A stretch of 64,000 nucleotides of DNA, from assembly GCA_964563535.1 (NCBI GenBank), contig CAZLXP010000001.1:423-64422 (forward strand), given 5' to 3'. Each line of letters starts with the position of its first letter. Positions within the stretch are counted from its first letter, which is position 1. Shown here piece by piece: positions 1 through 64,000 of the stretch. The translations under genes and the position numbers were made by a program. The notes under the pieces were generated by a model that ran no database searches, had not been told where the DNA came from, and worked only from the letters and a program-made list of their open reading frames with translations. The stretch comes from an uncultured bacterium. GTDB taxonomy: Bacteria > RBG-13-66-14 > B26-G2 > WVWN01.

Positions 1-786
1 GGATAAATATTTTAAGCCGTAAAATACGTTTTTCAGTATTTTGGGATTCGCGTACTTCGCCCTTACAGAATTAGGCAACAACGAGCCGAAATACGCTAGT
101 TTCCAATTGAAGTAAACCACCAATGGTATCGCTAAAACCGCGATGAACAGCGCCGTCCGTTTGTAATCTTTTCCGGTGCGATCGAAATAAAAAAGTGTCG
201 TAGCAATTACAAAGCTTACCAACAGACCCTCGGGCCTCGTCAAACACGCCCCGAGTGCGAATAACCCGCCGAAACCGGCCCATTTGAAATTACCATTCAC
301 TACCGACCGATAAGCCAACAAGGTAGCGCCCGTTACCCAAAATGAAAAAAACACGGTCTCCATACCCGACTGCGCATAAAAAGCTAACCCCGCGTTAACG
401 ACGACGACGGCAGCCGCCATAAGGGGCAAAAAAACGTTATCTCCCTTAGGGAAAAACAACGGCAGAGTAACTACCGTAAGAAACATAAATAAAACGCTAG
501 CCAACTTCGATATTTCCAGAGGGTGTAATCCCATTCTTACGAAGGGTACGTGGATCATTAACCATAAGAAATTCGAATAACCCTCTACCGGCGCCTCGCC
601 CTTATTCCAAACCAAACCGTTTCCACCCGATAAATGCTCGGCGTACCTATACGTTATAAACGCATCGTCGACCCCTTCGTATTGTTTGAAAAACCACCCC
701 TGCAATACAACAAGGACGCCGAGCGCCGCTAATAAAAACCAAAACCGACCGCGCCCCGTACCTTTAAAACGTTCCGTCACCGGCAT
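1..786 (-). CDS. Integral membrane glycosyltransferase, GT-C fold (ArnT/PMT-like). Partial: the C-terminus lies beyond the window start. The open frame runs uninterrupted from an ATG at 786 to position 1 and is absent from the ORF track only because it has no in-window stop.
   Basis: Manual translation reads MPVTERFKGTGRGRFWFLLAALGVL...DDAFITYRYAEHLSGGNGLVW... The (D/E)x-RYAE motif after TM1 is characteristic of ArnT/PMT-type GT-C transferases. Multiple hydrophobic helices follow. The gene sits next to an EPS export locus. Confidence 0.5.
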   Translation of the reverse strand, partial: MPVTERFKGTGRGRFWFLLAALGVLVVLQGWFFKQYEGVDDAFITYRYAEHLSGGNGLVWNKGEAPVEGYSNFLWLMIHVPFVRMGLHPLEISKLASVLFMFLTVVTLPLFFPKGDNVFLPLMAAAVVVVNAGLAFYAQSGMETVFFSFWVTGATLLAYRSVVNGNFKWAGFGGLFALGACLTRPEGLLVSFVIATTLFYFDRTGKDYKRTALFIAVLAIPLVVYFNWKLAYFGSLLPNSVRAKYANPKILKNVFYGLKYLS

Positions 787-1162
787 ATTCCTTCTCCGTA
801 ATCCTACGTACACGAACTGGTGAACCGTTGGCCCCTCTCAGCTCGCGCCGCGCCGCTCCTGCCCTTTAAGAACGCGGCCGTAACCGCGGCCAAACCCGCG
901 GCCAAGGCGAGGAAGATAAAACCGGCGGCTACATTTTGGGCGTAGTACGCCGGTATCTGCGACAACGCCCCCCCCTGCGGCAGCCCGCGCGCGACCATCC
1001 TGAACAACGTGGCCAATATCGGAAACCAGGCGAAGGCGCGTGCAGTCGCGACGACCCCGAGCGTTCCCGCCTCTATTACAAACTGCCGATATTGACCTTT
1101 TCACTTTTAACCTCGGTCCTATTTCCGCGAATCCGATTGCAGCTAGTGCCCGGGGCAACCGT

Positions 1163-3361
1163 TCAATCACCAGCCGGCGTATCGGGTTTCTCGACGCGGC
1201 CGTACCCGTAACGGTAATAATAACCGCCATACCCGTATCCGTAACCGTACGTCTCGCCCAACTCGGCGCAGTTCAGGACTACGCCTAAGATCTCGCCTCC
1301 TACCTGTTTGAGGGTGCGCACGGCGGAGTCGAGCTCCTGATAGCCAACTACGCCGGCGCGTATCACCAGCAAGAACTTCTTTATCGTACGGGCCACGAGC
1401 GCGACATCGGCCACCGGGAAAACCGGCGGTACGTCGATTATCGTGACCCCGAACCCCTGGCGCGCCGCCGTGGCTAACGTCTCGAAACGGTACGAGGCAA
1501 GGAGGGCCGGCGGCGCCGATGGGTTGGTGCCGGCGGTCACGATCGCGAGCCCTTCTACCTCGGACCAGTTTACGACGCCGTCCCACGATTCCTCTCCCCG
1601 TAGGAAATTCGCCACCCCCGAACCGCCGGTCAACCCCGCGAACTTAGCTATGGTCGAATGGTCGAGGTCGGCGTCGATGAGCACCGTCCGCGTACCGAGC
1701 TGGGCGAAGTTGACCGCGAGGTTAAAAGCGACCGTCGACTTACCCTCCTGGGCGCGCGAACTCGTAACGCCGAGCACGACGCCCTCGCCGGCCCCGTCGT
1801 TGGCGAACAAATGGGCGAGTTGGGCGTAAAGTCGGCGGAAGGCTTCGGCCGGGGGAGATTTCGGCGCCTCCACGACGATCCGCGCCGGTTGAATCGCTGG
1901 GCGCGTTTTTCCGGTTTTGGGCGAGGGATATTGATATCTCGAGCCGCGGCCGACACGGGGTATAATACCGAGCACGGCTGCACCCACGACCTGTTGCGCG
2001 GCCGCCGGGGACTTCACCGTGCGGTCGAAATACTCCACTATCGCGACCGCCGCCACCCCGAGCAATAAACCGGATAATATCCCCAATAACAAACTCTGTT
2101 TGCGGCGCGGGGCGAACGGCTTGTCCGGTGCCACGGCCCAGCTGAAAACCCGCGCCGTTCCAACTTCCGAGGCCTCCGCTATCCGCGCTTCCTCGCGCTT
2201 CTCCAGAAGCAGCATGTAAATGCTTTCGTCGGCGTCTTTTTCGCGAACCAGCCGGGCGAGGGTGGATTCTTTTTCCGGGAGCGCGGCGAGGTGAGTTTCG
2301 GTAAAGGCGACGGTATCCGCCAGTTCCCGTTCGCGCGTCCGGAGCGCCGCCGCCTCAGCCCGCGCGGCGTCGAGCTCTTGGACGAGCTGTTCCATTTTGG
2401 CGAAGAGGTTAACGTTGTGCTCTTCACCTGCAATTCCCGCCGCGGCCTCGCCCAGCTTTTGTTTAGCCAGGTCGATCTCGGCCGCCAACGCCACCAATTC
2501 CCGGTGACCGGGATCGTACCCTTTAAGGATCAAGTTCGCGTAGCGGTACTCCAAGGTGATTAATTTTTCCTGGAGCTGGCGAGCTACGGGCGACGAAACC
2601 GCTGCCGCCTCCGCCAAAAGCCGCTCCTCCGTCGCGCGTAACTCACGCTCGTAATACGTACGCGTGCTTTCCGCCACCGCCAAATCGACCCTGGTCTTCT
2701 CGAGTTCGCCGACGAACCCGGCCTCAGATTTTATCAATTCCGTGGTCTCGGCCTCTAAAGAAGCGACGCCGGCCGCCCGCTTATAATCTTCCAACTTCTG
2801 TTCACTCGTTTTAAGCCGCCGCTCGTACGAAACTAGCTGTCCCTCGACGAACTCTTTCTCGCGCGCGGCGCTCTTCCGTTTATCGCGAAGGTGGGCGTCG
2901 ATGTAGGCGTCCGCCACCAAGTTGGCTAACGCCGCGGCCCGCTCGCCGCTCCCGGCCTCGGTCGTAATCTCGATAATATCGGTATCCTGAAGCGCCTTCA
3001 CCTTTAGCGCGGCCTTGATCTCGTCGGCGCCCGGCGGGTGGGGGGGGTAAAGTCGCCTCCCGGCGGTCACGGCTTTCGCGACGACCTCGTGGCTTTCCAT
3101 CATCTCGAGTTGGTTTTTGAGTTCGTTGGACCTGGGTATAAACGCCGGTCCGAACTCCAAGGCGCTTTCGTCTCTACCGATGATAACGCGGGCGGTAGCC
3201 TCGTATCGGTCCGGCGCTTTGAGAACGTATATCGCGGTAGCTATTACGGGAACCGCCGCCGCCGTGGCGAAAGGCCACCACCGCCGCTTCAAGATCCGAG
3301 CAAGCGCCGCTAATTCCCGAAGGACCGGCTCGAATGACCAAAGAGTACGTTGCTCCCACAT
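1163..3361 (-). CDS. wzc: Wzc/EpsB-type tyrosine autokinase (BY-kinase), polysaccharide co-polymerase PCP-2a.
   Basis: Domain order is N-terminal Wzz-like region, long coiled coil, then a C-terminal P-loop (TSSRAQEGKSTVAFNLAVNFAQLGTRTVLIDADL, a ParA/MinD-like Walker A). It ends in a Tyr cluster, YGYGYGYGGYYYRYGYGR. The ORF track frame extends to 3454; the likely start is the Met of MWEQRTLW at about 3361, which abuts the Wza stop. Confidence 0.85.
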   Translation of the reverse strand: MWEQRTLWSFEPVLRELAALARILKRRWWPFATAAAVPVIATAIYVLKAPDRYEATARVIIGRDESALEFGPAFIPRSNELKNQLEMMESHEVVAKAVTAGRRLYPPHPPGADEIKAALKVKALQDTDIIEITTEAGSGERAAALANLVADAYIDAHLRDKRKSAAREKEFVEGQLVSYERRLKTSEQKLEDYKRAAGVASLEAETTELIKSEAGFVGELEKTRVDLAVAESTRTYYERELRATEERLLAEAAAVSSPVARQLQEKLITLEYRYANLILKGYDPGHRELVALAAEIDLAKQKLGEAAAGIAGEEHNVNLFAKMEQLVQELDAARAEAAALRTRERELADTVAFTETHLAALPEKESTLARLVREKDADESIYMLLLEKREEARIAEASEVGTARVFSWAVAPDKPFAPRRKQSLLLGILSGLLLGVAAVAIVEYFDRTVKSPAAAQQVVGAAVLGIIPRVGRGSRYQYPSPKTGKTRPAIQPARIVVEAPKSPPAEAFRRLYAQLAHLFANDGAGEGVVLGVTSSRAQEGKSTVAFNLAVNFAQLGTRTVLIDADLDHSTIAKFAGLTGGSGVANFLRGEESWDGVVNWSEVEGLAIVTAGTNPSAPPALLASYRFETLATAARQGFGVTIIDVPPVFPVADVALVARTIKKFLLVIRAGVVGYQELDSAVRTLKQVGGEILGVVLNCAELGETYGYGYGYGGYYYRYGYGRVEKPDTPAGD

Positions 3362-3366
3362 AAGCT

Positions 3367-3876
3367 TTATTTTCTCCCCGCGACCTCTATATAAAGGAGT
3401 ACCGTACCCGCGATAACGGCTAGTTCCGAAACCAGCGTGACGAACTCCCGCCAAGCGTATTTCGTGTTTTTTCGAACGTATACCGTATCCCCGGGTTTTA
3501 AAACCGGCACGGCCCCGACATCGCCCGAATCAAGATAGTGCCCGATGTCGATCGCCTCCGCCCCGCTGTCCGGCCGGGTAAGTTCCATATTCGTAAGGTT
3601 CGCGAACTCCGTCGGCCCGCCTGCGTACGATATCAGACGTACGACGTCGGCCCCGTCGGGTACATTGTAGTAACCGGGATTCTTCACCTCTCCCCAGATG
3701 CTCACCGGCACCAACAATTCCTCGTCGAGGGGCTGAGTCGTCCCGTACGGTGCCCGGTAGCCGATCGCCGCGTCCCCGCCGCCCCATGCGTACCACCCGT
3801 CACCGTGGGCGGCGGCTACCCACAACGTCGAAGCTATGGCGAGCGCGCACGACTTCCTAAGCGCTGGGTTACGCTT
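3367..3876 (-). CDS. Polysaccharide export protein, Wza/OPX family (Poly_export/SLBB).
   Basis: A signal peptide (KRNPALRKSCALAIASTLWVAAAHG) follows a TTG start with an AAGGAG RBS. The SLBB-like core reads SIWGEVKNPGYYNVPDGADVVRLISYAGGP...VLKPGDTVYV. It lies immediately upstream of wzc. Confidence 0.7.
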   Translation of the reverse strand, partial: KRNPALRKSCALAIASTLWVAAAHGDGWYAWGGGDAAIGYRAPYGTTQPLDEELLVPVSIWGEVKNPGYYNVPDGADVVRLISYAGGPTEFANLTNMELTRPDSGAEAIDIGHYLDSGDVGAVPVLKPGDTVYVRKNTKYAWREFVTLVSELAVIAGTVLLYIEVAGRK

Positions 3877-3934
3877 CAACTCGCTCCTTTCACTCCGCGC
3901 CGGCAACGAGAACCCGGCGCGAAGCCGTAGTCCC

Positions 3935-4528
3935 CTACCGCGTCGGGACCTGCAGGCGTTGGCCGACGAAGATCCAATGAGGATCCTTGATCTGGTAAGC
4001 GTTCGCCTCGTATATGACAGGCCAACGGCCCGGGTCGCCGTAATACTGGTCATAACCGGCTATCTTGTAGAGGCATTCGCCTTTCTTCACGATGTGAATG
4101 GTGTGGGGGCCGGTGTACCGGCCGCTCGGGCGAGGCGGCGACTCAACCTCCGGCCGGGACCCTCCACCGGACTCCCCCCCCGAAGCGGCGACGGCGACCT
4201 CACGCCTCGTTTGCCCGCCGGCGACGCCGGCCACGGCCGCGTACGCCTCGGCGTCGGTCGGCGCATACCCTTGGGCCTCGAGTTCGGCCCGCAGTTCGTC
4301 GCGCCGGGCCAACGCCAGCCGGGCTTCCTCGTAAACGGTCCGCGTACGCTCGAGCTCGACTTCAAGGTCCTGCCGCTCCTCCGCCGTCCGGTCGTATTCC
4401 GTCTCTAAATCAAGTACCTCTTTCTTGAGCCGGGCCAGCTCGTCGGTCATATCCGCCCCGGACCTGCCGGTCTTACACGCCAAAGGCATCAGCGCCGTTA
4501 GAATCCCGATCAACCAAAGCTTTCTCAT
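3935..4528 (-). CDS. LysM-domain lipoprotein with a coiled-coil region.
   Basis: GGAGG RBS, then MRKLWLIGILTALMPLAC (lipobox LAC). The C-terminal LysM region reads HTIHIVKKGECLYKIAGYDQYYGDPGRWPVIYEAN...IFVGQRLQVP. Confidence 0.65.
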   Translation of the reverse strand: MRKLWLIGILTALMPLACKTGRSGADMTDELARLKKEVLDLETEYDRTAEERQDLEVELERTRTVYEEARLALARRDELRAELEAQGYAPTDAEAYAAVAGVAGGQTRREVAVAASGGESGGGSRPEVESPPRPSGRYTGPHTIHIVKKGECLYKIAGYDQYYGDPGRWPVIYEANAYQIKDPHWIFVGQRLQVPTR

Positions 4529-4577
4529 AACGTCCTCCACGGCGGCATCCCCCGCCGCGCTTGCGAGGGGCCTGGCG

Positions 4578-5621
4578 TTAAATGCCGCCGTCGCCGGTTG
4601 TCTTTTCGACGGGGACGCTCTCCTCGGCCGTCTTCAGGCTTTTCTCCAAATCGTCGATTTCGGCATATACCCGGTCCAAGTTTTCAGGAGATATCCCCTG
4701 GCCCTCGTATTCTTCCGAGAGATCGTAAATCCGCTGCCGGATACCCGCGATCATCTCCTCTTCGCCGCCGACCCGCTGCTTGAGGAAGTCCGCCCGGTCT
4801 TCGAGCTCCCTGATATCCCGGCGGACCTCGAGACGTTCCCGCCCGGTGTGGAGCAGCCGCGGGCTGAACTCCAACGTGAGCGAATAGAACGGATGAAAAG
4901 ACGGCGAGCCCAGCTGTTCCACTTTCTCGATCCCGGTCCCGACCGTTAACCACGGCAGCGTGTGGCGCACGCCGACGTTTATATCCCGGCCGTCTTCCTC
5001 CACCAGAATCTCAAACGTTCTCCAGACCCGCCGGTTGAACCCCATAAAAACGCCGTGAAAGTGGTAGCTCTTAGGACCGGCGCCGGCGAACCTCCCGTAT
5101 CCCCACCCAAGGTGGAACGTGCCGAACGGGTCGACCGTTTTACTCGTAACGACGAACGGCGAAATATTGTCGCGGAAGTCCATATCGTAAGCCGCGGTAT
5201 CGCTCGGGAAGCGGTCCCCGGCGTGAGAAATTACGCCGTCCCCGATCGTAAGCTCGTCCATGCCTACCGAGAGCGACGGCTGGTATCGGTTGTAGTGTTC
5301 CTCGTCGATCAACTCGACTTTGAAATGGGCGCCGAGGGCGGGCCGGTTCCATACCGAATAAACCGCCAACCCCACTTCCGACATGCCGGCGACGCCGAGG
5401 TTTAAATTAACGTCCCCGTAATTAGTCACGGCTGGATCGGCGGAAACGGCCAAAACTAAATCGACCTCGTACTGCATATGATCGAGGTACTCGCTGGCCG
5501 GGATGTCGATCAGACTCGTCGACGAATATCCGCCCACCGCCGGCCCGGCGGCCATAAAGGCCGTGACGGCTAACGCTCGGAAGCACACGCGCCGGGACCC
5601 GTAGTTCGATTTATACTTCAT
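4578..5621 (-). CDS. Secreted/outer-membrane-associated protein of the EPS locus; function unknown.
   Basis: GGAGG RBS. N-terminal signal peptide MKYKSNYGSRRVCFRALAVTAFMAAGPAVG, then a beta-rich middle and a C-terminal coiled coil. Confidence 0.45.
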   Translation of the reverse strand: MKYKSNYGSRRVCFRALAVTAFMAAGPAVGGYSSTSLIDIPASEYLDHMQYEVDLVLAVSADPAVTNYGDVNLNLGVAGMSEVGLAVYSVWNRPALGAHFKVELIDEEHYNRYQPSLSVGMDELTIGDGVISHAGDRFPSDTAAYDMDFRDNISPFVVTSKTVDPFGTFHLGWGYGRFAGAGPKSYHFHGVFMGFNRRVWRTFEILVEEDGRDINVGVRHTLPWLTVGTGIEKVEQLGSPSFHPFYSLTLEFSPRLLHTGRERLEVRRDIRELEDRADFLKQRVGGEEEMIAGIRQRIYDLSEEYEGQGISPENLDRVYAEIDDLEKSLKTAEESVPVEKTTGDGGI

Positions 5622-5637
5622 AGGAAACCTCCTGCCA

Positions 5638-6852
5638 TCACTCGCTCAAAGCCGGTTCCACGTCAACCGGCGGGGTGTCGACCGCCGCGGCCGGGGGCAA
5701 GGCCTCGGTTCGTTCCGCCACCGCAGGTAGGTTGCGCCGGTACCTCTCGTAACAACCGGCGACGAAATCCCCGAACCGCGACTTGAATCGGCTAGTATCG
5801 TAACGGACCGCCCGGTTCCGAATGACGCCGGCGTCGAAACACCTGGGGTCGAAGGCCAGGATAGCTTCTCGTAAAGCCTCCGCCGTCTGAGGGGTGAAGA
5901 ATCGCCCCGTAATGCCGTCGACGACGGTATCCAAGGCGCCGCCGCGCCGGTAAGCGATAACCGGTTTACCGCAAGCCATCGCTTCCACGGGAGCGATCCC
6001 GAAATCCTCGTAGGCCGGCATGACGAAAGCCACCGCGTGGCGGTAGTACTCCCTTACCGTATCGTCGTCCGCCTCTGGAACGAAGGTTACGTTCGGCCCC
6101 GCCCTTTTCATCAATTCCTTCCGCTCCGGACCGTCGCCTACGACCACCAGCCGTCGCGGTAAATTCCGAAACGCATCTACCGCTATGTCCACCCTCTTAT
6201 ACCCCTTTAATCGGCAGACGACCAAGAAATACGGCTCGTAGAACGGCCGCCCCGGCCAAGAGCCGTCGCCATCCGGCGAAGGCGTGAAAAAGGCGGTGTC
6301 CACGGGAGGCGGGATAACCTCGGCGCGGCGGCCGTAATATTTCCGGATCCGTTCCTGCACTGTGCGCGAGTTGCACGCCAAAAAGTCCACCCGTTGGGTC
6401 GCCACTACGTCCCACATCCGCAAGTACAACATGGCGCACCGCAACACGCCGCGGTAGGCCCACGACATGCCCGCTACCGTCTTGTGATAATAGTCCCAAG
6501 CGAACCGCATCGGCGTATGCAGGTAGGAAACGTGGCACGTCGGCGGGAACGTCAAAACCCCTTTGGCCCACGCGCTGGAATCACTTACGACGAGGTCATA
6601 ATCGGATAAGTCCATCTGCTCGATAAACAACGGATACAGAAGAAGGTATTTATCGTACCACCGCCTCGCGAAGGGCATCCGTTGCAACCACGACGTCCGG
6701 ATGTCGCGGCCGTTTACAAGATCTCCAGACAATTCCGCATCCTTGATCAACGTATATATCGGTGCCCGAGGGAACAACTCGGTAATAGCCTGGAGCACTT
6801 TTTCGGCGCCGCCCCGCTGGTTCAGATAATCGTGAACGACCGCAACTCTCAT
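5638..6852 (-). CDS. GT4-family glycosyltransferase (retaining, GT-B fold).
   Basis: N-terminal MRVAVVHDYLNQRGGAEKV. The C-terminal EX7E-type motif reads FVMPAYEDFGIAPVEAMACGKPVIAYRRGGALDTVVDGITG. Confidence 0.8.
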   Translation of the reverse strand: MRVAVVHDYLNQRGGAEKVLQAITELFPRAPIYTLIKDAELSGDLVNGRDIRTSWLQRMPFARRWYDKYLLLYPLFIEQMDLSDYDLVVSDSSAWAKGVLTFPPTCHVSYLHTPMRFAWDYYHKTVAGMSWAYRGVLRCAMLYLRMWDVVATQRVDFLACNSRTVQERIRKYYGRRAEVIPPPVDTAFFTPSPDGDGSWPGRPFYEPYFLVVCRLKGYKRVDIAVDAFRNLPRRLVVVGDGPERKELMKRAGPNVTFVPEADDDTVREYYRHAVAFVMPAYEDFGIAPVEAMACGKPVIAYRRGGALDTVVDGITGRFFTPQTAEALREAILAFDPRCFDAGVIRNRAVRYDTSRFKSRFGDFVAGCYERYRRNLPAVAERTEALPPAAAVDTPPVDVEPALSE

Positions 6853-7285
6853 ACGCTAACTCCCCTTGACTCGTTCCCGCGCTCTGCATCCCCGTACCCC
6901 TCGCCCCGGATCACGCCGGCTTGCCGCTCACAAGTATAAAAACCACATTCTCCAGCGAGGGCGTCTTAACCACTATCCCGTACGGATTGACGAAACCCAC
7001 CTCGAGCGGCCGGGGCGCGGCCAAGGCCGCCGTCGACGTCGCGATCACGAAGTACGGCGCACGCCCGGCCCAACTTCCCCGGCCGTAATTGCCGGCCGTA
7101 CCTCCGCTTGGCGACAAGCGGCCTCTATTCCACTCCGATTCCGATTTCCGATCCGCCGCCACGTCGATACCTCCTTCAATTGCCGCACCAACTTAAACCC
7201 GCCCTATGTCAGAAAACGTCAGCCTGATCGGCAACCTGCGGTAAGTTTTTCGCGCTCGCGGAGGTTAACGCTCCGCCCATATAAT

Positions 7286-8677
7286 CTAGGGGTCACCCGA
7301 AACCGGGTATCCCACCCCGGCTCCGTCCCGAGCGCCGTAATCTTTAAGCTTCGCCCACAACGTCGTCCGGCTTATACCCAACAACTTCGCCGCCCTCGAC
7401 TTATTGCCTTTGGCGATCGCCAAGACGTCTAACGTATGGCGCCGTTCTAGTTCGTGGAGCGACAAGTCGTGCGAACGGTTCGCTTCCCGGACGCGCCCCC
7501 CGCCGTTTAAACCGGGCGGGCCGATAGTTATGGCCGACGGTAGGATCGTTTCTCCTTCCGTCAAAATAACTGCGCGCTCGATTACTCCCCGCAGCTCGCG
7601 GACGTTACCGGGCCACCGGTATCCGCGGAGGATCTCCTCCGCCTCCGCCGTCAAACCTATAACGTTCTTCTTGAACTCGGCGTTGAAGGTCTCGACGAAG
7701 TATTTACTGAGAGCGAAGATATCTTCGGGCCGTTCGCGGAGCGGCGGGACGTAGATCGTGAAGACATCCAGCCGGTAATAAAGGTCCTCGCGGAAAAGGG
7801 CCTCGCTCACCATCGCGCGTAGGTCTCTGTTCGTAGCGGCGATGATCCGCACGTCTACGGGGATATCTTCGAGCCCGCCGACGCGGCGTACCGCCTTTTC
7901 TTCCACCGCGCGTAAGATCTTGGGCTGCAGCGCAAGCTGCAAGTCGCCGATCTCGTCGAGGAAAAGTGTTCCGCCGTCGGCGTACTCGAAAAGGCCGCGT
8001 TTCTCCTTGTGGGCGTCGGTAAACGCCCCCTTGGTATGGCCGAAAAGTTCTGACTCCAACAAACTCTCCGACAGCGCGCCGCAGTTCACGGCCACGAATT
8101 GTTTCGAGGCTCGTTCGCTCCGGGCGTGAATCTCGCGGGCGATAACTTCTTTCCCGGTACCGGTCTCCCCCACGATCAGGACCTGGGTATGGGGGGTTCT
8201 GCTGAGCCGGTCCACAAGTGCTAACGTCCGCCGCATGCGGGGGCTTTCGGACACGATGTACTTGTACCGCCGCGATTGGCCGTCCCGCAGGAGCGACAGC
8301 TCGCGCCGAAGGAAAAACGCGCGGAGGCCGTTTTCCAACAACCGCAACATATCGTCCGGCTCGAAAGGCTTTTTAACGTAGTCGTACGCGCCCCGTTTGA
8401 TCGCTTCGACCGCGGGCCCGATGTCGCCGAAAGCGGTCATCATAATCACGACCGTCGCGGGTTCGCGCACCCTGACCTCCTTCAGGACGGCCAAGCCGTC
8501 GACCCCCGGGAGCTTCAAGTCCAGCAGGACCGCGTCCACCGCCCGCTCTTCGAACAACCGCACCGCCGTCTCGCCGTCTTCTGCCTCCAGCGCCCCGTAC
8601 CCCGCCCTCCGTAAATACTTGCTTAGGGACCGCCGCAAGACCGGCTCGTCCTCCACGACCATAACCGTAGCCTTCAT
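7286..8677 (-). CDS. Sigma-54-dependent response regulator, NtrC family (REC + AAA+ sigma-54 interaction domain + Fis-type HTH).
   Basis: REC domain (VMVVEDEP...LLDLKLPGVDG), Walker A GETGTGKEVIAREIH, the GAFTDA motif, ESELFGH, and a C-terminal HTH (RAAKLLGISRTTLWAKLK). Confidence 0.9.
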   Translation of the reverse strand: MKATVMVVEDEPVLRRSLSKYLRRAGYGALEAEDGETAVRLFEERAVDAVLLDLKLPGVDGLAVLKEVRVREPATVVIMMTAFGDIGPAVEAIKRGAYDYVKKPFEPDDMLRLLENGLRAFFLRRELSLLRDGQSRRYKYIVSESPRMRRTLALVDRLSRTPHTQVLIVGETGTGKEVIAREIHARSERASKQFVAVNCGALSESLLESELFGHTKGAFTDAHKEKRGLFEYADGGTLFLDEIGDLQLALQPKILRAVEEKAVRRVGGLEDIPVDVRIIAATNRDLRAMVSEALFREDLYYRLDVFTIYVPPLRERPEDIFALSKYFVETFNAEFKKNVIGLTAEAEEILRGYRWPGNVRELRGVIERAVILTEGETILPSAITIGPPGLNGGGRVREANRSHDLSLHELERRHTLDVLAIAKGNKSRAAKLLGISRTTLWAKLKDYGARDGAGVGYPVSGDP

Positions 8678-8678
8678 A

Positions 8679-10136
8679 TCACGACCCCGCGACGGGAAAC
8701 GTTACCGTCACCACAAGGCCCACGTCGCGGCCCGCGAGACTGAAGTCCCCGCCGTGGGCTTTTACGATCTTCAAACACAACGGCAAACCGAGGCCTACCC
8801 CGTCAGCTTTCGTTGTGAAAAAGGGCTCTAACGCCCGCCTCGCATCCTCCTCCGAAACGCCCGGGCCGTTATCGGCGAAAGTTATCGCGACCGCCGCACC
8901 GTCGGCATCCAGCTGCGAGCGTACCGTCAAATCCCCGCCGCCCGCCATCGCCTGGCGCGCGTTTACGACTACATTCGTAAAAACCGATTTCACCAGCCGC
9001 CGGTCGAGGTTAAGGGCCGGCAACTGCCCTCCAAGCCCGAGCTCGACGGCCACGTGAGCATTTTCCAAGTTCGCGCGTTCCTCCTCGATTACTTCTCGGA
9101 CTAAGGCGTTCACGTTGCTCGGCCGCGGTTCGAGCGTGAGCGGTTTCGCGAAATCGAAAAACCTCTTGAGCAACCCGTCGATTTTACGAACTCCCTCCAG
9201 TATCCAATCCGCGCTCTCCGTATCAAGGCCCGCGGCCGCGAGCTCCTCCCGTACCACGGTCGCCGAGGTCGTGATCGCCGCCAACGGGTTCCGGACCTCG
9301 TGTGCGATCCCCGCGGTCATTTCTCCGACGGCCGCGAGGCGGTCCAACCTGGCGACTTCCCCCTCCAACCGCCTTCTCTCCGTAACGTCGCGTATGACGG
9401 CCGTAAACGCAACCCCGTCGTCGGCGCCCGGGTCGGAAAACGAGACTTCGGCCGGGAACTCCTCGCCCCCCTTTCGGGTTAACGTGGTGACCAGAATCGC
9501 CCCGGGTTTCCGGCGGTCGTCCGGGGACCGGCGGGCGAAGGATTCCCGGATCGCCCCGCAGCCCAAGGCCGCTAACAGCACGCCCACGGCTTCCTCGGCC
9601 GCGTAGCCGAACATACGTTCCGCCCCGCGGCTGAAGAATATTACACGCCCATCGCCGTCGACGTTAACCACCGCCTCTTTGGCCGTCTCTACCAACGAGC
9701 GGTACTTCTCCTCCGACGCGCGTAGCGCCTCCCCGAGCGCTTGGCGCTCCCGCGCGAGCGCGACCCGCTCCAGCGCGGCGGCAACGGTAGAGGGTAACTT
9801 TTTGATGTGCTTAACGGATTTTACGACGTAATCGGCCGCCCCTTGTTTCAGAGCCGCGACGGCGATCTCCTCGCTCCCCGTTCCCGTCAAAAGTATTACC
9901 GGCGTCTCCGGCCGAAGGTCGCGCACCAATCTTAAAATGTCGAAGCCGGTTAGACCGAGGAAGTCGTAGTCGGAAATGACGACGTCGAATTCGCCCCCGG
10001 CGAGTTTCTCCTCGAGGTCGGCGCGCGACCGCGCCTCTACCACCTCGTAGCGTTCCTCCGCCCCGCACAGCGCTCGTTTGACAAGCGCGCGGTCGGACTC
10101 GCCGTCGTCGATCACCAGCGTTTTAATAACCGGCAC
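8679..10136 (-). CDS. Hybrid sensor histidine kinase (N-terminal REC, PAS, HisKA, HATPase_c).
   Basis: REC (IKTLVIDDGESD...DYDFLGLTGFD), PAS (VVNVDGDGRVIFFSRGAERMFGY), H-box (AHEVRNPLAAI), and G1/G2 boxes (DNGPGV, GLGLPLC). Confidence 0.85.
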   Translation of the reverse strand: MPVIKTLVIDDGESDRALVKRALCGAEERYEVVEARSRADLEEKLAGGEFDVVISDYDFLGLTGFDILRLVRDLRPETPVILLTGTGSEEIAVAALKQGAADYVVKSVKHIKKLPSTVAAALERVALARERQALGEALRASEEKYRSLVETAKEAVVNVDGDGRVIFFSRGAERMFGYAAEEAVGVLLAALGCGAIRESFARRSPDDRRKPGAILVTTLTRKGGEEFPAEVSFSDPGADDGVAFTAVIRDVTERRRLEGEVARLDRLAAVGEMTAGIAHEVRNPLAAITTSATVVREELAAAGLDTESADWILEGVRKIDGLLKRFFDFAKPLTLEPRPSNVNALVREVIEEERANLENAHVAVELGLGGQLPALNLDRRLVKSVFTNVVVNARQAMAGGGDLTVRSQLDADGAAVAITFADNGPGVSEEDARRALEPFFTTKADGVGLGLPLCLKIVKAHGGDFSLAGRDVGLVVTVTFPVAGS

Positions 10137-10590
10137 CTACGCGTACCTCGACGGCCGGCGACGTATTGAGCGCCAACCAGTATTTCTCGATCTCCGCGAC
10201 GAGGCGGGTAAATTCGTGAAATGCTACCGGCTTTACTAAATAACTGTTCGCGCCCAAGTCGTAACTGCGTTTGATATCCGCCGGCTCGCTCGATGAAGTA
10301 AGGACTACGACGGGTATCCATTTCGTTCGGGCGGCGCCCTTGATTACTTCGAGGACCTCGAACCCGCCTACGCGCGGCATCTTCAAATCGAGGAGGACCA
10401 AATGGGGCAACGGATACCGCACGCGGTCGTTAAATGGCGTAGCGCCCAGAAGGTACTTCGCGGCCTCCGTACCGTCGCGAGCCACCTCTACCCGCTTGGG
10501 CAAACGCGTCTTCGCGAACGCACGGCGGATCAACGCGACGTCGTCTTCGTTGTCGTCGACGACGAGTATTATGGCTCCGTTCTCGTTCAT
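10123..10590 (-). CDS. Single-domain response-regulator receiver (CheY-like).
   Basis: ILVVDDNEDDVALIRRAF...LLDLKMPRVGGFEVLEVIK...VVVLTSS...YLVKP. Confidence 0.8.
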   Translation of the reverse strand: MNENGAIILVVDDNEDDVALIRRAFAKTRLPKRVEVARDGTEAAKYLLGATPFNDRVRYPLPHLVLLDLKMPRVGGFEVLEVIKGAARTKWIPVVVLTSSSEPADIKRSYDLGANSYLVKPVAFHEFTRLVAEIEKYWLALNTSPAVEVRVGAGY

Positions 10591-10660
10591 ACTCTGGACC
10601 TCGCGCCCCCCGCGTATTGCCCCGCGGCCGACGGCACCGTCGCGGTAAACGACGCGCCCG

Positions 10661-11104
10661 TTATTCCTCCCCCTCCCCCTGGCTCGCCAGCCAATAGTTC
10701 TCGATCTCCCGCACGACCTCCGCGAAACCGCGGCCCGCGGCCGGCTTCACGAAATACACGCTCGCGCCCAGCTCGTACGTGCGGCTGACGCTGAAGGCGT
10801 CGCGCACCGCCGTCAAAACCACCACCGGTACGTCGTGTAGTGCCCTGCCGGCCCGTATCATCTTCAGCACCTCGTACCCGTCGACGCCGGGCATCTTCAA
10901 ATCGAGGATGACGAGCACCGGCAACGGGAAGCGGGCCCGGTTATCGAAAGGGGGCGCGCCGCATATATAAGCTACCGCTTCCCCGCCCGAGCGCGCCACC
11001 TCTACCCGCGGCGGGAGCGTCGTCTTTTTTAAAGCCCGCGTTATCAGCTTCGCGTCGTCGGCGTCATCCTCGACGAGAAGCACGACCGCCTCGTTAGCGT
11101 CCAA
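10661..11104 (-). CDS. Single-domain response-regulator receiver (CheY-like).
   Basis: VLLVEDDADDAKLITRAL...ILDLKMPGVDGYEVLKMIR...VVVLTAV...YFVKP. It is a paralogue of the receiver at 10123-10590. Confidence 0.8.
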   Translation of the reverse strand: MDANEAVVLLVEDDADDAKLITRALKKTTLPPRVEVARSGGEAVAYICGAPPFDNRARFPLPVLVILDLKMPGVDGYEVLKMIRAGRALHDVPVVVLTAVRDAFSVSRTYELGASVYFVKPAAGRGFAEVVREIENYWLASQGEGEE

Positions 11105-11106
11105 AA

Positions 11107-13872
11107 TTAACCTCCGCCATCGTCGCCCTCCACGCGTTTCCGGGGCAACTCGAAATAAAACGTCGCCCCCTTGCCCGGCTCGGACTCGTACCAGATCCGG
11201 CCGCCGTGGGCCTCGACGACCTTCTTAGCGCTGGCAAGGCCGATCCCCGTTCCCGGGTATTCGTCCTCCGGGTGTAACCGTTGAAAGATGTCGAAGACTT
11301 TATTTTGATATTTCATATCGAGGCCGATGCCGTTATCCGCTACGGAGAAAACGACTTTATCGGGTTCCTCGCTCCATGTGATTTTCACCTCGGGCGGCAC
11401 CTCGCAACGCCGATACTTTATAGCGTTACCCAGGAGGTTGCGCAGAACCACCGACAACAGCGAACGGTCACCCTCCACTACCGGTAACGGCCGGGCTACC
11501 TCCACATAGGCGCCCTGGGCCTTTATGCTTTCGGCCAATTCCTCGACCGCGGCCGCCGCTAATTCGTTCATATCCACGACCTCGTACGCGACGCCGCCCC
11601 GTCCTAACCGCGAGTACGTCAACAGGTCATTGATTAACCGGTCCATACGTACGGCGCCGTTGACGATGCGGCCCAGAAAATCCCGGCCCTCGGCGTCAAA
11701 CCGATCGCCGTAATCATCCAATAAAGCTCGCGAGAACCCCTCAATCGAGCGGAGCGGCGCGCGCAGGTCGTGCGAAACCGAATACGCAAACGACTCCAAC
11801 TCGCGGTTCTTGCCTTGGAGAGCCGCGGTCCGTTCCCTAACCGTCCGGTTGAGCGCGCGGTTGTGCGCAACTATCTCTTCCTCTAACTCCTTACTTTCCG
11901 AGATATCGGTAGCGACGGCGCAGCAAACCTGGGCCCCGTCGAGCCACGGCACGGCCTTCGCATTGACCCGCAACCACCGGCCGGACTTTTCATTAAACGC
12001 TTCCCTGGTATACGTGTCGCGCTCGCCCGTGAAGATCCTTTCCAACTCGCACGCGTGACACGGCGCCTCTAAACCCCAGATCGCCCGGTAACAGGGTTGA
12101 CCCGCCAGTTCCGGCCCCAAAGCCTCGGCCGCCGTCTCGTTGGTGAAGAGGACCTCGTACGTATCCGGGTCGACGATATATACGAGCTCGCTCATATTGT
12201 TTAAGACGTTTTCTAATATCCAACGTTGCTCGCGTACGATCTTCTCTTGCTCGCGCCGCTCGGTCAAGTCGCGGACGACGGCAAGCGCCGCCGGATAACC
12301 TTCGTATTGGACCGTCGCGACGCCGATTTCGACCGGTACCTCGTGGCCGTCACACCTCAACAATAAGGATTCGTAGACCGAAGGCCCATCCTCGCCCGCC
12401 ATACGCCTCCGATGGCGATCCGCTAACTCCTGCCGTGCCGAGGGCGCCACAAAATCGGTAAAATCCCGCCCTTCCATATCGGCGGGCCCGCAACCCAACC
12501 TTTGGGCGAAGGGTCGGTTGATAAACTTGACTGAGCCGTCTTGGATAATTACTATCCCGTCCTGGGTTTGCTCGACGACGCTACGGTATTTCGCCTCCGA
12601 TTCGCCAAGCTTCATCAGGGTGGCGGTGAGCTCGGCCGTCCGCTCCTTAACGCGCTCCTCGAGTTCGTCGCGGGTGACGCGGAGCTCTTCCTCCGTGCGT
12701 TTGCGCTCGGTTATGTCCCGGGCTATCCCTTGTATAGCGTACGGCTCGCCGTCGTGGCATATGACGGACGCCTTGGTCTCGACGTATATGAAAGTGCCGT
12801 CCTTACGACGCAAGCGATACTCCGTTACCCCCTTTTGGAAACCGGTCTCCCTAATCTCTTTGGCCGTCTCCAATGCCAGCGGGATCTTGTCGTCGGTCAA
12901 CAACGAAGTGAAGTTGAGCGAGGAGAGCTCGCTTTTCTCGTAGCCGAGCGCGTCCGACGCGGCGGCGTTGGCGTCGATAAAATTACCCTCGAAATCGTGG
13001 ACATAAACCCAATCGAGCGAACGGTCGAACAAAGCCCGATACCGCTCCTCGCTCTCACACAACTCCGCCTCGACGCGCTTACGTTCGGTGATGTCGCGCA
13101 CCGCGCCGTCTAAAAAAGCCAACTCGCCGTCGGCGCCGCATATGGCCCTGGCCGAAATCGACCCCCAGAACGCGTAGCCATCGCGGTGCTTGAGCCTCAA
13201 CTCGTAGTTATTGACCTCGCCCTCGGCTTTAACCTTTTCTATAAATAAAGTACGGTCTTCGGGTTCGACGTAATAATCGACCACGGGTTCGTCGGCTAGC
13301 TCCCCCACGCCGTCATACCCGAACATCTTCGCAAACGCCTGGTTAGCTGAGATGACACGGCCGCCGCCGGCGATAGAGGTCCGGTAAAGACCTACCGGGA
13401 TATTCTCCGTTAACGTGCGGTACCTCTCCTCGCTCGCGCGGAGCTCTTCCTCCGCCCGCCGCTTCTCTTCGACGAGGCGCGCTTGCGAAAGGACCTGGTC
13501 GACGACCAAAGGCAAGAGCTCAAGGAAACCCCCCTCCGCGTCCTTAACTACGTAGTCCGCGGCCCCCAGCTTCATCGCTTTTACGGCGACCTTCTCGTTG
13601 CCGCCCCCGGTAACCATAATCGTGGGCGGCAGGCGGCCGTGCCACCCCAGGATCCGTATCACTTCCAAACCGTTGTGTACGGGCATCTTGTGGTCGACAA
13701 GGAGGACGTCGTACGAGCTATCCTCGACCATCTCAAGGCCCTGGCGGCCGTCGGCCGCGACGTCGACCACGTACCCTTCCCGCTCCAGTTTTTTCTTCAG
13801 GAGGCGGGCCAGGCCGGCGTCGTCCTCCATGTAAAGGACGCGAATCGCCTCGGACTTTGACGTTGCACTCAC
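11107..13872 (-). CDS. Hybrid histidine kinase with an N-terminal REC, multiple PAS domains, HisKA and HATPase_c.
   Basis: REC (IRVLYMEDDAGLARLL...LLVDHKMPVHNG), at least four PAS-like segments, H-box (SHDLRAPLRSIEGF), G boxes (DNGIGLD, GTGIGLA). Likely GTG start at 13872 with a GGAGG RBS; the ORF track frame extends to 13989. Confidence 0.85.
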   Translation of the reverse strand: MSATSKSEAIRVLYMEDDAGLARLLKKKLEREGYVVDVAADGRQGLEMVEDSSYDVLLVDHKMPVHNGLEVIRILGWHGRLPPTIMVTGGGNEKVAVKAMKLGAADYVVKDAEGGFLELLPLVVDQVLSQARLVEEKRRAEEELRASEERYRTLTENIPVGLYRTSIAGGGRVISANQAFAKMFGYDGVGELADEPVVDYYVEPEDRTLFIEKVKAEGEVNNYELRLKHRDGYAFWGSISARAICGADGELAFLDGAVRDITERKRVEAELCESEERYRALFDRSLDWVYVHDFEGNFIDANAAASDALGYEKSELSSLNFTSLLTDDKIPLALETAKEIRETGFQKGVTEYRLRRKDGTFIYVETKASVICHDGEPYAIQGIARDITERKRTEEELRVTRDELEERVKERTAELTATLMKLGESEAKYRSVVEQTQDGIVIIQDGSVKFINRPFAQRLGCGPADMEGRDFTDFVAPSARQELADRHRRRMAGEDGPSVYESLLLRCDGHEVPVEIGVATVQYEGYPAALAVVRDLTERREQEKIVREQRWILENVLNNMSELVYIVDPDTYEVLFTNETAAEALGPELAGQPCYRAIWGLEAPCHACELERIFTGERDTYTREAFNEKSGRWLRVNAKAVPWLDGAQVCCAVATDISESKELEEEIVAHNRALNRTVRERTAALQGKNRELESFAYSVSHDLRAPLRSIEGFSRALLDDYGDRFDAEGRDFLGRIVNGAVRMDRLINDLLTYSRLGRGGVAYEVVDMNELAAAAVEELAESIKAQGAYVEVARPLPVVEGDRSLLSVVLRNLLGNAIKYRRCEVPPEVKITWSEEPDKVVFSVADNGIGLDMKYQNKVFDIFQRLHPEDEYPGTGIGLASAKKVVEAHGGRIWYESEPGKGATFYFELPRKRVEGDDGGG

Positions 13873-14312
13873 GCTTCCTCCGGAATCGTAACGACTGCGA
13901 GGAACAGGCCGAGGTTGCGGACCGCCTCGGCGAACCGGTCGTAGTTCACCGGCTTGGTAATGTAGACGTTGCACCCGAGGTCGTAACACCTCTGCACCTC
14001 GCGGGCGTCGTCGGTGGTCGTGAGTACCACTACGGGGATCCGCCGCGTCCGCTCGTCGGCCTTCATCCGCTCGAGCACCTCGTAGCCGTCGACCTTCGGG
14101 AGTTTCAAATCGAGCAGAATCAACAACGGCGACCGGTATCTACGACCGGAATCCGGGCGGTCGCCGAAGAGGTAATCGAGAGCCAGTTGGCCATCTTCGA
14201 GAATTCGTATGTCGTTGGAAATTTTAGACCGGCGCAAATTCTTCTCGATCAGGCGGGCGTGGCCGGCGTCGTCTTCCACTAAGAGGATCGTAACCTCGCG
14301 GGTGTTAGACAC
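13869..14312 (-). CDS. Single-domain response-regulator receiver.
   Basis: ILLVEDDAGHARLIEKNL...ILLDLKLPKVDGYEVLERMK...VVVLTTT...YITKP. Its stop overlaps the start of the downstream kinase (GTGA). Confidence 0.8.
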   Translation of the reverse strand: MSNTREVTILLVEDDAGHARLIEKNLRRSKISNDIRILEDGQLALDYLFGDRPDSGRRYRSPLLILLDLKLPKVDGYEVLERMKADERTRRIPVVVLTTTDDAREVQRCYDLGCNVYITKPVNYDRFAEAVRNLGLFLAVVTIPEEA

Positions 14313-16653
14313 GATCTTCTCCTTTCTTTGGGGTCACGGGCACGGTGAAACCAAACGTCGTCCCGACGCCCGGCTCGGACTCGCACCAGATCCGTCCGCC
14401 GTGGCGCCGCACGAGCGTTTGTACGTAAGCCAGGCCCATACCCTCGCCGGGGACGGATGGTTCGCCGACGCGGACGAAGGGCTCGAAAATTTTCTTCAAA
14501 TCCCGGGCCGCGATCCCCGTCCCGTTGTCGCGCACCCGGAATACCGCCTCGCCGTCGTCGACCTCCCCGCTAACGTCGATCTCTCCCGGGCGAACGGGGT
14601 CCAGATACAGGACGGCGTTGGTTAAAAGGTTGCCCACGATCTGTTCCATGGACGTCCGGTCCCCCACGACCTCGGGCAACGGCCCAACGGTAAATTTCGC
14701 GCGGCCTTGCTCCAGCTGGTGGCGCAACGTATCCATCGTTTCACGGACGAGGCTCCCCATATTCAAAGGCTCGAGCTCGAGATCGCGGCGGCCTAGCCGA
14801 GACAATTTCAAAACGCCGTTTACGAACTTGTCCATCCGCTCCACAGAGGCGTCGATGAAACCGAGGGCCTCGGGCACGTCCTTCCGCAGCGTCGTCGTCA
14901 ACGCCTCTCTCTGATCTTCTTCCAAGCAGGGTAACGCCGCCTCGGCCGCGTCGCGAACTACGTCCAGCGAGGCGCGGAGTTCGCCGGCGAAACCTCGAAG
15001 GTTGACCAGCGGCGCGCGCATATCGTGCGAAACGATGTAGGTGAACGCGCGGAGCTCCTCGTTGCTACGTTCCAATTCTGCGGTGCGCTCCCTAACTCGC
15101 TCCTCCAATTCGTCGCGGGCCCGGCGCAGCGCTTCCTCGGCCCGTTTCCGCCCGGTGATATCCCTCGTCGTCGCCACGAACGCCATCGGTTTACCGTCGG
15201 CGTCCCTGACCAACGACGCGCTCAAATCGCCGGCGAAGCGGCTGCCGTCTTTACGGAGGAACGTGAACTCCAAGTTCTTTACGACTTCTTCTCGTACCGC
15301 CCTTTGGAATTCCGCCGCGGCCCGCGGGCGGTCCTCGGGCACCAAAAACTCGAAAGCGTACCGACCTACTAAATCTGAACCGCCGTCATAGCCGTGCAAC
15401 GCCCCGGCTTGGGGCGAGGCGTAAGTAATCCTCCCTTCGAGGTCCGTCGTGCTGACCCCGTCGGGCGCGGTCTCGACGAGTTTGCGGTACTTCTCCTCCG
15501 ACTCAGCCTGTTTTTTCAGGGCCTCCGTCAGTTCGGCGGTCCGTTCCTTAACCCGCTCTTCTAACTCGTCGCGCGCCTTAAGCAACGCCCCCTGAGCGCG
15601 CGTACGTAGGAGGGCCGCGGCTACAATGTTCGCGAAGTTCTCAAGTATTTCGAAGGAACAAGGGGCCCGCTCCTTGGAACCTAGGACCGCCACTCGCCCC
15701 AAGATCTCGCCGCCCTGGCGCAAGGCAACGGCGTAGATGCAACCGATTCCGAGGGCTTCTTTTAAAGCGGCCGCAACGTCCCTTGGCATACCGCCGTTCG
15801 TCAGTTCGTGGAATCCCTCGAAAGTCTTTACCCGGGGAACCGACAACATATTCTGGAGCACGTAATCGTCTACCGAAGCCCGAAATGCTCCCGCGAGCCC
15901 CGCGGCAAGCATTTTCGCCTTGGTGAAAACACCTCGCGCCGCGGACACGTAACGCAACTCGAGTACCTTCGCCTCCGTTTCGTAAGTCGTAGCGGCAACG
16001 GCCTTGGCGGCGGTGATCTCCCGCAATAGATCGCACGCGGTCCCGTACACGTCTTCGACGGATTTCGCTCCGGCCAGACTTATAGCCATTTCGTTGAGAG
16101 CCGATAGGTTCTCCGCCCGGCGCCGGAGTTCTTCCTCCGCGCGCTCCTGTGCCGCGACTTCTAGTACGAGCCCCCGGAACGCGATCGTCTTACGCCCATC
16201 TTGCATCAAGCTTATCCGGGCTTCGCCGCGCCGGGCAGTTCCGTCGGCGCCGACGTACGAATAACCGACGGGTTCGCGGACCTCTCCCCAAACGGCGGAA
16301 TTAAAAACCTCGACGTATCCAGACATATTCCGCGCGTGCAGCGCATGTAATTCCGAGAAGTGTTTACCCATAAGATCGCGTTTAGGAACGCCGACCATAT
16401 CGGCGAAAGCCGTATTGCAAGACGCAATAAATCCTCCGGCATCCAAAGTTACTATGCCGCTCGGAACCGACCCGATGACATTTCCATACCTTCCTTCGGA
16501 TCCTCTAAATTCCTCCTCGGCCCGCTCGCGCGCCGCGGTCTCCCGGCGAAGCCTTTCCCGCGCCGCCGCTAATTCGGCTTTCAATTCTTCGATGTCGGAC
16601 AGCAGCGTGGCCAACTGTTTTTTCCCCGCCCCGTCGCGCTTTACTTTATACAT
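14305..16653 (-). CDS. Sensor histidine kinase (coiled coil, PAS/GAF, HisKA, HATPase_c).
   Basis: PAS regions, H-box (SHDMRAPLVNLRGF), N/G boxes (DNGTGIA, GMGLAYV). Likely ATG at 16653 (MYKVKRDG) after a GGAGG RBS; the ORF track frame extends to 16752. Confidence 0.8.
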   Translation of the reverse strand: MYKVKRDGAGKKQLATLLSDIEELKAELAAARERLRRETAARERAEEEFRGSEGRYGNVIGSVPSGIVTLDAGGFIASCNTAFADMVGVPKRDLMGKHFSELHALHARNMSGYVEVFNSAVWGEVREPVGYSYVGADGTARRGEARISLMQDGRKTIAFRGLVLEVAAQERAEEELRRRAENLSALNEMAISLAGAKSVEDVYGTACDLLREITAAKAVAATTYETEAKVLELRYVSAARGVFTKAKMLAAGLAGAFRASVDDYVLQNMLSVPRVKTFEGFHELTNGGMPRDVAAALKEALGIGCIYAVALRQGGEILGRVAVLGSKERAPCSFEILENFANIVAAALLRTRAQGALLKARDELEERVKERTAELTEALKKQAESEEKYRKLVETAPDGVSTTDLEGRITYASPQAGALHGYDGGSDLVGRYAFEFLVPEDRPRAAAEFQRAVREEVVKNLEFTFLRKDGSRFAGDLSASLVRDADGKPMAFVATTRDITGRKRAEEALRRARDELEERVRERTAELERSNEELRAFTYIVSHDMRAPLVNLRGFAGELRASLDVVRDAAEAALPCLEEDQREALTTTLRKDVPEALGFIDASVERMDKFVNGVLKLSRLGRRDLELEPLNMGSLVRETMDTLRHQLEQGRAKFTVGPLPEVVGDRTSMEQIVGNLLTNAVLYLDPVRPGEIDVSGEVDDGEAVFRVRDNGTGIAARDLKKIFEPFVRVGEPSVPGEGMGLAYVQTLVRRHGGRIWCESEPGVGTTFGFTVPVTPKKGEDRV

Positions 16654-17090
16654 CTTTCCAAACCTCCGTGCGTTGCCCTGGATTAATCCGCCGGGCCGCG
16701 GCCACGAACGTTCCCTCACGCGGCCCGTTATCCTATTTTTTCCCCCTGCCAATTCTTGTCAGTCGCCTCTCAAGAAAAACCTTCTCCCCGCCCGGCAGGA
16801 ACCGAGTACCTCCAACCTGCACACCTTCCCTGCTACCGACGTCCGTCCCATCTTCGTGGCGATAGTTTGTCTAGGAAATGGACAGCGCCGTTTAGTTTTC
16901 GGACCGTCGGCGGCTAAGGAACGGGCGTTCCCCAACGTCCGGTCCCTTAGCGTTTACCACCAATTCTTTCATTATCAATAACTTAGGGCTTGTGCGCCGG
17001 CCCGGGCGTCTCTGGCACCGGGGTTGCTTTTAAGAAGTGAGAACCTGGAGCGATAACGGAAAGTGCGTTCAAAACGAAAGGAAGCGCGAA

Positions 17091-17822
17091 ATGAAATCCC
17101 TTATGACGATCGCCATTTTGTCCGCCGCCGCGGCCGGGACGTGGGCCGAGGAAACGCCCGGCTTCGACGCCGTAGGGTTGGTTCACCTCGACGAGGCAAA
17201 CGTCGATACCTACTACAACTACTTAGCCGCGGTCCCGGTTTTTCGGTATTGGAACGACGTCCGGTTCAACAAGGCGCCGCTCTTCACGGACGAACCCGGC
17301 GCTGCGTACGCGATAGGCGAGGAAAACCCGACGGCCTTGCGGCTCATCGTAATCGGCGACGCGGACCCGGCCGAGATTACGGCGGTGCGGGAGGCGTTCG
17401 ACGTCGCGCCCAACGCCGTGGTCACGGTTCAGGGCGACGCGGCGGTAGTCGCGGCCACGTTGGCCACCAATTGGGCCCAGGCCCGCGACGTCGTCGTCGC
17501 GCCGTACGCCCCGGGGGGCGACAAGGCGACCGTCGCCTCCGCCTCCTACGCCGCGGCCCTGGCCAGCGTGCTCAACGCGCCGCTCGTATACACGTACACC
17601 AAGTACTTGCCCTACGAAACTTCGGCCGCCCTTCGCAGCCTCGGCGCGAAGAACGTCTACCTTGTCGACCTTGGCGCGAGTTGCAGCGGCTACGTCCTCG
17701 AGAAGCTCACCGCCGATGGACGGTACTTACGCGCGGCGTTTGGCCGCGCCGGCGACGTCACCGCTTTCGTCGAAAAATATCTTCACGGCCAACAGATGAA
17801 GAGCCTCCCGCGGCTGGCTTAA
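17091..17822 (+). CDS. Secreted protein with cell-wall-binding-repeat-2-like (CW_binding_2) modules.
   Basis: Signal peptide MKSLMTIAILSAAAAGTWA. The repeat resembles the CWB2 consensus: DVVVAPYAPGGDKATVASASYAAALASVLNAPLVYTY...SAALRSLGAKNVYLVDLGASCSGYVLEKL. Confidence 0.45.
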   Translation: MKSLMTIAILSAAAAGTWAEETPGFDAVGLVHLDEANVDTYYNYLAAVPVFRYWNDVRFNKAPLFTDEPGAAYAIGEENPTALRLIVIGDADPAEITAVREAFDVAPNAVVTVQGDAAVVAATLATNWAQARDVVVAPYAPGGDKATVASASYAAALASVLNAPLVYTYTKYLPYETSAALRSLGAKNVYLVDLGASCSGYVLEKLTADGRYLRAAFGRAGDVTAFVEKYLHGQQMKSLPRLA

Positions 17823-18999
17823 AACGCCCCCCGGGAGGACACCCTTACGGCAGATGCCAAAGCTAAAAGGAGAAACGTCGTGGTTAATAGAGAATGCGGG
17901 TTCGATTGCGCGGGCGAGTGCGCCGACCGGGAATGCCACTACTTGCGCGAACTCTCGGGCGCCGCGTTCGGGGCTGTCTCGTGCTACGGTACCTGCAGCG
18001 GCCGATGCGCAGGCCGTTTAGAGGTCGACGCTACACCGCTCGAGCTTCCCCCCTCTCCGCGGGACGTGAAACCAGACCACCATACGCGCGCGACGGTCCG
18101 GTCGCGCGAACTCTTCTTCGAGCGGAGCGAAGAGCGACGCGCCGGCTCCGAAACGTACGAGGTTTCGTGTGCCGTAGGATGTTTCGTAAGCCACGGCGCG
18201 GAGACGACAGGCGGTCCAGCGGACTGTTACGGCTCGTGCTTGGGTATATGCTACGGTGCCGCGACGTACCAGGACGTAGAGGCGCCGACTTCGCACGGCT
18301 ATAAATAGCGAAATCCCGCCAACAATCCACGCCAGCCGCGGCCGCATAACGAGACAAAACGGTGGCTCGGCCGCGAACCGGGATGACACGTTTTGACATA
18401 GCGGGACTGTAATAATGGCCCCGCGGTCGGGCAGCCTATTGGTTTACGGCGCGGAAAAGTCGCCGCCGTGGGCGAAGGCACGGCGATACCGGAAAGAGAC
18501 GGCCTTGGCGGGATTCGACGTGAATATTCTCGTAGTAACCGAGACGCGAGAGGTGGTCGAATTCGTCGAAGCGTCGCCACGAGAGAAATGGCGGCCTTCG
18601 TTCAACGTTGCGTGGACACGAGAGGTTTCCCGAAGGCCTAACACGGCCTCGACGAAACGGTGTCCGCTTCGCGCCAACGGACCTTTCACTTTCGGAAACC
18701 AACCGCTCGGGGCAGCGGCAGCGTTCTGGCTCCTCGCCCCGGACGTCGCCGTACTCTCACTGACGCCGCCCGAGCGGGAGGAAGTCACCCGCCCGTGTCT
18801 CTCCCGCGGCGCCCGGGAACGCGTCGTCGCGGGGCGGATTACGGAAGAGCGGTTACGCCGGGCGATAGTCTATGCTATCGCCGGGAATGGGTCGCCCGTA
18901 CATACGATGAACTAACGCGGCAGTCGAAGTAAACCGGCCTACGCGGCGTAGCGTGCGGCGCCCGACACGCCGGAAATAGTCGGCAAAGGAGGTGCAATC

Positions 19000-19416
19000 G
19001 TGAAACGGGACGAATTCAACGTCTTGGTATTTGAAGATGATGGCGCGGTCGCGTTACTTGTCCAAACGTTGCTAGGGAACGCGGCGCGCCCTCGGTTTCG
19101 TGTAAAATACGCGGCCGAGATCGGTGCGGGCCTTAAACACCTTAGGGAAGAAAGATTCGACGTCGTCTTAGTCGATATCTCTTGGACGTGGAACGCCGAT
19201 CCCGCGGTTTTAAAGAAGATACGTATCTTCGCGCCGGAGGCGGCCGTCGTTTTACTGGCCGACCGGAACGCCGTAACGTCACGGGCCCACGACTCTGATT
19301 ACGCGGCCGAAGGCTTGCTCGTAAATGGGGAATTCGACGCCGAGCTACTAAAGAGCACACTAGGGCGCGCCGTCGCGCGGCGCCGGGTCCGGGAGTTACC
19401 CCATATTTACAGTTAA
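19000..19416 (+). CDS. Degenerate receiver (REC-like) domain protein.
   Basis: AAGGAGG RBS followed by GTG. Sequence VLVFEDDGAVALL...FDVVLVDISW...AVVLLADRN. The acidic pocket and phospho-Asp position are present, but the conserved Thr/Lys are not obvious. Confidence 0.45.
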   Translation: MKRDEFNVLVFEDDGAVALLVQTLLGNAARPRFRVKYAAEIGAGLKHLREERFDVVLVDISWTWNADPAVLKKIRIFAPEAAVVLLADRNAVTSRAHDSDYAAEGLLVNGEFDAELLKSTLGRAVARRRVRELPHIYS

Positions 19417-19531
19417 CGTCTTTCCCATATTGTTATCTTCACTTTCCCTTCCGGAGCGCCTAGGCGCTCGGGGGCTCGCCCCAACCGGATCCGAAGCGGT
19501 TTAGATCTTAGTACGTAACCCGCCGGCGCTA

Positions 19532-20110
19532 CTAGTTGAGGTTGATCAAAACGCGCCAAGACGGGTGGACGCCGCGGAAGTACGGCGGCGAGCCAAAGGG
19601 GATCTCGTCCCACCGCCATTCCGGAAGGATCATAAAAGCGGGGGAAATTTGAAACGCGGGGCCGACGAAGTAGGATTTGCCCACGTTGCGCTTTCTCAGC
19701 GTCATACGGCCGCCGGCCTCGCCGCCGCCGATCAACGTTAGGCCGGCGCCGCCTTGGACGTAGAAGGGCGCCCAGACCCAGAAGTAGGCCCGTACGTCCG
19801 CGTACCCGGAGGCGAGGTAATACGTCGCGCCCCCCCGCACTTCGCCGGCGTCGAGCCCCGCGGCGAAGTCGAATGCGGCGAGGTCCTCGCGGATCGGCGT
19901 ACAAACCAACCGCAAGCCGAAAACAGGGCCTTGGGCATACGTCCCGACCTCTTCTTCCAGGTAATACTGACCGTACGCGTTGACCGCCCAGCCGAACGCG
20001 CTGTGCCGATGCCATCGGTCGTCCTTGGCGGCGTACGCCGGACATGCCAGCGCCCCGGCAAGTACCAGAACTGTCCAATTATTTAACACTCGTTTTTGAC
20101 TCTTTGTCAT
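19532..20110 (-). CDS. Outer-membrane beta-barrel-like protein (OmpA/OmpW-like), secreted.
   Basis: Signal peptide MTKSQKRVLNNWTVLVLAGALACPAYA. Alternating hydrophobic, Gly/Tyr/Phe-rich strands. C-terminal aromatic residues. Confidence 0.45.
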   Translation of the reverse strand: MTKSQKRVLNNWTVLVLAGALACPAYAAKDDRWHRHSAFGWAVNAYGQYYLEEEVGTYAQGPVFGLRLVCTPIREDLAAFDFAAGLDAGEVRGGATYYLASGYADVRAYFWVWAPFYVQGGAGLTLIGGGEAGGRMTLRKRNVGKSYFVGPAFQISPAFMILPEWRWDEIPFGSPPYFRGVHPSWRVLINLN

Positions 20111-20349
20111 AACATATTATAACCGAGAAAGGAGCCGATGTCAAACGGGGACAGCAAAAAACCTCGGGCCACCTATTAACTACCTCATTTAACGCCACGC
20201 CACGGGAAATCGTTCGAACCGGGGTCGCTCTCCCGGAACAGTTTCAAAAGGGCGTCGGCAGTGGATATGGCCTCGAGGGTGCGACGGCATTCGTGGAGGT
20301 GAGTATAGGGATCGTTAACCCGGCGCGGCGTTAAAACGCTTCACCTACC

Positions 20350-20399
20350 GGCACCGTATCCCCCGTGCCCTCGGCCGTGTGAAGGCCGTTTTTAAATAA
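20350..20399 (+). pseudogene. Orphan 3' fragment of an NHL-family gene (last ~11 codons ...ALGRVKAVFK plus stop). It is followed by the family 3' UTR and terminator.
   Basis: gcc ctc ggc cgt gtg aag gcc gtt ttt aaa taa matches the conserved family C-terminus. The downstream 100 bp (20400-20495) is about 85% identical to the sequence after the NHL gene at 38050-39009, including a stem-loop with a T-tract. Confidence 0.6.
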
Positions 20400-20588
20400 C
20401 GGCATAACGCAAACGAAACGCCGCCCTACCGGGGCGGCCTTTTTTATTTCAACTCGGCTCATCAGTAATACCCCGATATCTTCAACTGCTCCGCGCCGCG
20501 CTCGCGGCGGAACTTCACGTTGAGGATAAGCCCCACCGCCCGGGACGAAGGCCGTCACCGCGCCGCCTTTGTATCGTAGGCCAGGAAT

Positions 20589-20704
20589 TTTTGCATCGCG
20601 GCCCTGAACCTGCTATATTTTATATATATACCGAAATTCGTGAATTAAATCACAAATTACCGAAATTAACTATACGATTTCAATTAACCGAGAGGAGAGG
20701 CCCT
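20589..20704 (+). promoter_or_regulatory. Conserved AT-rich promoter/operator region of the NHL gene family (copy 1). It contains a near-palindrome, GTGAATTAAATCAC, at 20640-20653.
   Basis: About 115 bp are near-identical to 37932-38049, which lies upstream of the paralogue at 38050. The sequence is ...cctgctatattttatatatataccgaaattcGTGAATTAAATCAC... followed by a GAGGAG RBS and the ATG. Confidence 0.6.
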
Positions 20705-21676
20705 ATGAGAAACGTTTCTTGGATGGCGCTCGCGGCGGCGCTCGTCGCCGCGCCGGCCTTCGGCGATTGGGTCTACGAGGGCCAGTGGGGGTCGCGCGGG
20801 TCGGGTAACGGCCAGTTCAACACCCCGACGGGTGTAAGCGCCGCCGCGAGCGGTAACGTCTACGTCGCCGATTACAACAACTACCGCATACAATACTTCA
20901 CCGCCACCGGCTCCTACGTCGGCAAGTGGGGTTCGAAAGGTTCCGGTAATGGCCAGTTCGATGGCCCGTGGGGCGTCGCCGTCGCCCCCTCGAGCGGCAA
21001 CGTCTACGTCACGGATATCGGTAACAACCGCGTCCAATACTTCACCGCTACCGGCTCTTACCTCGGCCTGTGGGGCTCGTACGGCTCGGGAGACGGCCAG
21101 TTCAGATCCCCCTGCGGCGTCGCCGTCGCCCCCGGCGGCGACGTCTACGTCGCGGACCAGTCCAACAACCGAGTACAGTACTTTACCGCCACGGGTTCCT
21201 ACCTCGGCAAGTGGGGCTCGAACGGCTCCGGTAACGGGCAGTTCTATTGGCCTGCCGGCGTCGCCGTAACCCCCGATAACAAAGTATACGTCGCAGATAC
21301 GATGAACCACCGTGTCCAATACTTCACCGCGACGGGTTCCTACCTCGGCAAGTAGGGCTCTTTCGGCTCAGGCAACGGCCAGTTCGATTACCCGTACGGC
21401 GTCGCCGTAGCCCCCTCGAGCGGCGACGTCTACGTCGCCGAACAGGTCAACAACCGCGTCCAATACTTCACCTCTACCGGTTCCTACCTGGGTAAGTGGG
21501 GCTCGGGCGGCACGGGCAACGGCCAATTTGATTGGCCTTGCGGAGTATGTCTCAACGTCGGCGGCTCGCGTGTCTACGTCCCCGACCAAAGGAACCACCG
21601 CATCCAATATTTCAAGTGGGTCAATACGGCCGTAGCCCCCGCTTCCCTCGGCCGCGTGAAGGCGTTGTTTAAGTAA
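20705..21676 (+). pseudogene. NHL-repeat six-bladed beta-propeller protein (copy A). It is interrupted by an in-frame TAG at 21353-21355; the same frame continues to a TAA at 21674-21676.
   Basis: Signal peptide MRNVSWMALAAALVAAPAFG. Repeats of GSYLGKWGSxGSGNGQFxxPxGVAVAPxGNVYVADxxNHRIQYFT. At the stop, paralogues read YLGKWGS (TGG) where this copy reads YLGK*GS (TAG). The segment after the stop ends with the family tail WVNTAVAPASLGRVKALFK. Confidence 0.7.
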
Positions 21677-21747
21677 CGTGGGTGGCGCCGGGGAGAACCC
21701 TGCACCGCTCCGCTTTTTACGGCCGCGTAGGCCGTAGAGGAGGAACC

Positions 21748-22713
21748 ATGAGGAATTATATTTCAGCAACAGCGATCGTGATAACGCTCGCGTTGACCGC
21801 GCCCGCCGTCGGCGACTGGGTCTACGAGGGCAAGTGGGGCTCGCTGGGCTCGGGTAACAGCCAGTTTAACCAACCGGCCGGCGTCGCCGTCGCCCCCGCT
21901 AGCAATAACGTCTACGTAGCCGACCAGTATAACCACCGCATCCAATACTTCACCGCCACCGGCTCCTACCTCGGCCAGTGGGGTTCGTACGGCACGGGTA
22001 ACGGCCTGTTAAATCGCCCGTACGGCTTAGTCGTCGCCCCCGCGAGCGGCAACGTCTACGTCGCTGATTTCTACAACCACCGCGTCCAATACTTCACCGC
22101 CACCGGCTCCTACCTCGGCCAGTGGGGTTCGCGCGGCTCGGGTAACGGCCAGTTTAATTGGCCGATGGGCGTCGCGGTCGCCCCCGCGAGTGGCAACGTC
22201 TACGTCACCGATGGCGGCAACAACCGCATACAATATTTCACCGCCACCGGCTCCTACCTCGGGCAGTGGGGTAGTTCCCTTTTACCGGAATTAGGCGTCG
22301 TCGTCGCCCCCGCGAGCGGTAACGTCTACGTAGCGGATTTCCGGAACAACCGCGTCCAATACTTCACCGCCACCGGCTCCTACCTCGGCCAATGGGGCTC
22401 CGTCGGCACGGGTAACGGCCAGTTCAACGGCCCGGACGACGTAGACGTCGCCCCGGGGGGCGACGTCTACATCAGCGATTACGGCAACGACCGCATCCAA
22501 TACTTCACGGCGAGCGGCTCCTACCTCGGCAAGTGGGGCTCAAGCGGGTCGGGCAACGGCCAGTTCAACCGCCCCGTCGGAGTATGTTTCAACGTCGGCG
22601 GCACGCGCTTCTACGTCGCCGAAATGTCGGGCGCACGCATCCAATATTTCAAATGGGTCAACACAACCATTGCCCCCGCCTCCCTCGGCCGTGTGAAGGC
22701 ATTATTTAAATAA
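21748..22713 (+). CDS. Secreted NHL-repeat beta-propeller protein (copy B).
   Basis: GAGGAGGAA RBS. MRNYISATAIVITLALTAPAVGDWVYEGKWGS..., six NHL blades, C-terminus ...WVNTTIAPASLGRVKALFK. Confidence 0.8.
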   Translation: MRNYISATAIVITLALTAPAVGDWVYEGKWGSLGSGNSQFNQPAGVAVAPASNNVYVADQYNHRIQYFTATGSYLGQWGSYGTGNGLLNRPYGLVVAPASGNVYVADFYNHRVQYFTATGSYLGQWGSRGSGNGQFNWPMGVAVAPASGNVYVTDGGNNRIQYFTATGSYLGQWGSSLLPELGVVVAPASGNVYVADFRNNRVQYFTATGSYLGQWGSVGTGNGQFNGPDDVDVAPGGDVYISDYGNDRIQYFTASGSYLGKWGSSGSGNGQFNRPVGVCFNVGGTRFYVAEMSGARIQYFKWVNTTIAPASLGRVKALFK

Positions 22714-22732
22714 GGGCTACGCTGGAATTATT

Positions 22733-22759
22733 AAGGCGGCCGTCGGGCCGCCTTTTTTT
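22733..22759 (+). terminator. Rho-independent terminator after NHL copy B.
   Basis: The sequence aaGGCGGCCGtcggGCCGCCttttttt forms a GC stem with a T7 tract. Confidence 0.7.
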
Positions 22760-22862
22760 GGGTTAATTTTGTGTCACCCCCACCGCGAGTTGCGCTTAAC
22801 TGCCGGCAATAGCCCGTAACGTCCGGAGGGGCTTAACTCGTATAAAACACAGGCAGTTGCGC
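22760..22862 (+). repeat. About 100-bp repeat element, copy 1. It is the inverted partner of 24949-25042.
   Basis: gttaattttgtgtcacccccaccgcgagttgcgcttaactgccggcaatagcccgtaacgtccggaggggcttaactcgtataaaacacaggcagttgcgcg is about 85% identical to the reverse complement of 24949-25042. Both copies sit immediately 3' of a terminator. Confidence 0.65.
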
Positions 22863-23485
22863 GATTTTAGTTGCGGTTATTAGATTCGTCAAAAACGGCC
22901 GGTTTAAAATTTAATCTCCGCGCAACGTAGGGCATTCTCGCAAGCCTTTTTTTCTTGTATTCATTAGGCCCGGTTAAAAAGCCTCGGCTATTCCGTTTTT
23001 AACGCCCCTTTGGGGCCACCACGGGCCCCGCCCCCGGCGCGCGTCCTGGCCACACGCCCTCGTGCGTCCTGTGCCGTCCCGGGGCCGCCCGCCGCTCCGC
23101 CTCGGCCTCGTAGCTCCGGCCGTATTTTACCGTCTTATTCGGCGGGGGGCCCCCGCAACATCGCCGCCAGTAGTTGCGCCTCGCGCGTACCGGCCCGCGC
23201 CGCGATGACGTCTACCAGCAAGCTCCGTTTCACCTTCAACTGCGGCTGGCGTTCAACCACGCTATACGGTGGGCCGCCGCAACATTCGCCGGCTATGTCG
23301 TTTAGAAGTTTCTGCAGCCATAGGACGTCCCAAAACAGAAACCCGGCGACCTCGGATAGCGTATATTCGTCTCGCACCTCAACCTCCGCTGTAGTTTGCT
23401 CCCTGTCATTTTAGTCTACGATAATGTCCTTTAAGTTAGACAACGGTCGCGGCCACCTTCCGGGCGCCGGCGAGGTCGTTAAGGT

Positions 23486-24457
23486 TTATTTAAACAACGC
23501 CTTCACCCGGCCGAGGGAGGCGGGCGCAACGGCGTACTCCGTATCCTTGAAATATTGGACGCGGTCGTTAAGCTCGTCCGCTATATAAGCCCGGGGGCCC
23601 TTTACAGTTATACCCCCAGGTTTATTGAATTCGCCGTTACCCGTCCCGGACTTCCCCCACTTCCCGAGGAAGGACCCGGTAGCCGTGAAATACTGGACGC
23701 GGTGGTTGTTCAGGTCGGTCACGAGGACCGTTCCGTTCGGCAAAAAGGCCACGTCGCAGGGGCAATCGAACTCGCCGTCGCCGGTACCCTTCGAACCCCA
23801 CTTGCCCAGGAAGCTGCCCGCCCCCGTGAAGTATTGGACGCGGTGGTTCATAGAATCGGCTACGTAGACCTTACCGTCTAGTGAGAAACCTACGCCGTCG
23901 GGGTTATAGAATTCGCCGTCGCCGGAACCCAACGAGCCCCACTTGCCGAGGAAGGTTGCTTTCGAACCGCTCACCTTGAAGTATTGAATGCGATGGTTGC
24001 CGGTATCCGCTACGTAAATGTTACCGCCGGGCGCGACAGCTATACCCCGAGGGCCGTTGAATTCACCGTCGCCCGAACCCTGCGAGCCCCACCCGCCGAC
24101 GTACGAGCCGGTCTGGGTAAAGAACTGGACGCGATGGTTGCCCCGTTCGGTTACGTAGAGGTCGCCCCTAGACCCAGGGGCAACGCCCACCGGTTCGATA
24201 AACTGGCCGCTGCCGGTCCCAGGCGTACCCCATTTGCCCCTAAAGGACCCGTTTTCGCTGAAGTATTGGACGCGATGGTTAGTGGAATCGACGACGTAAA
24301 TTAAGCCGTTGGCGCCGACGGCGACGTCGGTGGGGATTTGGAATTCGCCATTACCCGTACCGCGCTTGCCCCATTGGCCTTCGTAGACCCAAGCTCCGTA
24401 GACCGCGGCGGCCGCCAGCGCCAAAACCGCAACCGTTAAAAATGCCCTGCGTTTCAT
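23486..24457 (-). CDS. Secreted NHL-repeat beta-propeller protein (copy C, the most divergent).
   Basis: MKRRAFLTVAVLALAAAAVYGAWVYEGQWGKRGTGNGEFQ...; six NHL blades; C-terminus ...YAVAPASLGRVKALFK. Confidence 0.8.
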   Translation of the reverse strand: MKRRAFLTVAVLALAAAAVYGAWVYEGQWGKRGTGNGEFQIPTDVAVGANGLIYVVDSTNHRVQYFSENGSFRGKWGTPGTGSGQFIEPVGVAPGSRGDLYVTERGNHRVQFFTQTGSYVGGWGSQGSGDGEFNGPRGIAVAPGGNIYVADTGNHRIQYFKVSGSKATFLGKWGSLGSGDGEFYNPDGVGFSLDGKVYVADSMNHRVQYFTGAGSFLGKWGSKGTGDGEFDCPCDVAFLPNGTVLVTDLNNHRVQYFTATGSFLGKWGKSGTGNGEFNKPGGITVKGPRAYIADELNDRVQYFKDTEYAVAPASLGRVKALFK

Positions 24458-24709
24458 TTCCCTCTCCTTTGACGTTAATGGTTACCCAGTATGATTCAAC
24501 CTTGTACCGCTTCTCAGGCGCCGCCTCGAAGCCGCTCTTCACCGAGCAGTACGGCCGGTTGTAGCGCCTCAAAAAAACTTTCCCGTCCCGGCGCCTGAGC
24601 GACGCGATGGTATTATACAACACGTCGTTCATTGGGACAACTCTTGTTTCGTTGTTCTTCGAGTCGACGACGCGGAGCTGGCGGCGCGTATAATATTTAA
24701 AGTGGTCTT

Positions 24710-24889
24710 ATGAAAATAACGGTTAAGTTGGTCCCGGCGGAGGAAGGCGGGTATACGGTGTATATCCCGGCGTTGCCCGGATGCATTAGCGAGGGCGATA
24801 CGCGCGAGGAGGCGCTGGCCAACATCAAGGAGGCGTTAGCGTTATACCTCGAGCCGGGGTGGCGGAACAGGCAGACGCAGCGGACTTAA
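24710..24889 (+). CDS. hicB: HicB-like (UPF0150) type II antitoxin, 59 aa. It is absent from the ORF track because it is under 60 aa.
   Basis: Manual translation: MKITVKLVPAEEGGYTVYIPALPGCISEGDTREEALANIKEALALYLEPGWRNRQTQRT. This matches the HicB/UPF0150 signature (YxAxxPxLPGCxxxGxTxEEAxxNxxEAxxL). A TATAAT-like -10 element lies at 24688-24693. No hicA partner was identified nearby. Confidence 0.7.
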   Translation: MKITVKLVPAEEGGYTVYIPALPGCISEGDTREEALANIKEALALYLEPGWRNRQTQRT

Positions 24890-24948
24890 AATCTTAAACG
24901 AGCCGTTTTCGACGAATCGAATAGGGGTAACGAAAATCGCGTAAAGAC

Positions 24949-25042
24949 CTGTGTTTTATGAGAGTTAAAGCGCTCCGGACATTACCGACTATTACTGGCA
25001 GTTCAGGGCAATTCGCGGTGGGTGTGACACAAAATTAACACA
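24949..25042 (-). repeat. About 100-bp repeat element, copy 2 (inverted relative to 22760-22862). A minus-strand terminator at 25043-25075 (AAAAAAGGCACGCTCGTCGGGCGCCTTTTTT) ends the 25094-25522 gene.
   Basis: See 22760-22862. The two copies bracket a 2.1-kb segment carrying ORF 23135-23377, NHL copy C and hicB. Confidence 0.65.
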
Positions 25043-25093
25043 AAAAAGGCGCCCGACGAGCGTGCCTTTTTTATTAAACTTCAACGACTACGA

Positions 25094-25522
25094 TCAGCTA
25101 CTAGGGGCCACGTGTCTTTCCGAAAAAGATTTAACCGCTCTAAGATCCGCCCTTATTTTTCTCCGATCGTCCCGGCGGGGAATCCAAGTCGGGTCGTACC
25201 TAGCGCCGCGGCCGTATTGGTATAACCTATCGTAAGCGATATAAACATCTTCCCCGTAATTCGCGTTGACTACCTCAAGCATTTTTCCATGCTTACCGTA
25301 CTTTAAACTCATAATACCCTCAATTAAACCATCTTTACAGAGACAAGCGTTAACGTAATGAAGGGCCGAATAGAAATATGATATGAATGCCCAGATTAAA
25401 TTACCCGCCCCTTCACATGTGTTTTCGCCAAATAGCCGGTCAGACTCGGCTCGGCGGTAATAATCATCGACTGAATATTTATTGGTTTCCGGCGACATAT
25501 AATTCCCGCCAAGCCGGACCAA
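25094..25522 (-). CDS. Hypothetical protein (142 aa). Last gene of a three-gene low-GC operon.
   Basis: The ORF is intact and its stop is followed by a strong terminator. GC is lower than the flanking DNA. No motif recognised. Confidence 0.4.
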   Translation of the reverse strand: MVRLGGNYMSPETNKYSVDDYYRRAESDRLFGENTCEGAGNLIWAFISYFYSALHYVNACLCKDGLIEGIMSLKYGKHGKMLEVVNANYGEDVYIAYDRLYQYGRGARYDPTWIPRRDDRRKIRADLRAVKSFSERHVAPSS

Positions 25523-25985
25523 TTAGCGAATAAGGATCCGCGTCTTCGTTTGGGTGGTATATAAAATCGTATTGGTAACGTAACTCGCCCCGTAATACTC
25601 TGAAAGCTCTTAAAATAGCGTCCTCATCATCGGGGTCCCAGTATTTAATAAATACCCAGATTTCGTTGTTAGCACCGCCTAATTTAAAAGCTTCAAATAC
25701 TTTATCTACGGATTTAATCGGGGCAAAATAATCCCGCGCGATTGCCGTTAAATCCGAGGCGAAAAGTTCGGGGCGGGTTTCTTTGATATCGACTATAACG
25801 GGTGTTCTAGTCTCGGGGGATATCGTAGCCAAACCCCAAAGCATTTGATCGTCGGGGCCGAGTAAGAAATAACCTCGCTTTAACATCCCTAATTGTGTAA
25901 GAACCGCCGATAACCGGTCCGCCGTTGGAGGATGCCTCGTATCTCCGGAAGGCGCTAGGATAACTTTTTGGATATTATTTTCCAT
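25479..25985 (-). CDS. Hypothetical protein (168 aa). Middle gene of the low-GC operon.
   Basis: Overlaps its neighbours by a few codons, suggesting translational coupling. No motif recognised. Confidence 0.4.
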   Translation of the reverse strand: MENNIQKVILAPSGDTRHPPTADRLSAVLTQLGMLKRGYFLLGPDDQMLWGLATISPETRTPVIVDIKETRPELFASDLTAIARDYFAPIKSVDKVFEAFKLGGANNEIWVFIKYWDPDDEDAILRAFRVLRGELRYQYDFIYHPNEDADPYSLIGPAWRELYVAGNQ

Positions 25986-26298
25986 TTTCCCTCTTTACTT
26001 GTTTTTCCTTATACTTACGATAATTCTCCGCTAAAGCGAAGATGAATTTTTCCATAAAAGCTGGGGTGCAAGCTATGCGGTATTTTATCCGAGCTTCGAT
26101 CGCACCTGCTTGTAATACGCGTTGTAAATCTTCGTCGTAAGGTTGAGGAATATCGCAAAAATCAACCGTAAATTCGTTTGGGCCATGGTTGACACGCGCG
26201 TAGTTAACATATTCCCGAGTTCGACCGTCCGGGTTTATCACCTTGATCGTAACGTCGGTTTCCTCAGGATCAGTCGGCTTGGCTGTTTCAGACACCAT
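25975..26298 (-). CDS. DUF3467-like small protein (107 aa). First gene of the low-GC operon.
   Basis: YVNYARVNHGPNEFTVDFCDIP...AIEARIKYRIACTPAFMEKFIFALAENYRKYKEK resembles the DUF3467 core (yaN.a.v.hs..EF.ldFg ... ak.L...L.e.l..YE). Confidence 0.45.
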   Translation of the reverse strand: MVSETAKPTDPEETDVTIKVINPDGRTREYVNYARVNHGPNEFTVDFCDIPQPYDEDLQRVLQAGAIEARIKYRIACTPAFMEKFIFALAENYRKYKEKQVKRENGK

Positions 26299-27155
26299 TA
26301 CTCCACCTCGGCGTTAAGACGCGAGGGTTAGCCCGGCTAACGTTTAATCGTGTATAGAATTCGGGGGAGAATACGCCCTTATTTTACTTAAATAGCCTTC
26401 GATTTTCAAGTATTTTTTTAGATGTAGAACCCCAACATCGCTACCCATTATAATAGGGTTATTCAATCGCGACACTCACCCCCGCAAACGCCGTCGCGCC
26501 TTCGATGCCGTAACCGCCCTTCATAATTTACCACATTACCAACCCTTGTGCAAGGTTTTTTGCCGTTTTTCAACCGTCAGGAAAACCTTTCGGCCCAAGG
26601 GCTTAATGCGCGTCTACGATCGCGTCGACGGCGCGCCACAGCTTTCCGAGGTCGGCGAGCGGTAACTCTGCGGCGTTGGCAAGATCACGGATCCTATACC
26701 CGAGGGCCTGTTCGCTCGAAAAGGCGAGGGTCTCGGCACGCTTTTCACGGGCGTAAAGCGTGCCGTCCGGAAAAAGGGCCCGAAGCTTAGCTCTTATGTT
26801 TTCAAGGAGCTCGTCGCGCTTCGGGCCTTCGTTATCCGCCATATTGCCACCGCCTTACTAATAACACGGTAACATGACCCGAGGCGCTAAGCTACTAAAA
26901 ATAGTACTAAGTCTTCCCCGCCATATACGTCTCGCCGGCGCGATCATGCTGTACGGACGCGTTCCAGGCGCCCCACCCGGCGTGGCCCTTGACGGTAAAG
27001 CCTTCGCCGTAGCCTCCCGCGACGCCCGGGCGCCGATGTTATAGCGTTTTTCGCGGCCCGGGTTAAGGCGCGGCGTCATTATTCTCCGGGGCGGCCATTT
27101 AAAAGTTGACACCGTTCCGCGGTTAAGTATATTATAGCGGCGAGGAGGAGGAGAT

Positions 27156-30035
27156 ATGGCGATACCCGAGATAGTCGAAACCCTTGTCGCGCGGTTCGCG
27201 AGGAACCGCGACCTCTATTGCGGGAGCGGTTACAAAGAGACCCAACTCCGCCGGGAGTTCCTCGACCCGTTCTTCGAGGCGCTGGGGTGGGACGTCGATA
27301 ACAAGCGCGGCGCGTCGCCGCTGTATCAGGACGTCGTTCACGAGTACGGCACAGACGTCGAGGGTTCTCAAAAGACCGCCGACTACGCCTTCCGCGTCGG
27401 CGAGAAAGTAAAGTTTTTCGCGGAGGCCAAAAAGCCCGGTACGCGCCTCAAAGACGACCCCACGCCGGCGCTTCAACTACGGCGCTATGCCTATTCCGCA
27501 AGTTTACCCCTTTCCATTTTAACGGACTTCGAAGAGTTCGCGGTGTACGACGGCCGCGTTCCGCCGAAGAAGGCCGACGCCGCCTCCCACGCCCGGGTCT
27601 TGTATTTTACCTACGACGAGTACCCGGAACGTTGGGAGGAGATCGCGGCCGTATTCTCGCGCGACGCCGTATGGCGCGGCGACTTCGACAAGTACGCCGA
27701 AAAAGCCGTCGGGGGAAAACACGAGCCGGTAGACAAGGCGTTCTTAAAACTCCTCGAGCGCTGGCGCGACGAGCTCGCCCGCAACGTCGCGAACCGGAAC
27801 CGCGAGAAGGAGCTGGACAAGTACGAACTGAGCGGGGCGGTACAGGCCATACTCGACCGGGTAATTTTCCTGCGGGTGGCGGAGGACCGGGGCATCGAGG
27901 GCCGCAGCCGCTTAGAGGCGCTGATGACCGGGGAGAACGTTTACGGCCGCCTGGTCGAGTTGTTCCTCGAGGCGGACGACGTTTACAACTCGGGGCTCTT
28001 TCACTTCCGCGAGGAGAAAGGGCGCGCCACCGCGCGCGACGAGCTCACGCTGACGCTGCACGTAGATGACGCCGTGTTGCGGAAAATCCTCCGGGAGCTA
28101 GCCGAAAGCCCCTACGAGTTCGGCGTCGTCCCGGTGGAAATACTCGGCCAGGTTTACGAGCAGTTCCTCGGCAAGACGATATGGCTCGACGGCCGCGGCG
28201 TCCACATCGACTACAAGGCGGAGGTCCGCAAGGCCAAGGGCGTTTATTACACGCCCCAATATATAGTGGAGTACATCGTCAAAAATACGGTGGGGGAGTT
28301 GTTGAAGGGATGCAAGACGCCGACGGAGGCCGCCAAGCTGAAAGTCCTCGACCCGGCCTGCGGCTCGGGCTCGTTCCTGCTGGGCGCGTATCAGCATCTA
28401 ATTAACTGGCACCTCGAGTGGTACGTCAACGACGGCCCGGCTAAGCACGAGGGCCGCCTCGTCGCGACCGCGGGGCCCGGGCCGGCTAGCTGGCGGCTCA
28501 CCGCCGCGGCTAAGAAAGACATACTCCTTAACAACATCTACGGCGTGGACATCGACCCGCAGGCGGTGGAGGTTACGAAGCTCTCGCTTCTCCTCAAGGC
28601 TTTGGAGGGCGAGAGCCGCGAGTCCGTCGGCGCGCAGACGAAGTTCCTGCGCGAGCGGATACTACCGGATTTGGGGGACAATATCAAGTGCGGCAACTCG
28701 CTCATAGGGTCCGACTATTTTGAGGGGGGACAGACATTAATGTCTGTCCCACCGGACGAAGAAGAACGCCGCCGCGTCAACCCGTTCGACTGGGAGGTGG
28801 AGTTCGAGGAGATAATGAAGGCGGGCGGCTTCGACGCGGTGATAGGCAACCCGCCGTGGGGTAGTACTTTTTCTGAAACCGAATTAGTTTACTTCCGGAA
28901 CGCTTTTAAAACGGCAACGGGTAAGGTAATAGATTCTTACGCGGTATTTATAGAAAAAGGGTTTTTAGTAACTAGCCATTCCGGCTTCATAAGCTACATT
29001 ACACCCGATACTTTTTTACAGAAGGACGATTATTACGTCCTTCGCGATTGGTTAACAGCAGAAGCTACAGTTTTAGATTTAATAGAAGCAGGGCCGTTAT
29101 TCCGTCAAGTACGGGATACGTGGGCCGCAGTTTGGGTTATTAAAAAAGACCGGCCTACTAAAAAACATATGATAAGTCGAAAACAAATTAGTAGGTTTAT
29201 TAAATCTGTCGAGGACCGCGGGGCGGAGTTCGAAAATGCGGATTTCGATACAATTGGGAATTTTTCGCAATATAAATGGCGAGAAGACCCAGATTTAATA
29301 TTAGGGTATTTACCTACGGGTGGGGCGCAAAATATTATTAAAAGAATGTGGCCCTATCCTAGGTTAGGCGAATTAGGTGATATGTATTCTATATCACGTG
29401 GCGAAGAAGGTAGTAAGTATCGGTTAAAAACGCATAAGAAGGGTAGCTATTTTATGGTGATACCGGAGAACGTCGAAAGATATTCCCTCGAACCCGGTAT
29501 AAGCGTAGTTAGTAATACTCTAACCCCTAATAAGATAAGTTCGGTTTATTCGAAACCCAAAATTTGGATTATTAGAATACAAAAAATGAGATGGTTGCAG
29601 AGATTGGTATGTACGTTAGATACCCGGGATAATTCGGCGGGCATGAAAACTCTACAATCGATAGTATCTAACGAGGGTGATACTAAGCGATTATTATATT
29701 TATTGGGCCTCATGAATTCGAAATTATTTAATTATTGGTGCGTTAATTATTTAAGCGATGATATGAACCAGGCGTATCTTTCAAAGTTACCGATCGCCGG
29801 ATTAGATCGTTCTAACCCCGCCGATGTCGCCCGGCACGACAAGATGGTGGCGTTGGTGGAGGAGATGCTCGCGTTGCACAAACGCGTCGCCGCCGCCAAA
29901 TCGGACGCCGACAAGCAACGCCTCCAGCGCGCCATCGACGTTACGGATAAGAAGATCGATACGTTGGTTTACGAGCTCTACGGTTTGACGGATGAGGAGG
30001 TCGAAGTAGTCGAGGGAACGCAAACGAAGGTATAA
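27156..30035 (+). CDS. Type IIG restriction-modification enzyme (fused PD-(D/E)xK endonuclease + gamma-class N6-adenine methyltransferase, Eco57I/MmeI-like).
   Basis: GGAGGAGGAG RBS. N-terminus YKETQLRREFLDPFFEALGWDVDNK with a D...EAK nuclease motif (TADYAF...FFAEAKKPG). Methyltransferase motif I LDPACGSGSFLLGA, then motif IV VIGNPPWGS. The C-terminal ~65 aa (DKMVALVEEMLALHKRVAAAKSDADKQRLQRAIDVTDKKIDTLVYELYGLTDEEVEVVEG) is the unit repeated downstream. Confidence 0.85.
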   Translation: MAIPEIVETLVARFARNRDLYCGSGYKETQLRREFLDPFFEALGWDVDNKRGASPLYQDVVHEYGTDVEGSQKTADYAFRVGEKVKFFAEAKKPGTRLKDDPTPALQLRRYAYSASLPLSILTDFEEFAVYDGRVPPKKADAASHARVLYFTYDEYPERWEEIAAVFSRDAVWRGDFDKYAEKAVGGKHEPVDKAFLKLLERWRDELARNVANRNREKELDKYELSGAVQAILDRVIFLRVAEDRGIEGRSRLEALMTGENVYGRLVELFLEADDVYNSGLFHFREEKGRATARDELTLTLHVDDAVLRKILRELAESPYEFGVVPVEILGQVYEQFLGKTIWLDGRGVHIDYKAEVRKAKGVYYTPQYIVEYIVKNTVGELLKGCKTPTEAAKLKVLDPACGSGSFLLGAYQHLINWHLEWYVNDGPAKHEGRLVATAGPGPASWRLTAAAKKDILLNNIYGVDIDPQAVEVTKLSLLLKALEGESRESVGAQTKFLRERILPDLGDNIKCGNSLIGSDYFEGGQTLMSVPPDEEERRRVNPFDWEVEFEEIMKAGGFDAVIGNPPWGSTFSETELVYFRNAFKTATGKVIDSYAVFIEKGFLVTSHSGFISYITPDTFLQKDDYYVLRDWLTAEATVLDLIEAGPLFRQVRDTWAAVWVIKKDRPTKKHMISRKQISRFIKSVEDRGAEFENADFDTIGNFSQYKWREDPDLILGYLPTGGAQNIIKRMWPYPRLGELGDMYSISRGEEGSKYRLKTHKKGSYFMVIPENVERYSLEPGISVVSNTLTPNKISSVYSKPKIWIIRIQKMRWLQRLVCTLDTRDNSAGMKTLQSIVSNEGDTKRLLYLLGLMNSKLFNYWCVNYLSDDMNQAYLSKLPIAGLDRSNPADVARHDKMVALVEEMLALHKRVAAAKSDADKQRLQRAIDVTDKKIDTLVYELYGLTDEEVEVVEGTQTKV

Positions 30036-30084
30036 AGACCGTACCGGTAAATAATAAACTGGAAATAACGAAACGAGGTATGAG

Positions 30085-30918
30085 GTGGAAAACCTACCGT
30101 TAACGTTAAAGGAATATTTTAAAACCAAGGCGGTTAAAGGCATAACTATACTAAATGACGGCGCAGGGGAAACGTTCCCTCTATCCGGTGTTATTACCTA
30201 CGGCGCTATATTATTCGCCGACCTTCCGGGTTTTTCTAAACGGTTAGCCGAATACCCGGAACCCGGATACGGTTTATTCCTAGCTAACTTATTTTTCGCT
30301 TGGTTTAAAGGGGAACACGTTTATAAATTCGGCGGGTTATTAGATAAGTACATCGGGGATGAAATTATGATGGTTTTCCCTGCCGATACTTGCGACGGAT
30401 TACCCCTAAAAGCGGCTTTGTCTGCGGCGCGACGTTTTATTGATTATGACGTTTGGGATTTTAGGCCTCGCGTAGGCGTAGCGGTTGGGGATTTCGTAAT
30501 CGGTATAGTAGGACCTTTGGAAAAGGATTATGACGATAATTTTCGCTTGACCGATATAACAGCAGTCGGGAATACCGTTAATATAGCCGCTAGGTGCGTA
30601 CAAACGTTGGGGAACAATAAAACGGTTCGAGTCGCGACTTCTGATATCGAGTTAGTCCGAACCGTTTTCCCTTCACGGCCGAGTAGCAATGGAGGACACA
30701 TAAGAAGGGACGTTTGGAATATAGATGGGCCTAAAGAGGTAGAAGCGAAAAATGTTGGTTGCATTACGGTCATAGATATCGAAAACCCTTCCATTTGGGG
30801 CCCATTGATGGGATTTTCTAACGGCAAGGCCAAGGACCGGGAAACTGAATTACACGAACAATATACCCAAGGGATTAATTACGCTTTAGATAAAGGGACC
30901 GTCGTTAACGATAAATAA
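30085..30918 (+). CDS. Stand-alone class III nucleotidyl cyclase (adenylate/guanylate-cyclase catalytic-domain family), 277 aa.
   Basis: Cyclase motifs: ILFADLPGFSK, GDEIMMVF, VGVAVGDFVIGIVGP, TAVGNTVNIAARC. It has no sensor or TM domains. It sits 50 bp after the RM gene stop. Confidence 0.7.
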   Translation: MENLPLTLKEYFKTKAVKGITILNDGAGETFPLSGVITYGAILFADLPGFSKRLAEYPEPGYGLFLANLFFAWFKGEHVYKFGGLLDKYIGDEIMMVFPADTCDGLPLKAALSAARRFIDYDVWDFRPRVGVAVGDFVIGIVGPLEKDYDDNFRLTDITAVGNTVNIAARCVQTLGNNKTVRVATSDIELVRTVFPSRPSSNGGHIRRDVWNIDGPKEVEAKNVGCITVIDIENPSIWGPLMGFSNGKAKDRETELHEQYTQGINYALDKGTVVNDK

Positions 30919-30930
30919 AATTAGAGTCCC

Positions 30931-31135
30931 CTACGCCGCCCGGCACGACAAGATCGTGGCGTTGGTGGAGGAGATGCTCGAGCTGCACAAACGCGTCGTC
31001 GCCGCCAAATCCGATACGGACAAAAAACGCCTCGAGCGCGCGATAAACGCCACCGACGGCAAAATAGACGCGCTGGTCTACGAGCTATACGGTTTGAGCG
31101 AGGAAAATATAAAGACCGTAGTAAGTAAATTATAA
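30931..31135 (+). repeat. R1: direct copy of the RM-gene 3' end (about 205 bp; encodes ...RHDKIVALVEEMLELHKRVVAAKSDTDKKRLERAINATDGKIDALVYELYGLSEENIKTVVSKL plus stop). A GC hairpin follows at 31136-31158.
   Basis: Direct nucleotide alignment to 29830-30035, about 80% identity. Same orientation as the RM gene. Confidence 0.85.
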
Positions 31136-31167
31136 GGGCGGCTTTCGCCGCCCCCCATTTTTAGACC

Positions 31168-31335
31168 TTACCCGGGTTTACATTCTTCGCACGGTTTATA
31201 CCCTTGGCCTTTTGCATACGACCTTTTTACCGTACGACGGTTAATAGGTTTTATATTATCTACCCATTTACAACCGGGTTTGTGGTACCGGCTATCCTCT
31301 TGTTTATCTGTAGAGATTATTACGTCGGGGTCCAT
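31168..31335 (-). CDS. Small Ada-type zinc-ribbon domain protein (55 aa). Not in the ORF track.
   Basis: AAGGAGGTG RBS. Manual translation MDPDVIISTDKQEDSRYHKPGCKWVDNIKPINRRTVKRSYAKGQGYKPCEECKPG matches the Ada_Zn_binding pattern YH.p.C...(n)...A...GyrPC..C.P. Confidence 0.5.
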   Translation of the reverse strand: MDPDVIISTDKQEDSRYHKPGCKWVDNIKPINRRTVKRSYAKGQGYKPCEECKPG

Positions 31336-31416
31336 AAAATCACCTCCTTTATCTTTATGGTTTTTGGTTGTCGGCGTTTCCTCTTACGGAAGCTTTTTAA
31401 AATTCCGACCGGAAAA

Positions 31417-31548
31417 TCATTTCTTTTTAGGGGTCTGGGATAAAGCGCTTCCGGCTGCCGTTTTACTTGGCTTAGAGGTCCGCCCGTCCCGTAGAACTTT
31501 CGAAGCCGCGGATGCCGCTTTCGGGCTTGTTACCTTTCCTTTCGTCAT
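31417..31548 (-). CDS. Small Lys/Ser/Ala-rich protein (43 aa). Not in the ORF track.
   Basis: AGGAGGTG RBS. MTKGKVTSPKAASAASKVLRDGRTSKPSKTAAGSALSQTPKKK. It lies upstream of, and is co-oriented with, the Ada-like mini-gene. Confidence 0.35.
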   Translation of the reverse strand: MTKGKVTSPKAASAASKVLRDGRTSKPSKTAAGSALSQTPKKK

Positions 31549-31657
31549 AATAACACCTCCTTCTTTTAGGTTTTTAATTACATTATAGTATTATAAAAAA
31601 AATCCGTCTAATACGCAATACATATTTCGGCATCCACCGAAGTCGTACCAACGAACG

Positions 31658-31857
31658 ACGTCGCCCGGTACGACAAGATGGTCGCGTTGGTGGAGGAGAT
31701 GCTCGCTCTCCACAAGCGCCTAAGTGTCGCCAACGCCGACGCGGATAAGAAAATGCTCCAACGCGCCATCGACGTTACGGATAAAAAGATCAACGCGCTG
31801 GTGTACGAATTATACGGTTTGACGGCTGAGGATATAAAAATTATGGAGTCGTCGTAG
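31658..31857 (+). repeat. R2: direct copy of the RM-gene 3' end (about 200 bp; ...VARYDKMVALVEEMLALHKRLSVANADADKKMLQRAIDVTDKKINALVYELYGLTAEDIKIMESS plus stop). A palindromic hairpin, GGTCTTAAGACC, follows at 31858-31884.
   Basis: Alignment to 29826-30035. Confidence 0.85.
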
Positions 31858-31946
31858 GGGACGGTCTTAAGACCGGCCCGCCTTGGGTTTTTAAGATATG
31901 TCGGGTTTGGTGGCACGGCCTAAAGGCCGCGCCCTACGAAAACCCC

Positions 31947-32037
31947 CGCCGCCACCGACCGCAAGATCGACGCGCTGGTCTACGAGCTATACGGCTTGAC
32001 CGATGAGGAGATAAAAATAGTAGAGGGTTCTATTTAA
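31947..32037 (+). repeat. R2b: short direct copy of the RM-gene 3' end (about 90 bp; AATDRKIDALVYELYGLTDEEIKIVEGSI plus stop).
   Basis: Alignment to 29940-30035. Its stop lies 4 nt before the ATG of the 32042 gene. Confidence 0.85.
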
Positions 32038-32041
32038 AACG

Positions 32042-32707
32042 ATGTTCTATGAATTAATACACTTTAAAATTAGCCCTATATTACTATTAACTCTGGGCTT
32101 ATCTTCCGAGTTTTTAGGCACCTTTTTAATTGCCGTGGACGCCGTCGCAATAAAAGAGTTCCTTTTAAAATTCCGATCCGATGTTTTTTATGAAAAACGC
32201 AGGGCCGATTTAGCGATTACTAAGTTTATTAATAGGTCTATTGCTTTTATTGTTTTCGGAACCGTTTTCGCCATAGTAACTACCGCGATTGGTTTAGATC
32301 TAGTACTTGCCTTGTTGCTCGCCCCATTAGGTTTTATTATACACCGTTTAATATCACGCATTCTTGGCCGGTTTTATTCACTAGTCCGTGTTCATCCGCC
32401 TAAATTGCGGGGGGGATGTATCTTAAAACCCTTATCGATTTTTATATGGCTATTATGGTTTATAGGCCTTTTGCTAACGTTTACCATATATATAGGTTTC
32501 GACATTGGTTTTGTTGTTGTGGTGTATGGGCTTAGCGAAAAATATTTAAAGCCTTTGGTGATAAAATTTTTCGATTATTTCAGCGAAAAGTGCATTAAGA
32601 AAGGCGAATCGTGGTTTCTTAAGTCATATATCATTACGGGGATTCTATTAATATTATTTGGGTTCTTATATCAAATTACGGGCACTATTCTAATTGCTTT
32701 ATATTAA
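32042..32707 (+). CDS. Polytopic membrane protein (about 5-6 TM helices), low GC, 221 aa.
   Basis: Hydrophobic helices ILLLTLGLSSEFLGTFLIAV, IAFIVFGTVFAIVTTAIGLDLVLALLLAPLGFII, IFIWLLWFIGLLLTFTIYIGFDIGFVVVVYG, IITGILLILFGFLYQITGTILIALY. No soluble domain recognised. Confidence 0.5.
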   Translation: MFYELIHFKISPILLLTLGLSSEFLGTFLIAVDAVAIKEFLLKFRSDVFYEKRRADLAITKFINRSIAFIVFGTVFAIVTTAIGLDLVLALLLAPLGFIIHRLISRILGRFYSLVRVHPPKLRGGCILKPLSIFIWLLWFIGLLLTFTIYIGFDIGFVVVVYGLSEKYLKPLVIKFFDYFSEKCIKKGESWFLKSYIITGILLILFGFLYQITGTILIALY

Positions 32708-32764
32708 TACCTGGTCCTATAGAAAATACGCGCTACGCGTGCCCCTCGGTCGTAACGCCGCGGC

Positions 32765-32855
32765 TGTCGCCGCGGCCCCCGATATCGACGCGCTGGTCTA
32801 TGAGCTGTACGGCCTGACCGATGAGGAGATAAGGATCGTGGAGGGGGCGAAGTAA
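32765..32855 (+). repeat. R3: short direct copy of the RM-gene 3' end (...DIDALVYELYGLTDEEIRIVEGAK plus stop).
   Basis: Alignment to 29950-30035. Confidence 0.8.
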
Positions 32856-32869
32856 AAGGAAACGGCTTT

Positions 32870-33364
32870 ATGTGGGATTGGTTACTAAAACACGTTCCCG
32901 AGTTAACCGCTTTGTCTACGGTTATTATGGCCGCGGCTACTACTATCGTAGCAGCCGCTACCGCGGTTTACGCGTTTTTAACTAATAAGTCATTAGCGCA
33001 GTCGAGGAAGGCCGTCACGGCTACCACCTTACCTTTACTCGCACTGCAGGAAGATACCTTTGGCGCTAATTACCCGCAATTAATATTCGTGAACCTGAAG
33101 AATAATGGATTTGGGCCGGCTTTAGAAATTCGACCTGAAATACAGGGGAATCCGGTCGGGTTTCATGTTTTAATTAAAAAACGTAGTTTGGGCCCGGGCG
33201 ATAGTTTAACGTTAGAAATAATAGGAGACCCCCATAAAGTAATCGATTATTCGGGAGTTTTGCGAGTTCGCGTATATTACCGGGCGATATTTGGCGTCGT
33301 ATACGAGTTATTGTTTGGTTTTTCCATTGATTCTCGCATCGTGGCTTTAATTCGCGTAGATTGA
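32870..33364 (+). CDS. Hypothetical protein with one N-terminal TM helix and a beta-rich C-terminal domain (164 aa).
   Basis: AAGGAAA RBS. N-terminal hydrophobic segment LTALSTVIMAAATTIVAAATAVYAFL. No motif recognised. Confidence 0.4.
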   Translation: MWDWLLKHVPELTALSTVIMAAATTIVAAATAVYAFLTNKSLAQSRKAVTATTLPLLALQEDTFGANYPQLIFVNLKNNGFGPALEIRPEIQGNPVGFHVLIKKRSLGPGDSLTLEIIGDPHKVIDYSGVLRVRVYYRAIFGVVYELLFGFSIDSRIVALIRVD

Positions 33365-33378
33365 AATAACGCAATATA

Positions 33379-33558
33379 GTGGCGTTGGTGGAGGAGATGC
33401 TCGCTCTCCACAAGCGCCTCGCCGCCGCCAAATCGGACGCCGACAAGAAAACGACCTAGCGCGCCATCGCCGCCACCGACCGTAAGATCGATGCCCTGGT
33501 CTACGAGCTGTACGGTTTGACGGATGAGGAGATAAGGATCTTGGAGGAATCTAGTTGA
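33379..33558 (+). repeat. R4: direct copy of the RM-gene 3' end (about 180 bp) carrying an internal TAG at 33457-33459 (...DADKKTT*RAIAATDRKIDALVYELYGLTDEEIRILEESS plus stop).
   Basis: Alignment to 29850-30035. The terminal TGA overlaps the ATG of the DUF3800 gene (ttgATGccg). Confidence 0.85.
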
Positions 33559-34277
33559 TGCCGTTATACCGGATTTATATCGACGAAGTCGGGAACCACG
33601 ACTTAAGGCACGCCGAGGATATTAATGAACGTTTCCTCTCTCTGACGGGGGTAATTATCGCCTCCGCTACTATAAGGAACGTCGTAGCCCCGGAGATGGT
33701 GCGATTAAAAGAGGAAGTGTTCGAGCCCGACCCTGACGAACCGGTAATATTTCACCGAAGGGACATCGTAAAAAGACGGGGTCCTTTTAAAATATTAGAC
33801 GAACCTGATAAACGCCGCGCTTTCGATGAAGCGTTGATAGCCGCTTTGACTCGGTGGGAATACAACGTCGTTACCGTAGTGATCGATAAACTAGCGCACC
33901 GCGACCAGTATAAAGTATGGATAGCGCACCCGTACCATTATTGCTTGCAGGTTTTGCTCGAAAGGTTTTTATTGTTTCTACAAGACCACGACGGCCATGG
34001 AGACGTCATGGTCGAAAGTCGGGGCGGTAAAGAGGATAAAAAACTAAAGGATTCCTTTCGAAGGCTATATAACCAAGGTACCGTTTGTATCGGGGCCGGT
34101 GATTTTCACCGTAGGTTTACTTCGGCCGAGTTGAAAGTAAAACCCAAAGCGGCTAACGTAGCGGGCCTTCAAATTTCAGATTTGGTTGCGTACCCCTCGC
34201 GCCGGGAAATCCTCCACGAACGGGTTTTTAAACGCCCGGAATTTCGACATTTAGCGACCGCGTGGTACGGATATTGA
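33555..34277 (+). CDS. DUF3800-family protein (240 aa).
   Basis: N-terminal LYRIYIDEVGNHDL matches the DUF3800 signature (YxIYIDESG...). The rest is a mixed alpha/beta soluble protein. Confidence 0.55.
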   Translation: MMPLYRIYIDEVGNHDLRHAEDINERFLSLTGVIIASATIRNVVAPEMVRLKEEVFEPDPDEPVIFHRRDIVKRRGPFKILDEPDKRRAFDEALIAALTRWEYNVVTVVIDKLAHRDQYKVWIAHPYHYCLQVLLERFLLFLQDHDGHGDVMVESRGGKEDKKLKDSFRRLYNQGTVCIGAGDFHRRFTSAELKVKPKAANVAGLQISDLVAYPSRREILHERVFKRPEFRHLATAWYGY

Positions 34278-34460
34278 TCGGCGGCAAATATTTACGTAGC
34301 CCGAGAACCGGGGATATATGGGGTTACGGAAAAAAGATGTTGCCGTAGAAAAAGGCCCCTTTCGGGGCCCCCGATGGACTTACCGCCCATCCACCTCCGC
34401 TAAACGGATTACTTATATAATACCCTATTACCACGAAATGTCAAGGGGTTTTTTAGCGTT

Positions 34461-34652
34461 CCCTGCCACGACACGATGGTGGCGTTGGTGGAGGATATGC
34501 TCGAGTTGCACAAGCGCCTCGCCGCCAAATCCGACGCCGACAAGCAGCGCCTCCAGCGCGCCATAAACGCCACCGACCGCAAGATCGACGCGCTGGTCTA
34601 CGAGCTGTACGGTTTGACAGATGAAGAGATAAGGATCGTGGAGGGTTCATAA
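34461..34652 (+). repeat. R5: direct copy of the RM-gene 3' end (about 190 bp; ...HDTMVALVEDMLELHKRLAAKSDADKQRLQRAINATDRKIDALVYELYGLTDEEIRIVEGS plus stop).
   Basis: Alignment to 29840-30035. The next gene's ATG lies 4 nt after a double TAA. Confidence 0.85.
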
Positions 34653-34655
34653 TAA

Positions 34656-35273
34656 ATGTTCGGGTTTATCTATTCTATAATTAAAGACGCGATCCGTTTA
34701 TTCCAATCGTTAGCCCCGGGTATTTCTATAACCTATAATGGTACAAGGTATTTCGCAAACCCGGGCCGTCTAATTTTTATGTTCAACGTAATGAATACCA
34801 AAAGAGATGACTTAAACCAATGCGCGCCTTGGTCATTAGTTATTAGTGATAAAAAGCCCGAACCGCTCGAAGCCGCGATGGCTAACTGGAATCTTAGGGA
34901 ATCACCTGATTATAATTATGAAGGCGGCGGCGGCCGTTATATTACTTTGAAAGGGAAATCCATACAAGAAGCGTGGTTCGAAATGTTTATTGACCCGGCG
35001 CCGTCGGTACAACATGGTGGTACGGAGCATTTTTTATTCCCGTTCGATGAAGATCCGGGGGATTACTTGCTTGCGTTGGTCATCTCATCCGGAAACAGCA
35101 AGTATTCTAAAGTAGTACGTTTTAAAATAAACGAGCGTATCGAACCTTACGACGATTTCGAATCGGTTATGTTTAAAACCGCGATTTCCGAAAATTTTAA
35201 GTCGAGCCTAAGGCAGCGCGCCCGGAATATTATTAAAAAAGTAGATTATTACGAATTAGTCAGGCCTTATTAA
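34656..35273 (+). CDS. Hypothetical soluble protein (205 aa).
   Basis: Intact ORF immediately 3' of R5. No motif recognised. Confidence 0.4.
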   Translation: MFGFIYSIIKDAIRLFQSLAPGISITYNGTRYFANPGRLIFMFNVMNTKRDDLNQCAPWSLVISDKKPEPLEAAMANWNLRESPDYNYEGGGGRYITLKGKSIQEAWFEMFIDPAPSVQHGGTEHFLFPFDEDPGDYLLALVISSGNSKYSKVVRFKINERIEPYDDFESVMFKTAISENFKSSLRQRARNIIKKVDYYELVRPY

Positions 35274-35321
35274 ACTTTTTTCAACGATAACGACTACCGG
35301 GCCGTTTTTTATCCGGTTTCC

Positions 35322-35369
35322 CGCCTGACCGACGAGGAGATAAAGATCGTGGAGGGGGCGGGGTCGTAG
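35322..35369 (+). repeat. R6: very short direct copy of the RM-gene 3' end (LTDEEIKIVEGAGS plus stop). A GGCCTTCAGGCC hairpin follows at 35370-35392.
   Basis: Alignment to the last ~45 nt of the RM gene. The stop-plus-hairpin is near-identical to that of R2 (tcgtaggggacggYctt..agRccggccc). Confidence 0.75.
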
Positions 35370-35422
35370 GGGACGGCCTTCAGGCCGGCCCAAAGTATCG
35401 TAATTATATAAAGGAGGAAAAA

Positions 35423-35824
35423 ATGCAGTTTCCCGACCGAACCGAGGCGATTATTATCCACGCGCGTTTGGCACGGGAAGCCGAAACGAAAGGCGATTTC
35501 GCCCTCGCGCGGTTATCTTATTTCAAATGGGTCGAATCGCTCCGGCAACAGAACGTTAACACCGGGGGCGCGTTAGAAAAGGATCTAGCTGCCGCTCAAA
35601 GGGCTTATTCCGCATTTGCGGGCCGAGACCCCCTTTACCTTAAAATATGTGGCGACGTCCTTTCCTATATCGCGAGTCATCCAGGCGTATTACAAACAGA
35701 CCTCTATAAAGAATTCCCCGCGTTTTCGCAGGAGGATTTACGGTATGCCCTCTATTTCGCGGGCGACCACGGTAAAATTAAACGCGAGAAGAAAGGTCGG
35801 ACGTATACCTTAACTGCGGCGTAA
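35423..35824 (+). CDS. Hypothetical protein (133 aa).
   Basis: AAAGGAGGAAAAAATG RBS. Co-oriented with the phosphatase-like gene 20 bp downstream. Confidence 0.4.
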   Translation: MQFPDRTEAIIIHARLAREAETKGDFALARLSYFKWVESLRQQNVNTGGALEKDLAAAQRAYSAFAGRDPLYLKICGDVLSYIASHPGVLQTDLYKEFPAFSQEDLRYALYFAGDHGKIKREKKGRTYTLTAA

Positions 35825-35843
35825 CCCGGATTCGGAGGTATTT

Positions 35844-36317
35844 ATGTTATCCGTTTGGGGAAACCTTTACGTTGGCGACGATGCCGATTGCTTTAGCGAC
35901 GAAAGGCCGGGATGGGCGGTAGTACACGCGTGCAAGAATCCCTGTCACGCGGCGGCCGTAGGTTATAGCGGTTCCCTATCATTCTCACATCCTAATTACT
36001 TACAATTGCGCTGCGGTTCACACCTTTATTTAAACCTTATAGACCCTCCGACGCCGCTATTTATACCCGCGTCGTTTAAATACGCGCTCGACTTTATTGA
36101 TGAATACATCGGCTCGCGTAAAGTCCTTATCCACTGCAACGAGGCGTTCTCCCGGGCGCCCTCCATCGCCCTTCTGTATTTAGCGAACCGCGCTAAAGTT
36201 ATAAGGGAAACTTCCTACGCGGCAGCGTGCGAGGATTTCCTTAGATTGTGCCCGGCTTATACCCCTGGGGAAGGCATACAAACTTTTCTTATTACGAATT
36301 GGGAATCCTTACGGTAA
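35844..36317 (+). CDS. Dual-specificity/tyrosine-phosphatase-like protein (CX5R P-loop).
   Basis: VLIHCNEAFSRAPSIALLYL fits the HCxxxxxR(S/T) phosphatase signature (C-N-E-A-F-S-R). Confidence 0.5.
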   Translation: MLSVWGNLYVGDDADCFSDERPGWAVVHACKNPCHAAAVGYSGSLSFSHPNYLQLRCGSHLYLNLIDPPTPLFIPASFKYALDFIDEYIGSRKVLIHCNEAFSRAPSIALLYLANRAKVIRETSYAAACEDFLRLCPAYTPGEGIQTFLITNWESLR

Positions 36318-36365
36318 TGCACCGCGAACGGTTCCGCCAGGGATAACGACTGCCTCGAGCGGGGC

Positions 36366-36461
36366 GTCGCCGCCGCCGCCACCGACCGCAAAATATACGC
36401 GCTGGTCTACGAGTTGTACGGCTTGACGGTTGAGGAGATTAAAACCGTGGAGGGGGTGTAG
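36366..36461 (+). repeat. R7: short direct copy of the RM-gene 3' end (AATDRKIYALVYELYGLTVEEIKTVEGV plus stop). A perfect palindrome, GGGCGAATGGCCATTCGCCC, follows.
   Basis: Alignment to 29940-30035. Confidence 0.8.
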
Positions 36462-36490
36462 GGGCGAATGGCCATTCGCCCCTAGCCGGG

Positions 36491-36525
36491 TTAACGCCTG
36501 AGGAGATAACGATAATAGAAATTAG
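36491..36525 (+). repeat. R8: remnant of the RM-gene 3' end (LTPEEITIIEIS).
   Basis: Matches the GLTDEEI..VEG segment. It is followed at 36531-36563 by a hairpin plus T8 terminator (GGCCTATTCATAGGCCAGTTTTTTTTATTT). Confidence 0.5.
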
Positions 36526-36577
36526 TCGATGCCGGCCTATTCATAGGCCAGTTTTTTTTATTTAAATTCGGCTCGAG

Positions 36578-37417
36578 CTACTTGAACAACGCCTTGACGC
36601 GGCCGAGGGAGGCGGGGGCAATGGCTGTATTGACCCATTTGAAATATTGGATGCGGTGGTTGTAGGTATCCGCGACGTAGACGCGGGAGCCGCCGGCGTT
36701 GAGACACAATCCGCACGGGCCGTTGAATTGGCCGTTACCGGAGCCGCTCGAGCCCCACTTACCCACGTAGGACCCACTCGCGGTGAAGTATTGGATGCGG
36801 TTGTTACCCGAATCGGCGACGTAGACGTTACCGTCGGGGGCGACGGCGACTCCGTACGGGTAACGGAATTGGCCGTCGCCCGTGCCGTACGAGCCCCACT
36901 GGCCGATGTAGGAACCGGCCGCGTTGAAGTATTGGATGCGGTTATTTTCGCGATCGGCGACGTATACGTTGCCGCCCGGGGCGACGGCGACGCCCCACGG
37001 GTAATAGAACTGGCCGTTGCCCGTGCCGGGCGTGCCCCGCTGGCCTACGTAGGAGCCGGTGGCGGTGAAGTATTGGACGCGTTGGTTACCCCAATCGGGG
37101 ACGTAGACGTTGCCCCTGAAGGCGACGGCGATGTCCTGTGGCCAATCGAACTGGCCGTTGCCCGTGCCGTACGAGCCCCACTGGCCGAGGTAGGACCCGG
37201 TGGCCGTAAAGTATTGGATGCGGTTGTTCCACCAATCGGCGACGTAGACGTCCCCGCACGGGGCGGCGACGACGCCCGTCGGGTATTGGAACTGGCCGTT
37301 GCCCGAGCCGCCCGAGCCCCACTGCGCTTCGTAGACCCAGGCGGCGAAGGCCGCGGCCGCCAGCGTTGCCGCCGCCGCCAGCGTTGCCGCCGCTGCGATA
37401 ATTAAAACCGTTTTCAT
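36578..37417 (-). CDS. Secreted NHL-repeat beta-propeller protein (copy D, 279 aa, 5 blades).
   Basis: MKTVLIIAAAATLAAAATLAAAAFAAWVYEAQWGSGGSGNGQ...; C-terminus ...WVNTAIAPASLGRVKALFK. Confidence 0.8.
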   Translation of the reverse strand: MKTVLIIAAAATLAAAATLAAAAFAAWVYEAQWGSGGSGNGQFQYPTGVVAAPCGDVYVADWWNNRIQYFTATGSYLGQWGSYGTGNGQFDWPQDIAVAFRGNVYVPDWGNQRVQYFTATGSYVGQRGTPGTGNGQFYYPWGVAVAPGGNVYVADRENNRIQYFNAAGSYIGQWGSYGTGDGQFRYPYGVAVAPDGNVYVADSGNNRIQYFTASGSYVGKWGSSGSGNGQFNGPCGLCLNAGGSRVYVADTYNHRIQYFKWVNTAIAPASLGRVKALFK

Positions 37418-37837
37418 CGACTAACCTCCTGTTTGGTAATTACCGTTCCCCAAAACGCTGCTTCGGGTTAAATAGAAATAAAAACCCCAGGCCGGCCTTT
37501 AGCCGAACCTGGGTAGTATTCAACTTCACACGGCGCGCGTAGCGCCACGCCCCTTAATTATGTTTCCTCCAACCCGGCCATTCCCTACCCCCTTCCGAAG
37601 GCCGCCGGGTTACTTATACCTTTGCCGGCGATTTTTAAATAACCCAAGATTTTTGTCAAGCATAATTTATCGTATTCATAACTATATTAGTAAGGTAAAG
37701 CCATTGCGGGCCGCCACATAACAAAGGGGCCACGGAGGCCCCTTTCATTTAATTACGACCCGGCGGCCTAGGCGAAAGCGCCCCGCCCCTTGACAACCCC
37801 CCCTAAGCGGTTAAACTATGCGTCGCTCAAGGCCGGG

Positions 37838-37870
37838 GTGGCAGAACTGGCAGACGCAGCGGACTTAAAA
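37838..37870 (+). pseudogene. Fragment of a hicB-like 3' end (...GWQNWQTQRT plus stop).
   Basis: ggggtggcagaactggcagacgcagcggacttaa matches 24856-24889 (gccggggtggcggaacaggcagacgcagcggacttaa). Confidence 0.55.
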
Positions 37871-37931
37871 AACGGCTACGCTGGGATTATTAAGGCGGCC
37901 GCAAGGGGCGCTTTTGTTTCGTGGGCGAGAA

Positions 37932-38049
37932 ATATTTGCATCCCGGCCCTAAGCCTGCTATACTTTTATATATATACCGAAATACGTGAATTAATTCACT
38001 AGTTACCGTAATAAATTAATAATTTCAACCAACCGGAAGGAGACGTTCT
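37932..38049 (+). promoter_or_regulatory. Conserved AT-rich promoter/operator region of the NHL family (copy 2). It contains a perfect 14-bp palindrome, GTGAATTAATTCAC, at 37986-37999.
   Basis: Near-identical to 20589-20704. GGAAGGAG RBS precedes the ATG at 38050. Confidence 0.6.
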
Positions 38050-39009
38050 ATGAGAAACGTTCTTTTGATGGCGCTGGCGACGGCGCTCGTTGCCGCGCCC
38101 GCCTTCGCCGACTGGGTCTACGAGGGCAAGTGGGGCTCGAGCGGCTCGGGTAACGGCCAGTTTAATCAGCCGGCCGGCGTCGACGTCGCCCCCTCGAGCG
38201 ACAACATCTACGTAGCCGACCAGTATAACCACCGCATCCAATACTTCACCGCGAGTGGGTCCTACCTGGGCCAGTGGGGCTCGAGCGGCTCGGGTAACGG
38301 CCAGTTCAATCGCCCGTACGACGTAACCGTCGCCCCTGGCGGCGACGTCTACGTCGCTGACTTCTACAACCACCGCATCCAATACTTCACCTCGACCGGC
38401 TCCTACCTCGGCAAGTGGGGCTCGAACGGCTCGGGTAACGGCCTGTTCAATTACCCGATGGGCGTCACCGTCGCCCCCGCGAGCGGTAACGTCTACGTTA
38501 ATGATAGCGGCAACGGCCGCGTACAATATTTCACCGCCATCGGCTCCTACCTCGGCCAGTGGGGTAGTTCCTTATTAACGGAATGTGGCATCGCCGTCGT
38601 CCCCGCTAACGGTAACGTCTATATCGCGGATTTCAGGAACGACCGCATCCGGTACTTTACCTATAGCGGCTCCGTCCTCGGCTCGTGGGGCTCTACCGGC
38701 TCCGGGAACGGCCAGTTCGGCGGCCCGGATGACGTCGACGTCGCCCCCGGGAGCGGCGACGCATACGTCAGCGATTGGGGTAACGCCCGCATCCAATACT
38801 TCACCTCGACCGGCTCCTACCTCGGCAAGTGGGGCTCGTTCGGCTCGGGCAACGGCCAGTTCAACCGCCCATGCGGAGTATGTTTCAACGTCGGCGGCTC
38901 GCGCTTCTACGTCACCGATTTCTACAACCACCGCATCCAATATTTCAAGTGGGAAAATACGGCCATTACCCCTGCCTCTCTCGGCCGCGTGAAAGCGATT
39001 TTTAAGTAA
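38050..39009 (+). CDS. Secreted NHL-repeat beta-propeller protein (copy E; closest paralogue of copy A).
   Basis: MRNVLLMALATALVAAPAFADWVYEGKWGS...; six blades; C-terminus ...WENTAITPASLGRVKAIFK. Confidence 0.8.
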   Translation: MRNVLLMALATALVAAPAFADWVYEGKWGSSGSGNGQFNQPAGVDVAPSSDNIYVADQYNHRIQYFTASGSYLGQWGSSGSGNGQFNRPYDVTVAPGGDVYVADFYNHRIQYFTSTGSYLGKWGSNGSGNGLFNYPMGVTVAPASGNVYVNDSGNGRVQYFTAIGSYLGQWGSSLLTECGIAVVPANGNVYIADFRNDRIRYFTYSGSVLGSWGSTGSGNGQFGGPDDVDVAPGSGDAYVSDWGNARIQYFTSTGSYLGKWGSFGSGNGQFNRPCGVCFNVGGSRFYVTDFYNHRIQYFKWENTAITPASLGRVKAIFK

Positions 39010-39025
39010 CGGCATCATACAAACA

Positions 39026-39058
39026 AAACGCCGCCCCTCCGGGCGGCCTTTTTTATTT
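39026..39058 (+). terminator. Rho-independent terminator after NHL copy E.
   Basis: aaaaCGCCGCCCctccGGGCGGCCttttttattt. It is followed by about 50 bp conserved with 20447-20495. Confidence 0.7.
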
Positions 39059-39282
39059 CAACTCGGCTCGTCAGTAATACGCCGCCATCTTCAGCTGGTC
39101 CGCGACGCGCCCGCGGCACCCAAAATAAGCTAACGTATAGGGGCGGGCATTCATGTCCGGAGCACCCTAACGCGCCGTCGCGGAGCTCATGTTTATTGGT
39201 GGTGTGGTTAAGGGCAAGCGGTAACGGTCCCCGGGGGAGCCCAAAACGAAGGCCGTAGCCGCGCGGCCCATCCTACTTCCAA

Positions 39283-39705
39283 CTATAACGTCCTCCGGAC
39301 CCTTTCAGCTATTAGCTTAGGTTCTCCCCTAACCGCCGCTGTGTTTACAAACGGCTGTGGGTGCTCACCTTCCTCGATTAAAAACCCACGCATCCACGCT
39401 TGCCTGCGCTGCATTAAATGAATAGTATCCAATAGATTAGGGTTGGGTTGTGTAGTACCTTTATCGCCCAAAGTACGAAAGAGGGGTATTGGCATACGTT
39501 CTTCGGGTGGGTCTTTAAGGAAGAAGAAACCTAACGGCGTAAACGTAGCCTTCGCCAGCATATTGAGTCGCCGCACCGTCGGTTGGCTCTCGCCCGTAAT
39601 CCACTGGCGGATTCGTGGGAATTTACCCCGTAGGGCGTCTACCGTGAGTCCGGAGCGGTCTAACGCCCAGCGCAAAACACCTTCGTTGATAACCGCCTTA
39701 CCCAT
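39283..39705 (-). pseudogene. Truncated gene retaining the N-terminal XRE-type HTH region of an HTH + ImmA/IrrE-like (COG2856) metallopeptidase protein. The peptidase domain is missing.
   Basis: MGKAVINEGVLRWALDRSGLTVDALRGKFPRIRQWITGESQPTVRRLNMLAKATFTPLGFFFLKDPPEERMPIPLFRT matches the typical N-terminus of this family (NpelLrWAReRaGls...LA.kfPkl..We.G...PTlkQLe.fAkat..PlGylFL.ePP.E..PIPDFRT). The ORF stops after 140 aa. Confidence 0.55.
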
Positions 39706-40029
39706 TCACCAACTTCCTTCATCACGTCTTTTATCCGCCAACGTTGCAGGATAAGTAACGCTGGCACCATAATCTTTTTTACCACAATAATCGGGCGAGC
39801 GCAACCAATTCCGGCCTGGGCGTCGAGTCTTTTGCGCTTCGATATCGTAGCCGTCTTCGATACCCAATTATGTACTCCTTAAAAAGGTAGCTATTCCCTA
39901 ACCCACTCACATATGGAGGAAATTAAGCATAATATGCTAAATCCTATAATTATTATATCAAGCGATAATTTACCGCATCCCTCAACCGCAGCCTTTTCAC
40001 TACGAGTTAAAAACCCAAACGGCGAAACC

Positions 40030-40443
40030 ATAATTGACTTGCCCCCATTCTTAGTACCACAGTTAAAGTTATTCTCTTAGCTTATTTATCCCATCATTAG
40101 CACTAATTCAAGGAACCGGCATTGTCCCGACCTCCTGATTATATTACCCTGGTTCGGGTCCAGCTACTAACATAGTAACACACTAACCGGACCAGTTTTT
40201 GGGGGTCAGGTCAGAGTTCCTGAACCGCGAGCTGCTGGATACGTTCTTGGAGGCAAAAGTCTTGACGGATCGTTGGCGGCGGGAGTATAATGAGGTGCGT
40301 CCCCACAGCGCGTCGAACTACCGGCCGCCGGCGCCGGAGGCGTTCGAACCGCTGCTTGCCGGTTCCTTGAATTAGCGCTGATCCGGGGACTAATAGGCTA
40401 CGCGAGTAACTTTAACTGTGGTACTAAGAATGGGGGCAAGTCA
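40030..40443 (+). mobile_element. Internally deleted IS3-family insertion-sequence remnant: IRL (TGACTTGCCCCCATTCTTAGTACCACAG), about 160 bp of leader, the last ~58 codons of OrfB (40203-40377), and IRR (CTGTGGTACTAAGAATGGGGGCAAGTCA). Further end-copies lie at 40520-40548 and, inverted with leader, at 41425-41556.
   Basis: The 40203-40377 frame translates to ...FLNRELLDTFLEAKVLTDRWRREYNEVRPHSASNYRPPAPEAFEP, the conserved C-terminus of IS3 transposase OrfB (rve/DDE). The terminal 28-bp inverted repeats begin TGA and end TCA. Confidence 0.6.
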
Positions 40444-41925
40444 TAAACGCTTCTGCTTGTCTGGCAGACGGTCAAAACCCCGAATACCCTCGCGCCCACG
40501 TGTTCGTAACATCAACAACGGTACTAAGAACGGGGGCAAGTCAAAGGGGAAAGCGTGGTCATCGCTTCCCGAGGAGTTACCAAGCTCGCCGGTTCGGTTG
40601 CGGCCTCGGCCTCTTCGGGAATTGACCTCGCGGAACTACCACTCGCGGACAGGGACGGCTCGTAGCGTCGATTCTGAGTTCTAATTTATAATAAATAACA
40701 ATGTTTAGGGACCTGAGACGGCCCGCCCTACCCCCCCTACCTACCCTTTTTCATCGGTTACTAAAATTCTCTTATTTTTAAAGTACCGACCGGGGGTTTA
40801 TGGTTCCATTACATCGAAAACCCGAACAAATTTTTCTTAATATTATTTTTGATTTACGCCCGGGAGTAAATCTCGCGCAACTGCCACAGTTTATCAGCCA
40901 CGTACTCCTAGCTTAACAAGCGCTTCCGATTACAATAACCCCGCCTACAGCAGAGGCCACCTTCCGCCAGCGGCCGAGCGGCTATACGCACCGCGCCGAT
41001 TAGCGCCGCGAGATCCTCAACGGTCCCCACCAAACGTTTCGGCATATCCAACTCGTTGATAAGCGAATCGAATACGCGCCTAAGTAAAGGATTCGTCGCG
41101 GGGAGAGCGCGGCCGGCCGGGTAGCGATTGAACTCGCCTCCCCCTGGCTCGCTCGCGTGTAAGACCCACGCAGTAAAGAGACCGTAGGCGATGGTCTACG
41201 CGTACATATCCGCGAACTCGTCCGCTCCGCCTTGAAACCGTGGATTAATTCTTTCCGGAAAACGTTATGGAGGCTTCTTAGGAACTCGTTACCTTCGTCG
41301 AACGCCCGGCGCGTGTCGGCTTCGAGGACCTTCGTAAAGCGGGCCATTCAAGAGCGAGCCCCTTCGCGGTGTTGTGAGATTCGGGCCTGGCCGCGAGAAA
41401 CGCGCCGATAAGATTTTCGAACGCCTCCCGCCTCTGACCTGACCCCCAAAAACTAGTCCAAGTAGTATGTTACTACCGCAGACGGTCGGAGGTTCGAATA
41501 CTCTCGGGCATACGCGGGAATAATTATACCTGTGGTCCAAAAATGGGGGCAAGTCAGAAGCCGATGTCCTTCGCGCCGCGGATCCCGTGCACACGTTTCA
41601 GGACCTTACGGACGCGCTCCTTCGCAATCTCCTCGGCCTCCTTCTTCGACGTCGTCCGCAAAGACGAGTCACGCTTGCTCCGCTTGCCTTCACCTACCCT
41701 CCCGAAAAACCTAATAACAGCAAGGGCTTTCCTAGTGGGGTGGGACACCTTATTTTAGGCGGAAAGGGGAGTGCGGGGCAGGGAGAACGATATAATATGG
41801 AAGAAATTAGGAGATGGATTGGGAATGCTGGGGTTATGGTTAAGCGGCGGCGTTATAGCGTAATGTTGAAAGAAAGGAGGAAAGCGCCGAGGGGCGACAC
41901 GAAATAAACACGAGGAACGAATCGG

Positions 41926-43467
41926 TCACGTCAATTGCTCAAGGAAATCGCGGGCTACAATAGCGGCGTTTTGAGCTGCAATTTCTTGAAACCGGTCGTT
42001 TTTTTGCTCGTCGCCGAAATCGCTGATACCACGGATAACCAAGAACCGAGCATTACAACGGGAGCACACGGTAGCGACCCCCGCAGCTTCTATCTCTATG
42101 ACTTCGATCTTACCGTGAAGGGAATGTCTGATAGTCCGGAACTTACCAGGGTCCCGGAGGAGCTTTTCGCCGCTCGCGAATGTCGCGAGTCGTGGAACGA
42201 ATTCTTGATCAACCAATGCCTCGTCGACGTTAGGGGGAATAACGATACCCGCGGCTTTCCGAGCAATCACTAGGCGTCCTTTTACGGCCGCCGGGTTAGC
42301 CAAGTACGAGATTACGTCTTGTTTTGTCGCGTGCGGGGTCCGAAATGATTCTGGGCGAGGTACTTCGCGTGGACCGTCCGGCCCCGTCACTAACGCAGCA
42401 CCTTCGTAAGCTATAACACGTTCCGAAAACACAACTTCTCCCAAAAGGCACTTGCCACGCATCCCAGCTGCAATCCCAACCATGACTACGATCTTCGGTT
42501 TAAACTTGGTTAATAACATAGCCGTTTCCGCTGCCGCATCCACATTACCCGCGTTGCCGAAACAAGCGATTGCTACCCTCAGACTTTTTTTCGCCGCATT
42601 AACGGTAAATAAGGCTTTAAACCAGTAGTTGGTGCCAGATTCGGTTTTTTCTGGTTTCTGGTCAATCGCATCGAATACCAATAGAACCGCGCCAAGTTCG
42701 ACAGGTAATGCAGTCAATACTAACGCGTCGACCGGAGCGTTTCGCGAAGCCGCATCGAACTCGTCACCAAGCGCATCGACGGCGCCCTGGACGACGTCCG
42801 CGATACTCATTACGGGAGCCTCTAAAGAGAGACTAAGAATACGGTCGATAATACTTTGCGCTGAGTAAGGGAAGAAACGTTGGGGTTGTTCGAGCATAGC
42901 TTTGTGGAGTCCGACCGCCCCGTCGCCGTCGTTGTTATAAGAACCGATCTGGATATCCATCGGAAGAATGACTGCTCCGCCACGCCGTTGCAACTTCCAA
43001 GCCCTATCGGCGACGCCTTTCCCACCACCAATCGCGACCATCGCATCGGCACGCCGGGTCTGTTCGTCCCCTATATTCCCGCCTGTGTGCACGTTATCCG
43101 GGATTATAACTAACTCTGCCATACCATGCGCACATAAGCGACCGAGAAGCGCCCGATGCTCGTCGCTCATTTTGTGTAGGCGCGCTTTATTCGACGTCAC
43201 GACCACAACGCGGCCGGTGACCGGCTTAGACGAGTCGGAAGCAAACGCTTCGGCTACCCGTAAGATGTTCCAGTCGAATATAAGGGGTACGCCTTCCCGG
43301 TTCACGGGTTCGTTACCGCCGTAAACTACGATTCCGGCGCCTTGTTCAAGCAATGTTCTGGTTATCTTGCTGACGAAGTCGTGCGCTACAGCAAGTTTAC
43401 CCGGCTCAACCGAAAAAGACGCACTTCCGGTTAGTAAAACCGACTTGTCTTTTAGCCTACCTACCAT
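41926..43467 (-). CDS. Two-domain effector: N-terminal SLOG (Smf/DprA-LOG-like) predicted nucleotide-sensor domain fused to a C-terminal PNP/UDP-family nucleosidase (MTA/SAH-nucleosidase-like).
   Basis: N-terminal Rossmann-like Gly-rich motifs VLLTGSASFS, GIVVYGGNEP, AMVAIGGGKGVADRAW. C-terminal PNP_UDP_1 motifs DALVLTALPVELGAV, IVVMVGIAAGM, EIEAAGVATVCSRCNARFLVIRGISDFGDE. Confidence 0.6.
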   Translation of the reverse strand: MVGRLKDKSVLLTGSASFSVEPGKLAVAHDFVSKITRTLLEQGAGIVVYGGNEPVNREGVPLIFDWNILRVAEAFASDSSKPVTGRVVVVTSNKARLHKMSDEHRALLGRLCAHGMAELVIIPDNVHTGGNIGDEQTRRADAMVAIGGGKGVADRAWKLQRRGGAVILPMDIQIGSYNNDGDGAVGLHKAMLEQPQRFFPYSAQSIIDRILSLSLEAPVMSIADVVQGAVDALGDEFDAASRNAPVDALVLTALPVELGAVLLVFDAIDQKPEKTESGTNYWFKALFTVNAAKKSLRVAIACFGNAGNVDAAAETAMLLTKFKPKIVVMVGIAAGMRGKCLLGEVVFSERVIAYEGAALVTGPDGPREVPRPESFRTPHATKQDVISYLANPAAVKGRLVIARKAAGIVIPPNVDEALVDQEFVPRLATFASGEKLLRDPGKFRTIRHSLHGKIEVIEIEAAGVATVCSRCNARFLVIRGISDFGDEQKNDRFQEIAAQNAAIVARDFLEQLT

Positions 43468-43482
43468 CGAGAACGCCTTCCT

Positions 43483-44415
43483 TTATTCGCCAAAAATCAA
43501 CTTTAAGTCGTCGATTGACGATCGGTCTTCTGCAGCTTGAAGCCGCCTCGCTAAACGGTCCAATGAACCCGAGACTCGCACGCGTGTAGCACTACCCGTA
43601 ACCCCGAGATAATCATCTACATGTAAGGACTGCCCTGTCGTGTCAAGTATAGGGGTTCGTACGCGTCCTGCCGCATGCTGTACTAAATGTTGCAACATAT
43701 TCTCGTAAGTGACCCGTCCCTTGTAATCTCGAAAAGCGTCTATTGCCAAAGACTCGATATGATAACCGGTTAAGCGGCTGGTCGCGGGTAGCTGCTCTTG
43801 CGCGGCCTTGAAAAGTTTGATAACCGGGACGACCTTTCTACCTAACGATTGGTTGACACTCGTTAATTTCGTCGCGAACTCTTGGGGCCTAACAACGTTG
43901 CTCCACCCCGAGCCGTCGGGCTTAGCGATTCGGACGCCGGTTGGCGTACGCAACGCCGGGAGTATTTGGACTTCGGTTCTGTCGGCGTATACCACGGTGA
44001 TTGCCAAAGCGCCAACCCGAACCCTAACGCCGAGGCCCGCGAGACGGTCTGCTATCCGCTTTTCGAAGTAAGCTAGAACCTGTTGTGGGCTCGCATTAAC
44101 AAGCGATGAATCGTTAACGACTGTTAAGATATCGATGTCGCTTAAGCCGTCGACGTAGGTGTGCTTTCTCACCGAACCACCAAATAAAAGGGTCGTTTCC
44201 CCTTCAATGTCTTTTTCGATTGCCTGTTTAAGAGTGTCAACGTGCCTTTGAATCGCGGCGACATCTCGCCGATTAAGGTCGCCGAGTACATCTTGGAGAT
44301 AAGCATTCGCGTCGGCATCGTAACTCGAAGCCGCCGCAGCATCGTCGACAGACTTGTCGACGCGAGGCCCTCCCACAGCGTAATTAAACCATCCCCTACC
44401 CCCGCGGCCAGTCAT
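43483..44415 (-). CDS. SMODS/CD-NTase-like minimal nucleotidyltransferase (predicted cyclic oligonucleotide/second-messenger synthase).
   Basis: hG[GS]...DxD motif: TLLFGGSVRKHTYVDGLSDIDILTVV. Likely start is MTGRGGRG at 44415 after an AGGAGGGG RBS; the ORF track frame extends to 44538. The gene is 15 bp upstream of, and co-oriented with, the SLOG-PNP gene. Confidence 0.6.
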   Translation of the reverse strand: MTGRGGRGWFNYAVGGPRVDKSVDDAAAASSYDADANAYLQDVLGDLNRRDVAAIQRHVDTLKQAIEKDIEGETTLLFGGSVRKHTYVDGLSDIDILTVVNDSSLVNASPQQVLAYFEKRIADRLAGLGVRVRVGALAITVVYADRTEVQILPALRTPTGVRIAKPDGSGWSNVVRPQEFATKLTSVNQSLGRKVVPVIKLFKAAQEQLPATSRLTGYHIESLAIDAFRDYKGRVTYENMLQHLVQHAAGRVRTPILDTTGQSLHVDDYLGVTGSATRVRVSGSLDRLARRLQAAEDRSSIDDLKLIFGE

Positions 44416-44713
44416 CTTTACCCCTCCTAGGAGACGCGGCACGGGCCGCCGCAGACTCGGCAACGCGTATCGCGTTGTACGCGAACGGAAAAGCCCCGCA
44501 AAACGCTTCCCGGTCACCGTCTGTTGCGTATCGCCCAAGTGCGGTTTGTAGCCGTCTTAAATAGCGCAAGTTACTACGCCAAACCTTGAGGCATACGTTC
44601 GCATCGTCGATAGTAACGCAACCGGCCACAACCGCGAACTCGTTCGGCGACCCTATACCGATAGGATCGAAACTCATACGGAGCCAAGAGAGGCCGTCGA
44701 AAATATCCGCACC

Positions 44714-45469
44714 TCATAGGAAGTAGGAAGTAACGGCCGCCGGGGTGATTGCACCGAACACGTGGATAGGAAGAAAGAAACCCGCATCATTTAACGCTCG
44801 ACGGATGTTACAGATGGATTTACACCGCTCCACTGCTGAACGTCCAAGCTCGCGTTCTGTTACTCCCAAAACATCGAAGTTACCCAACCGTATGTCGGTA
44901 CCACGGAAAGGTTCAAGGAATTCCCCTGACCCTGTCGGTTTAAGTAAAAAATCAAAAGCAGCGTCGGGGATACAAGAGAAATCTTCGAGTGCGGCGTCTA
45001 CCTGTTTTTCCAACGCATCGTACGTGTCGAAGCTAACTACTATAGTATTCGTTTTCGAAGCTCGGGTATTCGCCTCGCGAAGGTAAGAGCGGTAGTGGTT
45101 TCTTGTCCATGGGGCGGCGGCCGGTAGGGGATAGTAGAAATCGACGGACACGGTAGCCGGTGCCGTCTCGTAGACGCCGCTATCGAGGAGGACGAGATCA
45201 GCTAATTCGTTAAAAGGAACGTCAATGTTCCCGTACTTAAGGTCGAATGCACTTAGTAAGCAAGCGGTGCTAATATCCAGCCTTAGCGCGTCCATAACCA
45301 AACGAATATTAGGGAAACCCCTACTAGAGAATGACGGTACCAGAACCGGCGTAGCCACGCCAAAACGCGCGATACATCGCACTTGAGCGAGATCGTCAAT
45401 CGACACGGCACTCTTTCCTGTCCTGGCAAGAAAAGCACTTCCCACAGGGCGTCTCGTTCCTCCGCTCAC
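44714..45469 (-). CDS. tRNA-guanine-transglycosylase-superfamily protein, short DpdA-like form (candidate 7-deazaguanine DNA transglycosylase).
   Basis: VATPVLVPSFSSRGFPN resembles the TGT motif TPaFmPVgT.g. VLLDSGVYE resembles TGT vDSGGFQ. About 250 aa is compatible with a minimal TIM barrel. The true start is probably downstream of 45396, since the 5' end overlaps the queC-like gene. Confidence 0.4.
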   Translation of the reverse strand: MSGGTRRPVGSAFLARTGKSAVSIDDLAQVRCIARFGVATPVLVPSFSSRGFPNIRLVMDALRLDISTACLLSAFDLKYGNIDVPFNELADLVLLDSGVYETAPATVSVDFYYPLPAAAPWTRNHYRSYLREANTRASKTNTIVVSFDTYDALEKQVDAALEDFSCIPDAAFDFLLKPTGSGEFLEPFRGTDIRLGNFDVLGVTERELGRSAVERCKSICNIRRALNDAGFFLPIHVFGAITPAAVTSYFL

Positions 45470-45998
45470 AACTATAAGTCAACGACAGTGGTACACGATG
45501 CCGACGGGCGTATTTGACGATAGTCCCCTTCGTCATCGAAAGGAAGGGCGCGGAGAAGGTGACGGTGCCTCCTGCGTACCCGTCTAGTAGACGTTGGACA
45601 TCCTCTACGAACGCTGGTGTAGTGTCGTAATAAGGCGACGAAACATGAAGCCCGGTTGCAATGACAAGGGGCCTTTCACGCGAAAGAGCGGCCGCTATAA
45701 GCACTAACAACGCGTTACGGCTAAAATACTCGCCGTCCGCTTGTGGCAGGCGGACTCCTAGCCGAACGCGGCGCAGAGCACAGCTGTAATGGTCGGCGAT
45801 TGCCTGGGCAGCTTCCCACTCACTCCTCCGAGCGGCCTGACCATAGTCTACGAATAAACCATCAACGGAGTCGCCACGTTGGCGGACAAAGGTCGAGAGC
45901 GTTGTGGCAGAGTCAATACCGCCACTAAGCAATACTACGACCTTCGCGACATACTTCGGTGGTTTTCGTCCAAAACGGCGCGGTGGAGTTATTAGCAT
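45396..45998 (-). CDS. queC: QueC-like 7-cyano-7-deazaguanine (preQ0) synthase, PP-loop ATPase.
   Basis: PP-loop SGGxDS in VVLLSGGIDSATTLS. C-terminal Cys cluster (SCERRNETPCGKCFSCQDR) resembles the QueC zinc site. Confidence 0.65.
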   Translation of the reverse strand: MLITPPRRFGRKPPKYVAKVVVLLSGGIDSATTLSTFVRQRGDSVDGLFVDYGQAARRSEWEAAQAIADHYSCALRRVRLGVRLPQADGEYFSRNALLVLIAAALSRERPLVIATGLHVSSPYYDTTPAFVEDVQRLLDGYAGGTVTFSAPFLSMTKGTIVKYARRHRVPLSLTYSCERRNETPCGKCFSCQDRKECRVD

Positions 45999-46486
45999 AT
46001 CCTTTTCTCGCTTTCGATAACGCCTAACGCGCGGCAGTAGGCCACGCCCACGTTACCTATTACTCCTTCCAAGGCCGCCAGGCCTTTCTCGCGCGCGGTG
46101 ACCTCTTGCCGCGCGCGGCGCCGCTACCTCGCGTCCATAACGACGCAATATTCACTGCAAACGTCGACGCACAGGCCGCAGCCGTAGCACTTTTCGGCGA
46201 GCACCTGGCGTTTCCCGCCCGCCATGACGCGCGCCGATTTTAGGAAACCCTCGACGCTGTTAAAACCCATATTTTTCTTTCAGCGCGGCGGCGAACCAAG
46301 ACATCGCCGCGTCGCTACTGAACCGCCTTGTTACCTCTTACCAAGTATACCGCTGAAGGAGACCTTTGTGCTTAGCCTTAAGCCCTTCTTTGACCGCGGC
46401 ATACGCGTCCCATTCGTCACCGTCTTTTTGGGACGCCGGGTTACGCTTTTATTCCTTACCGGTTAAGACCGCCGTCCGCCATTCGT

Positions 46487-49273
46487 TCATTTGCTCCCTA
46501 ATATCCGCGCCAACCCCGCGGGGTCCCTGCTTATTACGAACTTCCAACGGCCAAACCCGCCGTGATGGTTAATGGCACGTTCCCAGCGTCTAGCGCCCGT
46601 TTCCTTCGCGCGGTCCTGTTCGGTCTCGAAGCCTTTTACCTCTAGGACGACGTTTATCTCCTCGTCGCCGTGGCGATATTGGATTAAGAAATCAGGCTTA
46701 TAATTATGGGTTACACCCTGGTACTCGTACGGGATGTAGAAGTCGAGCCCTTCGTTCTTGACGTACGAAGTGACCTCCGGCATACGTTCGAGTTTGAAGG
46801 CAGCGGAACGTTCCCACTTCACGTTATCCAGGACGACGTGGCTTACGTGACTCTTGGCGGTTTCAGCACAGGGCCGGACGGTCCGGAACAGGACCTCCGT
46901 CGTAGAGCCGCGCGGCCGGAACCGCTCGATCCGCGGCAATAGCGGCGTCTCGCCAGCCTCCTCATCCGGCTCGATGGCTGCGCATAGCCGGTCTATTATA
47001 TCCTGCGAGTAACGCCGTAACGCGAGCTCCTCAAGCGGCACGTCGCCTTTAACACGGACCTTCTTGGCAACGTATTCCTCCACGATGCGGAGGACTTGCG
47101 GAAATAAAAACCGGCGTGCTCCCTCGCTTAAGCTTCCGGTAATGGTCGCCGCGATCTCGAATAACGTCCGCTGGAGCCGTTGCGCCTCGTGGAATTCATC
47201 GCGGTCGTGGTCCGCCGACGTTCCCGGGCTCATTAAACCCGCAGAGCCTTCGCGCGTACCGGCGACGCCGGTTACGATTACCTCGGTCGGTTCCCGGCTC
47301 GGCTCGACGACGAGCTCGGGCAGCGCGTCGACGTCGGCCTTAACGTATCGGCGAACGTCGTAAATGTAACCCTCGACGCGCGGGAACTCGATCGCCAAGT
47401 CCGCTCTCTCGGGCAGCGCGCGTACCAACGTCGAGGGGGGCGGCGGTTTGACGTCGCCGCGTCTCCCGGCGACGGGGATAACCTGGAACGGGATACCGTA
47501 TACGTCCACGTACTCGACCGCCTCCGGGTCGCCGACTTCGTCGTAATTAGTACGGCGGAGCCCGCGCCCCACGACCTGCTCGCATAGAAGCTGTGAAGCG
47601 AAGGCGCGAATGCCTAGGATATGGGTAACGTTGTGGGCGTCCCAACCTTCGTTCAACATCCCCACCGATACGACGCACCGGACCTGTTCGCCGGGCTCTC
47701 CTACCTTGCCGACCGTCGAGACTACTTTCCGGAGGCGCTCCGCACGACCCTCTCGCGTCTCGCCCTCGACTACTTTTTCTGCCTCGTCGAGGAGCCGGGT
47801 ATCGATGCGGACCGTGGGTTGGTAGCCGTCCTCGTCCGCTAGTTCAGCGAGGATCTTACCAGACTTAATGTGTTCGGCGATTGCCTCCGACAGCTTCGTA
47901 TTGTCGCAAACAACGATGAGGGCGGGGGGCACCGGGAATTCGTCTTGGCGCCACTTCTCGAACAGCTCCTTCCACGACGACGCCAGCGTCGCGAGCGCGC
48001 CCTCGACCTCGCGCAGGACCGCCTCCGGTTTGGCGCCCCGGGCCCGGGTGCGCCGTTCGGAGGCGTGCAGCCGTTCCATTATCCAGGGCCAGATGTGGAA
48101 GTAGCGCGGGATGGGGTCGCCGGAGTCGTCGGCCACGGGGATGCGGGGGATTTTTACCAGGCCGGATTCGATAGCGTCAACCAAACCGAAGTCCGATACC
48201 ACCCACGGGAAAGGCCTCCCCTCGCGCCGGTCACCTTTGAGGTAGTACGGCGTCGCCGAGAAGTCTAAACAGTGGTTGATCCCGCGTTCGGCGTTTATCG
48301 CGTCAAGACCGCCCACCCACACCGTCGCCGTGCGCTCCTCCTGCTCGACCTCTTTGCGCTCCGCCGCGGTCATCTGGAGGAGCTTCTCTTGTTTGTCCTC
48401 CGGCCGCGGCGCTGGCCGGTAGGCGTGGTGGGCTTCGTCGTTAACGACGAGGATATTCTCTTTTCGGCCGAGGCCCTTGAGGACGCGGTTCACAAACGCC
48501 CGGTCGCTCTCCCGGCCGCGCTTCACGACGCCGCGCTTGTCGGTATCGTCGTCGCGGAGGAAGAGATGCCAGTTCGTCACGAGGTAGCGGCCTTTGCCCA
48601 ACACCTCCAGGTACGAACGGGGGACTAAGTCGAAATGCTCGTAGTAGTTGCTGTCGTCGGAGGGGAGGAGAACTTGAAGCCGCTCCTTGATCGTGAGGTT
48701 GGGGCAGACGACGAGGACGGCGTCGGAGAAGCGGCGGTCCTGGCGGTTGAAGACCTTGTTCAACACGGACCAGGCGACGAGCATCGCCATTACGACGGTC
48801 TTGCCGGAGCCCGTAGCCATCTTGCAGGCGTAGCGCGTAAGCGCGCGGTATCCTTCCTCGAGCGGCACGTCCGGCGGGATGCCGAGCGTCCTGCCCCGGT
48901 CCCCGGCGACCTCTACGAGCCAGATGACCGTCTCCGCGGCCTCGCGCTGGCAGAAGAACAGGCGGCGCTCGCGTTCCGTCGGCGGCCGGTTCCAATATTC
49001 CAACAGCTCCCGCGTTACGCGCGTGACGCCCGGGTAGCCGGCGGCGCGCCACTCGCCCACGAGCGTGCGGACGTGGTTGGCGAGGTCGAGGCCGACGAAC
49101 TCCTCCGCGGCCAAAGCGCCCGCCCGAGCGGCCGTTCGGGGGTTGTAGTAGTAGCCGGCGGGCCGCCGGCCCTTGACCAACTCCGGGCCGCCCTCGCCGA
49201 AGACGTAGTGTTGCCTCGGCTCCTCGAACGGGTCGTTGATAATCGGCTTATCGACGACGTTTCTCATTTGCAA
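46487..49273 (-). CDS. res: Type III restriction-enzyme Res-like subunit (SF2 DEAH helicase + C-terminal nuclease region), 928 aa.
   Basis: Walker A in CKMATGSGKTVVMAMLVAW; DEAH box in VVNDEAHHAY; helicase C motifs (VGMLNEGWDAHNVTHILGIRAF). It lies in the same operon direction as a beta-class methyltransferase upstream. Confidence 0.6.
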   Translation of the reverse strand: MQMRNVVDKPIINDPFEEPRQHYVFGEGGPELVKGRRPAGYYYNPRTAARAGALAAEEFVGLDLANHVRTLVGEWRAAGYPGVTRVTRELLEYWNRPPTERERRLFFCQREAAETVIWLVEVAGDRGRTLGIPPDVPLEEGYRALTRYACKMATGSGKTVVMAMLVAWSVLNKVFNRQDRRFSDAVLVVCPNLTIKERLQVLLPSDDSNYYEHFDLVPRSYLEVLGKGRYLVTNWHLFLRDDDTDKRGVVKRGRESDRAFVNRVLKGLGRKENILVVNDEAHHAYRPAPRPEDKQEKLLQMTAAERKEVEQEERTATVWVGGLDAINAERGINHCLDFSATPYYLKGDRREGRPFPWVVSDFGLVDAIESGLVKIPRIPVADDSGDPIPRYFHIWPWIMERLHASERRTRARGAKPEAVLREVEGALATLASSWKELFEKWRQDEFPVPPALIVVCDNTKLSEAIAEHIKSGKILAELADEDGYQPTVRIDTRLLDEAEKVVEGETREGRAERLRKVVSTVGKVGEPGEQVRCVVSVGMLNEGWDAHNVTHILGIRAFASQLLCEQVVGRGLRRTNYDEVGDPEAVEYVDVYGIPFQVIPVAGRRGDVKPPPPSTLVRALPERADLAIEFPRVEGYIYDVRRYVKADVDALPELVVEPSREPTEVIVTGVAGTREGSAGLMSPGTSADHDRDEFHEAQRLQRTLFEIAATITGSLSEGARRFLFPQVLRIVEEYVAKKVRVKGDVPLEELALRRYSQDIIDRLCAAIEPDEEAGETPLLPRIERFRPRGSTTEVLFRTVRPCAETAKSHVSHVVLDNVKWERSAAFKLERMPEVTSYVKNEGLDFYIPYEYQGVTHNYKPDFLIQYRHGDEEINVVLEVKGFETEQDRAKETGARRWERAINHHGGFGRWKFVISRDPAGLARILGSK

Positions 49274-49321
49274 CTAGTAAGGGGTTTACCGGTATTTGTT
49301 CTTGGGCCTATTAAGCCGTTC

Positions 49322-49360
49322 GTGAGCCCATTATGAGCCCATTGAGCCCATTATGAGCCC
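49322..49360. repeat. Short tandem repeat (GAGCCCATT[AT] x about 3.5) in the res upstream region.
   Basis: gtgagcccattatgagcccattgagcccattatgagccc. It lies 50-90 nt 5' of the res start on the minus strand and overlaps the last 3 codons of the AlbA_2 gene. Confidence 0.7.
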
Positions 49361-50745
49361 TTTAAGGAATATTTAGTCCCGCGGCCGGTCGTACCTTCTT
49401 TCTTTAAAACGCCCTTTGCGACGAGGTCTTCCAAATCCCTTGTAGCCGTTGCTTTAGCTACACCGTACTTCGTTTGGTAGGTTTTATTGTCGATACTGCC
49501 TTCGGTTTTGACGAACGCCACGCATTTAATCTGTCGTTCTTTAAGCCCCAGAGATTTTAAGTGGTCGGCCGTGAACGGGTCTTGTGAAAAGAGGGCATTA
49601 AAACCGCCGTTGTCCTCGGAAAAAAGAGGTTCCGGGAGGCCAACCGAACGACACGCTTCAATCATCCTGGTCGTCCCGGTGCCCCACCGTTCAATAAAAC
49701 CCGCGAAATGGAACGCCTGCGCGAGCAAAGGGTTGCGGGGCATAGAAGGGTGACCGGGACGCCGTAGGTCATCGATTGTAATACCGGCAGGCAAGAAGCC
49801 GGGGTTCCAAATCTCCAAGCGGTCTTCGTAAAGGCGGATTTGTATATCGCCAGCGGCGGCGTAATCTCGGTGAGCCAGGGCGTTCAAAACCGCTTCTCTT
49901 AATGCTGGGAGCGGGTATTCCCAAACTTCGTCACGGCGAAATGCTTCCGCGGATAATTCAGACGTGTTTACTGCGCTTACGTTTTTAAGGTTTGCGTGGA
50001 ACCATTCGGTTACCCGTTCGATTTGCACCCAGAGGTTTCCCGTTATCGTCTCGTCGTTTTGTACGCCTCCCGCGACGAACCGGCCGATATGGACCGTCGC
50101 ACCAGGGATATAAATTTGGGGGTTATCGGTAAAGAGAAGGACTCCTGCGTGGTTCAACTGCCCATCTCTAATTAGCGTAAGGTTCCCCAGAATTGTATCG
50201 GTTTCCACCACCGCCGCGGCCGGCATACGGTCCCAGGCGTACCTTCGAAACGAGTCTATGGCAACGGCACTTATACGGTCCGGGTTAATCCCAGACGGTA
50301 AGCTATCCCACGTCGGGCCGTAAAGAGAAAGTAATTTCGCGGCGATTTCTTCGGTCGTCATCAACCGCGTCGTGTTACCTACCCTTTTATAATACCTCCC
50401 CTGGTAGGAGATTAAAACTGAAGACGCCGCGACCTCGATTTTGAATACTACCGAGTCCCCATAAAATAGGCGTTCTACACTCGGATTTAAACCCAAAGCG
50501 CTTATCTGGTCCATCATAGCCGAGAAATCGCGGTCCGATAAGGTAATACCCTTAATAACACCTCGGACGTCAACCCCTAAATACAAAGCGCCGCCGCGGG
50601 TGTTCGCGAAAGCCGCGATCGTTTCTAATCCCGCATCGTTCCACGATTCCTTGAATTCGGTAGTCTCGTCTTCGGTTAACCCGATATTAACCATTGATTC
50701 CCTTACCAATCCGTACCCTCTCGCGTACCGAAGCAGAAGTGCCAC
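49351..50745 (-). CDS. AlbA_2/Schlafen-like DNA-binding domain protein with a C-terminal HATPase_c_4-like and winged-helix region (COG2865-type, often labelled RecG-like transcriptional regulator).
   Basis: N-terminal TEDETTEFKESWNDAGLETIAAFANTRGGALYLGVD is the AlbA_2 signature. It is 464 aa and inserted between mod and res. Confidence 0.6.
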   Translation of the reverse strand: MALLLRYARGYGLVRESMVNIGLTEDETTEFKESWNDAGLETIAAFANTRGGALYLGVDVRGVIKGITLSDRDFSAMMDQISALGLNPSVERLFYGDSVVFKIEVAASSVLISYQGRYYKRVGNTTRLMTTEEIAAKLLSLYGPTWDSLPSGINPDRISAVAIDSFRRYAWDRMPAAAVVETDTILGNLTLIRDGQLNHAGVLLFTDNPQIYIPGATVHIGRFVAGGVQNDETITGNLWVQIERVTEWFHANLKNVSAVNTSELSAEAFRRDEVWEYPLPALREAVLNALAHRDYAAAGDIQIRLYEDRLEIWNPGFLPAGITIDDLRRPGHPSMPRNPLLAQAFHFAGFIERWGTGTTRMIEACRSVGLPEPLFSEDNGGFNALFSQDPFTADHLKSLGLKERQIKCVAFVKTEGSIDNKTYQTKYGVAKATATRDLEDLVAKGVLKKEGTTGRGTKYSLKGS

Positions 50746-50814
50746 GCCGGCTCCTCGAAGGGCGAGTTAATGATGGGTTTATCGACGCCGTTGCGCATCG
50801 CGATATCCGCGTTA

Positions 50815-51714
50815 TTAGTCTCTAAGCCACGTTTCAAATACGGCGGAAAGAGTTTCGACGTGCTCATCAACCATCTGTTTCGCTTCGTCTTTCTCGCCGG
50901 ATTTTAATCGGTCCAATATTTCGTAAAACCATATCTTAGAACGCGCTATTTGAGCAGCGAAATACCAAGCCCCTTGGTTAAAAGATTCGGGCAAAACCCC
51001 GTATTCCAAGGATTTGGTGACGATATTTCTTCTTGCTTCCGCATCTTTTTTAGGTTTAGGCACGCTCGATATTTCGCTTATACGTCCGATCCAAATATCC
51101 ACCGGTTGAAGGAGTTCTCTATTAAGGACGTTTTCGCACTGACCGACTTCTTCGAATAGCCCGTAATAACTGGCAACATCTCTTAAAAAAAACGAAGCGA
51201 TTTTCTCGCCGACGCCGTTCACACCAATAATCCGCTGAAACGCGTCTTTTATTCTACGTTGTTCTATCTGCGTTTTCGCATAACCTATTATTGTCTCTTT
51301 GCCCTCTGGGCCGAAGCGTTCGATTACCGAATCTTGGATCGTTTTATATTCACCTTTCTTAGTTACGTACTTCGTATTCTTTGGGGCGAGCGGATTGGCT
51401 TTAACATTCGCCCGCGGTTCTTCAGTTCCTGGTTCCTGGAAACGCGCCAACTTTTTAATATATTCCCGCCAGATCGCATCCGTCGTTAAATCCGGCGCCC
51501 TTAATACCGTTTCCGCCGCAGCGTAAGCGTAGTCACGAGCCGCCCCTTGTCGTTCGTACGCGTAACCCCATAAGAAAATGGCTAGAGCCTTCCTCTTATC
51601 TTGGAGCGGTTCATCTTTGTTAGTAACGTAACGTCCCCACGTAGGAAACAGGTACCTCGCCCGGTATAACCGCCCTACATCTGCGAAAAACTCGAATAAA
51701 TCCCTTTCGCTCAT
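50815..51714 (-). CDS. Hypothetical protein with a helix-hairpin-helix-like motif (299 aa).
   Basis: IIGVNGVGEKIASFFLRDV resembles an HhH (L..I.GVG...A) element. The rest is unassigned. Confidence 0.35.
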   Translation of the reverse strand: MSERDLFEFFADVGRLYRARYLFPTWGRYVTNKDEPLQDKRKALAIFLWGYAYERQGAARDYAYAAAETVLRAPDLTTDAIWREYIKKLARFQEPGTEEPRANVKANPLAPKNTKYVTKKGEYKTIQDSVIERFGPEGKETIIGYAKTQIEQRRIKDAFQRIIGVNGVGEKIASFFLRDVASYYGLFEEVGQCENVLNRELLQPVDIWIGRISEISSVPKPKKDAEARRNIVTKSLEYGVLPESFNQGAWYFAAQIARSKIWFYEILDRLKSGEKDEAKQMVDEHVETLSAVFETWLRD

Positions 51715-51812
51715 ATCACCTCCGCTAACTCCACAACCTTAATAACCTCGTTACCGCGGAAGTCGATGACCTTCACGGCGACGCGGCTGTGCTCGCCCGG
51801 GTGGAAGGGCGC

Positions 51813-54425
51813 CTACTTCGTGCCGCGCATCCGGGCGAAGGCCTCCTCGTCGATGACGCCGCGCAGCGCCCGGCTGAGCTTGGCCCACGGGTTCTCGCCG
51901 CCCGGGAAGAACGCCTGGCAGACGCAGAAGGTCCGGCCGTCGTAGTCGTGGTCCAGGAACCAGGCGGCGACGTCCCGGCCGCGCGAGGACTTGACCTCGC
52001 CGGTCGTCGGGTCGTAGGTATCGACGCCGCGGAGCTCGGCGACCCAGGTCTTGCCGTGGCTGGCGTGCACGGCCACGTCGGGCTGGCCGAAGACGGTGAA
52101 GAGCTGGCTGCCGCGCGTCGTCTTCAACAGGTCGCCGACGAGGACGTCCGGGCAGACGTTCGCGAGCTCGAGGCGGAGGCCCGGTCGCGGCCGGCTCTCG
52201 ACGAAGGTCGTCACCTCGGCCTCGAAGCCGAAGCCCGCGAAGACGAGCAGGCCGTAGCCGCCGGCCGCCGCCTCGCGAATCGCCTCCTCCACCTGCTTGA
52301 ACGTCACCGGGCCGTAGCGCGGGCCGAAGGAGAACGCGACGAGCTGTTTGTCGCCGTTCACCGCCACCTCGGCCCCGGCGTGCAGGAAGCCCCCCGACTT
52401 CACCGCCCTTATCCCCGGAACGTCGAGCTTCTTGCCGCCGGGGAAGGTGACGCCGTCGCGGCGCAGCAGCTCGACGAGGGTGGCGACGTGGTCGCCGGCG
52501 GGGTCGGCGACGCGGCCTTCACCGCGGCCGCGCCGGCTCAGGTCGTCGTCGCGCTCACCCGGCGCCAGCGCCCCCTCGGGCACTTCCGCGCCGGCGGGAA
52601 CGGGGATGCCCTCGACGGTGAAGGGGCCGGCGACGCGGACGACGTTCCTCTCAACGTCGGGTTGGTCGTAGAGGGTCTCCTGCGGCGCGGCTCGAGCGAT
52701 CTCGTCGTCGATGGCCTGCTGGCGTTTGCGCCGGCCGGCCCACCACTTCTTATGGAGTTCTTTGGCCTCCGCGGGCCAATCCGCCGCGGCCTCGCGTGGG
52801 ACCTCCCACTCCTCCCACTTTTGCCCGAGGGCTTTATTCAACTCGAGGCGGAGGGGCTCGAGATCGAGCTGGTGCTCCTCGTAGAGCTCGTCTATCCGGG
52901 GGTTCTGCGCGATGGACTTGAGCGTGACGTGGGGTACGGCCTTATAGACGAAGCCGCCGCGCGGGCCCTGGTCCGCGTTCGCGAGCTTGTAGTAGTCGTA
53001 GCGGGCGGTGAGGAGGCGCTGGCGCGCGAGGTTGAGGGCGACGTGGGAGGTGTCGCAGGTTATCCAGCGGCGGCCCCACTTCTCGGCGCACCAGGCCGTG
53101 GTGCCGGAGCCGCACGTCGGGTCGAGGACCAAGTCGCCGGGGTCCGTGGTCATCAGGATGCAGCGTTCGATAACTTTAGGAGCTGTCTCTACGACGTACA
53201 ATTTCTGGGCTACGTAGGTACTTACGACTGTATCGGCCCAGTAATTTGTAAAACTTACTAGCGGGAAATCGCTCAAATAACTTTTATAAGCAAGCGTATT
53301 ACCGGCGACGTAGAGCCTATTAGCAAGGCCTAACCGGTCTAGGCCTTCTTTTGTAGTTTTCCAATGGGCTTTCGTAGGGCAATTGAATTCCATTTTTAAA
53401 AAACGATAGGGCTTAGAGCCTTCCGTTGTCGCGCCAGATGAAAAAAGGCTATCCGCGTTAAAACGTTTCAACTCGGTCTCTTTATCATCAGACTTATCTT
53501 CTTTCGTTAATCTCCTAGCGATCCCCGGCGCTTCTTCTACCCAAGTATAAGCGCTCTCAACGGTCCTAACAGCTTTAACCGAAAACAATTCGCGATATTT
53601 GAGAGAACTCATATCCCTAGAATACCAAAGAAGGAAATCAAAAACCGTATCGAGGGTCCGAGACCCTTTCCCGGTAGTTGTTATAAACGATATAATGCAA
53701 ACGAAGTTGGCTCTTCCGAAAACCTCGTCCATTAGCTCCTTAACGTAATGGATATTTTCGTCGCTAATCTGCACGAAGATGGAGCCGGATTCGGCGAGGA
53801 GGTCGCGGGCGAGGAGGAGGCGGTCGCGGAGGTAAGTGAGGTAGGAGTGGATGCCGAGGGTCCAGGTGTCGCGGTAGGCCTTGATCTGCTCGGGCTCGCG
53901 CGTGAGCGAGGCGTCGTCGCCGTCGCGGACGTCGCGCGAGGCCAGCGACGGCTGGAAGTTGGAGTTGTAGCCGACGCCGTAGGGCGGGTCGACGTAGATC
54001 ATCTGGACCTTGCCGGCTATCAGCTCGCGCTCCAACAGCGAGTTCATCACCACCAGCGAGTCGCCCAGGACGAGGCGGTTGGCCCAGTCGACGTCGTGCT
54101 GGTAGAACTTTACGGCGTCGCCCAGCGCCAGCTCCTCCGCGGCGAAGAGGTCGCGCTGGACGTCCTCGCGCGCCGCCGCCCGGAGTATCGCCTTCGAGCT
54201 GACGCGCTCGTGGATGTGCAGCGGGACCGTGTCCACCGCGAACGAGAGGTGCTCGGCCTTCCCGGCCCACACGAGCTGGGGGTCGAGGTGCGGGTCGTAC
54301 GCGTACGTCTTGCGCTCCGGCGCGTACGCGTCGTAGCCGGCCAGGCCGGCCTCCGGGTTGTTGGGCCGCTTCTCGTCGTGGCGGTAGTCGTCTATTTCGA
54401 CGTCTTTCTTCTTGCGGCGGGGCAT
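51813..54425 (-). CDS. mod: Beta-class N6-adenine/N4-cytosine DNA methyltransferase, Type III Mod-like, with an extended C-terminal domain (870 aa).
   Basis: Motif IV IYVDPPYGVGYN precedes motif I LVLDPTCGSGTTAWCA, which is beta-class order as in Mod proteins. It is upstream of, and co-oriented with, res. Confidence 0.65.
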   Translation of the reverse strand: MPRRKKKDVEIDDYRHDEKRPNNPEAGLAGYDAYAPERKTYAYDPHLDPQLVWAGKAEHLSFAVDTVPLHIHERVSSKAILRAAAREDVQRDLFAAEELALGDAVKFYQHDVDWANRLVLGDSLVVMNSLLERELIAGKVQMIYVDPPYGVGYNSNFQPSLASRDVRDGDDASLTREPEQIKAYRDTWTLGIHSYLTYLRDRLLLARDLLAESGSIFVQISDENIHYVKELMDEVFGRANFVCIISFITTTGKGSRTLDTVFDFLLWYSRDMSSLKYRELFSVKAVRTVESAYTWVEEAPGIARRLTKEDKSDDKETELKRFNADSLFSSGATTEGSKPYRFLKMEFNCPTKAHWKTTKEGLDRLGLANRLYVAGNTLAYKSYLSDFPLVSFTNYWADTVVSTYVAQKLYVVETAPKVIERCILMTTDPGDLVLDPTCGSGTTAWCAEKWGRRWITCDTSHVALNLARQRLLTARYDYYKLANADQGPRGGFVYKAVPHVTLKSIAQNPRIDELYEEHQLDLEPLRLELNKALGQKWEEWEVPREAAADWPAEAKELHKKWWAGRRKRQQAIDDEIARAAPQETLYDQPDVERNVVRVAGPFTVEGIPVPAGAEVPEGALAPGERDDDLSRRGRGEGRVADPAGDHVATLVELLRRDGVTFPGGKKLDVPGIRAVKSGGFLHAGAEVAVNGDKQLVAFSFGPRYGPVTFKQVEEAIREAAAGGYGLLVFAGFGFEAEVTTFVESRPRPGLRLELANVCPDVLVGDLLKTTRGSQLFTVFGQPDVAVHASHGKTWVAELRGVDTYDPTTGEVKSSRGRDVAAWFLDHDYDGRTFCVCQAFFPGGENPWAKLSRALRGVIDEEAFARMRGTK

Positions 54426-54465
54426 AGGGGGACCTCTTTTATTCGGACCGCTACTAGAAAGGGTT

Positions 54466-55296
54466 TTACGTTCCGGTAGACGAAGTAGATTCCGCTAAAT
54501 ACGCCCTAGTAGTCAGTAAAAAATCTACTATGGAATTAGTGATCATAAGTATAACGCAAACGGGTATTAATCCTAATTGGTAAAATATGAAAATAAATAA
54601 GGCGTGTATTCCATTATTCCATATCCACACGGTGTAATGGATTGCTTTAGAACGTATATCGACTATAAATAACCATATGGAATTGAATATTAGAAGGGTT
54701 ATTACTAACCTTAAAAAAACCGCGAAATCGCCGAAAGCCGAGCCGCAGATATTGAAAAAAATAAAACCGTGCAACATAAGGAACAAAACATCAACCCAAA
54801 TCGAAAGTTCTTTTAAGCCCTGTTTCGAGAAAATCCTCGGAGTACTTTTAGGCTTAGTGTTACCTAACGAGTCAACTAAAGGTTTTATATTGCAAACCGG
54901 AGCGAATGCGAACCTAACGAGAAATAAAGTACACACTATTAACGGCCACAAATTAAAAACTACGTTAGATAAATAACCCAAGACTGCTGTTAAGGTAACC
55001 GAAAGCGCCTCTTTGGGGGAGTACAACCTTAATTCTAAAATTTCGTAAAAACCCCCTTCTTTATTAGCATCTTCGATTACTGTTTTAAAACCATAAACTA
55101 GGAATATCGAATATAGTATTTCCAGTACTCGAATACACGAATTATAATTCGGCGGGGATGTCCGTTCTTTTAACCCCATAATCGCTATTAATATTGCCCG
55201 TATCCCGTGTCCTGGTCCCGTAGCCGGTGGATTATTGTTACTAGCTTTCCTTCGAGATCGAGCGCCGGTTTTTTTATCTTCCCCTTTTTTCTTCAT
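54466..55296 (-). CDS. Low-GC polytopic membrane protein of unknown function (276 aa).
   Basis: Lys-rich N-terminus, then at least 6 hydrophobic helices (IRAILIAIMGL, LEILYSIFLVYGF, VTLTAVLGYLSNVVFNLWPLIVCTLFLV, IWVDVLFLMLHGFIFFNICG, FAVFLRLVITLLIFNSIWLFIV, HALFIFIFYQLGLIPVCVILMI). Confidence 0.45.
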   Translation of the reverse strand: MKKKGEDKKTGARSRRKASNNNPPATGPGHGIRAILIAIMGLKERTSPPNYNSCIRVLEILYSIFLVYGFKTVIEDANKEGGFYEILELRLYSPKEALSVTLTAVLGYLSNVVFNLWPLIVCTLFLVRFAFAPVCNIKPLVDSLGNTKPKSTPRIFSKQGLKELSIWVDVLFLMLHGFIFFNICGSAFGDFAVFLRLVITLLIFNSIWLFIVDIRSKAIHYTVWIWNNGIHALFIFIFYQLGLIPVCVILMITNSIVDFLLTTRAYLAESTSSTGT

Positions 55297-55480
55297 ATTT
55301 ATTACCTTCCCGAAAAACCCATTAACTCGAGGTGATAAAAGCTAGATCTGTAGGGATAATATAAATGACCCATTCTAAACGCGAACTCCTCTCCGTTTAA
55401 TACTCCGGTTCAACGCTGAACAGCGGGAGGAGGTCGCCGATGAGCTTGTGCTCCAAGTAGAACCCCGTAAATAAACCGAC

Positions 55481-55603
55481 CGCCCCCGGCCTGCGCCGGC
55501 GGGCGGCATAGCGGAGTTGCCTCCGGTCTTTTTCGCGTTCTCGCTCTCGAGCCTCCCTGATTCCATATCCTCATTTTAATCGCCGCGGCGGCCTAAGTCA
55601 AGG
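55481..55603. repeat. Direct repeat, left copy (about 123 bp). Its partner is at 62200-62327.
   Basis: cgcccccggcctgcgccggcgggcggcatagcggagttgcctccggtctttttcgcgttctcgctctcgagcctccctgattccatatcctcattttaatcgccgcggcggcctaagtcaagg is about 85% identical to 62200-62327 in the same orientation. Confidence 0.7.
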
Positions 55604-55653
55604 TATTACGGCAGGAGGTCGGGAATACTATGTTTACGATAATTGGCAAAGTA

Positions 55654-58600
55654 TTAATTACGCGCATTTAGAAGTGGTATTCTAAATACGTCTTTATACG
55701 TGCGCCAGTCCATCTGGCACTCAGGTTTGTACCTATCAATACTGCGTCGTATTGATATATATGCCCATACCTCCATCCTCCGATTATCTGCAATTCGTTC
55801 TAAAATATCTCTTTTGATCTCGAGTAGGAATCCTTCCGATTTCGGCTTATGACGCCGACGGCCCTGATCGAAAGCTTCCTGCCACTCTATTGATCTAACG
55901 GCTTTATGCCCGTTCATATTATATCCAAACTCGTCGCCAGCCGCCGGTAGGAAGCCAACCTCCTCCGCTATTGAATGATTTAATGCGGCGAGGTCCAGAG
56001 TACGCGTTCCCCGAAATGCCCGTCGAGTGATAACTACGAGCGGGAAGAAGCCAGCGACGGAAGGTGGTGCGTTACTTCTCGCTAATTCGTACCTATAAAG
56101 ATTCCGAAAACGCGATAATGAGCCTTCCCGGATTTCGTCGTAAGCTTCGTCAACTGTCGGGACCGTTCCACCCCGAGGTATGCCGAACGTGATAACCCAG
56201 GTAAGGTTGGCGCGTTGCGTATCCGGGCTTAACCGCTCGCCCGTTCTTTGTTCGGTATTTTCGAATAACGTGATCCACTCTGGATCTCGCGAATCGTAGT
56301 GGGCTTGTAGTCCTCCAACATCGGCGAATTCCAAGAATTCATCATCGGTAAGTCCATCGTTAATCCATGAAATCCGGTCGGGGCGAATAACCCGTTTTAC
56401 TAAATTATCAGTTGGATCCGAAAGCCTTAATATATCCTCGTTATATTGGAGGAAATCGAATTCTATCTGACCTGTTTCTACTAACGATTGTATAGCGCGG
56501 TTTAATGCCGACCGCGTTTCCCGTCCGAATTCGCCTTCTATCTCGATTAAATCGAAATTCGTATTAATGTTATATTCTTGATAGACAGCGTATTCGTCCT
56601 TAAGACCTTCTTCTAGCCGCGGATAAAGCCGTGAAAGTTCCGTAAGGAAACGTTTTTTGAGTTCCTCTCCTGGGGCTCCTTTGCCTAATACGTTCATCAT
56701 CCACTCTATGTACTTCGGGAATTGAACCTTTTCTCCCGCTTTCATTTCCAATTGCGGAAGTCGTCGCGAGATAATACGCGGCGACTCGACTAAACCGCGA
56801 GAACACGCGAGTGTCTTGGTCGGAATATCCGCTCCTCGTTGGGCCGCGACCTCTATAGATTTATCAATAGTAATCCTTAGATTACGATGGTTTTCGTGCT
56901 GGCCGAGTTTTACAAGTCGGGATGCGAAACGTTCAGCTACTCCCGTGTTATAGATGAAGACCGAAAACATTAAAGTCGTAACATACTCCTTCTGTCCGTC
57001 CGTTAAACTTCCCCAAGTATCCAGGATTACTTCTATCAACTCTACCCGTTCTGTTAATAATCGGAAAAGGGCATCCTGGGCTAATAGGCGGAGACCTACG
57101 ACAGGGTAATCGAATAACTCGATTAAATAACTCAGGCACGCGTTTTCGAAGGTACTCGATCGCCCGTTAGTCAACCACCCTAAGTCCGAAGGTTTTTCTA
57201 TTATACCGGCTACGAGGCGTTTATTATACTCCGACCAAATATCGTAAAGTTTTAACGCGTCGAAACTCGAGGTTTTGGCGACGAATTTCAACAAATTATC
57301 GAGTTGGTAAATTATCGACTCGGGGTACTTTTGGTACTCCCGCCGGAAACCTTCGAATAAAACCTCTATTGACTTTTCTTTGTCGAACTCCAGGAGTTTA
57401 GTGAAAATAATATGGCCAAGCTCCCCGTAAGATTCGAGGTATTTACCTAGAGCCTCCCAAGCTTCGACTAAATCCGTAACGGCACGGTCCGGATCGGATG
57501 CTTCCCAACGACAAGCCACTTCGTACAAACCTACAGCTTTAGTCCCGGATCTACACCGTTGGCGATAGAACGCCTCCCATTCTTCCAACGCCGCTGAAGG
57601 TGCCGATTTCACCCATCCCGGCAATCGACTCCGTACTTCTTCATCAAGCGACAACGGGATATCTACGGTTCGAACTAAACTGTCAAGCCACCCTTCGACA
57701 TCGAAGTACCCTTCAAAGTCTTCGGCCGTAACGGCGACTGGTAAAATATCTGATATCGCGACGACGAACTCGTTAAAGGCTTGGCGAAGGATTTCCCTTG
57801 TTCGTAGTCCTCCCTCTAGAGGTGCGTCCATTGCTTTATCGGTTAATTCTCCGAAATATACGTCGATGTGTTTGTCTTCGATATCCTCCTCTTCTCGGCA
57901 GGCGGCTTTCGCCAGAGCCATTTTTATATCTGGGCGGGTACTATCTAATTCCCGGAGGCGTCCTTTTCGGGTTTCTTCACGACACGCTTCATCAAATATC
58001 GTTTCTAGTTCACTCAAAACGTCGCCCGAAAAACCTTCGAGCTCTTCCGCCCATCTTTCCCTTTCGGAGGATGCCCCAGGGTATAATCTGGTATCCGCGC
58101 CTTCTTCGCTTTTAGGCGGGTACTTCGCGTAATCACTACTTACTTCTAAGGGCGCATTTCCAAGCGAGATCCACAATTCCGCCCAACGTCCTAACTCCTC
58201 AGGCATATCTTTCTCAACAAGGAGTACGTAGCGCCAGAATTCGTAAGCGTTTATAGCAGTACCAATATCGTCGTTTTTAAGGGCCGCTGAATAAACGGAG
58301 AACATAGCTGGCTTCGTTTGGTCGTTGAACCACCGGTAATCCTCCCATCGGTCTAAAGTTTCTGCAAGAGCTAGAACGAAGCGGCGGTCCACGTCGGTGT
58401 TCTCCGCGAGTACGCGTACGATATCACTTAGAGTAACATCTCGGAAAACCAGTTCCTCTTCGCGACTAAGAGCCTTTAAAGCTACCCTTGGGTCGATTTT
58501 CGAAATGAATTCGATTAGGCCCCCGATAGCTGTAGCTACTGTTTTCGCTTGCGTAACGCCGTCGAGTTTATGAGCGAGTGTTAATTGTTCTCGAACCCTA

Positions 58601-61600
58601 TTAATCGAACCTTCGGGGTCTTGGTTGTGGGCGAATTCGAGTGCCGTAATAATATAATTAAACTGGTAATCCTTCCGCCAATATACTCCACAGCCGATAT
58701 TTAATAAATCCGCCCAGACCCTATCCGCTTCATCAGAGAATCCGCACCGGCCCCACGCCGAAGCGCAGGCCACTAACCAATTCGTAGCCGATGAAGCTTC
58801 TTCATTTTCCCTTACGCTTACTTCCACTATCTCGATTAGGTTACGGATCAACCCCTTCGAAACGTCGTCGTCCCCCATATTATAAACGGCTTCCGCTAAA
58901 GCTAATGTAGCCTTCGGATATAAGACAGCCCTCTTTCCATCCCGGCCTCGAAGCCATAACCGGGTAATTAGCGCGACGTCCGCTTCTGTTAGAATTGAAG
59001 TTATACACGACCAAACTTGTTCGAATAAAACATAGGCGCTTCGCCTGTAGAGTCCCTCGGTAAAATCGAACCGGCGGTCCAAACCTTCGAATAAATACGT
59101 TGGAGGATCTAACCCTTCCAATATACCTTCTATAATCGCGACAGCGGAATCTCCGTCAACTAATTCGCGAGTGTTGCGAACCCACAACCACGCAAGTCGC
59201 CCGATGGCGGAAACAACCGTTTTTACGGGTTCGGTTAATCCGGTCGTGGTCGCTTCGAACCACGGAAATCCGGTATCTTCTTGGAGGAAATAAATCCTCA
59301 ATTGATCGTAAAGGGCGTAGATGTCGTCATTAAATTCAACCCCCGACCTCTCGGAACCCGAAAGGCTAGTTGGTAGCCGGGGTCGTGGGGCGGGGGCTGT
59401 TCGCGGTACGTCGTTTAGTACTAACTCCGGTAACTCAAGATATAACGCGTTCCGGAAGTCATCCGGGATTTCCGATAGGTTTAGTTCTCCTAACTCCGCC
59501 TTGGCTTCGTTTCCTACTCCCCTAAGCGTTAATATTAAACAGATTGCGGCGCTAGCTGTAGCCCTTACTATCGACCCCACCCTATCAGAATCGCGGATAC
59601 TCTCTAATGCGTCAATTATACCGCGTTCGGCATACTCACGTACGACTGCCATTTGGATTTTGGTATTTATCTTGGCGCCCTCAATATCCGTGACGGTTTC
59701 TCTCGTATAACGGCCGTGCAAAGGTTTGGTCTGCCAAACCGTATCTTCTATGCGCCGGAGTAATTCGACCGGGTTTCCTACGTGACTTTTCGCGCAGTAC
59801 CATTTTATATTTGCTTGGACGTCGGACCCGGGATCGGGCGCTTCCCCTAACCCAGCTTCTATAATACGTCGTGGTAGTATCTTACCTCTCGATTTACGAT
59901 ACGAGAGAGCGAATTCAGCGAACTCGGTCGGACTACACTTCCTACGTTCACCGTCCCAGACTCTCCTCGTCGCTTCTTCATCGCGCCCCATATCCAAGAG
60001 TAATACCGCTAACTCGTTTTCCGACAATCCAATATTATGGTCTACAAGTGCGACCGTCTGTTTTAGAAGCGATATTCTAACGAACTCCAACACATCGTGG
60101 GTGAATGACGCGGCTTGCCATGCATAATCAAGGTTCCTCTGTATCTCGTAGATAGGCCTAAAGTTTTTCCACGCCCTTTCTAACCAATTACCGTCGCATA
60201 TTTCCAGAACCTTAGTATATTCGCCGGCTTCAACCGCGTGTCGAAATTGGTGACGCCAAGTCTCATCCCTATTAGGGTGTTGTTCGTACCAACTCGTCAT
60301 CGCTACAGCGATTTCTTTTTGTATGTCACTCGTACGTTCGTTTACGAAATCGGCGAAACTATTATGCTTAATCGCCCAGCTTTTGGCGTCAGAAACTCGT
60401 AGGAGATGTTTCGTACGCCTCAGCGTCTGGTGGACTTCTAGGAGTGTGGTTTCAGGTCTTACGAAAGTTAATACGTCCTTTAAAGTTTCGGGCGTAATAA
60501 ACTCGTTAAGCGCTGCCAAGAACGCTAGGATATGAACCGTTAGGGGATCGGATTCTAAATCAGCCCAAAGGTAACGGAAGTAGTGATCAATCTTCTCACC
60601 TCGTAGCGTTGGCGCCGATTCGAGATACGTTTTTTGATCGAGCTTACTCATCCCTTGTAATTGGCTAGCTAGGATATCCAGTATAAGGGGGACTCCTCGA
60701 GTTATTTCGCAGACCAACCTTAGGAATTCGCCAGAAAGATTAACGCCGCGGCGCCGGAAAAACTCGAACACTTGATCTTGAGTAAATCCGGGGACCTGGA
60801 TATGACGCTTCGGATCACTTTCTATATGTTCGCGGACCGCCGAAGGTAAAACATCCGGATATTGCGAACTTAAAACGATCAATACGTTCTTCGGTAGTGT
60901 CGCGTCTAGTACATTCGTTAATGGTTGTTCGAGTGTTTCCCGGCTTTTACGATGTACGTGGTCCAAACCATCGACGACGAAGATAACCCGGAGGCCACTT
61001 TTCGAGAGTCTCGATAACCAATTATTAAGCTGTTCTTGATTTAATTCGCCCCAGGGGTTCGGGAATTCGAAATGAGGGAAGGCGTTTCGTAAACTAATAC
61101 AAATCGATTGCGTAAATATATCGCCCCGGAGCCGGTCGTTTCCTAAACTCTCGTCGTTAGGGACGAAGCAATAGTACCCGAAAAGGATGCCCGGGTTTTC
61201 TCTCCGGTACATAGAAAGTGCCGTCGATTTCCCACTGCCGGGCTCCCCCTCAAGGAATACGAACCCTCTATCTAGCGTCTTAAGTGATTCGCTTATTTTG
61301 TCGAAAAGTGCCGGTGTAGGAACCCATAACTCCTCGTCAACAGGGAACTCCTGACTAACATGAATAGCGAAATGCCTATCTAATCCTAATTCTTTGAGGA
61401 CAACTTTCTTATCTACCTCTTGACGGGAGATAGACCAATTTACTATCGCGTCCGTTAATTTATAGAATTGCGTTTTATCTAGACCTAGCGTTGCAAGTTG
61501 GGCGAGTACTCTATATCTCATCGTTTCGCGGTCGGGTTGACCGAACTCGAAACGCAAACATTTAAGGAAACGCGACAATTCTTCGGGATCACGGAGGTCG

Positions 61601-62094
61601 GTCTGTTCAAGAATACAGTCTAGGATCTCCGCGTATTCATCGTATAACTCAGCCTGTTCGATATCGGTGACATCGGGGTTCTCGTTAAAAGGTTTTTGGA
61701 ATTCGCTGATAAAATCCCTGAGGCTTTTCTTATATTTACCCAGTCTAGTCCCGGCCCTCCGGTTAGAAAAAAGAACAACTTCTACAGGGTGATCGCCTTC
61801 GGCGATTTGCTTAAAACCGCGCACTAGTTTCCCTAGTAACGAAATCGAATCCCCGGCGCTCGTTAAAAGGTTAATTAGGGTAAAAGAGAATGAGTCATCC
61901 TCAGAATATTTAACTTGGATGAAAGAATCTTTGTCGTCGGCTTTTACAATAATATCGTCGATATATTTGGCCAGTTGGGGGTTTTCTAAAATAATCGAGT
62001 TATATCTACTACCGGTTTCTATTAACGTCAGGACGTACGACGCTGCCACAATATTCTGGTAGTAGAATCCACCTTGCGCGTCAGCTCCTGCCAT
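55654..62094 (-). CDS. Giant STAND/NACHT NTPase (2146 aa) with an N-terminal Cap4/DUF4297-like nuclease-type domain and a very long C-terminal helical-repeat region. Avs/NLR-like candidate antiviral sensor.
   Basis: N-terminus MAGADAQGGFYYQNIVAASYVLTLI...DDIIVKADDKDSFIQVKYS (GGxxYQ start and D...xK, reminiscent of DUF4297). Walker A FLEGEPGSGKSTALSMY; Walker B/NACHT VIFVVDGLDHVHRK. About 1600 aa of helical repeats follow. Confidence 0.65.
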   Translation of the reverse strand: MAGADAQGGFYYQNIVAASYVLTLIETGSRYNSIILENPQLAKYIDDIIVKADDKDSFIQVKYSEDDSFSFTLINLLTSAGDSISLLGKLVRGFKQIAEGDHPVEVVLFSNRRAGTRLGKYKKSLRDFISEFQKPFNENPDVTDIEQAELYDEYAEILDCILEQTDLRDPEELSRFLKCLRFEFGQPDRETMRYRVLAQLATLGLDKTQFYKLTDAIVNWSISRQEVDKKVVLKELGLDRHFAIHVSQEFPVDEELWVPTPALFDKISESLKTLDRGFVFLEGEPGSGKSTALSMYRRENPGILFGYYCFVPNDESLGNDRLRGDIFTQSICISLRNAFPHFEFPNPWGELNQEQLNNWLSRLSKSGLRVIFVVDGLDHVHRKSRETLEQPLTNVLDATLPKNVLIVLSSQYPDVLPSAVREHIESDPKRHIQVPGFTQDQVFEFFRRRGVNLSGEFLRLVCEITRGVPLILDILASQLQGMSKLDQKTYLESAPTLRGEKIDHYFRYLWADLESDPLTVHILAFLAALNEFITPETLKDVLTFVRPETTLLEVHQTLRRTKHLLRVSDAKSWAIKHNSFADFVNERTSDIQKEIAVAMTSWYEQHPNRDETWRHQFRHAVEAGEYTKVLEICDGNWLERAWKNFRPIYEIQRNLDYAWQAASFTHDVLEFVRISLLKQTVALVDHNIGLSENELAVLLLDMGRDEEATRRVWDGERRKCSPTEFAEFALSYRKSRGKILPRRIIEAGLGEAPDPGSDVQANIKWYCAKSHVGNPVELLRRIEDTVWQTKPLHGRYTRETVTDIEGAKINTKIQMAVVREYAERGIIDALESIRDSDRVGSIVRATASAAICLILTLRGVGNEAKAELGELNLSEIPDDFRNALYLELPELVLNDVPRTAPAPRPRLPTSLSGSERSGVEFNDDIYALYDQLRIYFLQEDTGFPWFEATTTGLTEPVKTVVSAIGRLAWLWVRNTRELVDGDSAVAIIEGILEGLDPPTYLFEGLDRRFDFTEGLYRRSAYVLFEQVWSCITSILTEADVALITRLWLRGRDGKRAVLYPKATLALAEAVYNMGDDDVSKGLIRNLIEIVEVSVRENEEASSATNWLVACASAWGRCGFSDEADRVWADLLNIGCGVYWRKDYQFNYIITALEFAHNQDPEGSINRVREQLTLAHKLDGVTQAKTVATAIGGLIEFISKIDPRVALKALSREEELVFRDVTLSDIVRVLAENTDVDRRFVLALAETLDRWEDYRWFNDQTKPAMFSVYSAALKNDDIGTAINAYEFWRYVLLVEKDMPEELGRWAELWISLGNAPLEVSSDYAKYPPKSEEGADTRLYPGASSERERWAEELEGFSGDVLSELETIFDEACREETRKGRLRELDSTRPDIKMALAKAACREEEDIEDKHIDVYFGELTDKAMDAPLEGGLRTREILRQAFNEFVVAISDILPVAVTAEDFEGYFDVEGWLDSLVRTVDIPLSLDEEVRSRLPGWVKSAPSAALEEWEAFYRQRCRSGTKAVGLYEVACRWEASDPDRAVTDLVEAWEALGKYLESYGELGHIIFTKLLEFDKEKSIEVLFEGFRREYQKYPESIIYQLDNLLKFVAKTSSFDALKLYDIWSEYNKRLVAGIIEKPSDLGWLTNGRSSTFENACLSYLIELFDYPVVGLRLLAQDALFRLLTERVELIEVILDTWGSLTDGQKEYVTTLMFSVFIYNTGVAERFASRLVKLGQHENHRNLRITIDKSIEVAAQRGADIPTKTLACSRGLVESPRIISRRLPQLEMKAGEKVQFPKYIEWMMNVLGKGAPGEELKKRFLTELSRLYPRLEEGLKDEYAVYQEYNINTNFDLIEIEGEFGRETRSALNRAIQSLVETGQIEFDFLQYNEDILRLSDPTDNLVKRVIRPDRISWINDGLTDDEFLEFADVGGLQAHYDSRDPEWITLFENTEQRTGERLSPDTQRANLTWVITFGIPRGGTVPTVDEAYDEIREGSLSRFRNLYRYELARSNAPPSVAGFFPLVVITRRAFRGTRTLDLAALNHSIAEEVGFLPAAGDEFGYNMNGHKAVRSIEWQEAFDQGRRRHKPKSEGFLLEIKRDILERIADNRRMEVWAYISIRRSIDRYKPECQMDWRTYKDVFRIPLLNARN

Positions 62095-62199
62095 AAATCA
62101 ACGCAACCTCTTTCCTTAGTTCGATCCTACCGGTTTGATCGCAGCGGTCCTGTTTGATAACAACGTATTTTGCTGATACCCGCCCGCAAAGTTGACGAA

Positions 62200-62327
62200 A
62201 CGCCGCCCCCAGCCTGAGCCGGCGGGCGGCTTAGTGGAGTTGCCTCCGATCCTTTTCGCGTTCCTGTTCTCGAGCCTCCGTGAGTCCATACCGTCATTTT
62301 AATCGTCACTACGGCCTAAGTCAAGCG
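62200..62327. repeat. Direct repeat, right copy (about 128 bp). Its partner is at 55481-55603.
   Basis: See 55481-55603. This copy lies about 105 bp upstream of the STAND gene start on the minus strand. Confidence 0.7.
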
Positions 62328-62488
62328 GAAGCGTCCTGTGTGCCGCCCATCACGGGAAGCCCCCTGGCCCACTTTGGCCCACCGCTAGAATCGACGCAAA
62401 ACGCGTTTGGGTACCGAGATACCCCTGACGTACAGAGCGCTTTAGACGGCGCGAAGTCGCCGCTGACGTTTTCTGAGCAAGCCGGCCT

Positions 62489-64000
62489 TTACGCGCCGAA
62501 GACCTCCTTGATCAAGTCGTAGGCGGCGTTGATGCCGCCCTCCGCGGTCTCGTCGGTGGTGAGGAGGACGCCGCCCGGGCCGCCCTCTTCGTTTTCCTCG
62601 TAGGGGATGATGCCGTTCTCGCGGTACCACTTCTCCTTGCGTTCCCACTTCCTGCGATATTCGCGGTCGTGGAGGAGACCGCAATGCTCCCAGTAGTACG
62701 TGAAGCCGGTCTCGGCGTCGGCGACGGTGAAATCCGGCCACACGGTCCGGCCGTCTTTCCCGGTGAACGGCTTCTCGTAGCTGTATTCCACGCCGGCGTG
62801 TTTCAGGGCGTTAGCGATGATGACCTCCGACTTGGAGGCGACGAGCTCGCCGTTCTCGGTGAGATAAACTCGGTTGCGGTCGAGGGTTCGCGGCCGCCCT
62901 GGCTTCACCTCCACTACGCACGGGTCGGGGGCGTCGAAGAGGTTAGTCAGGCGTTCGGCAACGACGCTTTCGCCGGCGGAGGCATAGCTTTTAAGTTGGT
63001 AGACGTCGCCCTGGTAGAGAACGACGACGCGGTCCTTTTGGCGGGTGAGGGCGGTGTAGAGAAGTTCGCGCGACAGGAGCCAGCACGGCTCCGGGAGGAC
63101 GAGGATGACGACGTCGAAATCGCTCCCCTGCGCCTTGTGAACGGTGAGGGCGTAAGCGAGTTCAAGGTACGTATCGCCGTCTTCGGCGAAGTGCTTCCCC
63201 GAATACTTATAGAGGATTCCCGGTTGGGAGGAGAACTCGACTTCGAGTTGATACGGCGCCCGTTTTAATTTCTTCCGCTTAGCCTCGTTAACGCACTCGC
63301 CCACGACGACGCCGATTTCGCCGTTAGCGACGTACTCGAGGGGTTCGTCCACCTGCGGCGCCCATAGTTGGTAATGGCCGTGGTTGATGACGTTTATGAC
63401 CTTCTCGCCGTAGACGATGCCCTCCGGGCCGATTGGCCGCGGTATATCGCGGCGCCAACCCTCTTTAACCTGCGCGCGGGCAATCGTATTCGCTTGGAAA
63501 CGACGGTGGATCATCCGGTTGATTTCCGCGACGCCGTGCGCCAGGCCGCGGACCGGCGAGAGGATTTGCCAGTCGTCGGCGCGCGCGCCGGCGCCGGCGT
63601 TGAAGTAAACGCGGTCGCTATCCTTCCAGGGTTCGCCGCCGAGAGCGCGCGCGAAACCGACCTGGTCGTCGGGGCCATCGAGTTGTAGCTCCTCTACGAT
63701 AACGTTCAGCAACCGCTCGCGCAGCTCATCCGGAGTGGACCATTTTTCGAAACGTACGTGCCGCGCTTTGCCGGTCGCGACGCGCGCGAAAATGTCGTCC
63801 GCGCCCGGGTCGAGCGCTCCGCCGCCGAACCAGTCGGCGAGGGCGAGGTCGTCGCGGCGGTCTTCCTCGTGCGCCGGTTGCTGGCGGCATAACACCGTGA
63901 GCTCGGCGTAACCGCGTCCGACGCGCGGCGGCGCCATCGTTTCGGCGTCGGCGGGCCGCAACTGCTCGACGATATCGACGAAGGGCCGCCCCGCGCCGAT
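62489..64000 (-). CDS. C-terminal part of an SF1 helicase (RecD/UvrD-like) with a C-terminal restriction-endonuclease-fold/DUF559-like domain. Partial: the frame is open past the window end.
   Basis: Helicase motif VI-like LAYALTVHKAQGSDFDVVILVL. The C-terminal segment reads SEVIIANALKHAGVEYSYEKPF...RTVWPDFTV...YYWEHCG. The track's apparent start is a TTG in a frame that stays open to position 64000. Confidence 0.5.
   Translation of the reverse strand: MGAGRPFVDIVEQLRPADAETMAPPRVGRGYAELTVLCRQQPAHEEDRRDDLALADWFGGGALDPGADDIFARVATGKARHVRFEKWSTPDELRERLLNVIVEELQLDGPDDQVGFARALGGEPWKDSDRVYFNAGAGARADDWQILSPVRGLAHGVAEINRMIHRRFQANTIARAQVKEGWRRDIPRPIGPEGIVYGEKVINVINHGHYQLWAPQVDEPLEYVANGEIGVVVGECVNEAKRKKLKRAPYQLEVEFSSQPGILYKYSGKHFAEDGDTYLELAYALTVHKAQGSDFDVVILVLPEPCWLLSRELLYTALTRQKDRVVVLYQGDVYQLKSYASAGESVVAERLTNLFDAPDPCVVEVKPGRPRTLDRNRVYLTENGELVASKSEVIIANALKHAGVEYSYEKPFTGKDGRTVWPDFTVADAETGFTYYWEHCGLLHDREYRRKWERKEKWYRENGIIPYEENEEGGPGGVLLTTDETAEGGINAAYDLIKEVFGA

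Follow-up and report, generated by a model that had tools for sequence, protein, structure and literature searches.

A stand-alone class III nucleotide cyclase in a cassette array behind a type IIG restriction-modification gene of an uncultured bacterium

To our knowledge, all characterised cyclic-mononucleotide defence systems (Pycsar) pair their cyclase with a dedicated receptor-effector. What is to be made, in this light, of a class III nucleotide cyclase that stands by itself in a defence island, directly behind a restriction-modification (RM) gene? The question is raised by the window examined here, i.e., the whole stretch of 64,000 nucleotides from an uncultured bacterium. An initial annotation had described the gene as an orphan, Pycsar- or CBASS-like signal generator, and had named two membrane proteins further along as possible effectors while also allowing that the cassettes might be independent. 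The reading frame with the motifs quoted there, and its place as the first cassette after the RM gene, are found in the sequence as described, and the defence-island setting is borne out by a type IIG RM, a type IV CBASS, a type III RM and an Avs-like STAND protein in the window. The features on which the argument turns are the following:

27156-30035, + strand: intact 959-aa type IIG RM enzyme (PADLOC REase_MTase_IIG, E=4.9e-173)
29822-30035, + strand: reference copy of the RM-3' repeat (...ARHDKMVALVEEML...LVYELYGLTDEEVEVVEG), the 3' end of the RM gene
30036-30084, + strand: RM-cyclase spacer, 49 nt, with a GAGG ribosome-binding site and without a terminator-like hairpin
30085-30918, + strand: 277-aa stand-alone class III nucleotide cyclase, GTG start, GC 44.5%
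30931-31135, + strand: orphan RM-3' copy 2, 74% aa identity to the reference, closing the cyclase cassette
31136-31153, + strand: terminator-like GC-rich hairpin followed by a T-run, directly after repeat 2
31656-36520, + strand: rest of the cassette array after the cyclase cassette
31657-31854, 31954-32031, 32784-32858 and 33376-33546, + strand: RM-3' copies
32042-32707, + strand: 221-aa polytopic membrane protein of an orphan family, in a separate cassette
32870-33364, + strand: 164-aa protein with an N-terminal TM helix and a beta-rich domain, in a separate cassette
34467-34649, 35286-35357, 36333-36455 and 36482-36520, + strand: RM-3' copies

The cyclase carries the motifs GDEIMMVF (residues 91-98), GVAVGDFVIGIVGP (131-144) and TAVGNTVNIAARC (159-171), and structure and profile comparison agree on the presence of the cyclase homology domain fold. 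D46 and D92 are assigned as metal-binding residues, K88 and T158 as base contacts (with F44 and I90 as further base-contact positions), N166 and R170 as the transition-state pair, and R129 and K222 as phosphate-binding residues. The two metal-binding aspartates, whose loss the initial annotation had named as grounds for doubt, are both conserved: D46, D92, N166 and R170 are invariant across an 11-member alignment of the subclade that holds the window cyclase and align to the motifs of CyaC, which points to an intact catalytic centre of the class III type. Nine of these 11 members retain K88, and position 158 is T or S in all 11. The AlphaFold2 model (pLDDT 88.5) is of high confidence over the whole core. 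Searched singly, the sequence scores 20.6 bits against PF00211 (Guanylate_cyc), below the gathering cutoff of 21.9, and an NCBIfam search with it gives no match; many of its homologues carry a precomputed PF00211 match. When a profile built from it and three homologues is compared with the PDB, Spirulina CyaC comes first (2.9e-17), followed by bPAC/OaPAC and CyaB, and the solved uridylate cyclase 7R65 scores 1.5e-6. Taken at the level of sequence and model, the window protein is very probably an active class III cyclase.

The soluble class IIIb adenylyl cyclases (CyaC, 1WC0/1WC1; Pseudomonas aeruginosa CyaB, 3R5G) are its closest relatives of known structure by sequence profile, and it shares with CyaC both metal-binding Asp residues, the Asn/Arg transition-state pair and the Lys and Thr pair. 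It differs from them in several respects: identity is 19-26%, there is no sensor or regulatory domain, and the gene lies in a mobile, defence-island, RM-cassette context instead of being a chromosomal signalling gene. The family to which it belongs also has an N-terminal segment of its own (TLxEYL...DG...FP.xG.E), a C-terminal helix, a conserved Trp211, and a conserved, family-specific Glu93 beside the second metal Asp, D92. For this reason the description of the protein as a bare catalytic domain is nearly, though not fully, right: a second domain is indeed absent, but the N-terminal segment forms a conserved helix/hairpin of about 35 residues and the C-terminal helix spans residues 249-270.

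As for the substrate, K88 and position 158 align with the Lys and the Thr by which CyaC contacts adenine. Because this Lys/Thr pair of the class IIIb adenylyl cyclases is present, ATP is the most likely substrate and cAMP the likely product, as far as residues can predict it. The PycC enzymes use other base-contact sets, i.e., F/R/Q for CTP in EaPycC, and Y/D/R in BcPycC or F/K/F for UTP (PMC11224242); neither the CTP nor the UTP sets are reproduced in the window cyclase, whose positions are closer to those of adenylyl cyclases. However, the clade-D uridylate cyclase AnPycC also has a Lys (K104) at the equivalent of position 88 (PMC11224242), and the family has the conserved Glu93 beside the second metal Asp; the specificity for ATP is therefore not secure.

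The likeness to Pycsar has to be weighed with some care, as the window protein resembles PycC in being a single-domain class III-type cyclase of similar size that is found in a defence island. The best PADLOC matches are indeed PycC models, and 27 of 37 family members touch one of them. These matches are weak, however, and confined to the generic core: the window cyclase reaches 1.8e-7 (28.6 bits) and the best family member 1.4e-13, against 3e-112 for a true PycC, and hhalign against true PycC returns E=0.09. In structure comparison the solved PycCs likewise rank below ordinary adenylyl and guanylyl cyclases. By these measures the window protein is not recognisably a PycC, and it would at most be a putative member of the PycC clades. 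Pycsar systems are moreover defined in part by an adjacent receptor-effector of the same operon, either PycTM or the CNBD-TIR protein PycTIR, and because this defining gene is absent, the cyclase is not to be filed as Pycsar.

The comparison with CBASS goes no further than the logic of a nucleotide second messenger in a defence island. The CBASS synthase is a Pol-beta-type CD-NTase, whereas the window protein has the class III cyclase homology domain, and PADLOC gives it no oligonucleotide-cyclase match. The window has a separate type IV CBASS, complete with QueC, TGT, CD-NTase (43483-44538) and PNP effector, 11 kb from the cyclase; with a cyclase and an effector of its own, this system can do without the solo gene. 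The label CBASS-like is therefore dropped, the fold being the wrong one. The Cap17-like PNP effector was also considered as an orphan receptor for the solo cyclase and rejected, as it is part of the complete QueC-TGT-CD-NTase-effector system.

How far does this type of cyclase extend? Among 5.8 billion proteins, a word-indexed search picked out three real homologues (43, 40 and 31% identity), and when the profile was run exhaustively against 1.84 billion representatives, 80 of them matched at E<=1e-30. About 60 of these 80 are proteins of 160-300 aa that match the entire profile, the family-specific N-terminus included; below them the list grades into generic multidomain cyclases. The family is small and rare: its solo cyclases, about 245-290 aa long, fall into tens of clusters at 50% identity, and the Asn equivalent to N166 has been lost in many members of the broad family. 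An exact-sequence lookup of the window's cyclase returned no record, and none of Pfam, NCBIfam, PADLOC and the PDB names the family. Judged by its profile, the window cyclase is a member of a distinct, previously unnamed family of solo cyclases. No family member was found on viral contigs (the matches in IMG/VR are multidomain cyclases only, with a core match of about 80 bits) or in 50,697 phage records, and a phage origin or an anti-defence role was rejected on these grounds. Matches on plasmids are generic multidomain cyclases, such as a 579-aa protein of Skermanella.

In total, 68 loci with family members were collected, of which 48 are non-redundant, and partners were sought by an all-vs-all BLAST of 530 neighbour ORFs from the 68 loci. 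No neighbour family occurs in more than four of the 48 non-redundant loci. The tightest recurrent partners are limited to a few loci each: Schlafen/AlbA_2 in L134 and L147, a coiled-coil TIR protein in L108, and a PycC-PycTM pair in L137 and L140. When the 135 closest ORFs were scanned for domains, defence genes proved to be the commonest neighbour class, with RM methyltransferases (Eco57I/N6_Mtase, type I, mad2), TIR_2 (n=3), Schlafen/AlbA_2 (n=2) and a genuine PycC and PycTM pair (two to three loci) recurring, and Shedu, DUF4238 and an N6_N4 methylase also present. Individual loci have a type I RM with a Panacea toxin-antitoxin pair (L003), a type I RM (L006), an integrase with a PLD-helicase and a Schlafen-like helicase (L097), or an integrase with Ymh and ApeA (L105) near the family cyclase. 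Type II and IIG methyltransferases, a RiboL-PSP HEPN protein, a coiled-coil TIR protein, an HNH protein, a terminase, AbiE, a TnsA-like protein and Shedu are found beside other members.

The homologues are therefore often linked to defence, their surroundings being enriched in defence and mobile-element genes although no single neighbour is conserved, and the suspicion that they might be consistently housekeeping genes is not sustained. The picture depends on distance: the nearer relatives (30-43% identity) lie mostly in variable regions rich in defence genes or mobile elements, whereas distant members (19-24% identity) have syntenic, housekeeping-looking contexts, such as between a GSDH-family (glucose/sorbosone dehydrogenase) gene and the rnf genes in Prosthecochloris, next to a sulfate transporter and rubrerythrin, or in the order surE-pcm-cyclase-LOG-hpt. 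A defence role is for this reason not given for the family as a whole, and for the window cyclase we put it at slightly under an even chance.

These contexts bear on a plainer explanation, in which the gene is an ordinary regulatory adenylyl cyclase that travels as a passenger and feeds the cAMP signalling of its host, with no role in defence; its position in the island would then merely mark a place in which foreign DNA collects. Its nearest relatives in sequence and structure, the soluble class III adenylyl cyclases with their Lys/Thr pair, are what this explanation would predict, as are the conserved housekeeping neighbourhoods of distant members and the absence of a dedicated effector. However, regulatory class III cyclases normally bear sensor domains, which the solo family does not have, and it would also have to account for the relatives at 30-43% identity being mostly in defence- or mobile-rich variable regions, for defence genes being the commonest neighbour class, and for the three lineages with a type IIG RM 3' end immediately before the cyclase. 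We regard it as unlikely, though to be taken seriously.

The last of these points leads to the RM gene itself. The 959-aa enzyme has, by Pfam, an HSDR_N nuclease, an Eco57I/N6_Mtase and a TaqI_C-like target recognition domain; the GC content is 61% in the 5' part of the gene and 39% in the segment coding for the target recognition domain (28901-29821). The last ~200 bp, which encode ...ARHDKMVALVEEML...IDTLVYELYGLTDEEVEVVEG, recur downstream, so that this 3' end is present in ten copies, full or partial, all on one strand, delimiting about eight low-GC cassettes. Across the array the GC content is 53-58% in the repeats and 35-52% in the cassettes. The five long copies, aligned as DNA, have sharp boundaries on both the left and the right. 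Swapping of the target recognition domain was considered as the origin of the repeats and rejected: the repeat starts after that domain, and homology upstream of it is absent. The cassettes between the later repeats are unrelated to one another, comprising a 55-aa antisense ORF, the 221-aa membrane protein, the 164-aa TM and beta protein, a DUF3800 protein, a 205-aa protein, and a pair of 133 and 157 aa.

Within this array the cyclase is the first, promoter-proximal cassette after the type IIG RM gene, and it is the sole ORF between the RM stop codon and repeat 2 (30036-30930), in line with the initial view that no canonical effector adjoins it. Its start lies 49 nt after the RM stop codon, with the GAGG ribosome-binding site 6-10 nt 5' of the GTG, and a scan of 30036-30084 found no terminator-like hairpin between the two genes; we infer that they are co-transcribed, and the hairpin and T-run at 31136-31153 is probably the end of that transcript. 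At 44.5%, the GC content of the cyclase is below that of the genome (about 60%) and of the 5' part of the RM gene (61%), which suggests a foreign origin for the cassette.

The arrangement recurs elsewhere. The strict pattern ...LVYELYGLT..E has ten occurrences in 436,680 nt of cyclase loci, all on the strand of the cyclase: seven in the window and one each in L108, L110 and L147. In L108 it ends an intact 965-aa type IIG homologue (42% identity to the window RM), after which, at a distance of 198 nt, comes a cyclase sharing 40% identity with that of the window; in L110/L112 an orphan RM-3' remnant lies 27 nt upstream of the cyclase; and in L147 a full-length remnant is found 1.5 kb downstream, after a cyclase and AlbA_2 pair. 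Three independent lineages have a cyclase immediately behind the 3' end of a type IIG RM. Those RM genes that are most closely related to that of the window have arrays of two to three copies of the same repeat, in Zixibacteria, Coatesbacteria and unclassified MAGs, whose cassettes hold a 262-aa protein, an IS200-like Y1 transposase, a 453-aa protein, a HigB-like and HTH-M78 pair, and DUF3800, the last being common to these arrays and that of the window.

Could the cyclase, on such evidence, be an accessory of the type IIG enzyme, the two forming a module in which the cyclase tunes restriction or signals its failure? The RM-cyclase order in the window and in L108, with similar divergence of both genes (42% for the RM, 40% for the cyclase), the orphan remnant 5' of the cyclase in L110/L112, and the short, terminator-free spacer would all agree with it. 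Against it, the closest RM relatives (L008, L009, L011, L012, L013) have entirely different first cassettes, the majority of family members do not adjoin an RM gene, and other relatives adjoin type I RM or non-RM defence genes, all of which makes the proposal quite improbable. These observations are more in keeping with a shared pool from which cassettes, repeatedly including the cyclase, dock at the conserved RM 3' end than with an obligate partnership of RM and cyclase.

The array recalls the cassettes of integrons, which often serve defence. In both, tandem cassettes of foreign composition, mostly with a single gene, all point the same way after a fixed gene; a repeated recombination sequence marks the boundaries of each, and the first is likely read from an upstream promoter. 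It differs from them in that the repeat is the ~200-bp coding 3' end of a type IIG RM gene and not an attC hairpin, and in that an IntI-type integrase was not found beside it; the Pfam scan covered the array together with the genes just upstream and showed no integrase domain there. Homologous recombination and an unknown trans-acting recombinase are the candidate mechanisms. In the literature, no description was found either of cassette arrays at RM 3' ends or of defence by an effector-less cyclase.

With the architecture in view, the remaining form of the Pycsar idea can be judged, namely a system split across cassettes in which cCMP or cUMP would activate the membrane protein at 32042-32707, that at 32870-33364, or another effector of the island. 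Both membrane-protein ORFs exist as the initial annotation had placed them, separated from the cyclase by RM-3' copies. PycTM effectors (PF18967) are small membrane proteins with no Pfam CNBD, which would suit such candidates; a genuine PycC and PycTM pair is present in three to four loci of the family (L137, L140/141, L160), where the family cyclase directly follows it in the order PycC-PycTM-cyclase, and one relative (L001/L002) has a 4-TM protein upstream.

The candidates themselves do not bear this out. Neither the 221-aa nor the 164-aa protein gives a signal in Pfam, PADLOC or NCBIfam, neither has BLASTP similarity to real PycTM or a CRP-like region, and no homologue of either occurs near any of the 47 other cyclase loci. 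The 221-aa protein has only two known homologues, both on contigs shorter than 1.4 kb. Three repeats lie between the cyclase and the 221-aa protein, and four between it and the 164-aa protein; these copies differ by 6-39% in sequence, which indicates that the membrane-protein cassettes and the cyclase were acquired separately. Two-gene systems in related arrays keep to one cassette, as the HigB-like and HTH-M78 pair does in L013/L014. The 221-aa protein was accordingly rejected as the effector, being in a separate cassette and of an orphan family, with no PycTM or CNBD signature, and the 164-aa protein was rejected for its separate cassette, the lack of a CNBD or PycTM signal, and the lack of co-occurrence with cyclase homologues. 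Together with the weak, core-only PycC matches and the structural distance from the solved PycCs, this renders a split Pycsar system improbable, and independence of the cassettes is the favoured one of the alternatives first offered.

As first supposed, no cNMP-binding domain is evident: a Pfam scan of the cassette proteins found none at E<=0.1, and PycTM, CNBD and TIR are absent from all window cassettes by Pfam and PADLOC. A phmmer search of the window ORFs and all neighbours with E. coli CRP as query, which is a weak test, detected no CRP-like neighbour, and a single CNBD neighbour could escape the Pfam neighbour table, in which 25 of 58 families are listed. We consider it probable that the cyclase has no dedicated adjacent effector.

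One may also ask whether the gene has any current function, as it could be an inert, decaying remnant of transfer. Cassettes in such arrays can be decaying passengers: this array includes truncated repeats and one with an in-frame stop (33376-33546), the GC content of the cyclase cassette is foreign, and close homologues are very rare. However, the cyclase ORF is full length by comparison with homologues at 40-43% identity, all catalytic residues are retained, the model is confident through the core, and the gene has a promoter-proximal position and a ribosome-binding site. Decay is, in our judgement, a very improbable account of it.

The reading to which we lean, with only modest assurance, is that of a functional, self-contained class III cyclase of the solo family, serving as a mobile, probably defence-related module that generates a signal or consumes NTP. 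The single-gene cassette would have arrived by recombination at the RM 3' end and would be transcribed from the RM promoter, and a homodimer of the predicted enzyme would convert NTP into a 3',5'-cNMP. Because the gene travels between phyla without a dedicated receptor, its output is expected to act in one of two ways: through the resident cNMP receptors of the recipient (CRP/CNBD-type proteins), or directly, the triggered cyclase being its own effector by exhausting NTP and overloading the cell with cNMP. A regulatory or sensing element, if present, would have to be sought in the N-terminal hairpin and the C-terminal helix, and the benefit, as the context suggests, would be defence against phages or other invaders. 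A bolder version takes the solo family as a single-gene, effector-less immune module that would use the cNMP receptors of the recipient or kill through NTP drain, drawn from a cassette pool stacked at type IIG RM 3' ends, where the RM coding end would be the docking site and the RM promoter would drive the newest cassette in an integron-like manner; as a whole, this version seems to us rather unlikely.

The cyclase itself is of moderate interest, and the cassette-array context of higher interest. A partner-less cyclase that spreads through defence islands would, if real, mean either that a mobile gene hijacks resident cNMP signalling as an alarm or that the cyclase is itself a toxic effector, and either outcome would broaden the known logic of nucleotide-based immunity. 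Docking of cassettes where a restriction gene ends would, if true, be a simple route to the assembly of defence islands, and the motif ...LVYELYGLT..EE may serve as a search handle for new candidate defence genes in uncultured phyla.

Arrays of foreign gene cassettes, in which every cassette is delimited by a repeat of the final ~200 bp of a type IIG restriction-modification (RM) gene, were found recurrently in Zixibacteria, Coatesbacteria, and unclassified bacterial MAGs. Those of the window and of related RM genes in other genomes (L008 to L014) are:
Window 29822-36520
L008 10001-12042
L009 3854-5621
L010 6422-7228
L011 9670-10977
L012 10001-10648
L013 10001-11827
L014 1045-3937

The stop codon of an orphan RM remnant often lies 4-15 nt upstream of the start of the cassette ORF. 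The arrangement looks integron-like, with the difference that the docking site is here a coding 3' end. No integrase was found adjoining the arrays, and no account of such an RM-3'-end arrangement was found in the literature.

Regarding the contents, two independent arrays each contain a cassette that encodes a DUF3800 protein, and this supports the view that the arrays draw on a shared cassette pool:
Window 33555-34277, DUF3800
L014 2885-3613, DUF3800

The sole content of the second window cassette is a 55-aa antisense ORF (31168-31335, minus strand), which has a Cys/His metal-binding motif and a weak match to Ada_Zn_binding (E=0.077), and ~300 nt of non-coding sequence. Several RM-3' copies of the window are followed by GC-rich hairpins that resemble REP elements (GTAGGGGACGGyCTTmAGrCCGGCCC, GTAGGGGCGAATGGCCATTCGCCCCTA), and IS200-like Y1 transposase genes are found as a cassette in L008 and embedded in the RM ORF of L013; together, these elements hint at the involvement of an HUH transposase:
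Window 31857-31935, hairpin
Window 35358-35392, hairpin
Window 36456-36484, hairpin
L008 11283-11831, Y1 transposase

The window's RM gene itself appears to have had its target recognition domain swapped in from a foreign source, as this segment (28901-29821) has a GC content of 39% versus 61% in the remainder of the gene. The RM cassette island seems to be inserted inside a tandem cluster of NHL-repeat beta-propeller paralogues, which flank it on both sides and share the C-terminal tail ...ASLGRVKA[LI]FK:
21682-22713
23486-24457
36578-37417
38050-39009

The defence island extends over about 24-62 kb of the window and includes a complete type IV CBASS (41926-45998) and a type III RM system (within 46487-54425), all on the minus strand:
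41926-43467, Cap17-like SLOG+PNP effector, ATP-nucleosidase-type (3.5e-154)
43483-44538, CD-NTase (PADLOC 5.8e-113)
44714-45469, TGT
45396-45998, QueC
46487-49273, Res
49351-50745, 464-aa pAgo/SIR2-associated-like ORF
51813-54425, Mod
55654-62094, 2146-aa Avs1b-like STAND protein; its N terminus carries a Cap4-type nuclease

The first window cassette encodes a stand-alone class III nucleotide cyclase, whose family has diverse gene neighbours in other genomes:
L137 2236-4555, PycC, PycTM, solo cyclase
L140 6427-8777, same set
L108 4915-9654, type IIG RM homologue, solo cyclase, 286-aa coiled-coil + TIR protein
L134 6748-8711, cyclase and Schlafen/AlbA_2
L147 412-2524, cyclase and Schlafen/AlbA_2

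The three-gene set, with a genuine PycC (PADLOC 3e-112) and PycTM (PF18967), also occurs in L160, and may represent either a two-cyclase variant of Pycsar or a simple co-location. The tightest cyclase-TIR pairing among the loci seen is that of L108 (53-nt gap), where the TIR protein is ruled out as PycTIR because it is devoid of a cyclic-nucleotide-binding domain. Finally, L134 and L147, which are non-redundant loci, both show a start/stop overlap between a family cyclase and a protein with a Schlafen/AlbA_2 domain, in opposite gene orders; the pair may form a two-gene module.

Follow-up and report, generated by a model that had tools for sequence, protein, structure and literature searches.

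A type IV CBASS operon with a nonsense codon in its cap10 gene in an uncultured bacterium

The minus-strand region at positions 41926-45998 of the window (the whole 64,000-nucleotide stretch of DNA analysed, derived from an uncultured bacterium) almost certainly represents, as judged from its sequence, a single four-gene type IV CBASS operon, with genes encoding Cap9, Cap10, a CdnD-type CD-NTase and a Cap17-like effector. The original prediction had proposed a two-gene module, comprised of a SMODS nucleotidyltransferase and an effector in which a SLOG sensor is fused to a PNP nucleosidase. Both genes are present on the minus strand, at 43483..44415 and 41926..43467 respectively, and their CBASS identity is borne out by PADLOC and NCBIfam cyclase and effector models, but together they make up only the distal half of a unit of four genes. 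The genes encoding Cap9 and Cap10 are located immediately upstream in the same orientation, and 74 of the 80 related loci in GTDB genomes have the same Cap9-Cap10-CdnD order, and the system can therefore be assigned to type IV. In a profile search all four proteins matched PADLOC CBASS component models (e-values: 1e-60 to 1e-154), while the only strong PDB sequence matches of CdnD, Cap10 and Cap9 are the type IV CBASS crystal structures 9NTN and 9NTO. The four genes follow one another in a single order on one strand, with ends that overlap or lie 15 nt apart, and those for Cap9, CdnD and the effector are intact. We are confident in an overall explanation whereby this type IV CBASS operon carries a genuine nonsense codon in cap10 and has most likely been recently inactivated or crippled. 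The locus is as such unremarkable, belonging to a known CBASS family, and is probably disabled.

The first gene of the operon (45396..45998, minus strand) codes for Cap9, a QueC-like ATP-dependent enzyme of 200 amino acids, which matches both the PADLOC QueC model (PDLC00911; e-value: 1.2e-67) and Pfam QueC (e-value: 4.9e-25), and whose top PDB match is 9nto_B (e-value: 1.7e-31; residues 18-195). The SxGxDS pyrophosphate loop is present as SGGIDS (residues 25-30) and equivalents of R86, Y115 and D117 are retained. The protein scores 76 bits against the NCBIfam QueC equivalog, for which the cutoff is 150, and is therefore not a housekeeping QueC. In type IV CBASS, Cap9 conjugates 7-carboxy-7-deazaguanine to the N-terminus of the CD-NTase, which is referred to as the NDG modification (bioRxiv 10.1101/2025.04.06.647259).

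The CdnD-type CD-NTase, a CBASS oligonucleotide cyclase of 310 amino acids, is encoded at 43483..44415 on the minus strand. The mechanical open reading frame extends from a TTG at 44538, while an AGGAGG Shine-Dalgarno sequence lies ahead of the ATG at 44415, and the recorded protein P0001 is identical to the 310-amino acid product starting at this codon; 44415 is therefore the right start, as had been predicted. The protein matches Pfam SMODS (e-value: 1.4e-6), the PADLOC cyclase model (PDLC00790; e-value: 5.8e-113) and the NCBIfam CBASS oligonucleotide cyclase family (CBASS_cyclase_b; 259 bits, cutoff 200), with the type IV CdnD (9ntn_G/9nto; e-value: 2.2e-65) as its sole PDB match. The predicted GS...DID signature of a SMODS nucleotidyltransferase is confirmed by a 30-sequence family alignment, in which G79-G80-S81, D93-I94-D95 and D145 are invariant or nearly so and where D93 and D95 align with D94 and D96 of the crystallised CdnD, which rules out the absence of the catalytic acidic triad. 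The protein begins with a Gly-rich tail, MTGRGGRGW (44389..44415, minus strand). Such a tail is common to members of the CdnD family, and it is here that N-terminal deazaguanylation is expected to occur. Of 115 full-length homologues, 93 carry G at position 2, while 13 carry S and three carry T, and R occurs at position 4 in four; the window CdnD has both T2 and R4. Thr at position 2 permits Met removal. The tail is nevertheless atypical when compared with the M(G/S)G(G/S)GG motif, which is needed for defence (bioRxiv 10.1101/2025.04.06.647259).

The effector gene (41926..43467, minus strand) starts 15 nt downstream of the CdnD stop codon and encodes a protein of 513 amino acids, with a TPALS/SLOG sensor domain at approximately residues 5-232 and a PNP-family nucleosidase domain at approximately residues 250-510. 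The fusion of a SLOG-family sensor to a PNP/MTA-nucleosidase-type effector, as originally proposed, is supported by Pfam matches to PF18178 (Cap17-like_N, formerly TPALS, of the SLOG family; profile positions 1-231/232; e-value: 9.1e-46) and PF01048 (PNP_UDP_1; e-value: 3.5e-20), as well as by the PADLOC CBASS effector model 'PN-superfamily' (PDLC00759; residues 5-510; e-value: 3.5e-154). A LOG enzyme at the N-terminus can be discounted, given the TPALS domain, the lack of any LOG/Lysine_decarbox match in Pfam or NCBIfam and the lack of a PGGxGTxxE motif; the glycine loop reads IGGGKGVADRA. The housekeeping MTAN models reach 72 bits on this protein, against a cutoff of 169. The suggestion that the SLOG and PNP arms define a distinct CBASS variant does not hold, as the effector is of the Cap17 type and TPALS-PNP effectors recur in the type IV loci of five other genomes (L002, L004, L009, L012 and L065). 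PNP effectors are reportedly already catalogued in the CBASS classification of Millman et al. 2020. BLASTP comparison with Cap17 of E. coli KTE188 showed 39% amino acid identity over 389 amino acids (e-value: 1e-87), and the ISDFGD motif is identical to the context of Cap17 D472, as deduced from the D472A primer. D483 (42019-42021) is predicted to be the catalytic Asp, while E460 is encoded at 42088-42090. Cap17 has been demonstrated in experiments to act as an ATP nucleosidase (bioRxiv 10.1101/2023.01.24.525353).

The remaining gene (44396..45406, minus strand) encodes Cap10, a TGT-like transglycosylase-family protein, and contains one in-frame TGA. Its probable start is the GTG at 45406, which overlaps the Cap9 stop, while the mechanical open reading frame extends from a GTG at 45469. 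The PADLOC TGT model (PDLC00913) is matched by two successive open reading frames, of 251 amino acids (profile positions 4-232; e-value: 2.3e-60) and 93 amino acids (profile positions 257-315; e-value: 4.2e-5), and the sequence obtained by reading through the stop matches the PDB Cap10 structure 9ntn_A (residues 38-318; e-value: 2.9e-36). No NCBIfam TGT family is matched. Equivalents of all six of the residues D73, S74, D122, K154, H226 and D248 are encoded. The 93-amino acid frame, which runs from an ATG at 44677 (44396..44677, minus strand) and shares 20 nt with the start of the CdnD gene, constitutes the remaining C-terminal portion of Cap10. The small upstream open reading frame previously suggested as a possible member of the unit is part of this tail and not a gene of its own. 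A frameshift between the two TGT-matching frames was rejected, as only a single in-frame TGA stands between them.

This TGA (44714..44716, minus strand) is codon 231 counted from the GTG at 45406, and single-frame translation encounters no other stop. It precedes the catalytic Asp (GADIFD, 44696-44698), the counterpart of D248 in the Rhizobiales Cap10, by six codons and separates H215 from D237 (numbered from the GTG at 45406), such that the gene is present but interrupted and the catalytic Asp is missing from both translated fragments. At the corresponding alignment column, homologues carry C (31), A (20), S (17) or M (2), and the codon is TGT (Cys) in the nearest relative (L002) and TCT (Ser) in L004. 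Logan contigs from the runs ERR4334734 (L082) and ERR4334735 (L083) are 100% identical to the window, TGA included. Since these contigs were assembled separately and carry the same TGA, an assembly artefact is excluded as its source; the two run accessions are adjacent and may share one sample, and the result has no bearing on fixation of the allele. A search of JGI metagenome contigs for the site, with any base allowed at the third codon position, returned no match. An alternative genetic code was likewise rejected, given that TGA terminates six of the 21 confident genes in the window and that long open reading frames are free of it. The Cap10 stop is thus a genuine nonsense codon, produced by a change of one base (TGT/TGC to TGA). 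The sequence beyond it displays no further decay, with a C- to N-terminal ratio of identity to homologues of 0.81, as compared to 0.72 for the intact Cap10 of L002, which fits a very recent mutation and continued use equally well.

Since neither Cap10 fragment contains the catalytic Asp, the system as sequenced has most likely been recently inactivated, or at least crippled, and a loss of function is the outcome we favour on balance. In the one Rhizobiales system studied, deletion of Cap10 or mutation of D248 abolishes defence (bioRxiv 10.1101/2025.04.06.647259), and it is because Cap10 is essential there that the window copy is considered probably defective. Lesions in Cap10 are not confined to the window locus. 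They are also found in approximately six of the 77 other loci with a Cap10 match, including L003, L081, L043, L074 and L026, and decay of this protein is therefore not unusual. UGA is the leakiest of the stop codons, and some full-length Cap10 may therefore still arise.

The alternative that the type IV CBASS is fully functional, with the TGA being read through, recoded (as selenocysteine, or by near-cognate Trp or Cys insertion) or representing one allele beside an intact gene, is improbable. It can draw on the replacement of a Cys codon by the stop, which is the classic Sec/Cys pattern, on the undecayed downstream sequence that continues in frame to a normal end overlapping the CdnD start, and on the integrity of the other three operon genes. 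The recurrence of Cap10 lesions in related loci, the termination of other window genes by TGA and its presence in the assemblies of both runs nevertheless argue against it. Selenocysteine insertion or other programmed recoding was rejected, as the column is not a conserved Cys and is neither a redox nor a catalytic position, no SECIS-like fold is present, with an 80-nt stretch starting shortly ahead of the UGA folding no better than shuffled sequence (z -0.38) and the only hairpin situated some 45 nt downstream, and neither a tRNA-Sec nor any other tRNA is encoded in the window. Less probable still are readings in which the stop does not reflect simple decay, whether because low-level UGA read-through limits the amount of Cap10 and so safeguards against the toxicity of the system, or because defence in the Thr-2 CdnD lineage proceeds independently of Cap10 transfer. 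In the latter case, the truncated Cap10, which retains the CdnD-binding helix and the NDG pocket without the nucleophile, may serve as a clamp only.

The preferred reading of a disabled four-gene operon is further set against that of an autonomous two-gene CBASS, a distinct SMODS and SLOG-PNP variant to which the upstream genes are unrelated or no longer needed. Minimal type I CBASS with only cyclase and effector functions exist, the cyclase and effector genes are here adjacent and intact, and the interruption of Cap10 leaves room only for a mode of action that does not depend on it. This two-gene system is nevertheless very unlikely, as the cyclase falls within the type IV CdnD clade, with its Gly-rich tail and a type IV CdnD as only PDB relative, Cap9 and Cap10 precede the cyclase in most relatives, and the effector type has already been named and characterised as Cap17. 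In the system studied, moreover, the cyclase is kept in an inactive state and the loss of Cap9 or Cap10 abolishes defence (bioRxiv 10.1101/2025.04.06.647259). That the genes instead serve housekeeping functions, namely queuosine biosynthesis (QueC, TGT) beside an MTA/SAH salvage nucleosidase, with no immune role, can be dismissed as its weak similarities to QueC and MtnN-type nucleosidases fall far below the equivalog cutoffs given above, no TGT family is matched, the best matches are to defence-specific models and structures, and the operon is situated within a defence island that also comprises an Avs-like NLR alongside restriction-modification systems of types IIG and III. Downstream of the effector gene, the next 2.2 kb harbor only short open reading frames without family matches and an rve_3 transposase remnant. 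A scan for promoters and terminators yielded sites no more numerous than in shuffled sequence.

A mechanism for the window copy can be inferred from the characterised homologues. Cap9 would spend ATP in coupling CdnD, through its free N-terminal amine, to 7-carboxy-7-deazaguanine, giving rise to NDG. Cap10 would then bind the tail carrying NDG and is believed to pass this on to another target. This transfer would license the activation of CdnD upon infection, whereupon the activated enzyme would make a cyclic oligonucleotide, and the effector step would deplete ATP such that the infection is aborted.

Among the closest counterparts of the locus are those of a Heliobacteriaceae MAG (L002; CAZWAK010000026) and Synechococcus sp. 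CS-1328 (L004), which share the Cap9-Cap10-CdnD-TPALS-PNP arrangement, with CdnD proteins that are 66% and 60% identical and effector e-values of 2e-150 and 2e-144, respectively. Both are known from sequence alone and, unlike the window locus, have an intact Cap10. The three core proteins are also similar over their full length to those of the Rhizobiales type IV CBASS (9NTN, 9NTO; Wassarman et al.), with which the gene order, the Cap9 SxGxDS loop, the nucleobase-reading residues and catalytic His and Asp of Cap10, the CdnD residues D93 and D95 and the Gly-rich CdnD tail are shared. The Rhizobiales system (Cap9-Cap10-CdnD-Cap11 and an effector) differs in that no Cap11/OGG gene is found between or after the operon genes of the window locus. 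Around two-thirds of type IV systems lack Cap11/OGG (bioRxiv 10.1101/2025.04.06.647259). The window locus is further distinguished by the interruption of Cap10 ahead of its catalytic Asp, a CdnD N-terminus of MTGRGG rather than M(G/S)G(G/S)GG, and a Cap17-like TPALS-PNP protein as effector. The latter shares both the PF18178 and PF01048 domains with Cap17 of the E. coli KTE188 type III CBASS (Rousset et al.) and is of similar length (513 versus 505 amino acids), with the identity between them spanning both domains and the ISDFGD Asp being D472 in Cap17 and D483 in the window protein. Cap17 is accompanied by type III HORMA/TRIP13 accessories, whereas the window effector occurs alongside a type IV CdnD and Cap9/Cap10, and the activating nucleotide may therefore differ. 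A domain of the immune PNP clade and an ATP-depletion logic are also features of Detocs DtcC, PNP-fused Avs and pAgo partners. These PNP-type immune effectors have different sensor or activation modules from that of the window system, with Detocs making use of phosphotransfer and no cyclic nucleotide.

Type IV CBASS, the deazaguanylation chemistry of Cap9 and Cap10 and the Cap17 ATP nucleosidase have all been published, and detection models exist for every component. The result is thus mainly corrective, in that the unit consists of four genes rather than two and the extra open reading frame is a gene fragment. TPALS/SLOG-sensor effectors, fused to PNP, CHAT, TIR or unknown domains, occur in 31 of the 80 type IV CdnD loci, which suggests a signal recognised by TPALS as a typical feature of the clade. 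The recurrent natural lesions in Cap10 could reflect the cost of carrying the system. If read-through or a clamp-only role of Cap10 were true, the window copy would represent a natural separation-of-function allele, with a bearing on the activation step of type IV CBASS.

Four consecutive genes on the minus strand between positions 41926 and 45998 encode Cap9 (45396-45998; 200 aa), Cap10, which is split into an N-terminal (44714-45469; 251 aa) and a C-terminal ORF (44396-44677; 93 aa), the nucleotidyltransferase CdnD (43483-44538; 351 aa from a TTG codon or 310 aa from the ATG at 44415) and an effector (41926-43467; 513 aa). The Cap9 and Cap10 ORFs match the PADLOC CBASS accessory models QueC (e-value: 1.2e-67) and TGT (e-value: 2.3e-60), respectively. 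Chains of the type IV CBASS complexes are furthermore the best or only PDB sequence matches for CdnD (9ntn/9nto; e-value: 2.2e-65), Cap10 (9ntn_A; e-value: 2.9e-36) and Cap9 (9nto_B; e-value: 1.7e-31), these structures deriving from the study in which the functional residues were named (bioRxiv 10.1101/2025.04.06.647259). Of the latter residues, Cap9 retains SGGIDS and the equivalents of R86, Y115 and D117. Equivalents of D73, S74, D122, K154, H226 and D248 are encoded in Cap10, while CdnD keeps D93 and D95. The original prediction, restricted to the two genes at 41926-44415, correctly described a SMODS nucleotidyltransferase and a SLOG-type/PNP fusion, as borne out by Pfam, PADLOC and NCBIfam, but its proposal of a distinct two-gene variant is not sustained once Cap9 and Cap10 are recognised upstream. 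By homology, the system is rather a member of the already characterised type IV CBASS with a Cap17-like effector.

CdnD matches the Pfam SMODS family (e-value: 1.4e-6), the PADLOC oligonucleotide-cyclase model (e-value: 5.8e-113) and the NCBIfam family 'CBASS oligonucleotide cyclase' (259 bits; curated cutoff: 200). The residues G79-G80-S81, D93-I94-D95 and D145, and with them the acidic residues expected of an active enzyme, are kept, and are invariant or nearly so in a 30-member alignment. The ATG at 44415 is a credible start codon: it is preceded by AGGAGG, the alignment to the PADLOC cyclase profile begins at residue 42 of the 351 aa ORF, and a recorded protein is identical to the 310 aa form. 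The N-terminus of this form reads MTGRGGRGW, and a threonine at position 2 permits removal of the initiator methionine. Among 115 homologues, residue 2 is glycine or serine in 106 and threonine in only three, and the tail departs from the M(G/S)G(G/S)GG with which published type IV CD-NTases start (bioRxiv 10.1101/2025.04.06.647259).

The effector combines a full-length N-terminal Cap17-like_N domain (PF18178; e-value: 9.1e-46), the TPALS sensor domain of the SLOG family, with a PNP_UDP_1 domain (e-value: 3.5e-20). Its alignment to the PADLOC CBASS effector model 'PN-superfamily' spans the protein from one end to the other (e-value: 3.5e-154). Neither Pfam nor NCBIfam gave a LOG match, and the PGGxGTxxE motif of LOG cytokinin-riboside hydrolases is missing, the glycine loop being IGGGKGVADRA. 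[quoted passage not shown] BlastP comparison against the first ~400 residues of Cap17, taken from Table S1 of that study, revealed 39% amino acid identity over 389 aligned residues across both domains (e-value: 1e-87). From the D472A primer, which encodes ISAFGD, the motif of the unmutated protein can be deduced to be ISDFGD. Residues 481-486 of the effector show this very sequence, making D483 the predicted catalytic aspartate. Both E460 and D483 align on the catalytic glutamate and aspartate of MTA/SAH nucleosidases, and the protein scores far below the cutoffs of the housekeeping MTAN equivalog models. On this evidence the effector is classed as Cap17-like.

Searching GTDB species representatives with the CdnD alignment identified 218 related loci, 80 of which were fetched. 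The order Cap9-Cap10-CdnD is observed in 74 of the 80. Among the genes located downstream in the fetched loci are OGG/Cap11 (34 loci), 2TM effectors (~27) and TPALS-domain effectors (31). Fusion partners of the TPALS domain are PNP in five loci (L002, L004, L009, L012 and L065), CHAT in four, and TIR or unassigned domains in others. Exactly the four-gene layout of the window is found in a Heliobacteriaceae MAG (L002) and in Synechococcus sp. CS-1328 (L004). The combination with TPALS-PNP is a minority one, yet recurs across phyla. In nine Dehalococcoidia/Chloroflexota loci (L039, L046, L047, L059, L061, L066, L068, L069 and L072), the gene after the type IV CdnD encodes a ~275-285 aa protein consisting nearly entirely of TPALS/Cap17-like_N, with only ~60 additional residues and no recognised effector domain.

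The operon is located in a stretch of lower GC content (0.51-0.55, versus ~0.60-0.65 in the GC-rich parts of the window), which forms part of a defence island with type IIG restriction-modification, a BPTD_3080-family endonuclease with a type III methylase, Schlafen/AlbA_2 and Avs1b-like NACHT genes. The BPTD_3080-family restriction endonuclease (NCBIfam; e-value: 4e-296) and type III methyltransferase (PADLOC; e-value: 3.6e-187) lie at 46487-49273 (-) and 51813-54425 (-), and between them are a 464 aa Schlafen AlbA_2 and HATPase_c_4 protein (49351-50745) and a 299 aa ORF (50815-51714) with no family match. In the 2146 aa NACHT/AAA NTPase (55654-62094, -), a Cap4-type dsDNA endonuclease domain is located N-terminally (Pfam; e-value: 1.3e-9). 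The protein matches PADLOC Avs1b over residues 261-713 only (e-value: 1.1e-37), and no family could be assigned to the ~1400 residues at its C-terminal end. A 490 aa ORF with UvrD_C_2 helicase motifs (62489-63961, -) matches the candidate defence protein PDC-S68 (PADLOC; e-value: 1.7e-169) only in the C-terminal part of the profile (positions 764-1209 of 1221), and the gene probably runs past the window end or is truncated. Directly following the type IIG restriction-modification gene (27156-30035), a 277 aa ORF (30085-30918, +) weakly matches the Pycsar cyclase PycC (PADLOC; e-value: 1.8e-7) and, below the gathering score, Pfam Guanylate_cyc (e-value: 3.7e-4), and may represent a second nucleotide-signalling defence gene; the ORFs downstream of it (32042-33364) have no family match. 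A transposase remnant, comprising the C-terminal part of an IS-type integrase core (40199-40375, +; Pfam rve_3, profile positions 26-67 of 67; e-value: 1.1e-11), is found 1.5 kb downstream of the effector and is the only recognisable gene feature between 39.7 and 41.9 kb. Five paralogous NHL-repeat beta-propeller proteins (20591-21355, +; 21682-22713, +; 23486-24457, -; 36578-37417, -; 38050-39009, +; Pfam NHL e-values: 1e-35 to 1e-43) occur at dispersed positions to either side of the low-GC island, and the long ORFs antisense to their genes look like repeat-driven artefacts.

In the characterised system, Cap9 joins 7-amido-7-deazaguanine (NDG) to the CD-NTase N-terminus and Cap10 holds the modified tail in its TGT-like active site (bioRxiv 10.1101/2025.04.06.647259). 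The evidence from the window operon itself comprises homology, residue conservation, operon structure and the stop codon described below, and the steps of the mechanism are modelled on the published systems (bioRxiv 10.1101/2025.04.06.647259 and 10.1101/2023.01.24.525353). Cap9 would adenylate 7-carboxy-7-deazaguanine and couple it to the CdnD N-terminus, after which Cap10 would hold the NDG-linked CdnD and presumably transfer it to a target, permitting activation on infection. CdnD would then make a cyclic oligonucleotide, which the TPALS domain would bind, and the PNP domain would destroy ATP and dATP, aborting infection.

The Cap10 gene is interrupted in the window. A TGA codon at 44714-44716 alone separates the 251 aa and 93 aa ORFs, which share the same frame, and the small upstream ORF previously considered a possible further member of the unit is thus the remainder of Cap10. 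Past the TGA, the reading frame runs straight into GADIFDGLSWLR, which bears the catalytic aspartate equivalent to D248 six codons beyond the stop. As the TGA precedes this motif and the next ATG (44677) falls downstream of it, neither fragment has the nucleophile. The corresponding column in 70 homologues is occupied by C (31), A (20), S (17) or M (2), and since the closest relative has TGT, a single base change accounts for the stop. TGA is an ordinary stop codon here, ending 6/21 genes in the window; no SECIS-like structure was found at this codon and no tRNA across the window. UGA read-through could leave residual activity. Separate assembly of runs ERR4334734 and ERR4334735 yielded Logan contigs that match the window at 100% identity across 1.3-1.6 kb, the TGA included in each case, and gene callers also split Cap10 at this codon. 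A MAG artefact is thereby ruled out, and the stop genuinely exists in the population sampled. The portion beyond the stop is conserved to the same degree as in intact relatives, suggesting a recent lesion. As assembled, ~6 of the 77 other loci with a Cap10 match likewise have a disrupted Cap10, through frameshifts (L003 and L081), insertions of ~0.6-1.4 kb (L043 and L074) or in-frame stops (L026 and L012). Deletion of Cap9 or Cap10, or mutation of Cap10 D73 or D248, abolishes defence (bioRxiv 10.1101/2025.04.06.647259), and because Cap10 ends before its nucleophile, loss of defence is predicted for the window operon, which is probably a recently disabled copy.

Follow-up and report, generated by a model that had tools for sequence, protein, structure and literature searches.

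Translation of the window, by which we mean the whole 64,000-nt stretch of DNA that was analysed, revealed an open reading frame of 2146 aa at 55654..62094 on the minus strand, starting with ATG and showing a GC content of 0.474 and a GC3 of 0.47. The first-pass annotation had described this giant ORF correctly, and the motifs it quoted (GGFYYQ, DDKDSFIQVK, GEPGSGKS and VVDGLDH) are all present in the translation. According to defence-gene annotation, the locus sits among CBASS, a Type III-like R-M operon and PDC-S68. The gene and its predicted domains are as follows:

55654..62094, minus strand: Avs-type STAND gene, encoding a Cap4 nuclease, a NACHT-like NTPase, a solenoid and a C-terminal alpha/beta domain
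61360..62094, minus strand: Cap4/DUF4297-type PD-(D/E)xK nuclease domain, ~aa 1-245 (Pfam PF14130, profile alignment, Foldseek)
60295..61332, minus strand: STAND/NACHT-like NTPase module, ~aa 255-600 (Pfam NACHT, PADLOC Avs1b, Foldseek)
56290..60294, minus strand: TPR-like alpha-helical solenoid, ~aa 600-1935, the presumed sensor scaffold (AF2 models)
55657..56289, minus strand: C-terminal alpha/beta domain, ~aa 1936-2146 (secondary structure of the AF2 model)

The N-terminal domain scored 39 bits against Pfam PF14130, above the gathering score of 26.2, and carries the catalytic D..QxK residues of the Cap4/DUF4297 module that had been proposed for it. Positions 61909-61959 encode the catalytic block D46, D47 ... 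Q60-V-K62. Residues D46, D47, Q60 and K62 line up with the active-site residues of Cap4 from E. cloacae (EcCap4), and a profile alignment to 7yib (E 2.5e-5) places K62 on K74 of EcCap4, the residue replaced in the K74A mutant structure 7yia. [quoted passage not shown] The Cap4-type domain is predicted to be an active nuclease.

The NTPase module, described at first sight as a canonical NACHT, exceeded the Pfam NACHT cutoff (33.3 bits versus 26.7) and also matched AAA_22. Its Walker A (GEPGSGKS, 61225-61248) and Walker B (VVDGLDH, 60958-60978) motifs are in place and family-invariant, and the winged-helix histidine H577 is conserved within HNSF. Among 33 family members, the invariant positions comprise Q13, D46, D47, Q60, K62, Walker A, Walker B and H577; those of the NTPase include G283, K289, S290, D375, D378, H379, H577 and S579, and invariant residues extend as far as aa 2088. 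Foldseek matches of the N-terminal model include Avs3, Apaf-1 and plant NLRs. Neither a loss of the catalytic residues nor a grouping with regulatory STANDs, which had been named beforehand as evidence against a defence role, was observed.

The remainder of the protein was modelled confidently by AF2 (pLDDT 83.5 and 86.4). Here the earlier description of ~1600 aa of helical repeats needs revision, as the post-NTPase region of the model consists of a ~1,300-aa solenoid followed by a ~200-aa alpha/beta domain. This C-terminal domain contains a strongly conserved motif, IEWQEAFDQGRRRH, and residues invariant among the 33 family members (N1998, E2003, R2028, W2071, R2080 and G2088). The general Avs/bacterial-NLR architecture that had been suggested was recovered by Pfam, AF2 and Foldseek together: an effector and a STAND NTPase (Pfam Cap4_nuclease and NACHT) precede a large C-terminal sensor region (AF2 solenoid and C-terminal domain), giving the tripartite plan of Avs proteins.

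In Foldseek searches, each half of the model had SeAvs3 bound to terminase (PDB 8dgc) as its sole specific structural match. The N-terminal 960 aa (aa 1-960) matched 8dgc_A with an E-value of 6.4e-16, and the C-terminal 1,200 aa (aa 947-2146) matched the same chain with an E-value of 8.4e-12 and a TM of 0.50, the next matches lying at E > 1e-3. The structural similarity therefore runs the whole length of the protein, across effector, NTPase and sensor. Sequence homology to Avs3 was not detected by phmmer and profile searches of PDB sequences (8dgc included), no Avs3 model of PADLOC matched the STAND protein, and a sequence search of the PDB for solved sensors returned no match to the C-terminal domain. 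According to earlier work (PMC13601566), Avs1-3 sense terminase, and a structure similar to that of Avs3 is predicted for Avs1. By analogy, the C-terminal alpha/beta domain is a candidate equivalent of the "C-terminal sensor" of Avs2/Avs3 (cf. PMC13601566).

Taken together, the sequence and the structural models indicate that the ORF encodes an intact Avs-type antiviral sensor-nuclease, organised like the terminase-sensing Avs3. By the same analogy, the protein probably senses a phage protein, and the ligand is possibly the large terminase; terminase binding is suggested by the structural resemblance in combination with the findings of PMC13601566.

Homology searches placed the protein in a rare and uniform family located in defence islands. 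Around 69 homologues align over 99-100% of the query, with lengths of 2,116-2,193 aa, and only ~100 representatives were present among 1.84 billion protein clusters. A phmmer search with the C-terminal 1,200 aa of the query retrieves essentially only its own ~2,140-aa family. The protein had been called unusually large, yet its size is normal when set against these homologues, SeAvs3 (2,028 aa) and the Avs1b profiles (1,924-1,931 positions). Neighbours at the homologue loci include Gabija-like, R-M, GmrSD and toxin-antitoxin genes, so that the defence-gene neighbourhood expected of Avs proteins is found both there and at the present locus.

The gene is accompanied by a direct repeat, whose two copies at 55480-55602 and 62203-62325 are 123 nt long and 86% identical without gaps, differing at 17 positions. 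A blastn comparison of the upstream with the downstream flank gave E = 3e-38, which puts the repeat far beyond chance. The ~125-bp flanking repeats reported by the first-pass annotation are real, with coordinates that were off by 1-3 nt. The further statement that they bracket the gene precisely holds insofar as there is a repeat on both sides, but the upstream copy lies 108 nt from the ATG and the downstream copy 51 nt from the stop codon. Searches of the 64-kb window with nhmmer and blastn found only these two copies, both beside the STAND gene. Their terminal sequences are CTTGACTTAGGC and GGGGGCGG. The features outside the gene are:

62203..62325, minus strand: upstream repeat copy, GC 0.593, ending 108 nt before the STAND ATG
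62319-62324, minus strand: -35 hexamer TTGACT of the upstream copy
62296-62301, minus strand: -10 hexamer TAAAAT of the upstream copy
62236-62247, minus strand: small GGAG-GCAA-CUCC hairpin of the upstream copy
62203-62230, minus strand: 12-bp GC hairpin of the upstream copy
55480..55602, minus strand: downstream repeat copy, GC 0.642, starting 51 nt past the STAND stop codon
55596-55601, minus strand: -35 hexamer of the downstream copy
55573-55578, minus strand: -10 hexamer of the downstream copy
55513-55524, minus strand: small hairpin of the downstream copy
55480-55507, minus strand: GC hairpin of the downstream copy, followed by UCGGUUUAUUU
54466..55296, minus strand: orphan ORF of 276 aa (from translation), hydrophobic and multi-pass membrane-like, GC 0.375

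The downstream copy ends 183 nt ahead of the 276-aa ORF, which forms the cargo behind the second repeat copy and is separated by a 40-nt gap from the Type III Mod gene (51813-54425). No match to this ORF was found in Pfam, PADLOC, NCBIfam or PHROGs, and among 5.8 billion clusters its sole match was itself, with no homologue. Apart from the window, the only DNA found to carry it was a 2.1-kb Logan contig with 100% identity to the window, and the exact STAND and Mod proteins were absent from the contig index. The source organism is present in sample ERR4334735. Relatives of the Mod-Res operon are 92-95% identical; their contigs break ~230 nt inside Mod, and the upstream region is missing. Homologues of PDC-S68 reach an identity of at most ~53%. 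Elsewhere in the window, in an array at 27-36.5 kb, small foreign ORFs are set apart by repeats of the 3' end of a Type IIG R-M gene.

Base composition changes sharply around the repeats. The enclosed segment has a GC content of 0.41-0.47 and the next ORF one of 0.375, whereas the repeats are host-like at 0.59-0.64. Low-GC foreign DNA begins and ends at the edges of the host-GC repeats, a point in favour of a cassette-like history, and on the gene's strand each repeat copy stands ahead of a low-GC foreign segment.

Such a layout could have arisen if a circular cassette with the STAND gene alone, bringing its own copy of the target sequence, had integrated in a site-specific or Campbell-type event, the repeats being its attL/attR-like products. 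The direct repeats bracket exactly one gene, the enclosed 6.6 kb is low in GC while the repeats and the outer flanks are host-like, with composition steps at the repeat edges, and the second array of the window, at 27-36.5 kb, likewise has repeated segments between small foreign ORFs. The differences between the copies are also evenly spread, as would be expected after integration of a diverged target copy. We nevertheless regard this origin as unlikely. No integrase or recombinase was found among the ORFs tested in 24-38 kb and 39-64 kb, and neither a tRNA nor a tmRNA that could serve as target occurs in the window. The copies are identical over stretches of 14 nt at most, and the AT versus GC variants form no clean two-block mosaic with a clear switch point; with no adjacent recombinase and no tRNA, this differs from what an integrase would generate as attL/attR. 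The repeat also has no RYYYAAC/GTTRRRY cores and no element-wide imperfect palindrome, flanking repeats were found at 0/5 homologue loci, and the genome and metagenome collections, which include no close relative of the host, yielded no empty site. The recombination or att-site origin proposed at the outset thus found no support and stays unproven, since recombinase, tRNA, attC features and homologue-locus repeats are all lacking and searches of public data gave no related copy. Two specific candidates were rejected: an integron cassette/attC site, given that only local hairpins are predicted and there are no R''/R' cores and no integrase, and a tRNA-type att site, given that the window has no tRNA.

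In the reading direction of the gene, the repeat opens with a sigma-70-like site, TTGACT-17-TAAAAT, and closes at the 3' limit of a strong GC hairpin, its boundaries coinciding with the -35 hexamer and the base of that hairpin. One such site lies 5' of the low-GC STAND gene and the other 5' of the orphan ORF leading into the Type III-like R-M operon, and no further promoter-like candidate stands on that strand ahead of these two genes. Promoter-like sites of this quality (at least 10 of 12 positions) have a frequency of about one per 8 kb of strand. Neither hexamer differs between the copies, and 4 of the 17 differences fall in the spacer, although at 86% identity twelve unchanged hexamer positions do not by themselves reach significance. 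From its promoter-to-hairpin extent and its position 5' of a gene, the repeat looks like a duplicated promoter/leader module.

A coding function for the repeat, for example as a leader peptide, was rejected: the ORF that overlaps the repeat starts inside the -10 box, all differences between the copies are non-synonymous, and the GGAGG in the leader has no following start codon.

The same extent, from the -35 hexamer exactly to a terminator-like hairpin, is also that of small RNA genes, and each repeat might be a free-standing ~100-nt small RNA gene whose paralogous copies are incidental or regulate their neighbours in trans or cis. This would agree with the non-coding nature of the sequence, the U-rich tail after the hairpin of the downstream copy, the GNRA (GCAA) loop of the small hairpin kept in both copies, and stem changes that are wobble-compatible on the minus strand only: three stem substitutions exchange GC and GU in minus-strand RNA only. 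Against it, Rfam 15 gave 0 matches at gathering, and its E-value mode only matches of E >= 1.3, far below gathering scores; the folding energy of the repeat is no better than that of shuffles (z -1.1 to -1.4). The upstream copy has no proper U-tract after the hairpin, and the downstream genes would be left with no other promoter candidate. Collections of genomes, metagenomes, viruses, plasmids and phages yielded no homologous copy, and overall we hold a small RNA gene to be decidedly unlikely.

The search for the repeat in other genomes, recommended by the first-pass annotation, was run and gave no related copy in the public data searched. Exact-pattern scans of 185,579 species genomes found no match. 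In metagenomes, the exact-pattern scan gave 0 matches and a looser scan gave 3, which covered only a common ~30-nt generic terminator hairpin; the scan of viral contigs gave 0 matches, and blastn against plasmids and phages was without a match. These results bear on whether the repeat belongs to a dispersed intergenic family (MITE, ERIC or Correia-like) that is common in the genome, the flanking copies being incidental. The repeat resembles such elements in its length of ~123 nt, in lying between genes, in its internal hairpins and in having a promoter that faces outwards, all of which are typical of them. However, just two copies occur in 64 kb, both adjoining the STAND gene, the element has no terminal inverted repeats, and the species genomes contain no match, which makes a dispersed family highly improbable.

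A duplicated promoter/5'-leader module at the junctions of two foreign insertions fits the repeats best. On the other side of the balance, the repeat occurs in two copies only, its stems show no compensatory base changes, the full 5' UTRs fold no better than shuffled sequences (z ~ -0.4) and the upstream copy has no good U-tract. The meeting of low-GC edges with repeat edges would be explained just as well by an origin through insertion or recombination, and possible routes to the duplication are a Campbell-type insertion, homologous exchange or plain duplication. Considering the protein and the repeats jointly, we find it reasonably probable that the locus holds an Avs-type sensor-nuclease with duplicated promoter/leader repeats at foreign-insertion junctions. 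In such an arrangement, each foreign gene would receive the same promoter from its own repeat copy. The repeat hairpin could serve as a leaky terminator or insulator, and that of the downstream copy would be the only terminator-like element after the STAND gene. A bolder version, which we rate as very unlikely, is that the 123-nt module is the landing pad of a gene-capture process working without an integrase in cis in this uncultured lineage: single foreign defence genes would be inserted downstream, with the module duplicated each time and supplying expression and insulation, and the 27-36.5 kb array would be a second product. In a weaker variant, the conserved ~100-nt leader could be a new cis-regulatory RNA co-regulating adjacent defence genes.

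For the protein, the antiviral mechanism proposed here follows the characterised Avs systems. The solenoid and C-terminal alpha/beta domain would bind a conserved phage protein, most likely the large terminase, by analogy with SeAvs3, and ligand binding would release the autoinhibition of the STAND protein. The NACHT-like NTPase would then drive ATP-dependent oligomerisation, which yields tetramers in Avs3, Avs4 and Avs7. The N-terminal Cap4-type nuclease domains, brought together, would degrade double-stranded DNA, leading to abortive infection and thereby to protection against phages. The Cap4 effectors of SeAvs3 and SeAvs7 are nucleases switched on by tetramerisation (PMC13581612).

If the repeat is a shared promoter/leader, two neighbouring defence units would stand under one control element; if it marks insertion junctions, it would point to a way of slotting single defence genes into islands. 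The repeat is of local interest, and neither reading alters current understanding unless further copies or an empty site are found.

Among known systems, the repeats recall integron attC cassettes (e.g., Vibrio VCRs, ~125 bp), in which a single gene is bounded by ~120-nt direct repeats; at the present locus, the neighbouring gene is preceded by the same repeat as well. In contrast to integrons, the locus has no IntI, R''/R' core sites or element-wide imperfect palindrome, and its repeat includes a promoter directed towards the gene behind it; attC sites, by contrast, come after ORFs that have no promoter.

The nuclease domain resembles Cap4, the CBASS effector (PDB 7yib/7yia), in fold and active-site motif, with the DD and QxK residues aligned. 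Cap4 of CBASS, however, joins a DUF4297 nuclease to SAVED and is triggered by a cyclic oligonucleotide via the SAVED domain, while the nuclease of the present protein shares one chain with a STAND NTPase and a predicted protein-sensing solenoid.

The best sequence-profile match, over the NTPase module, is Avs1b (AVAST type 1; NCBIfam NF041810; PADLOC PDLC02159), with E-values of 1.1e-37 (PADLOC) and 3.4e-29 (NCBIfam) and a comparable size. The match is confined to aa 261-713, leaving the effector and sensor regions outside the profile match: NF041810, whose equivalog cutoff is 1,500 bits, scored 100.7 bits with aa 262-712 aligned, and the PADLOC model was matched at positions 207-659 of 1,924 and not in full length. 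End-to-end homology was found with a second tier of ~2,020-aa Cap4-NACHT proteins (hhalign probability 100%, E 8e-129, 1,925 columns), exemplified by Rhodothermaceae MYD19900.1, Flavobacterium WP_343021995.1 and Leifsonia WP_157509761.1. These share the motifs DD..QVKW, HEFPVD, DGLDHV, FHNSF and GV..RKDYQ with the query family but differ from it in having a profile identity of only 16%.

In overall plan, the closest known system is SeAvs3, which has a Cap4-type nuclease, a STAND NTPase, a long TPR-like sensor and a C-terminal domain in the same order and a similar size (2,028 aa versus 2,146 aa), although identity in the structural alignment is 12-14%. The lineage is a deep-branching addition to the Avs1/Avs3-like phage sensors, a kind of protein that is already known. 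Since the Avs3 structure is retained despite an almost complete absence of sequence similarity, the family would offer a useful test of the reach of terminase/phage-protein recognition.

The window is a defence island, and its main features around the gene for the STAND protein (a Cap4-type nuclease, a NACHT-like NTPase, a solenoid and a C-terminal domain) are as follows.

41926–44538, minus strand: CBASS cyclase and Cap17-like effector
46487–54425, minus strand: Type III-like restriction-modification (R-M) operon comprising Res (46487–49273), a Schlafen/AlbA2 protein, a 299-aa ORF and Mod (51813–54425)
54466–55296, minus strand: 276-aa ORF, hydrophobic and multi-pass membrane-like, between the downstream repeat copy and Mod
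55480–55602: downstream copy of a 123-nt direct repeat
55654–62094, minus strand: STAND gene, 2146 aa
62203–62325: upstream copy of the repeat
62489–64000, minus strand: PDC-S68 helicase ORF, upstream of the STAND gene and running off the window end

The CBASS CD-NTase was recognized by the PADLOC cyclase profile (E 5.8e-113), and the effector combines a Cap17-like N-terminal domain with a PNP-family nucleosidase (E 3.5e-154); a QueC-like ORF (45396–45998) adjoins this system. In the R-M operon, the Schlafen-AlbA2 protein also scored as HATPase_c_4, and the ResIII helicase has a weak TnsA-like nuclease match. The operon recurs in other metagenomes with 92–95% DNA identity (loci L011–L013), where its downstream neighbours differ (M16 peptidases) and the central Mod segment is divergent (window 53178–53748, low GC), probably representing the target-recognition domain. 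The related operon contigs all end ~230 nt inside Mod. The PDC-S68 ORF matched only the C-terminal part (positions 764–1209 of 1221) of the PADLOC candidate defence protein (E 1.7e-169), and the gene evidently continues past the window end. The 276-aa ORF had no match in Pfam, NCBIfam, PADLOC or PHROGs and no homologue except itself among 5.8 billion protein clusters; it may be either a genuine orphan membrane protein or an artefactual ORF within AT-rich inserted DNA.

Homologues of the STAND protein were always stand-alone genes in the loci examined. Their neighbours include NurA/HerA-like, Dam, HNH, Eco57I-type and PLD-SNF2 genes (L001), a Gabija-like OLD and UvrD pair, a restriction enzyme and GmrSD (L014, Geomonas), and toxin-antitoxin pairs, an integrase and IS605 (L004 and L016).

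Elsewhere in the window (27156–36500, plus strand) lies a Type IIG R-M gene of 959 aa with Eco57I, N6_Mtase, MmeI_Mtase and HSDR_N domains. Its 3'-terminal coding segment (..VALVEEMLxLHKR.. / ..YELYGLTDEEIRIVEG, then stop) is repeated 5–6 times after the gene, with small unrelated low-GC ORFs in between, among them weak cyclase-like, DUF3800 and weak DSPc-like ones. The array resembles the outcome of repeated cassette insertion at the 3' end of the gene, or else a series of alternative C-termini; a search of 24–38 kb gave no recombinase. Two blocks (20677–24457 and 36578–39054), ~16 kb apart and one on each side of the cassette region, contain paralogous NHL-repeat beta-propeller genes and arrays whose period is 141 nt (47 aa); they share a conserved C-terminal tail (..LGRVKALFK, then stop) followed by a terminator-like hairpin.

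The first-pass annotation described imperfect direct repeats bracketing the STAND gene, and a flank-versus-flank blastn comparison confirmed them (E = 3e-38). The two 123-nt copies are 86% identical and gapless, and no third copy was found in the 64-kb window by nhmmer or blastn. Read on the gene's strand, each consists of one base, TTGACT, 17 nt, TAAAAT, ~55 nt, a GGAG-GCAA-CUCC hairpin and a 12-bp GC hairpin, whose last base ends the copy. Both the -35 and -10 hexamers are identical between copies, while the 17-nt spacer holds 4 of the 17 differences between them. On the gene's strand, an 8.4-kb region has no better promoter-like sites than these, and no others in it lie upstream of the STAND ATG or the 276-aa ORF; across the window, sites of equal quality appear roughly every 8 kb of strand, some of them immediately ahead of genes (e.g., 27106, ahead of the gene that begins at 27156).

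Three substitutions in the predicted stems exchange GC and GU pairs on the minus-strand RNA and would give A·C mismatches on the opposite strand. Comparison of the two copies revealed no compensatory changes in the stems, the folding energy was not better than that of shuffled sequences, and Rfam gave no match. A coding role was rejected because the copies of an ORF starting in the -10 box differ only non-synonymously. A U-rich tail follows the hairpin in the downstream copy and is missing from the upstream one, so the hairpin is at best a leaky terminator; the downstream hairpin is the sole element resembling a terminator beyond the STAND stop codon.

Base composition changes in steps across the locus. 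PDC-S68, Mod and Res have a GC content of 0.63–0.64 (GC3 about 0.8), compared with 0.474 for the STAND gene, 0.375 for the 276-aa ORF, 0.593 and 0.642 for the upstream and downstream repeat copies, and 0.41 and 0.47 for short intergenic pieces in the STAND segment. Given these steps, the gene order can be read as host DNA, module, foreign STAND segment (55603–62202), module, foreign 1-kb segment (54466–55479) and host Mod. As judged from composition, this layout supports the module marking insertion junctions, with no indication of the insertion mechanism. The first-pass annotation suggested delivery as a single-gene cassette by site-specific recombination, or bounding by attL/attR-like sites. 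The composition steps are the sole positive support for this reading, which we consider unlikely: no recombinase was found in any ORF tested (24–38 kb and 39–64 kb), the window has no tRNA, and the repeat has neither attC cores nor an element-wide palindrome. Furthermore, the longest identical run between copies is 14 nt, the variant pattern has no switch point, and flanking repeats were present at 0/5 homologue loci. Public scans of genomes, metagenomes, viral contigs, plasmids and phages returned nothing homologous to the repeat, and public collections contained no close relative of the host that could show an empty site. The best explanation of the repeats is duplication of a promoter/5'-leader module, whose copies bound segments acquired by horizontal transfer.

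All motifs quoted in the first-pass annotation are present in the translated STAND protein. Pfam detected a Cap4_nuclease (DUF4297) domain at aa 2–118 (39 bits; gathering score 26.2) and a NACHT domain (33.3 bits; gathering score 26.7), and in PADLOC the N-terminus also matched LmuA and SAVED-PDDEXK nuclease effectors. A search of 5.8 billion protein clusters recovered an identical protein and ~69 full-length-aligning homologues (25–50% identity) of 2,116–2,193 aa, so the size, earlier called unusually large, is normal for its kind; named hosts include Geomonas, Photobacterium, Shewanella, Luteimonas, Tamlana, Planctomycetota and Chloroflexota. Across 33 aligned members, no variation occurs at Q13, D46, D47, Q60, K62, Walker A (G283–S290), Walker B (D375–H379) or the winged-helix H577; invariant residues reach aa 2088 and nearly invariant ones aa 2130. 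E. cloacae Cap4 (7yib) aligned with the N-terminal family profile (E 2.5e-5). The nuclease active site is present, since the family DD and Q-x-K match the Cap4 DD and Q72-x-K74 (K74A mutant, 7yia), and the lack of catalytic residues that would have refuted the first-pass interpretation was not observed.

AlphaFold2 models were built with the family alignment in two parts, both of them confident: residues 1–960 (pLDDT 83.5) and 947–2146 (pLDDT 86.4, pTM 0.76). The second comprises a long alpha-solenoid followed by a ~200-aa alpha/beta domain (about aa 1936–2141), which corrects the earlier view of the C-terminal part as helical repeats throughout. For both models, the top PDB match in Foldseek was SeAvs3 bound to the PhiV-1 terminase (8dgc), with E 6.4e-16 for the N-terminal part and E 8.4e-12 (TM 0.50) for the sensor part, whose next matches were generic solenoids (E > 1e-3). 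Together with the Pfam domains and catalytic residues, this match upholds the original Avs-type Cap4 nuclease/NACHT assignment.

Avs1b membership was ruled out by curated thresholds: the NCBIfam equivalog model scored 100.7 bits, where the cutoff is 1,500. The PADLOC Avs1b profile matched only aa 261–713 (E 1.1e-37), and likewise only the NTPase region in a second tier of ~2,020-aa Cap4-NACHT proteins, which are homologous end to end in profile-profile comparison (probability 100%, E 8e-129, 1,925 columns). With the C-terminal 1,200 aa as query, 1.84 billion cluster representatives yielded only 120 matches, and nearly all the full-length ones were proteins of 2,130–2,190 aa that aligned at an equivalent position. 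The protein thus belongs to a rare, uniform family of its own.

The trigger sensed by Avs1–3 is the large terminase; Avs1 has a predicted structural similarity to Avs3, and the C-terminal sensor common to Avs2 and Avs3 binds the ATPase of the terminase (PMC13601566). In SeAvs3 and SeAvs7, tetramerisation activates the Cap4 effectors, which are dsDNA nucleases (PMC13581612). From the profile scores, structure matches and this literature, we classify the STAND protein as a sensor-nuclease of Avs type, within the Avs1/Avs3-like structural group. Terminase is the leading guess for its trigger, a tentative one at slightly less than even odds. Avs3 membership by sequence was rejected, as PDB sequence searches with the single sequence, the full-length profile and the C-terminal-domain profile gave no match; the likeness to SeAvs3 (8dgc) is in structure and not detectably in sequence. 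Overall, the protein is a new, rare member of the known Avs kind, structurally like Avs3 and with an intact Cap4 nuclease.
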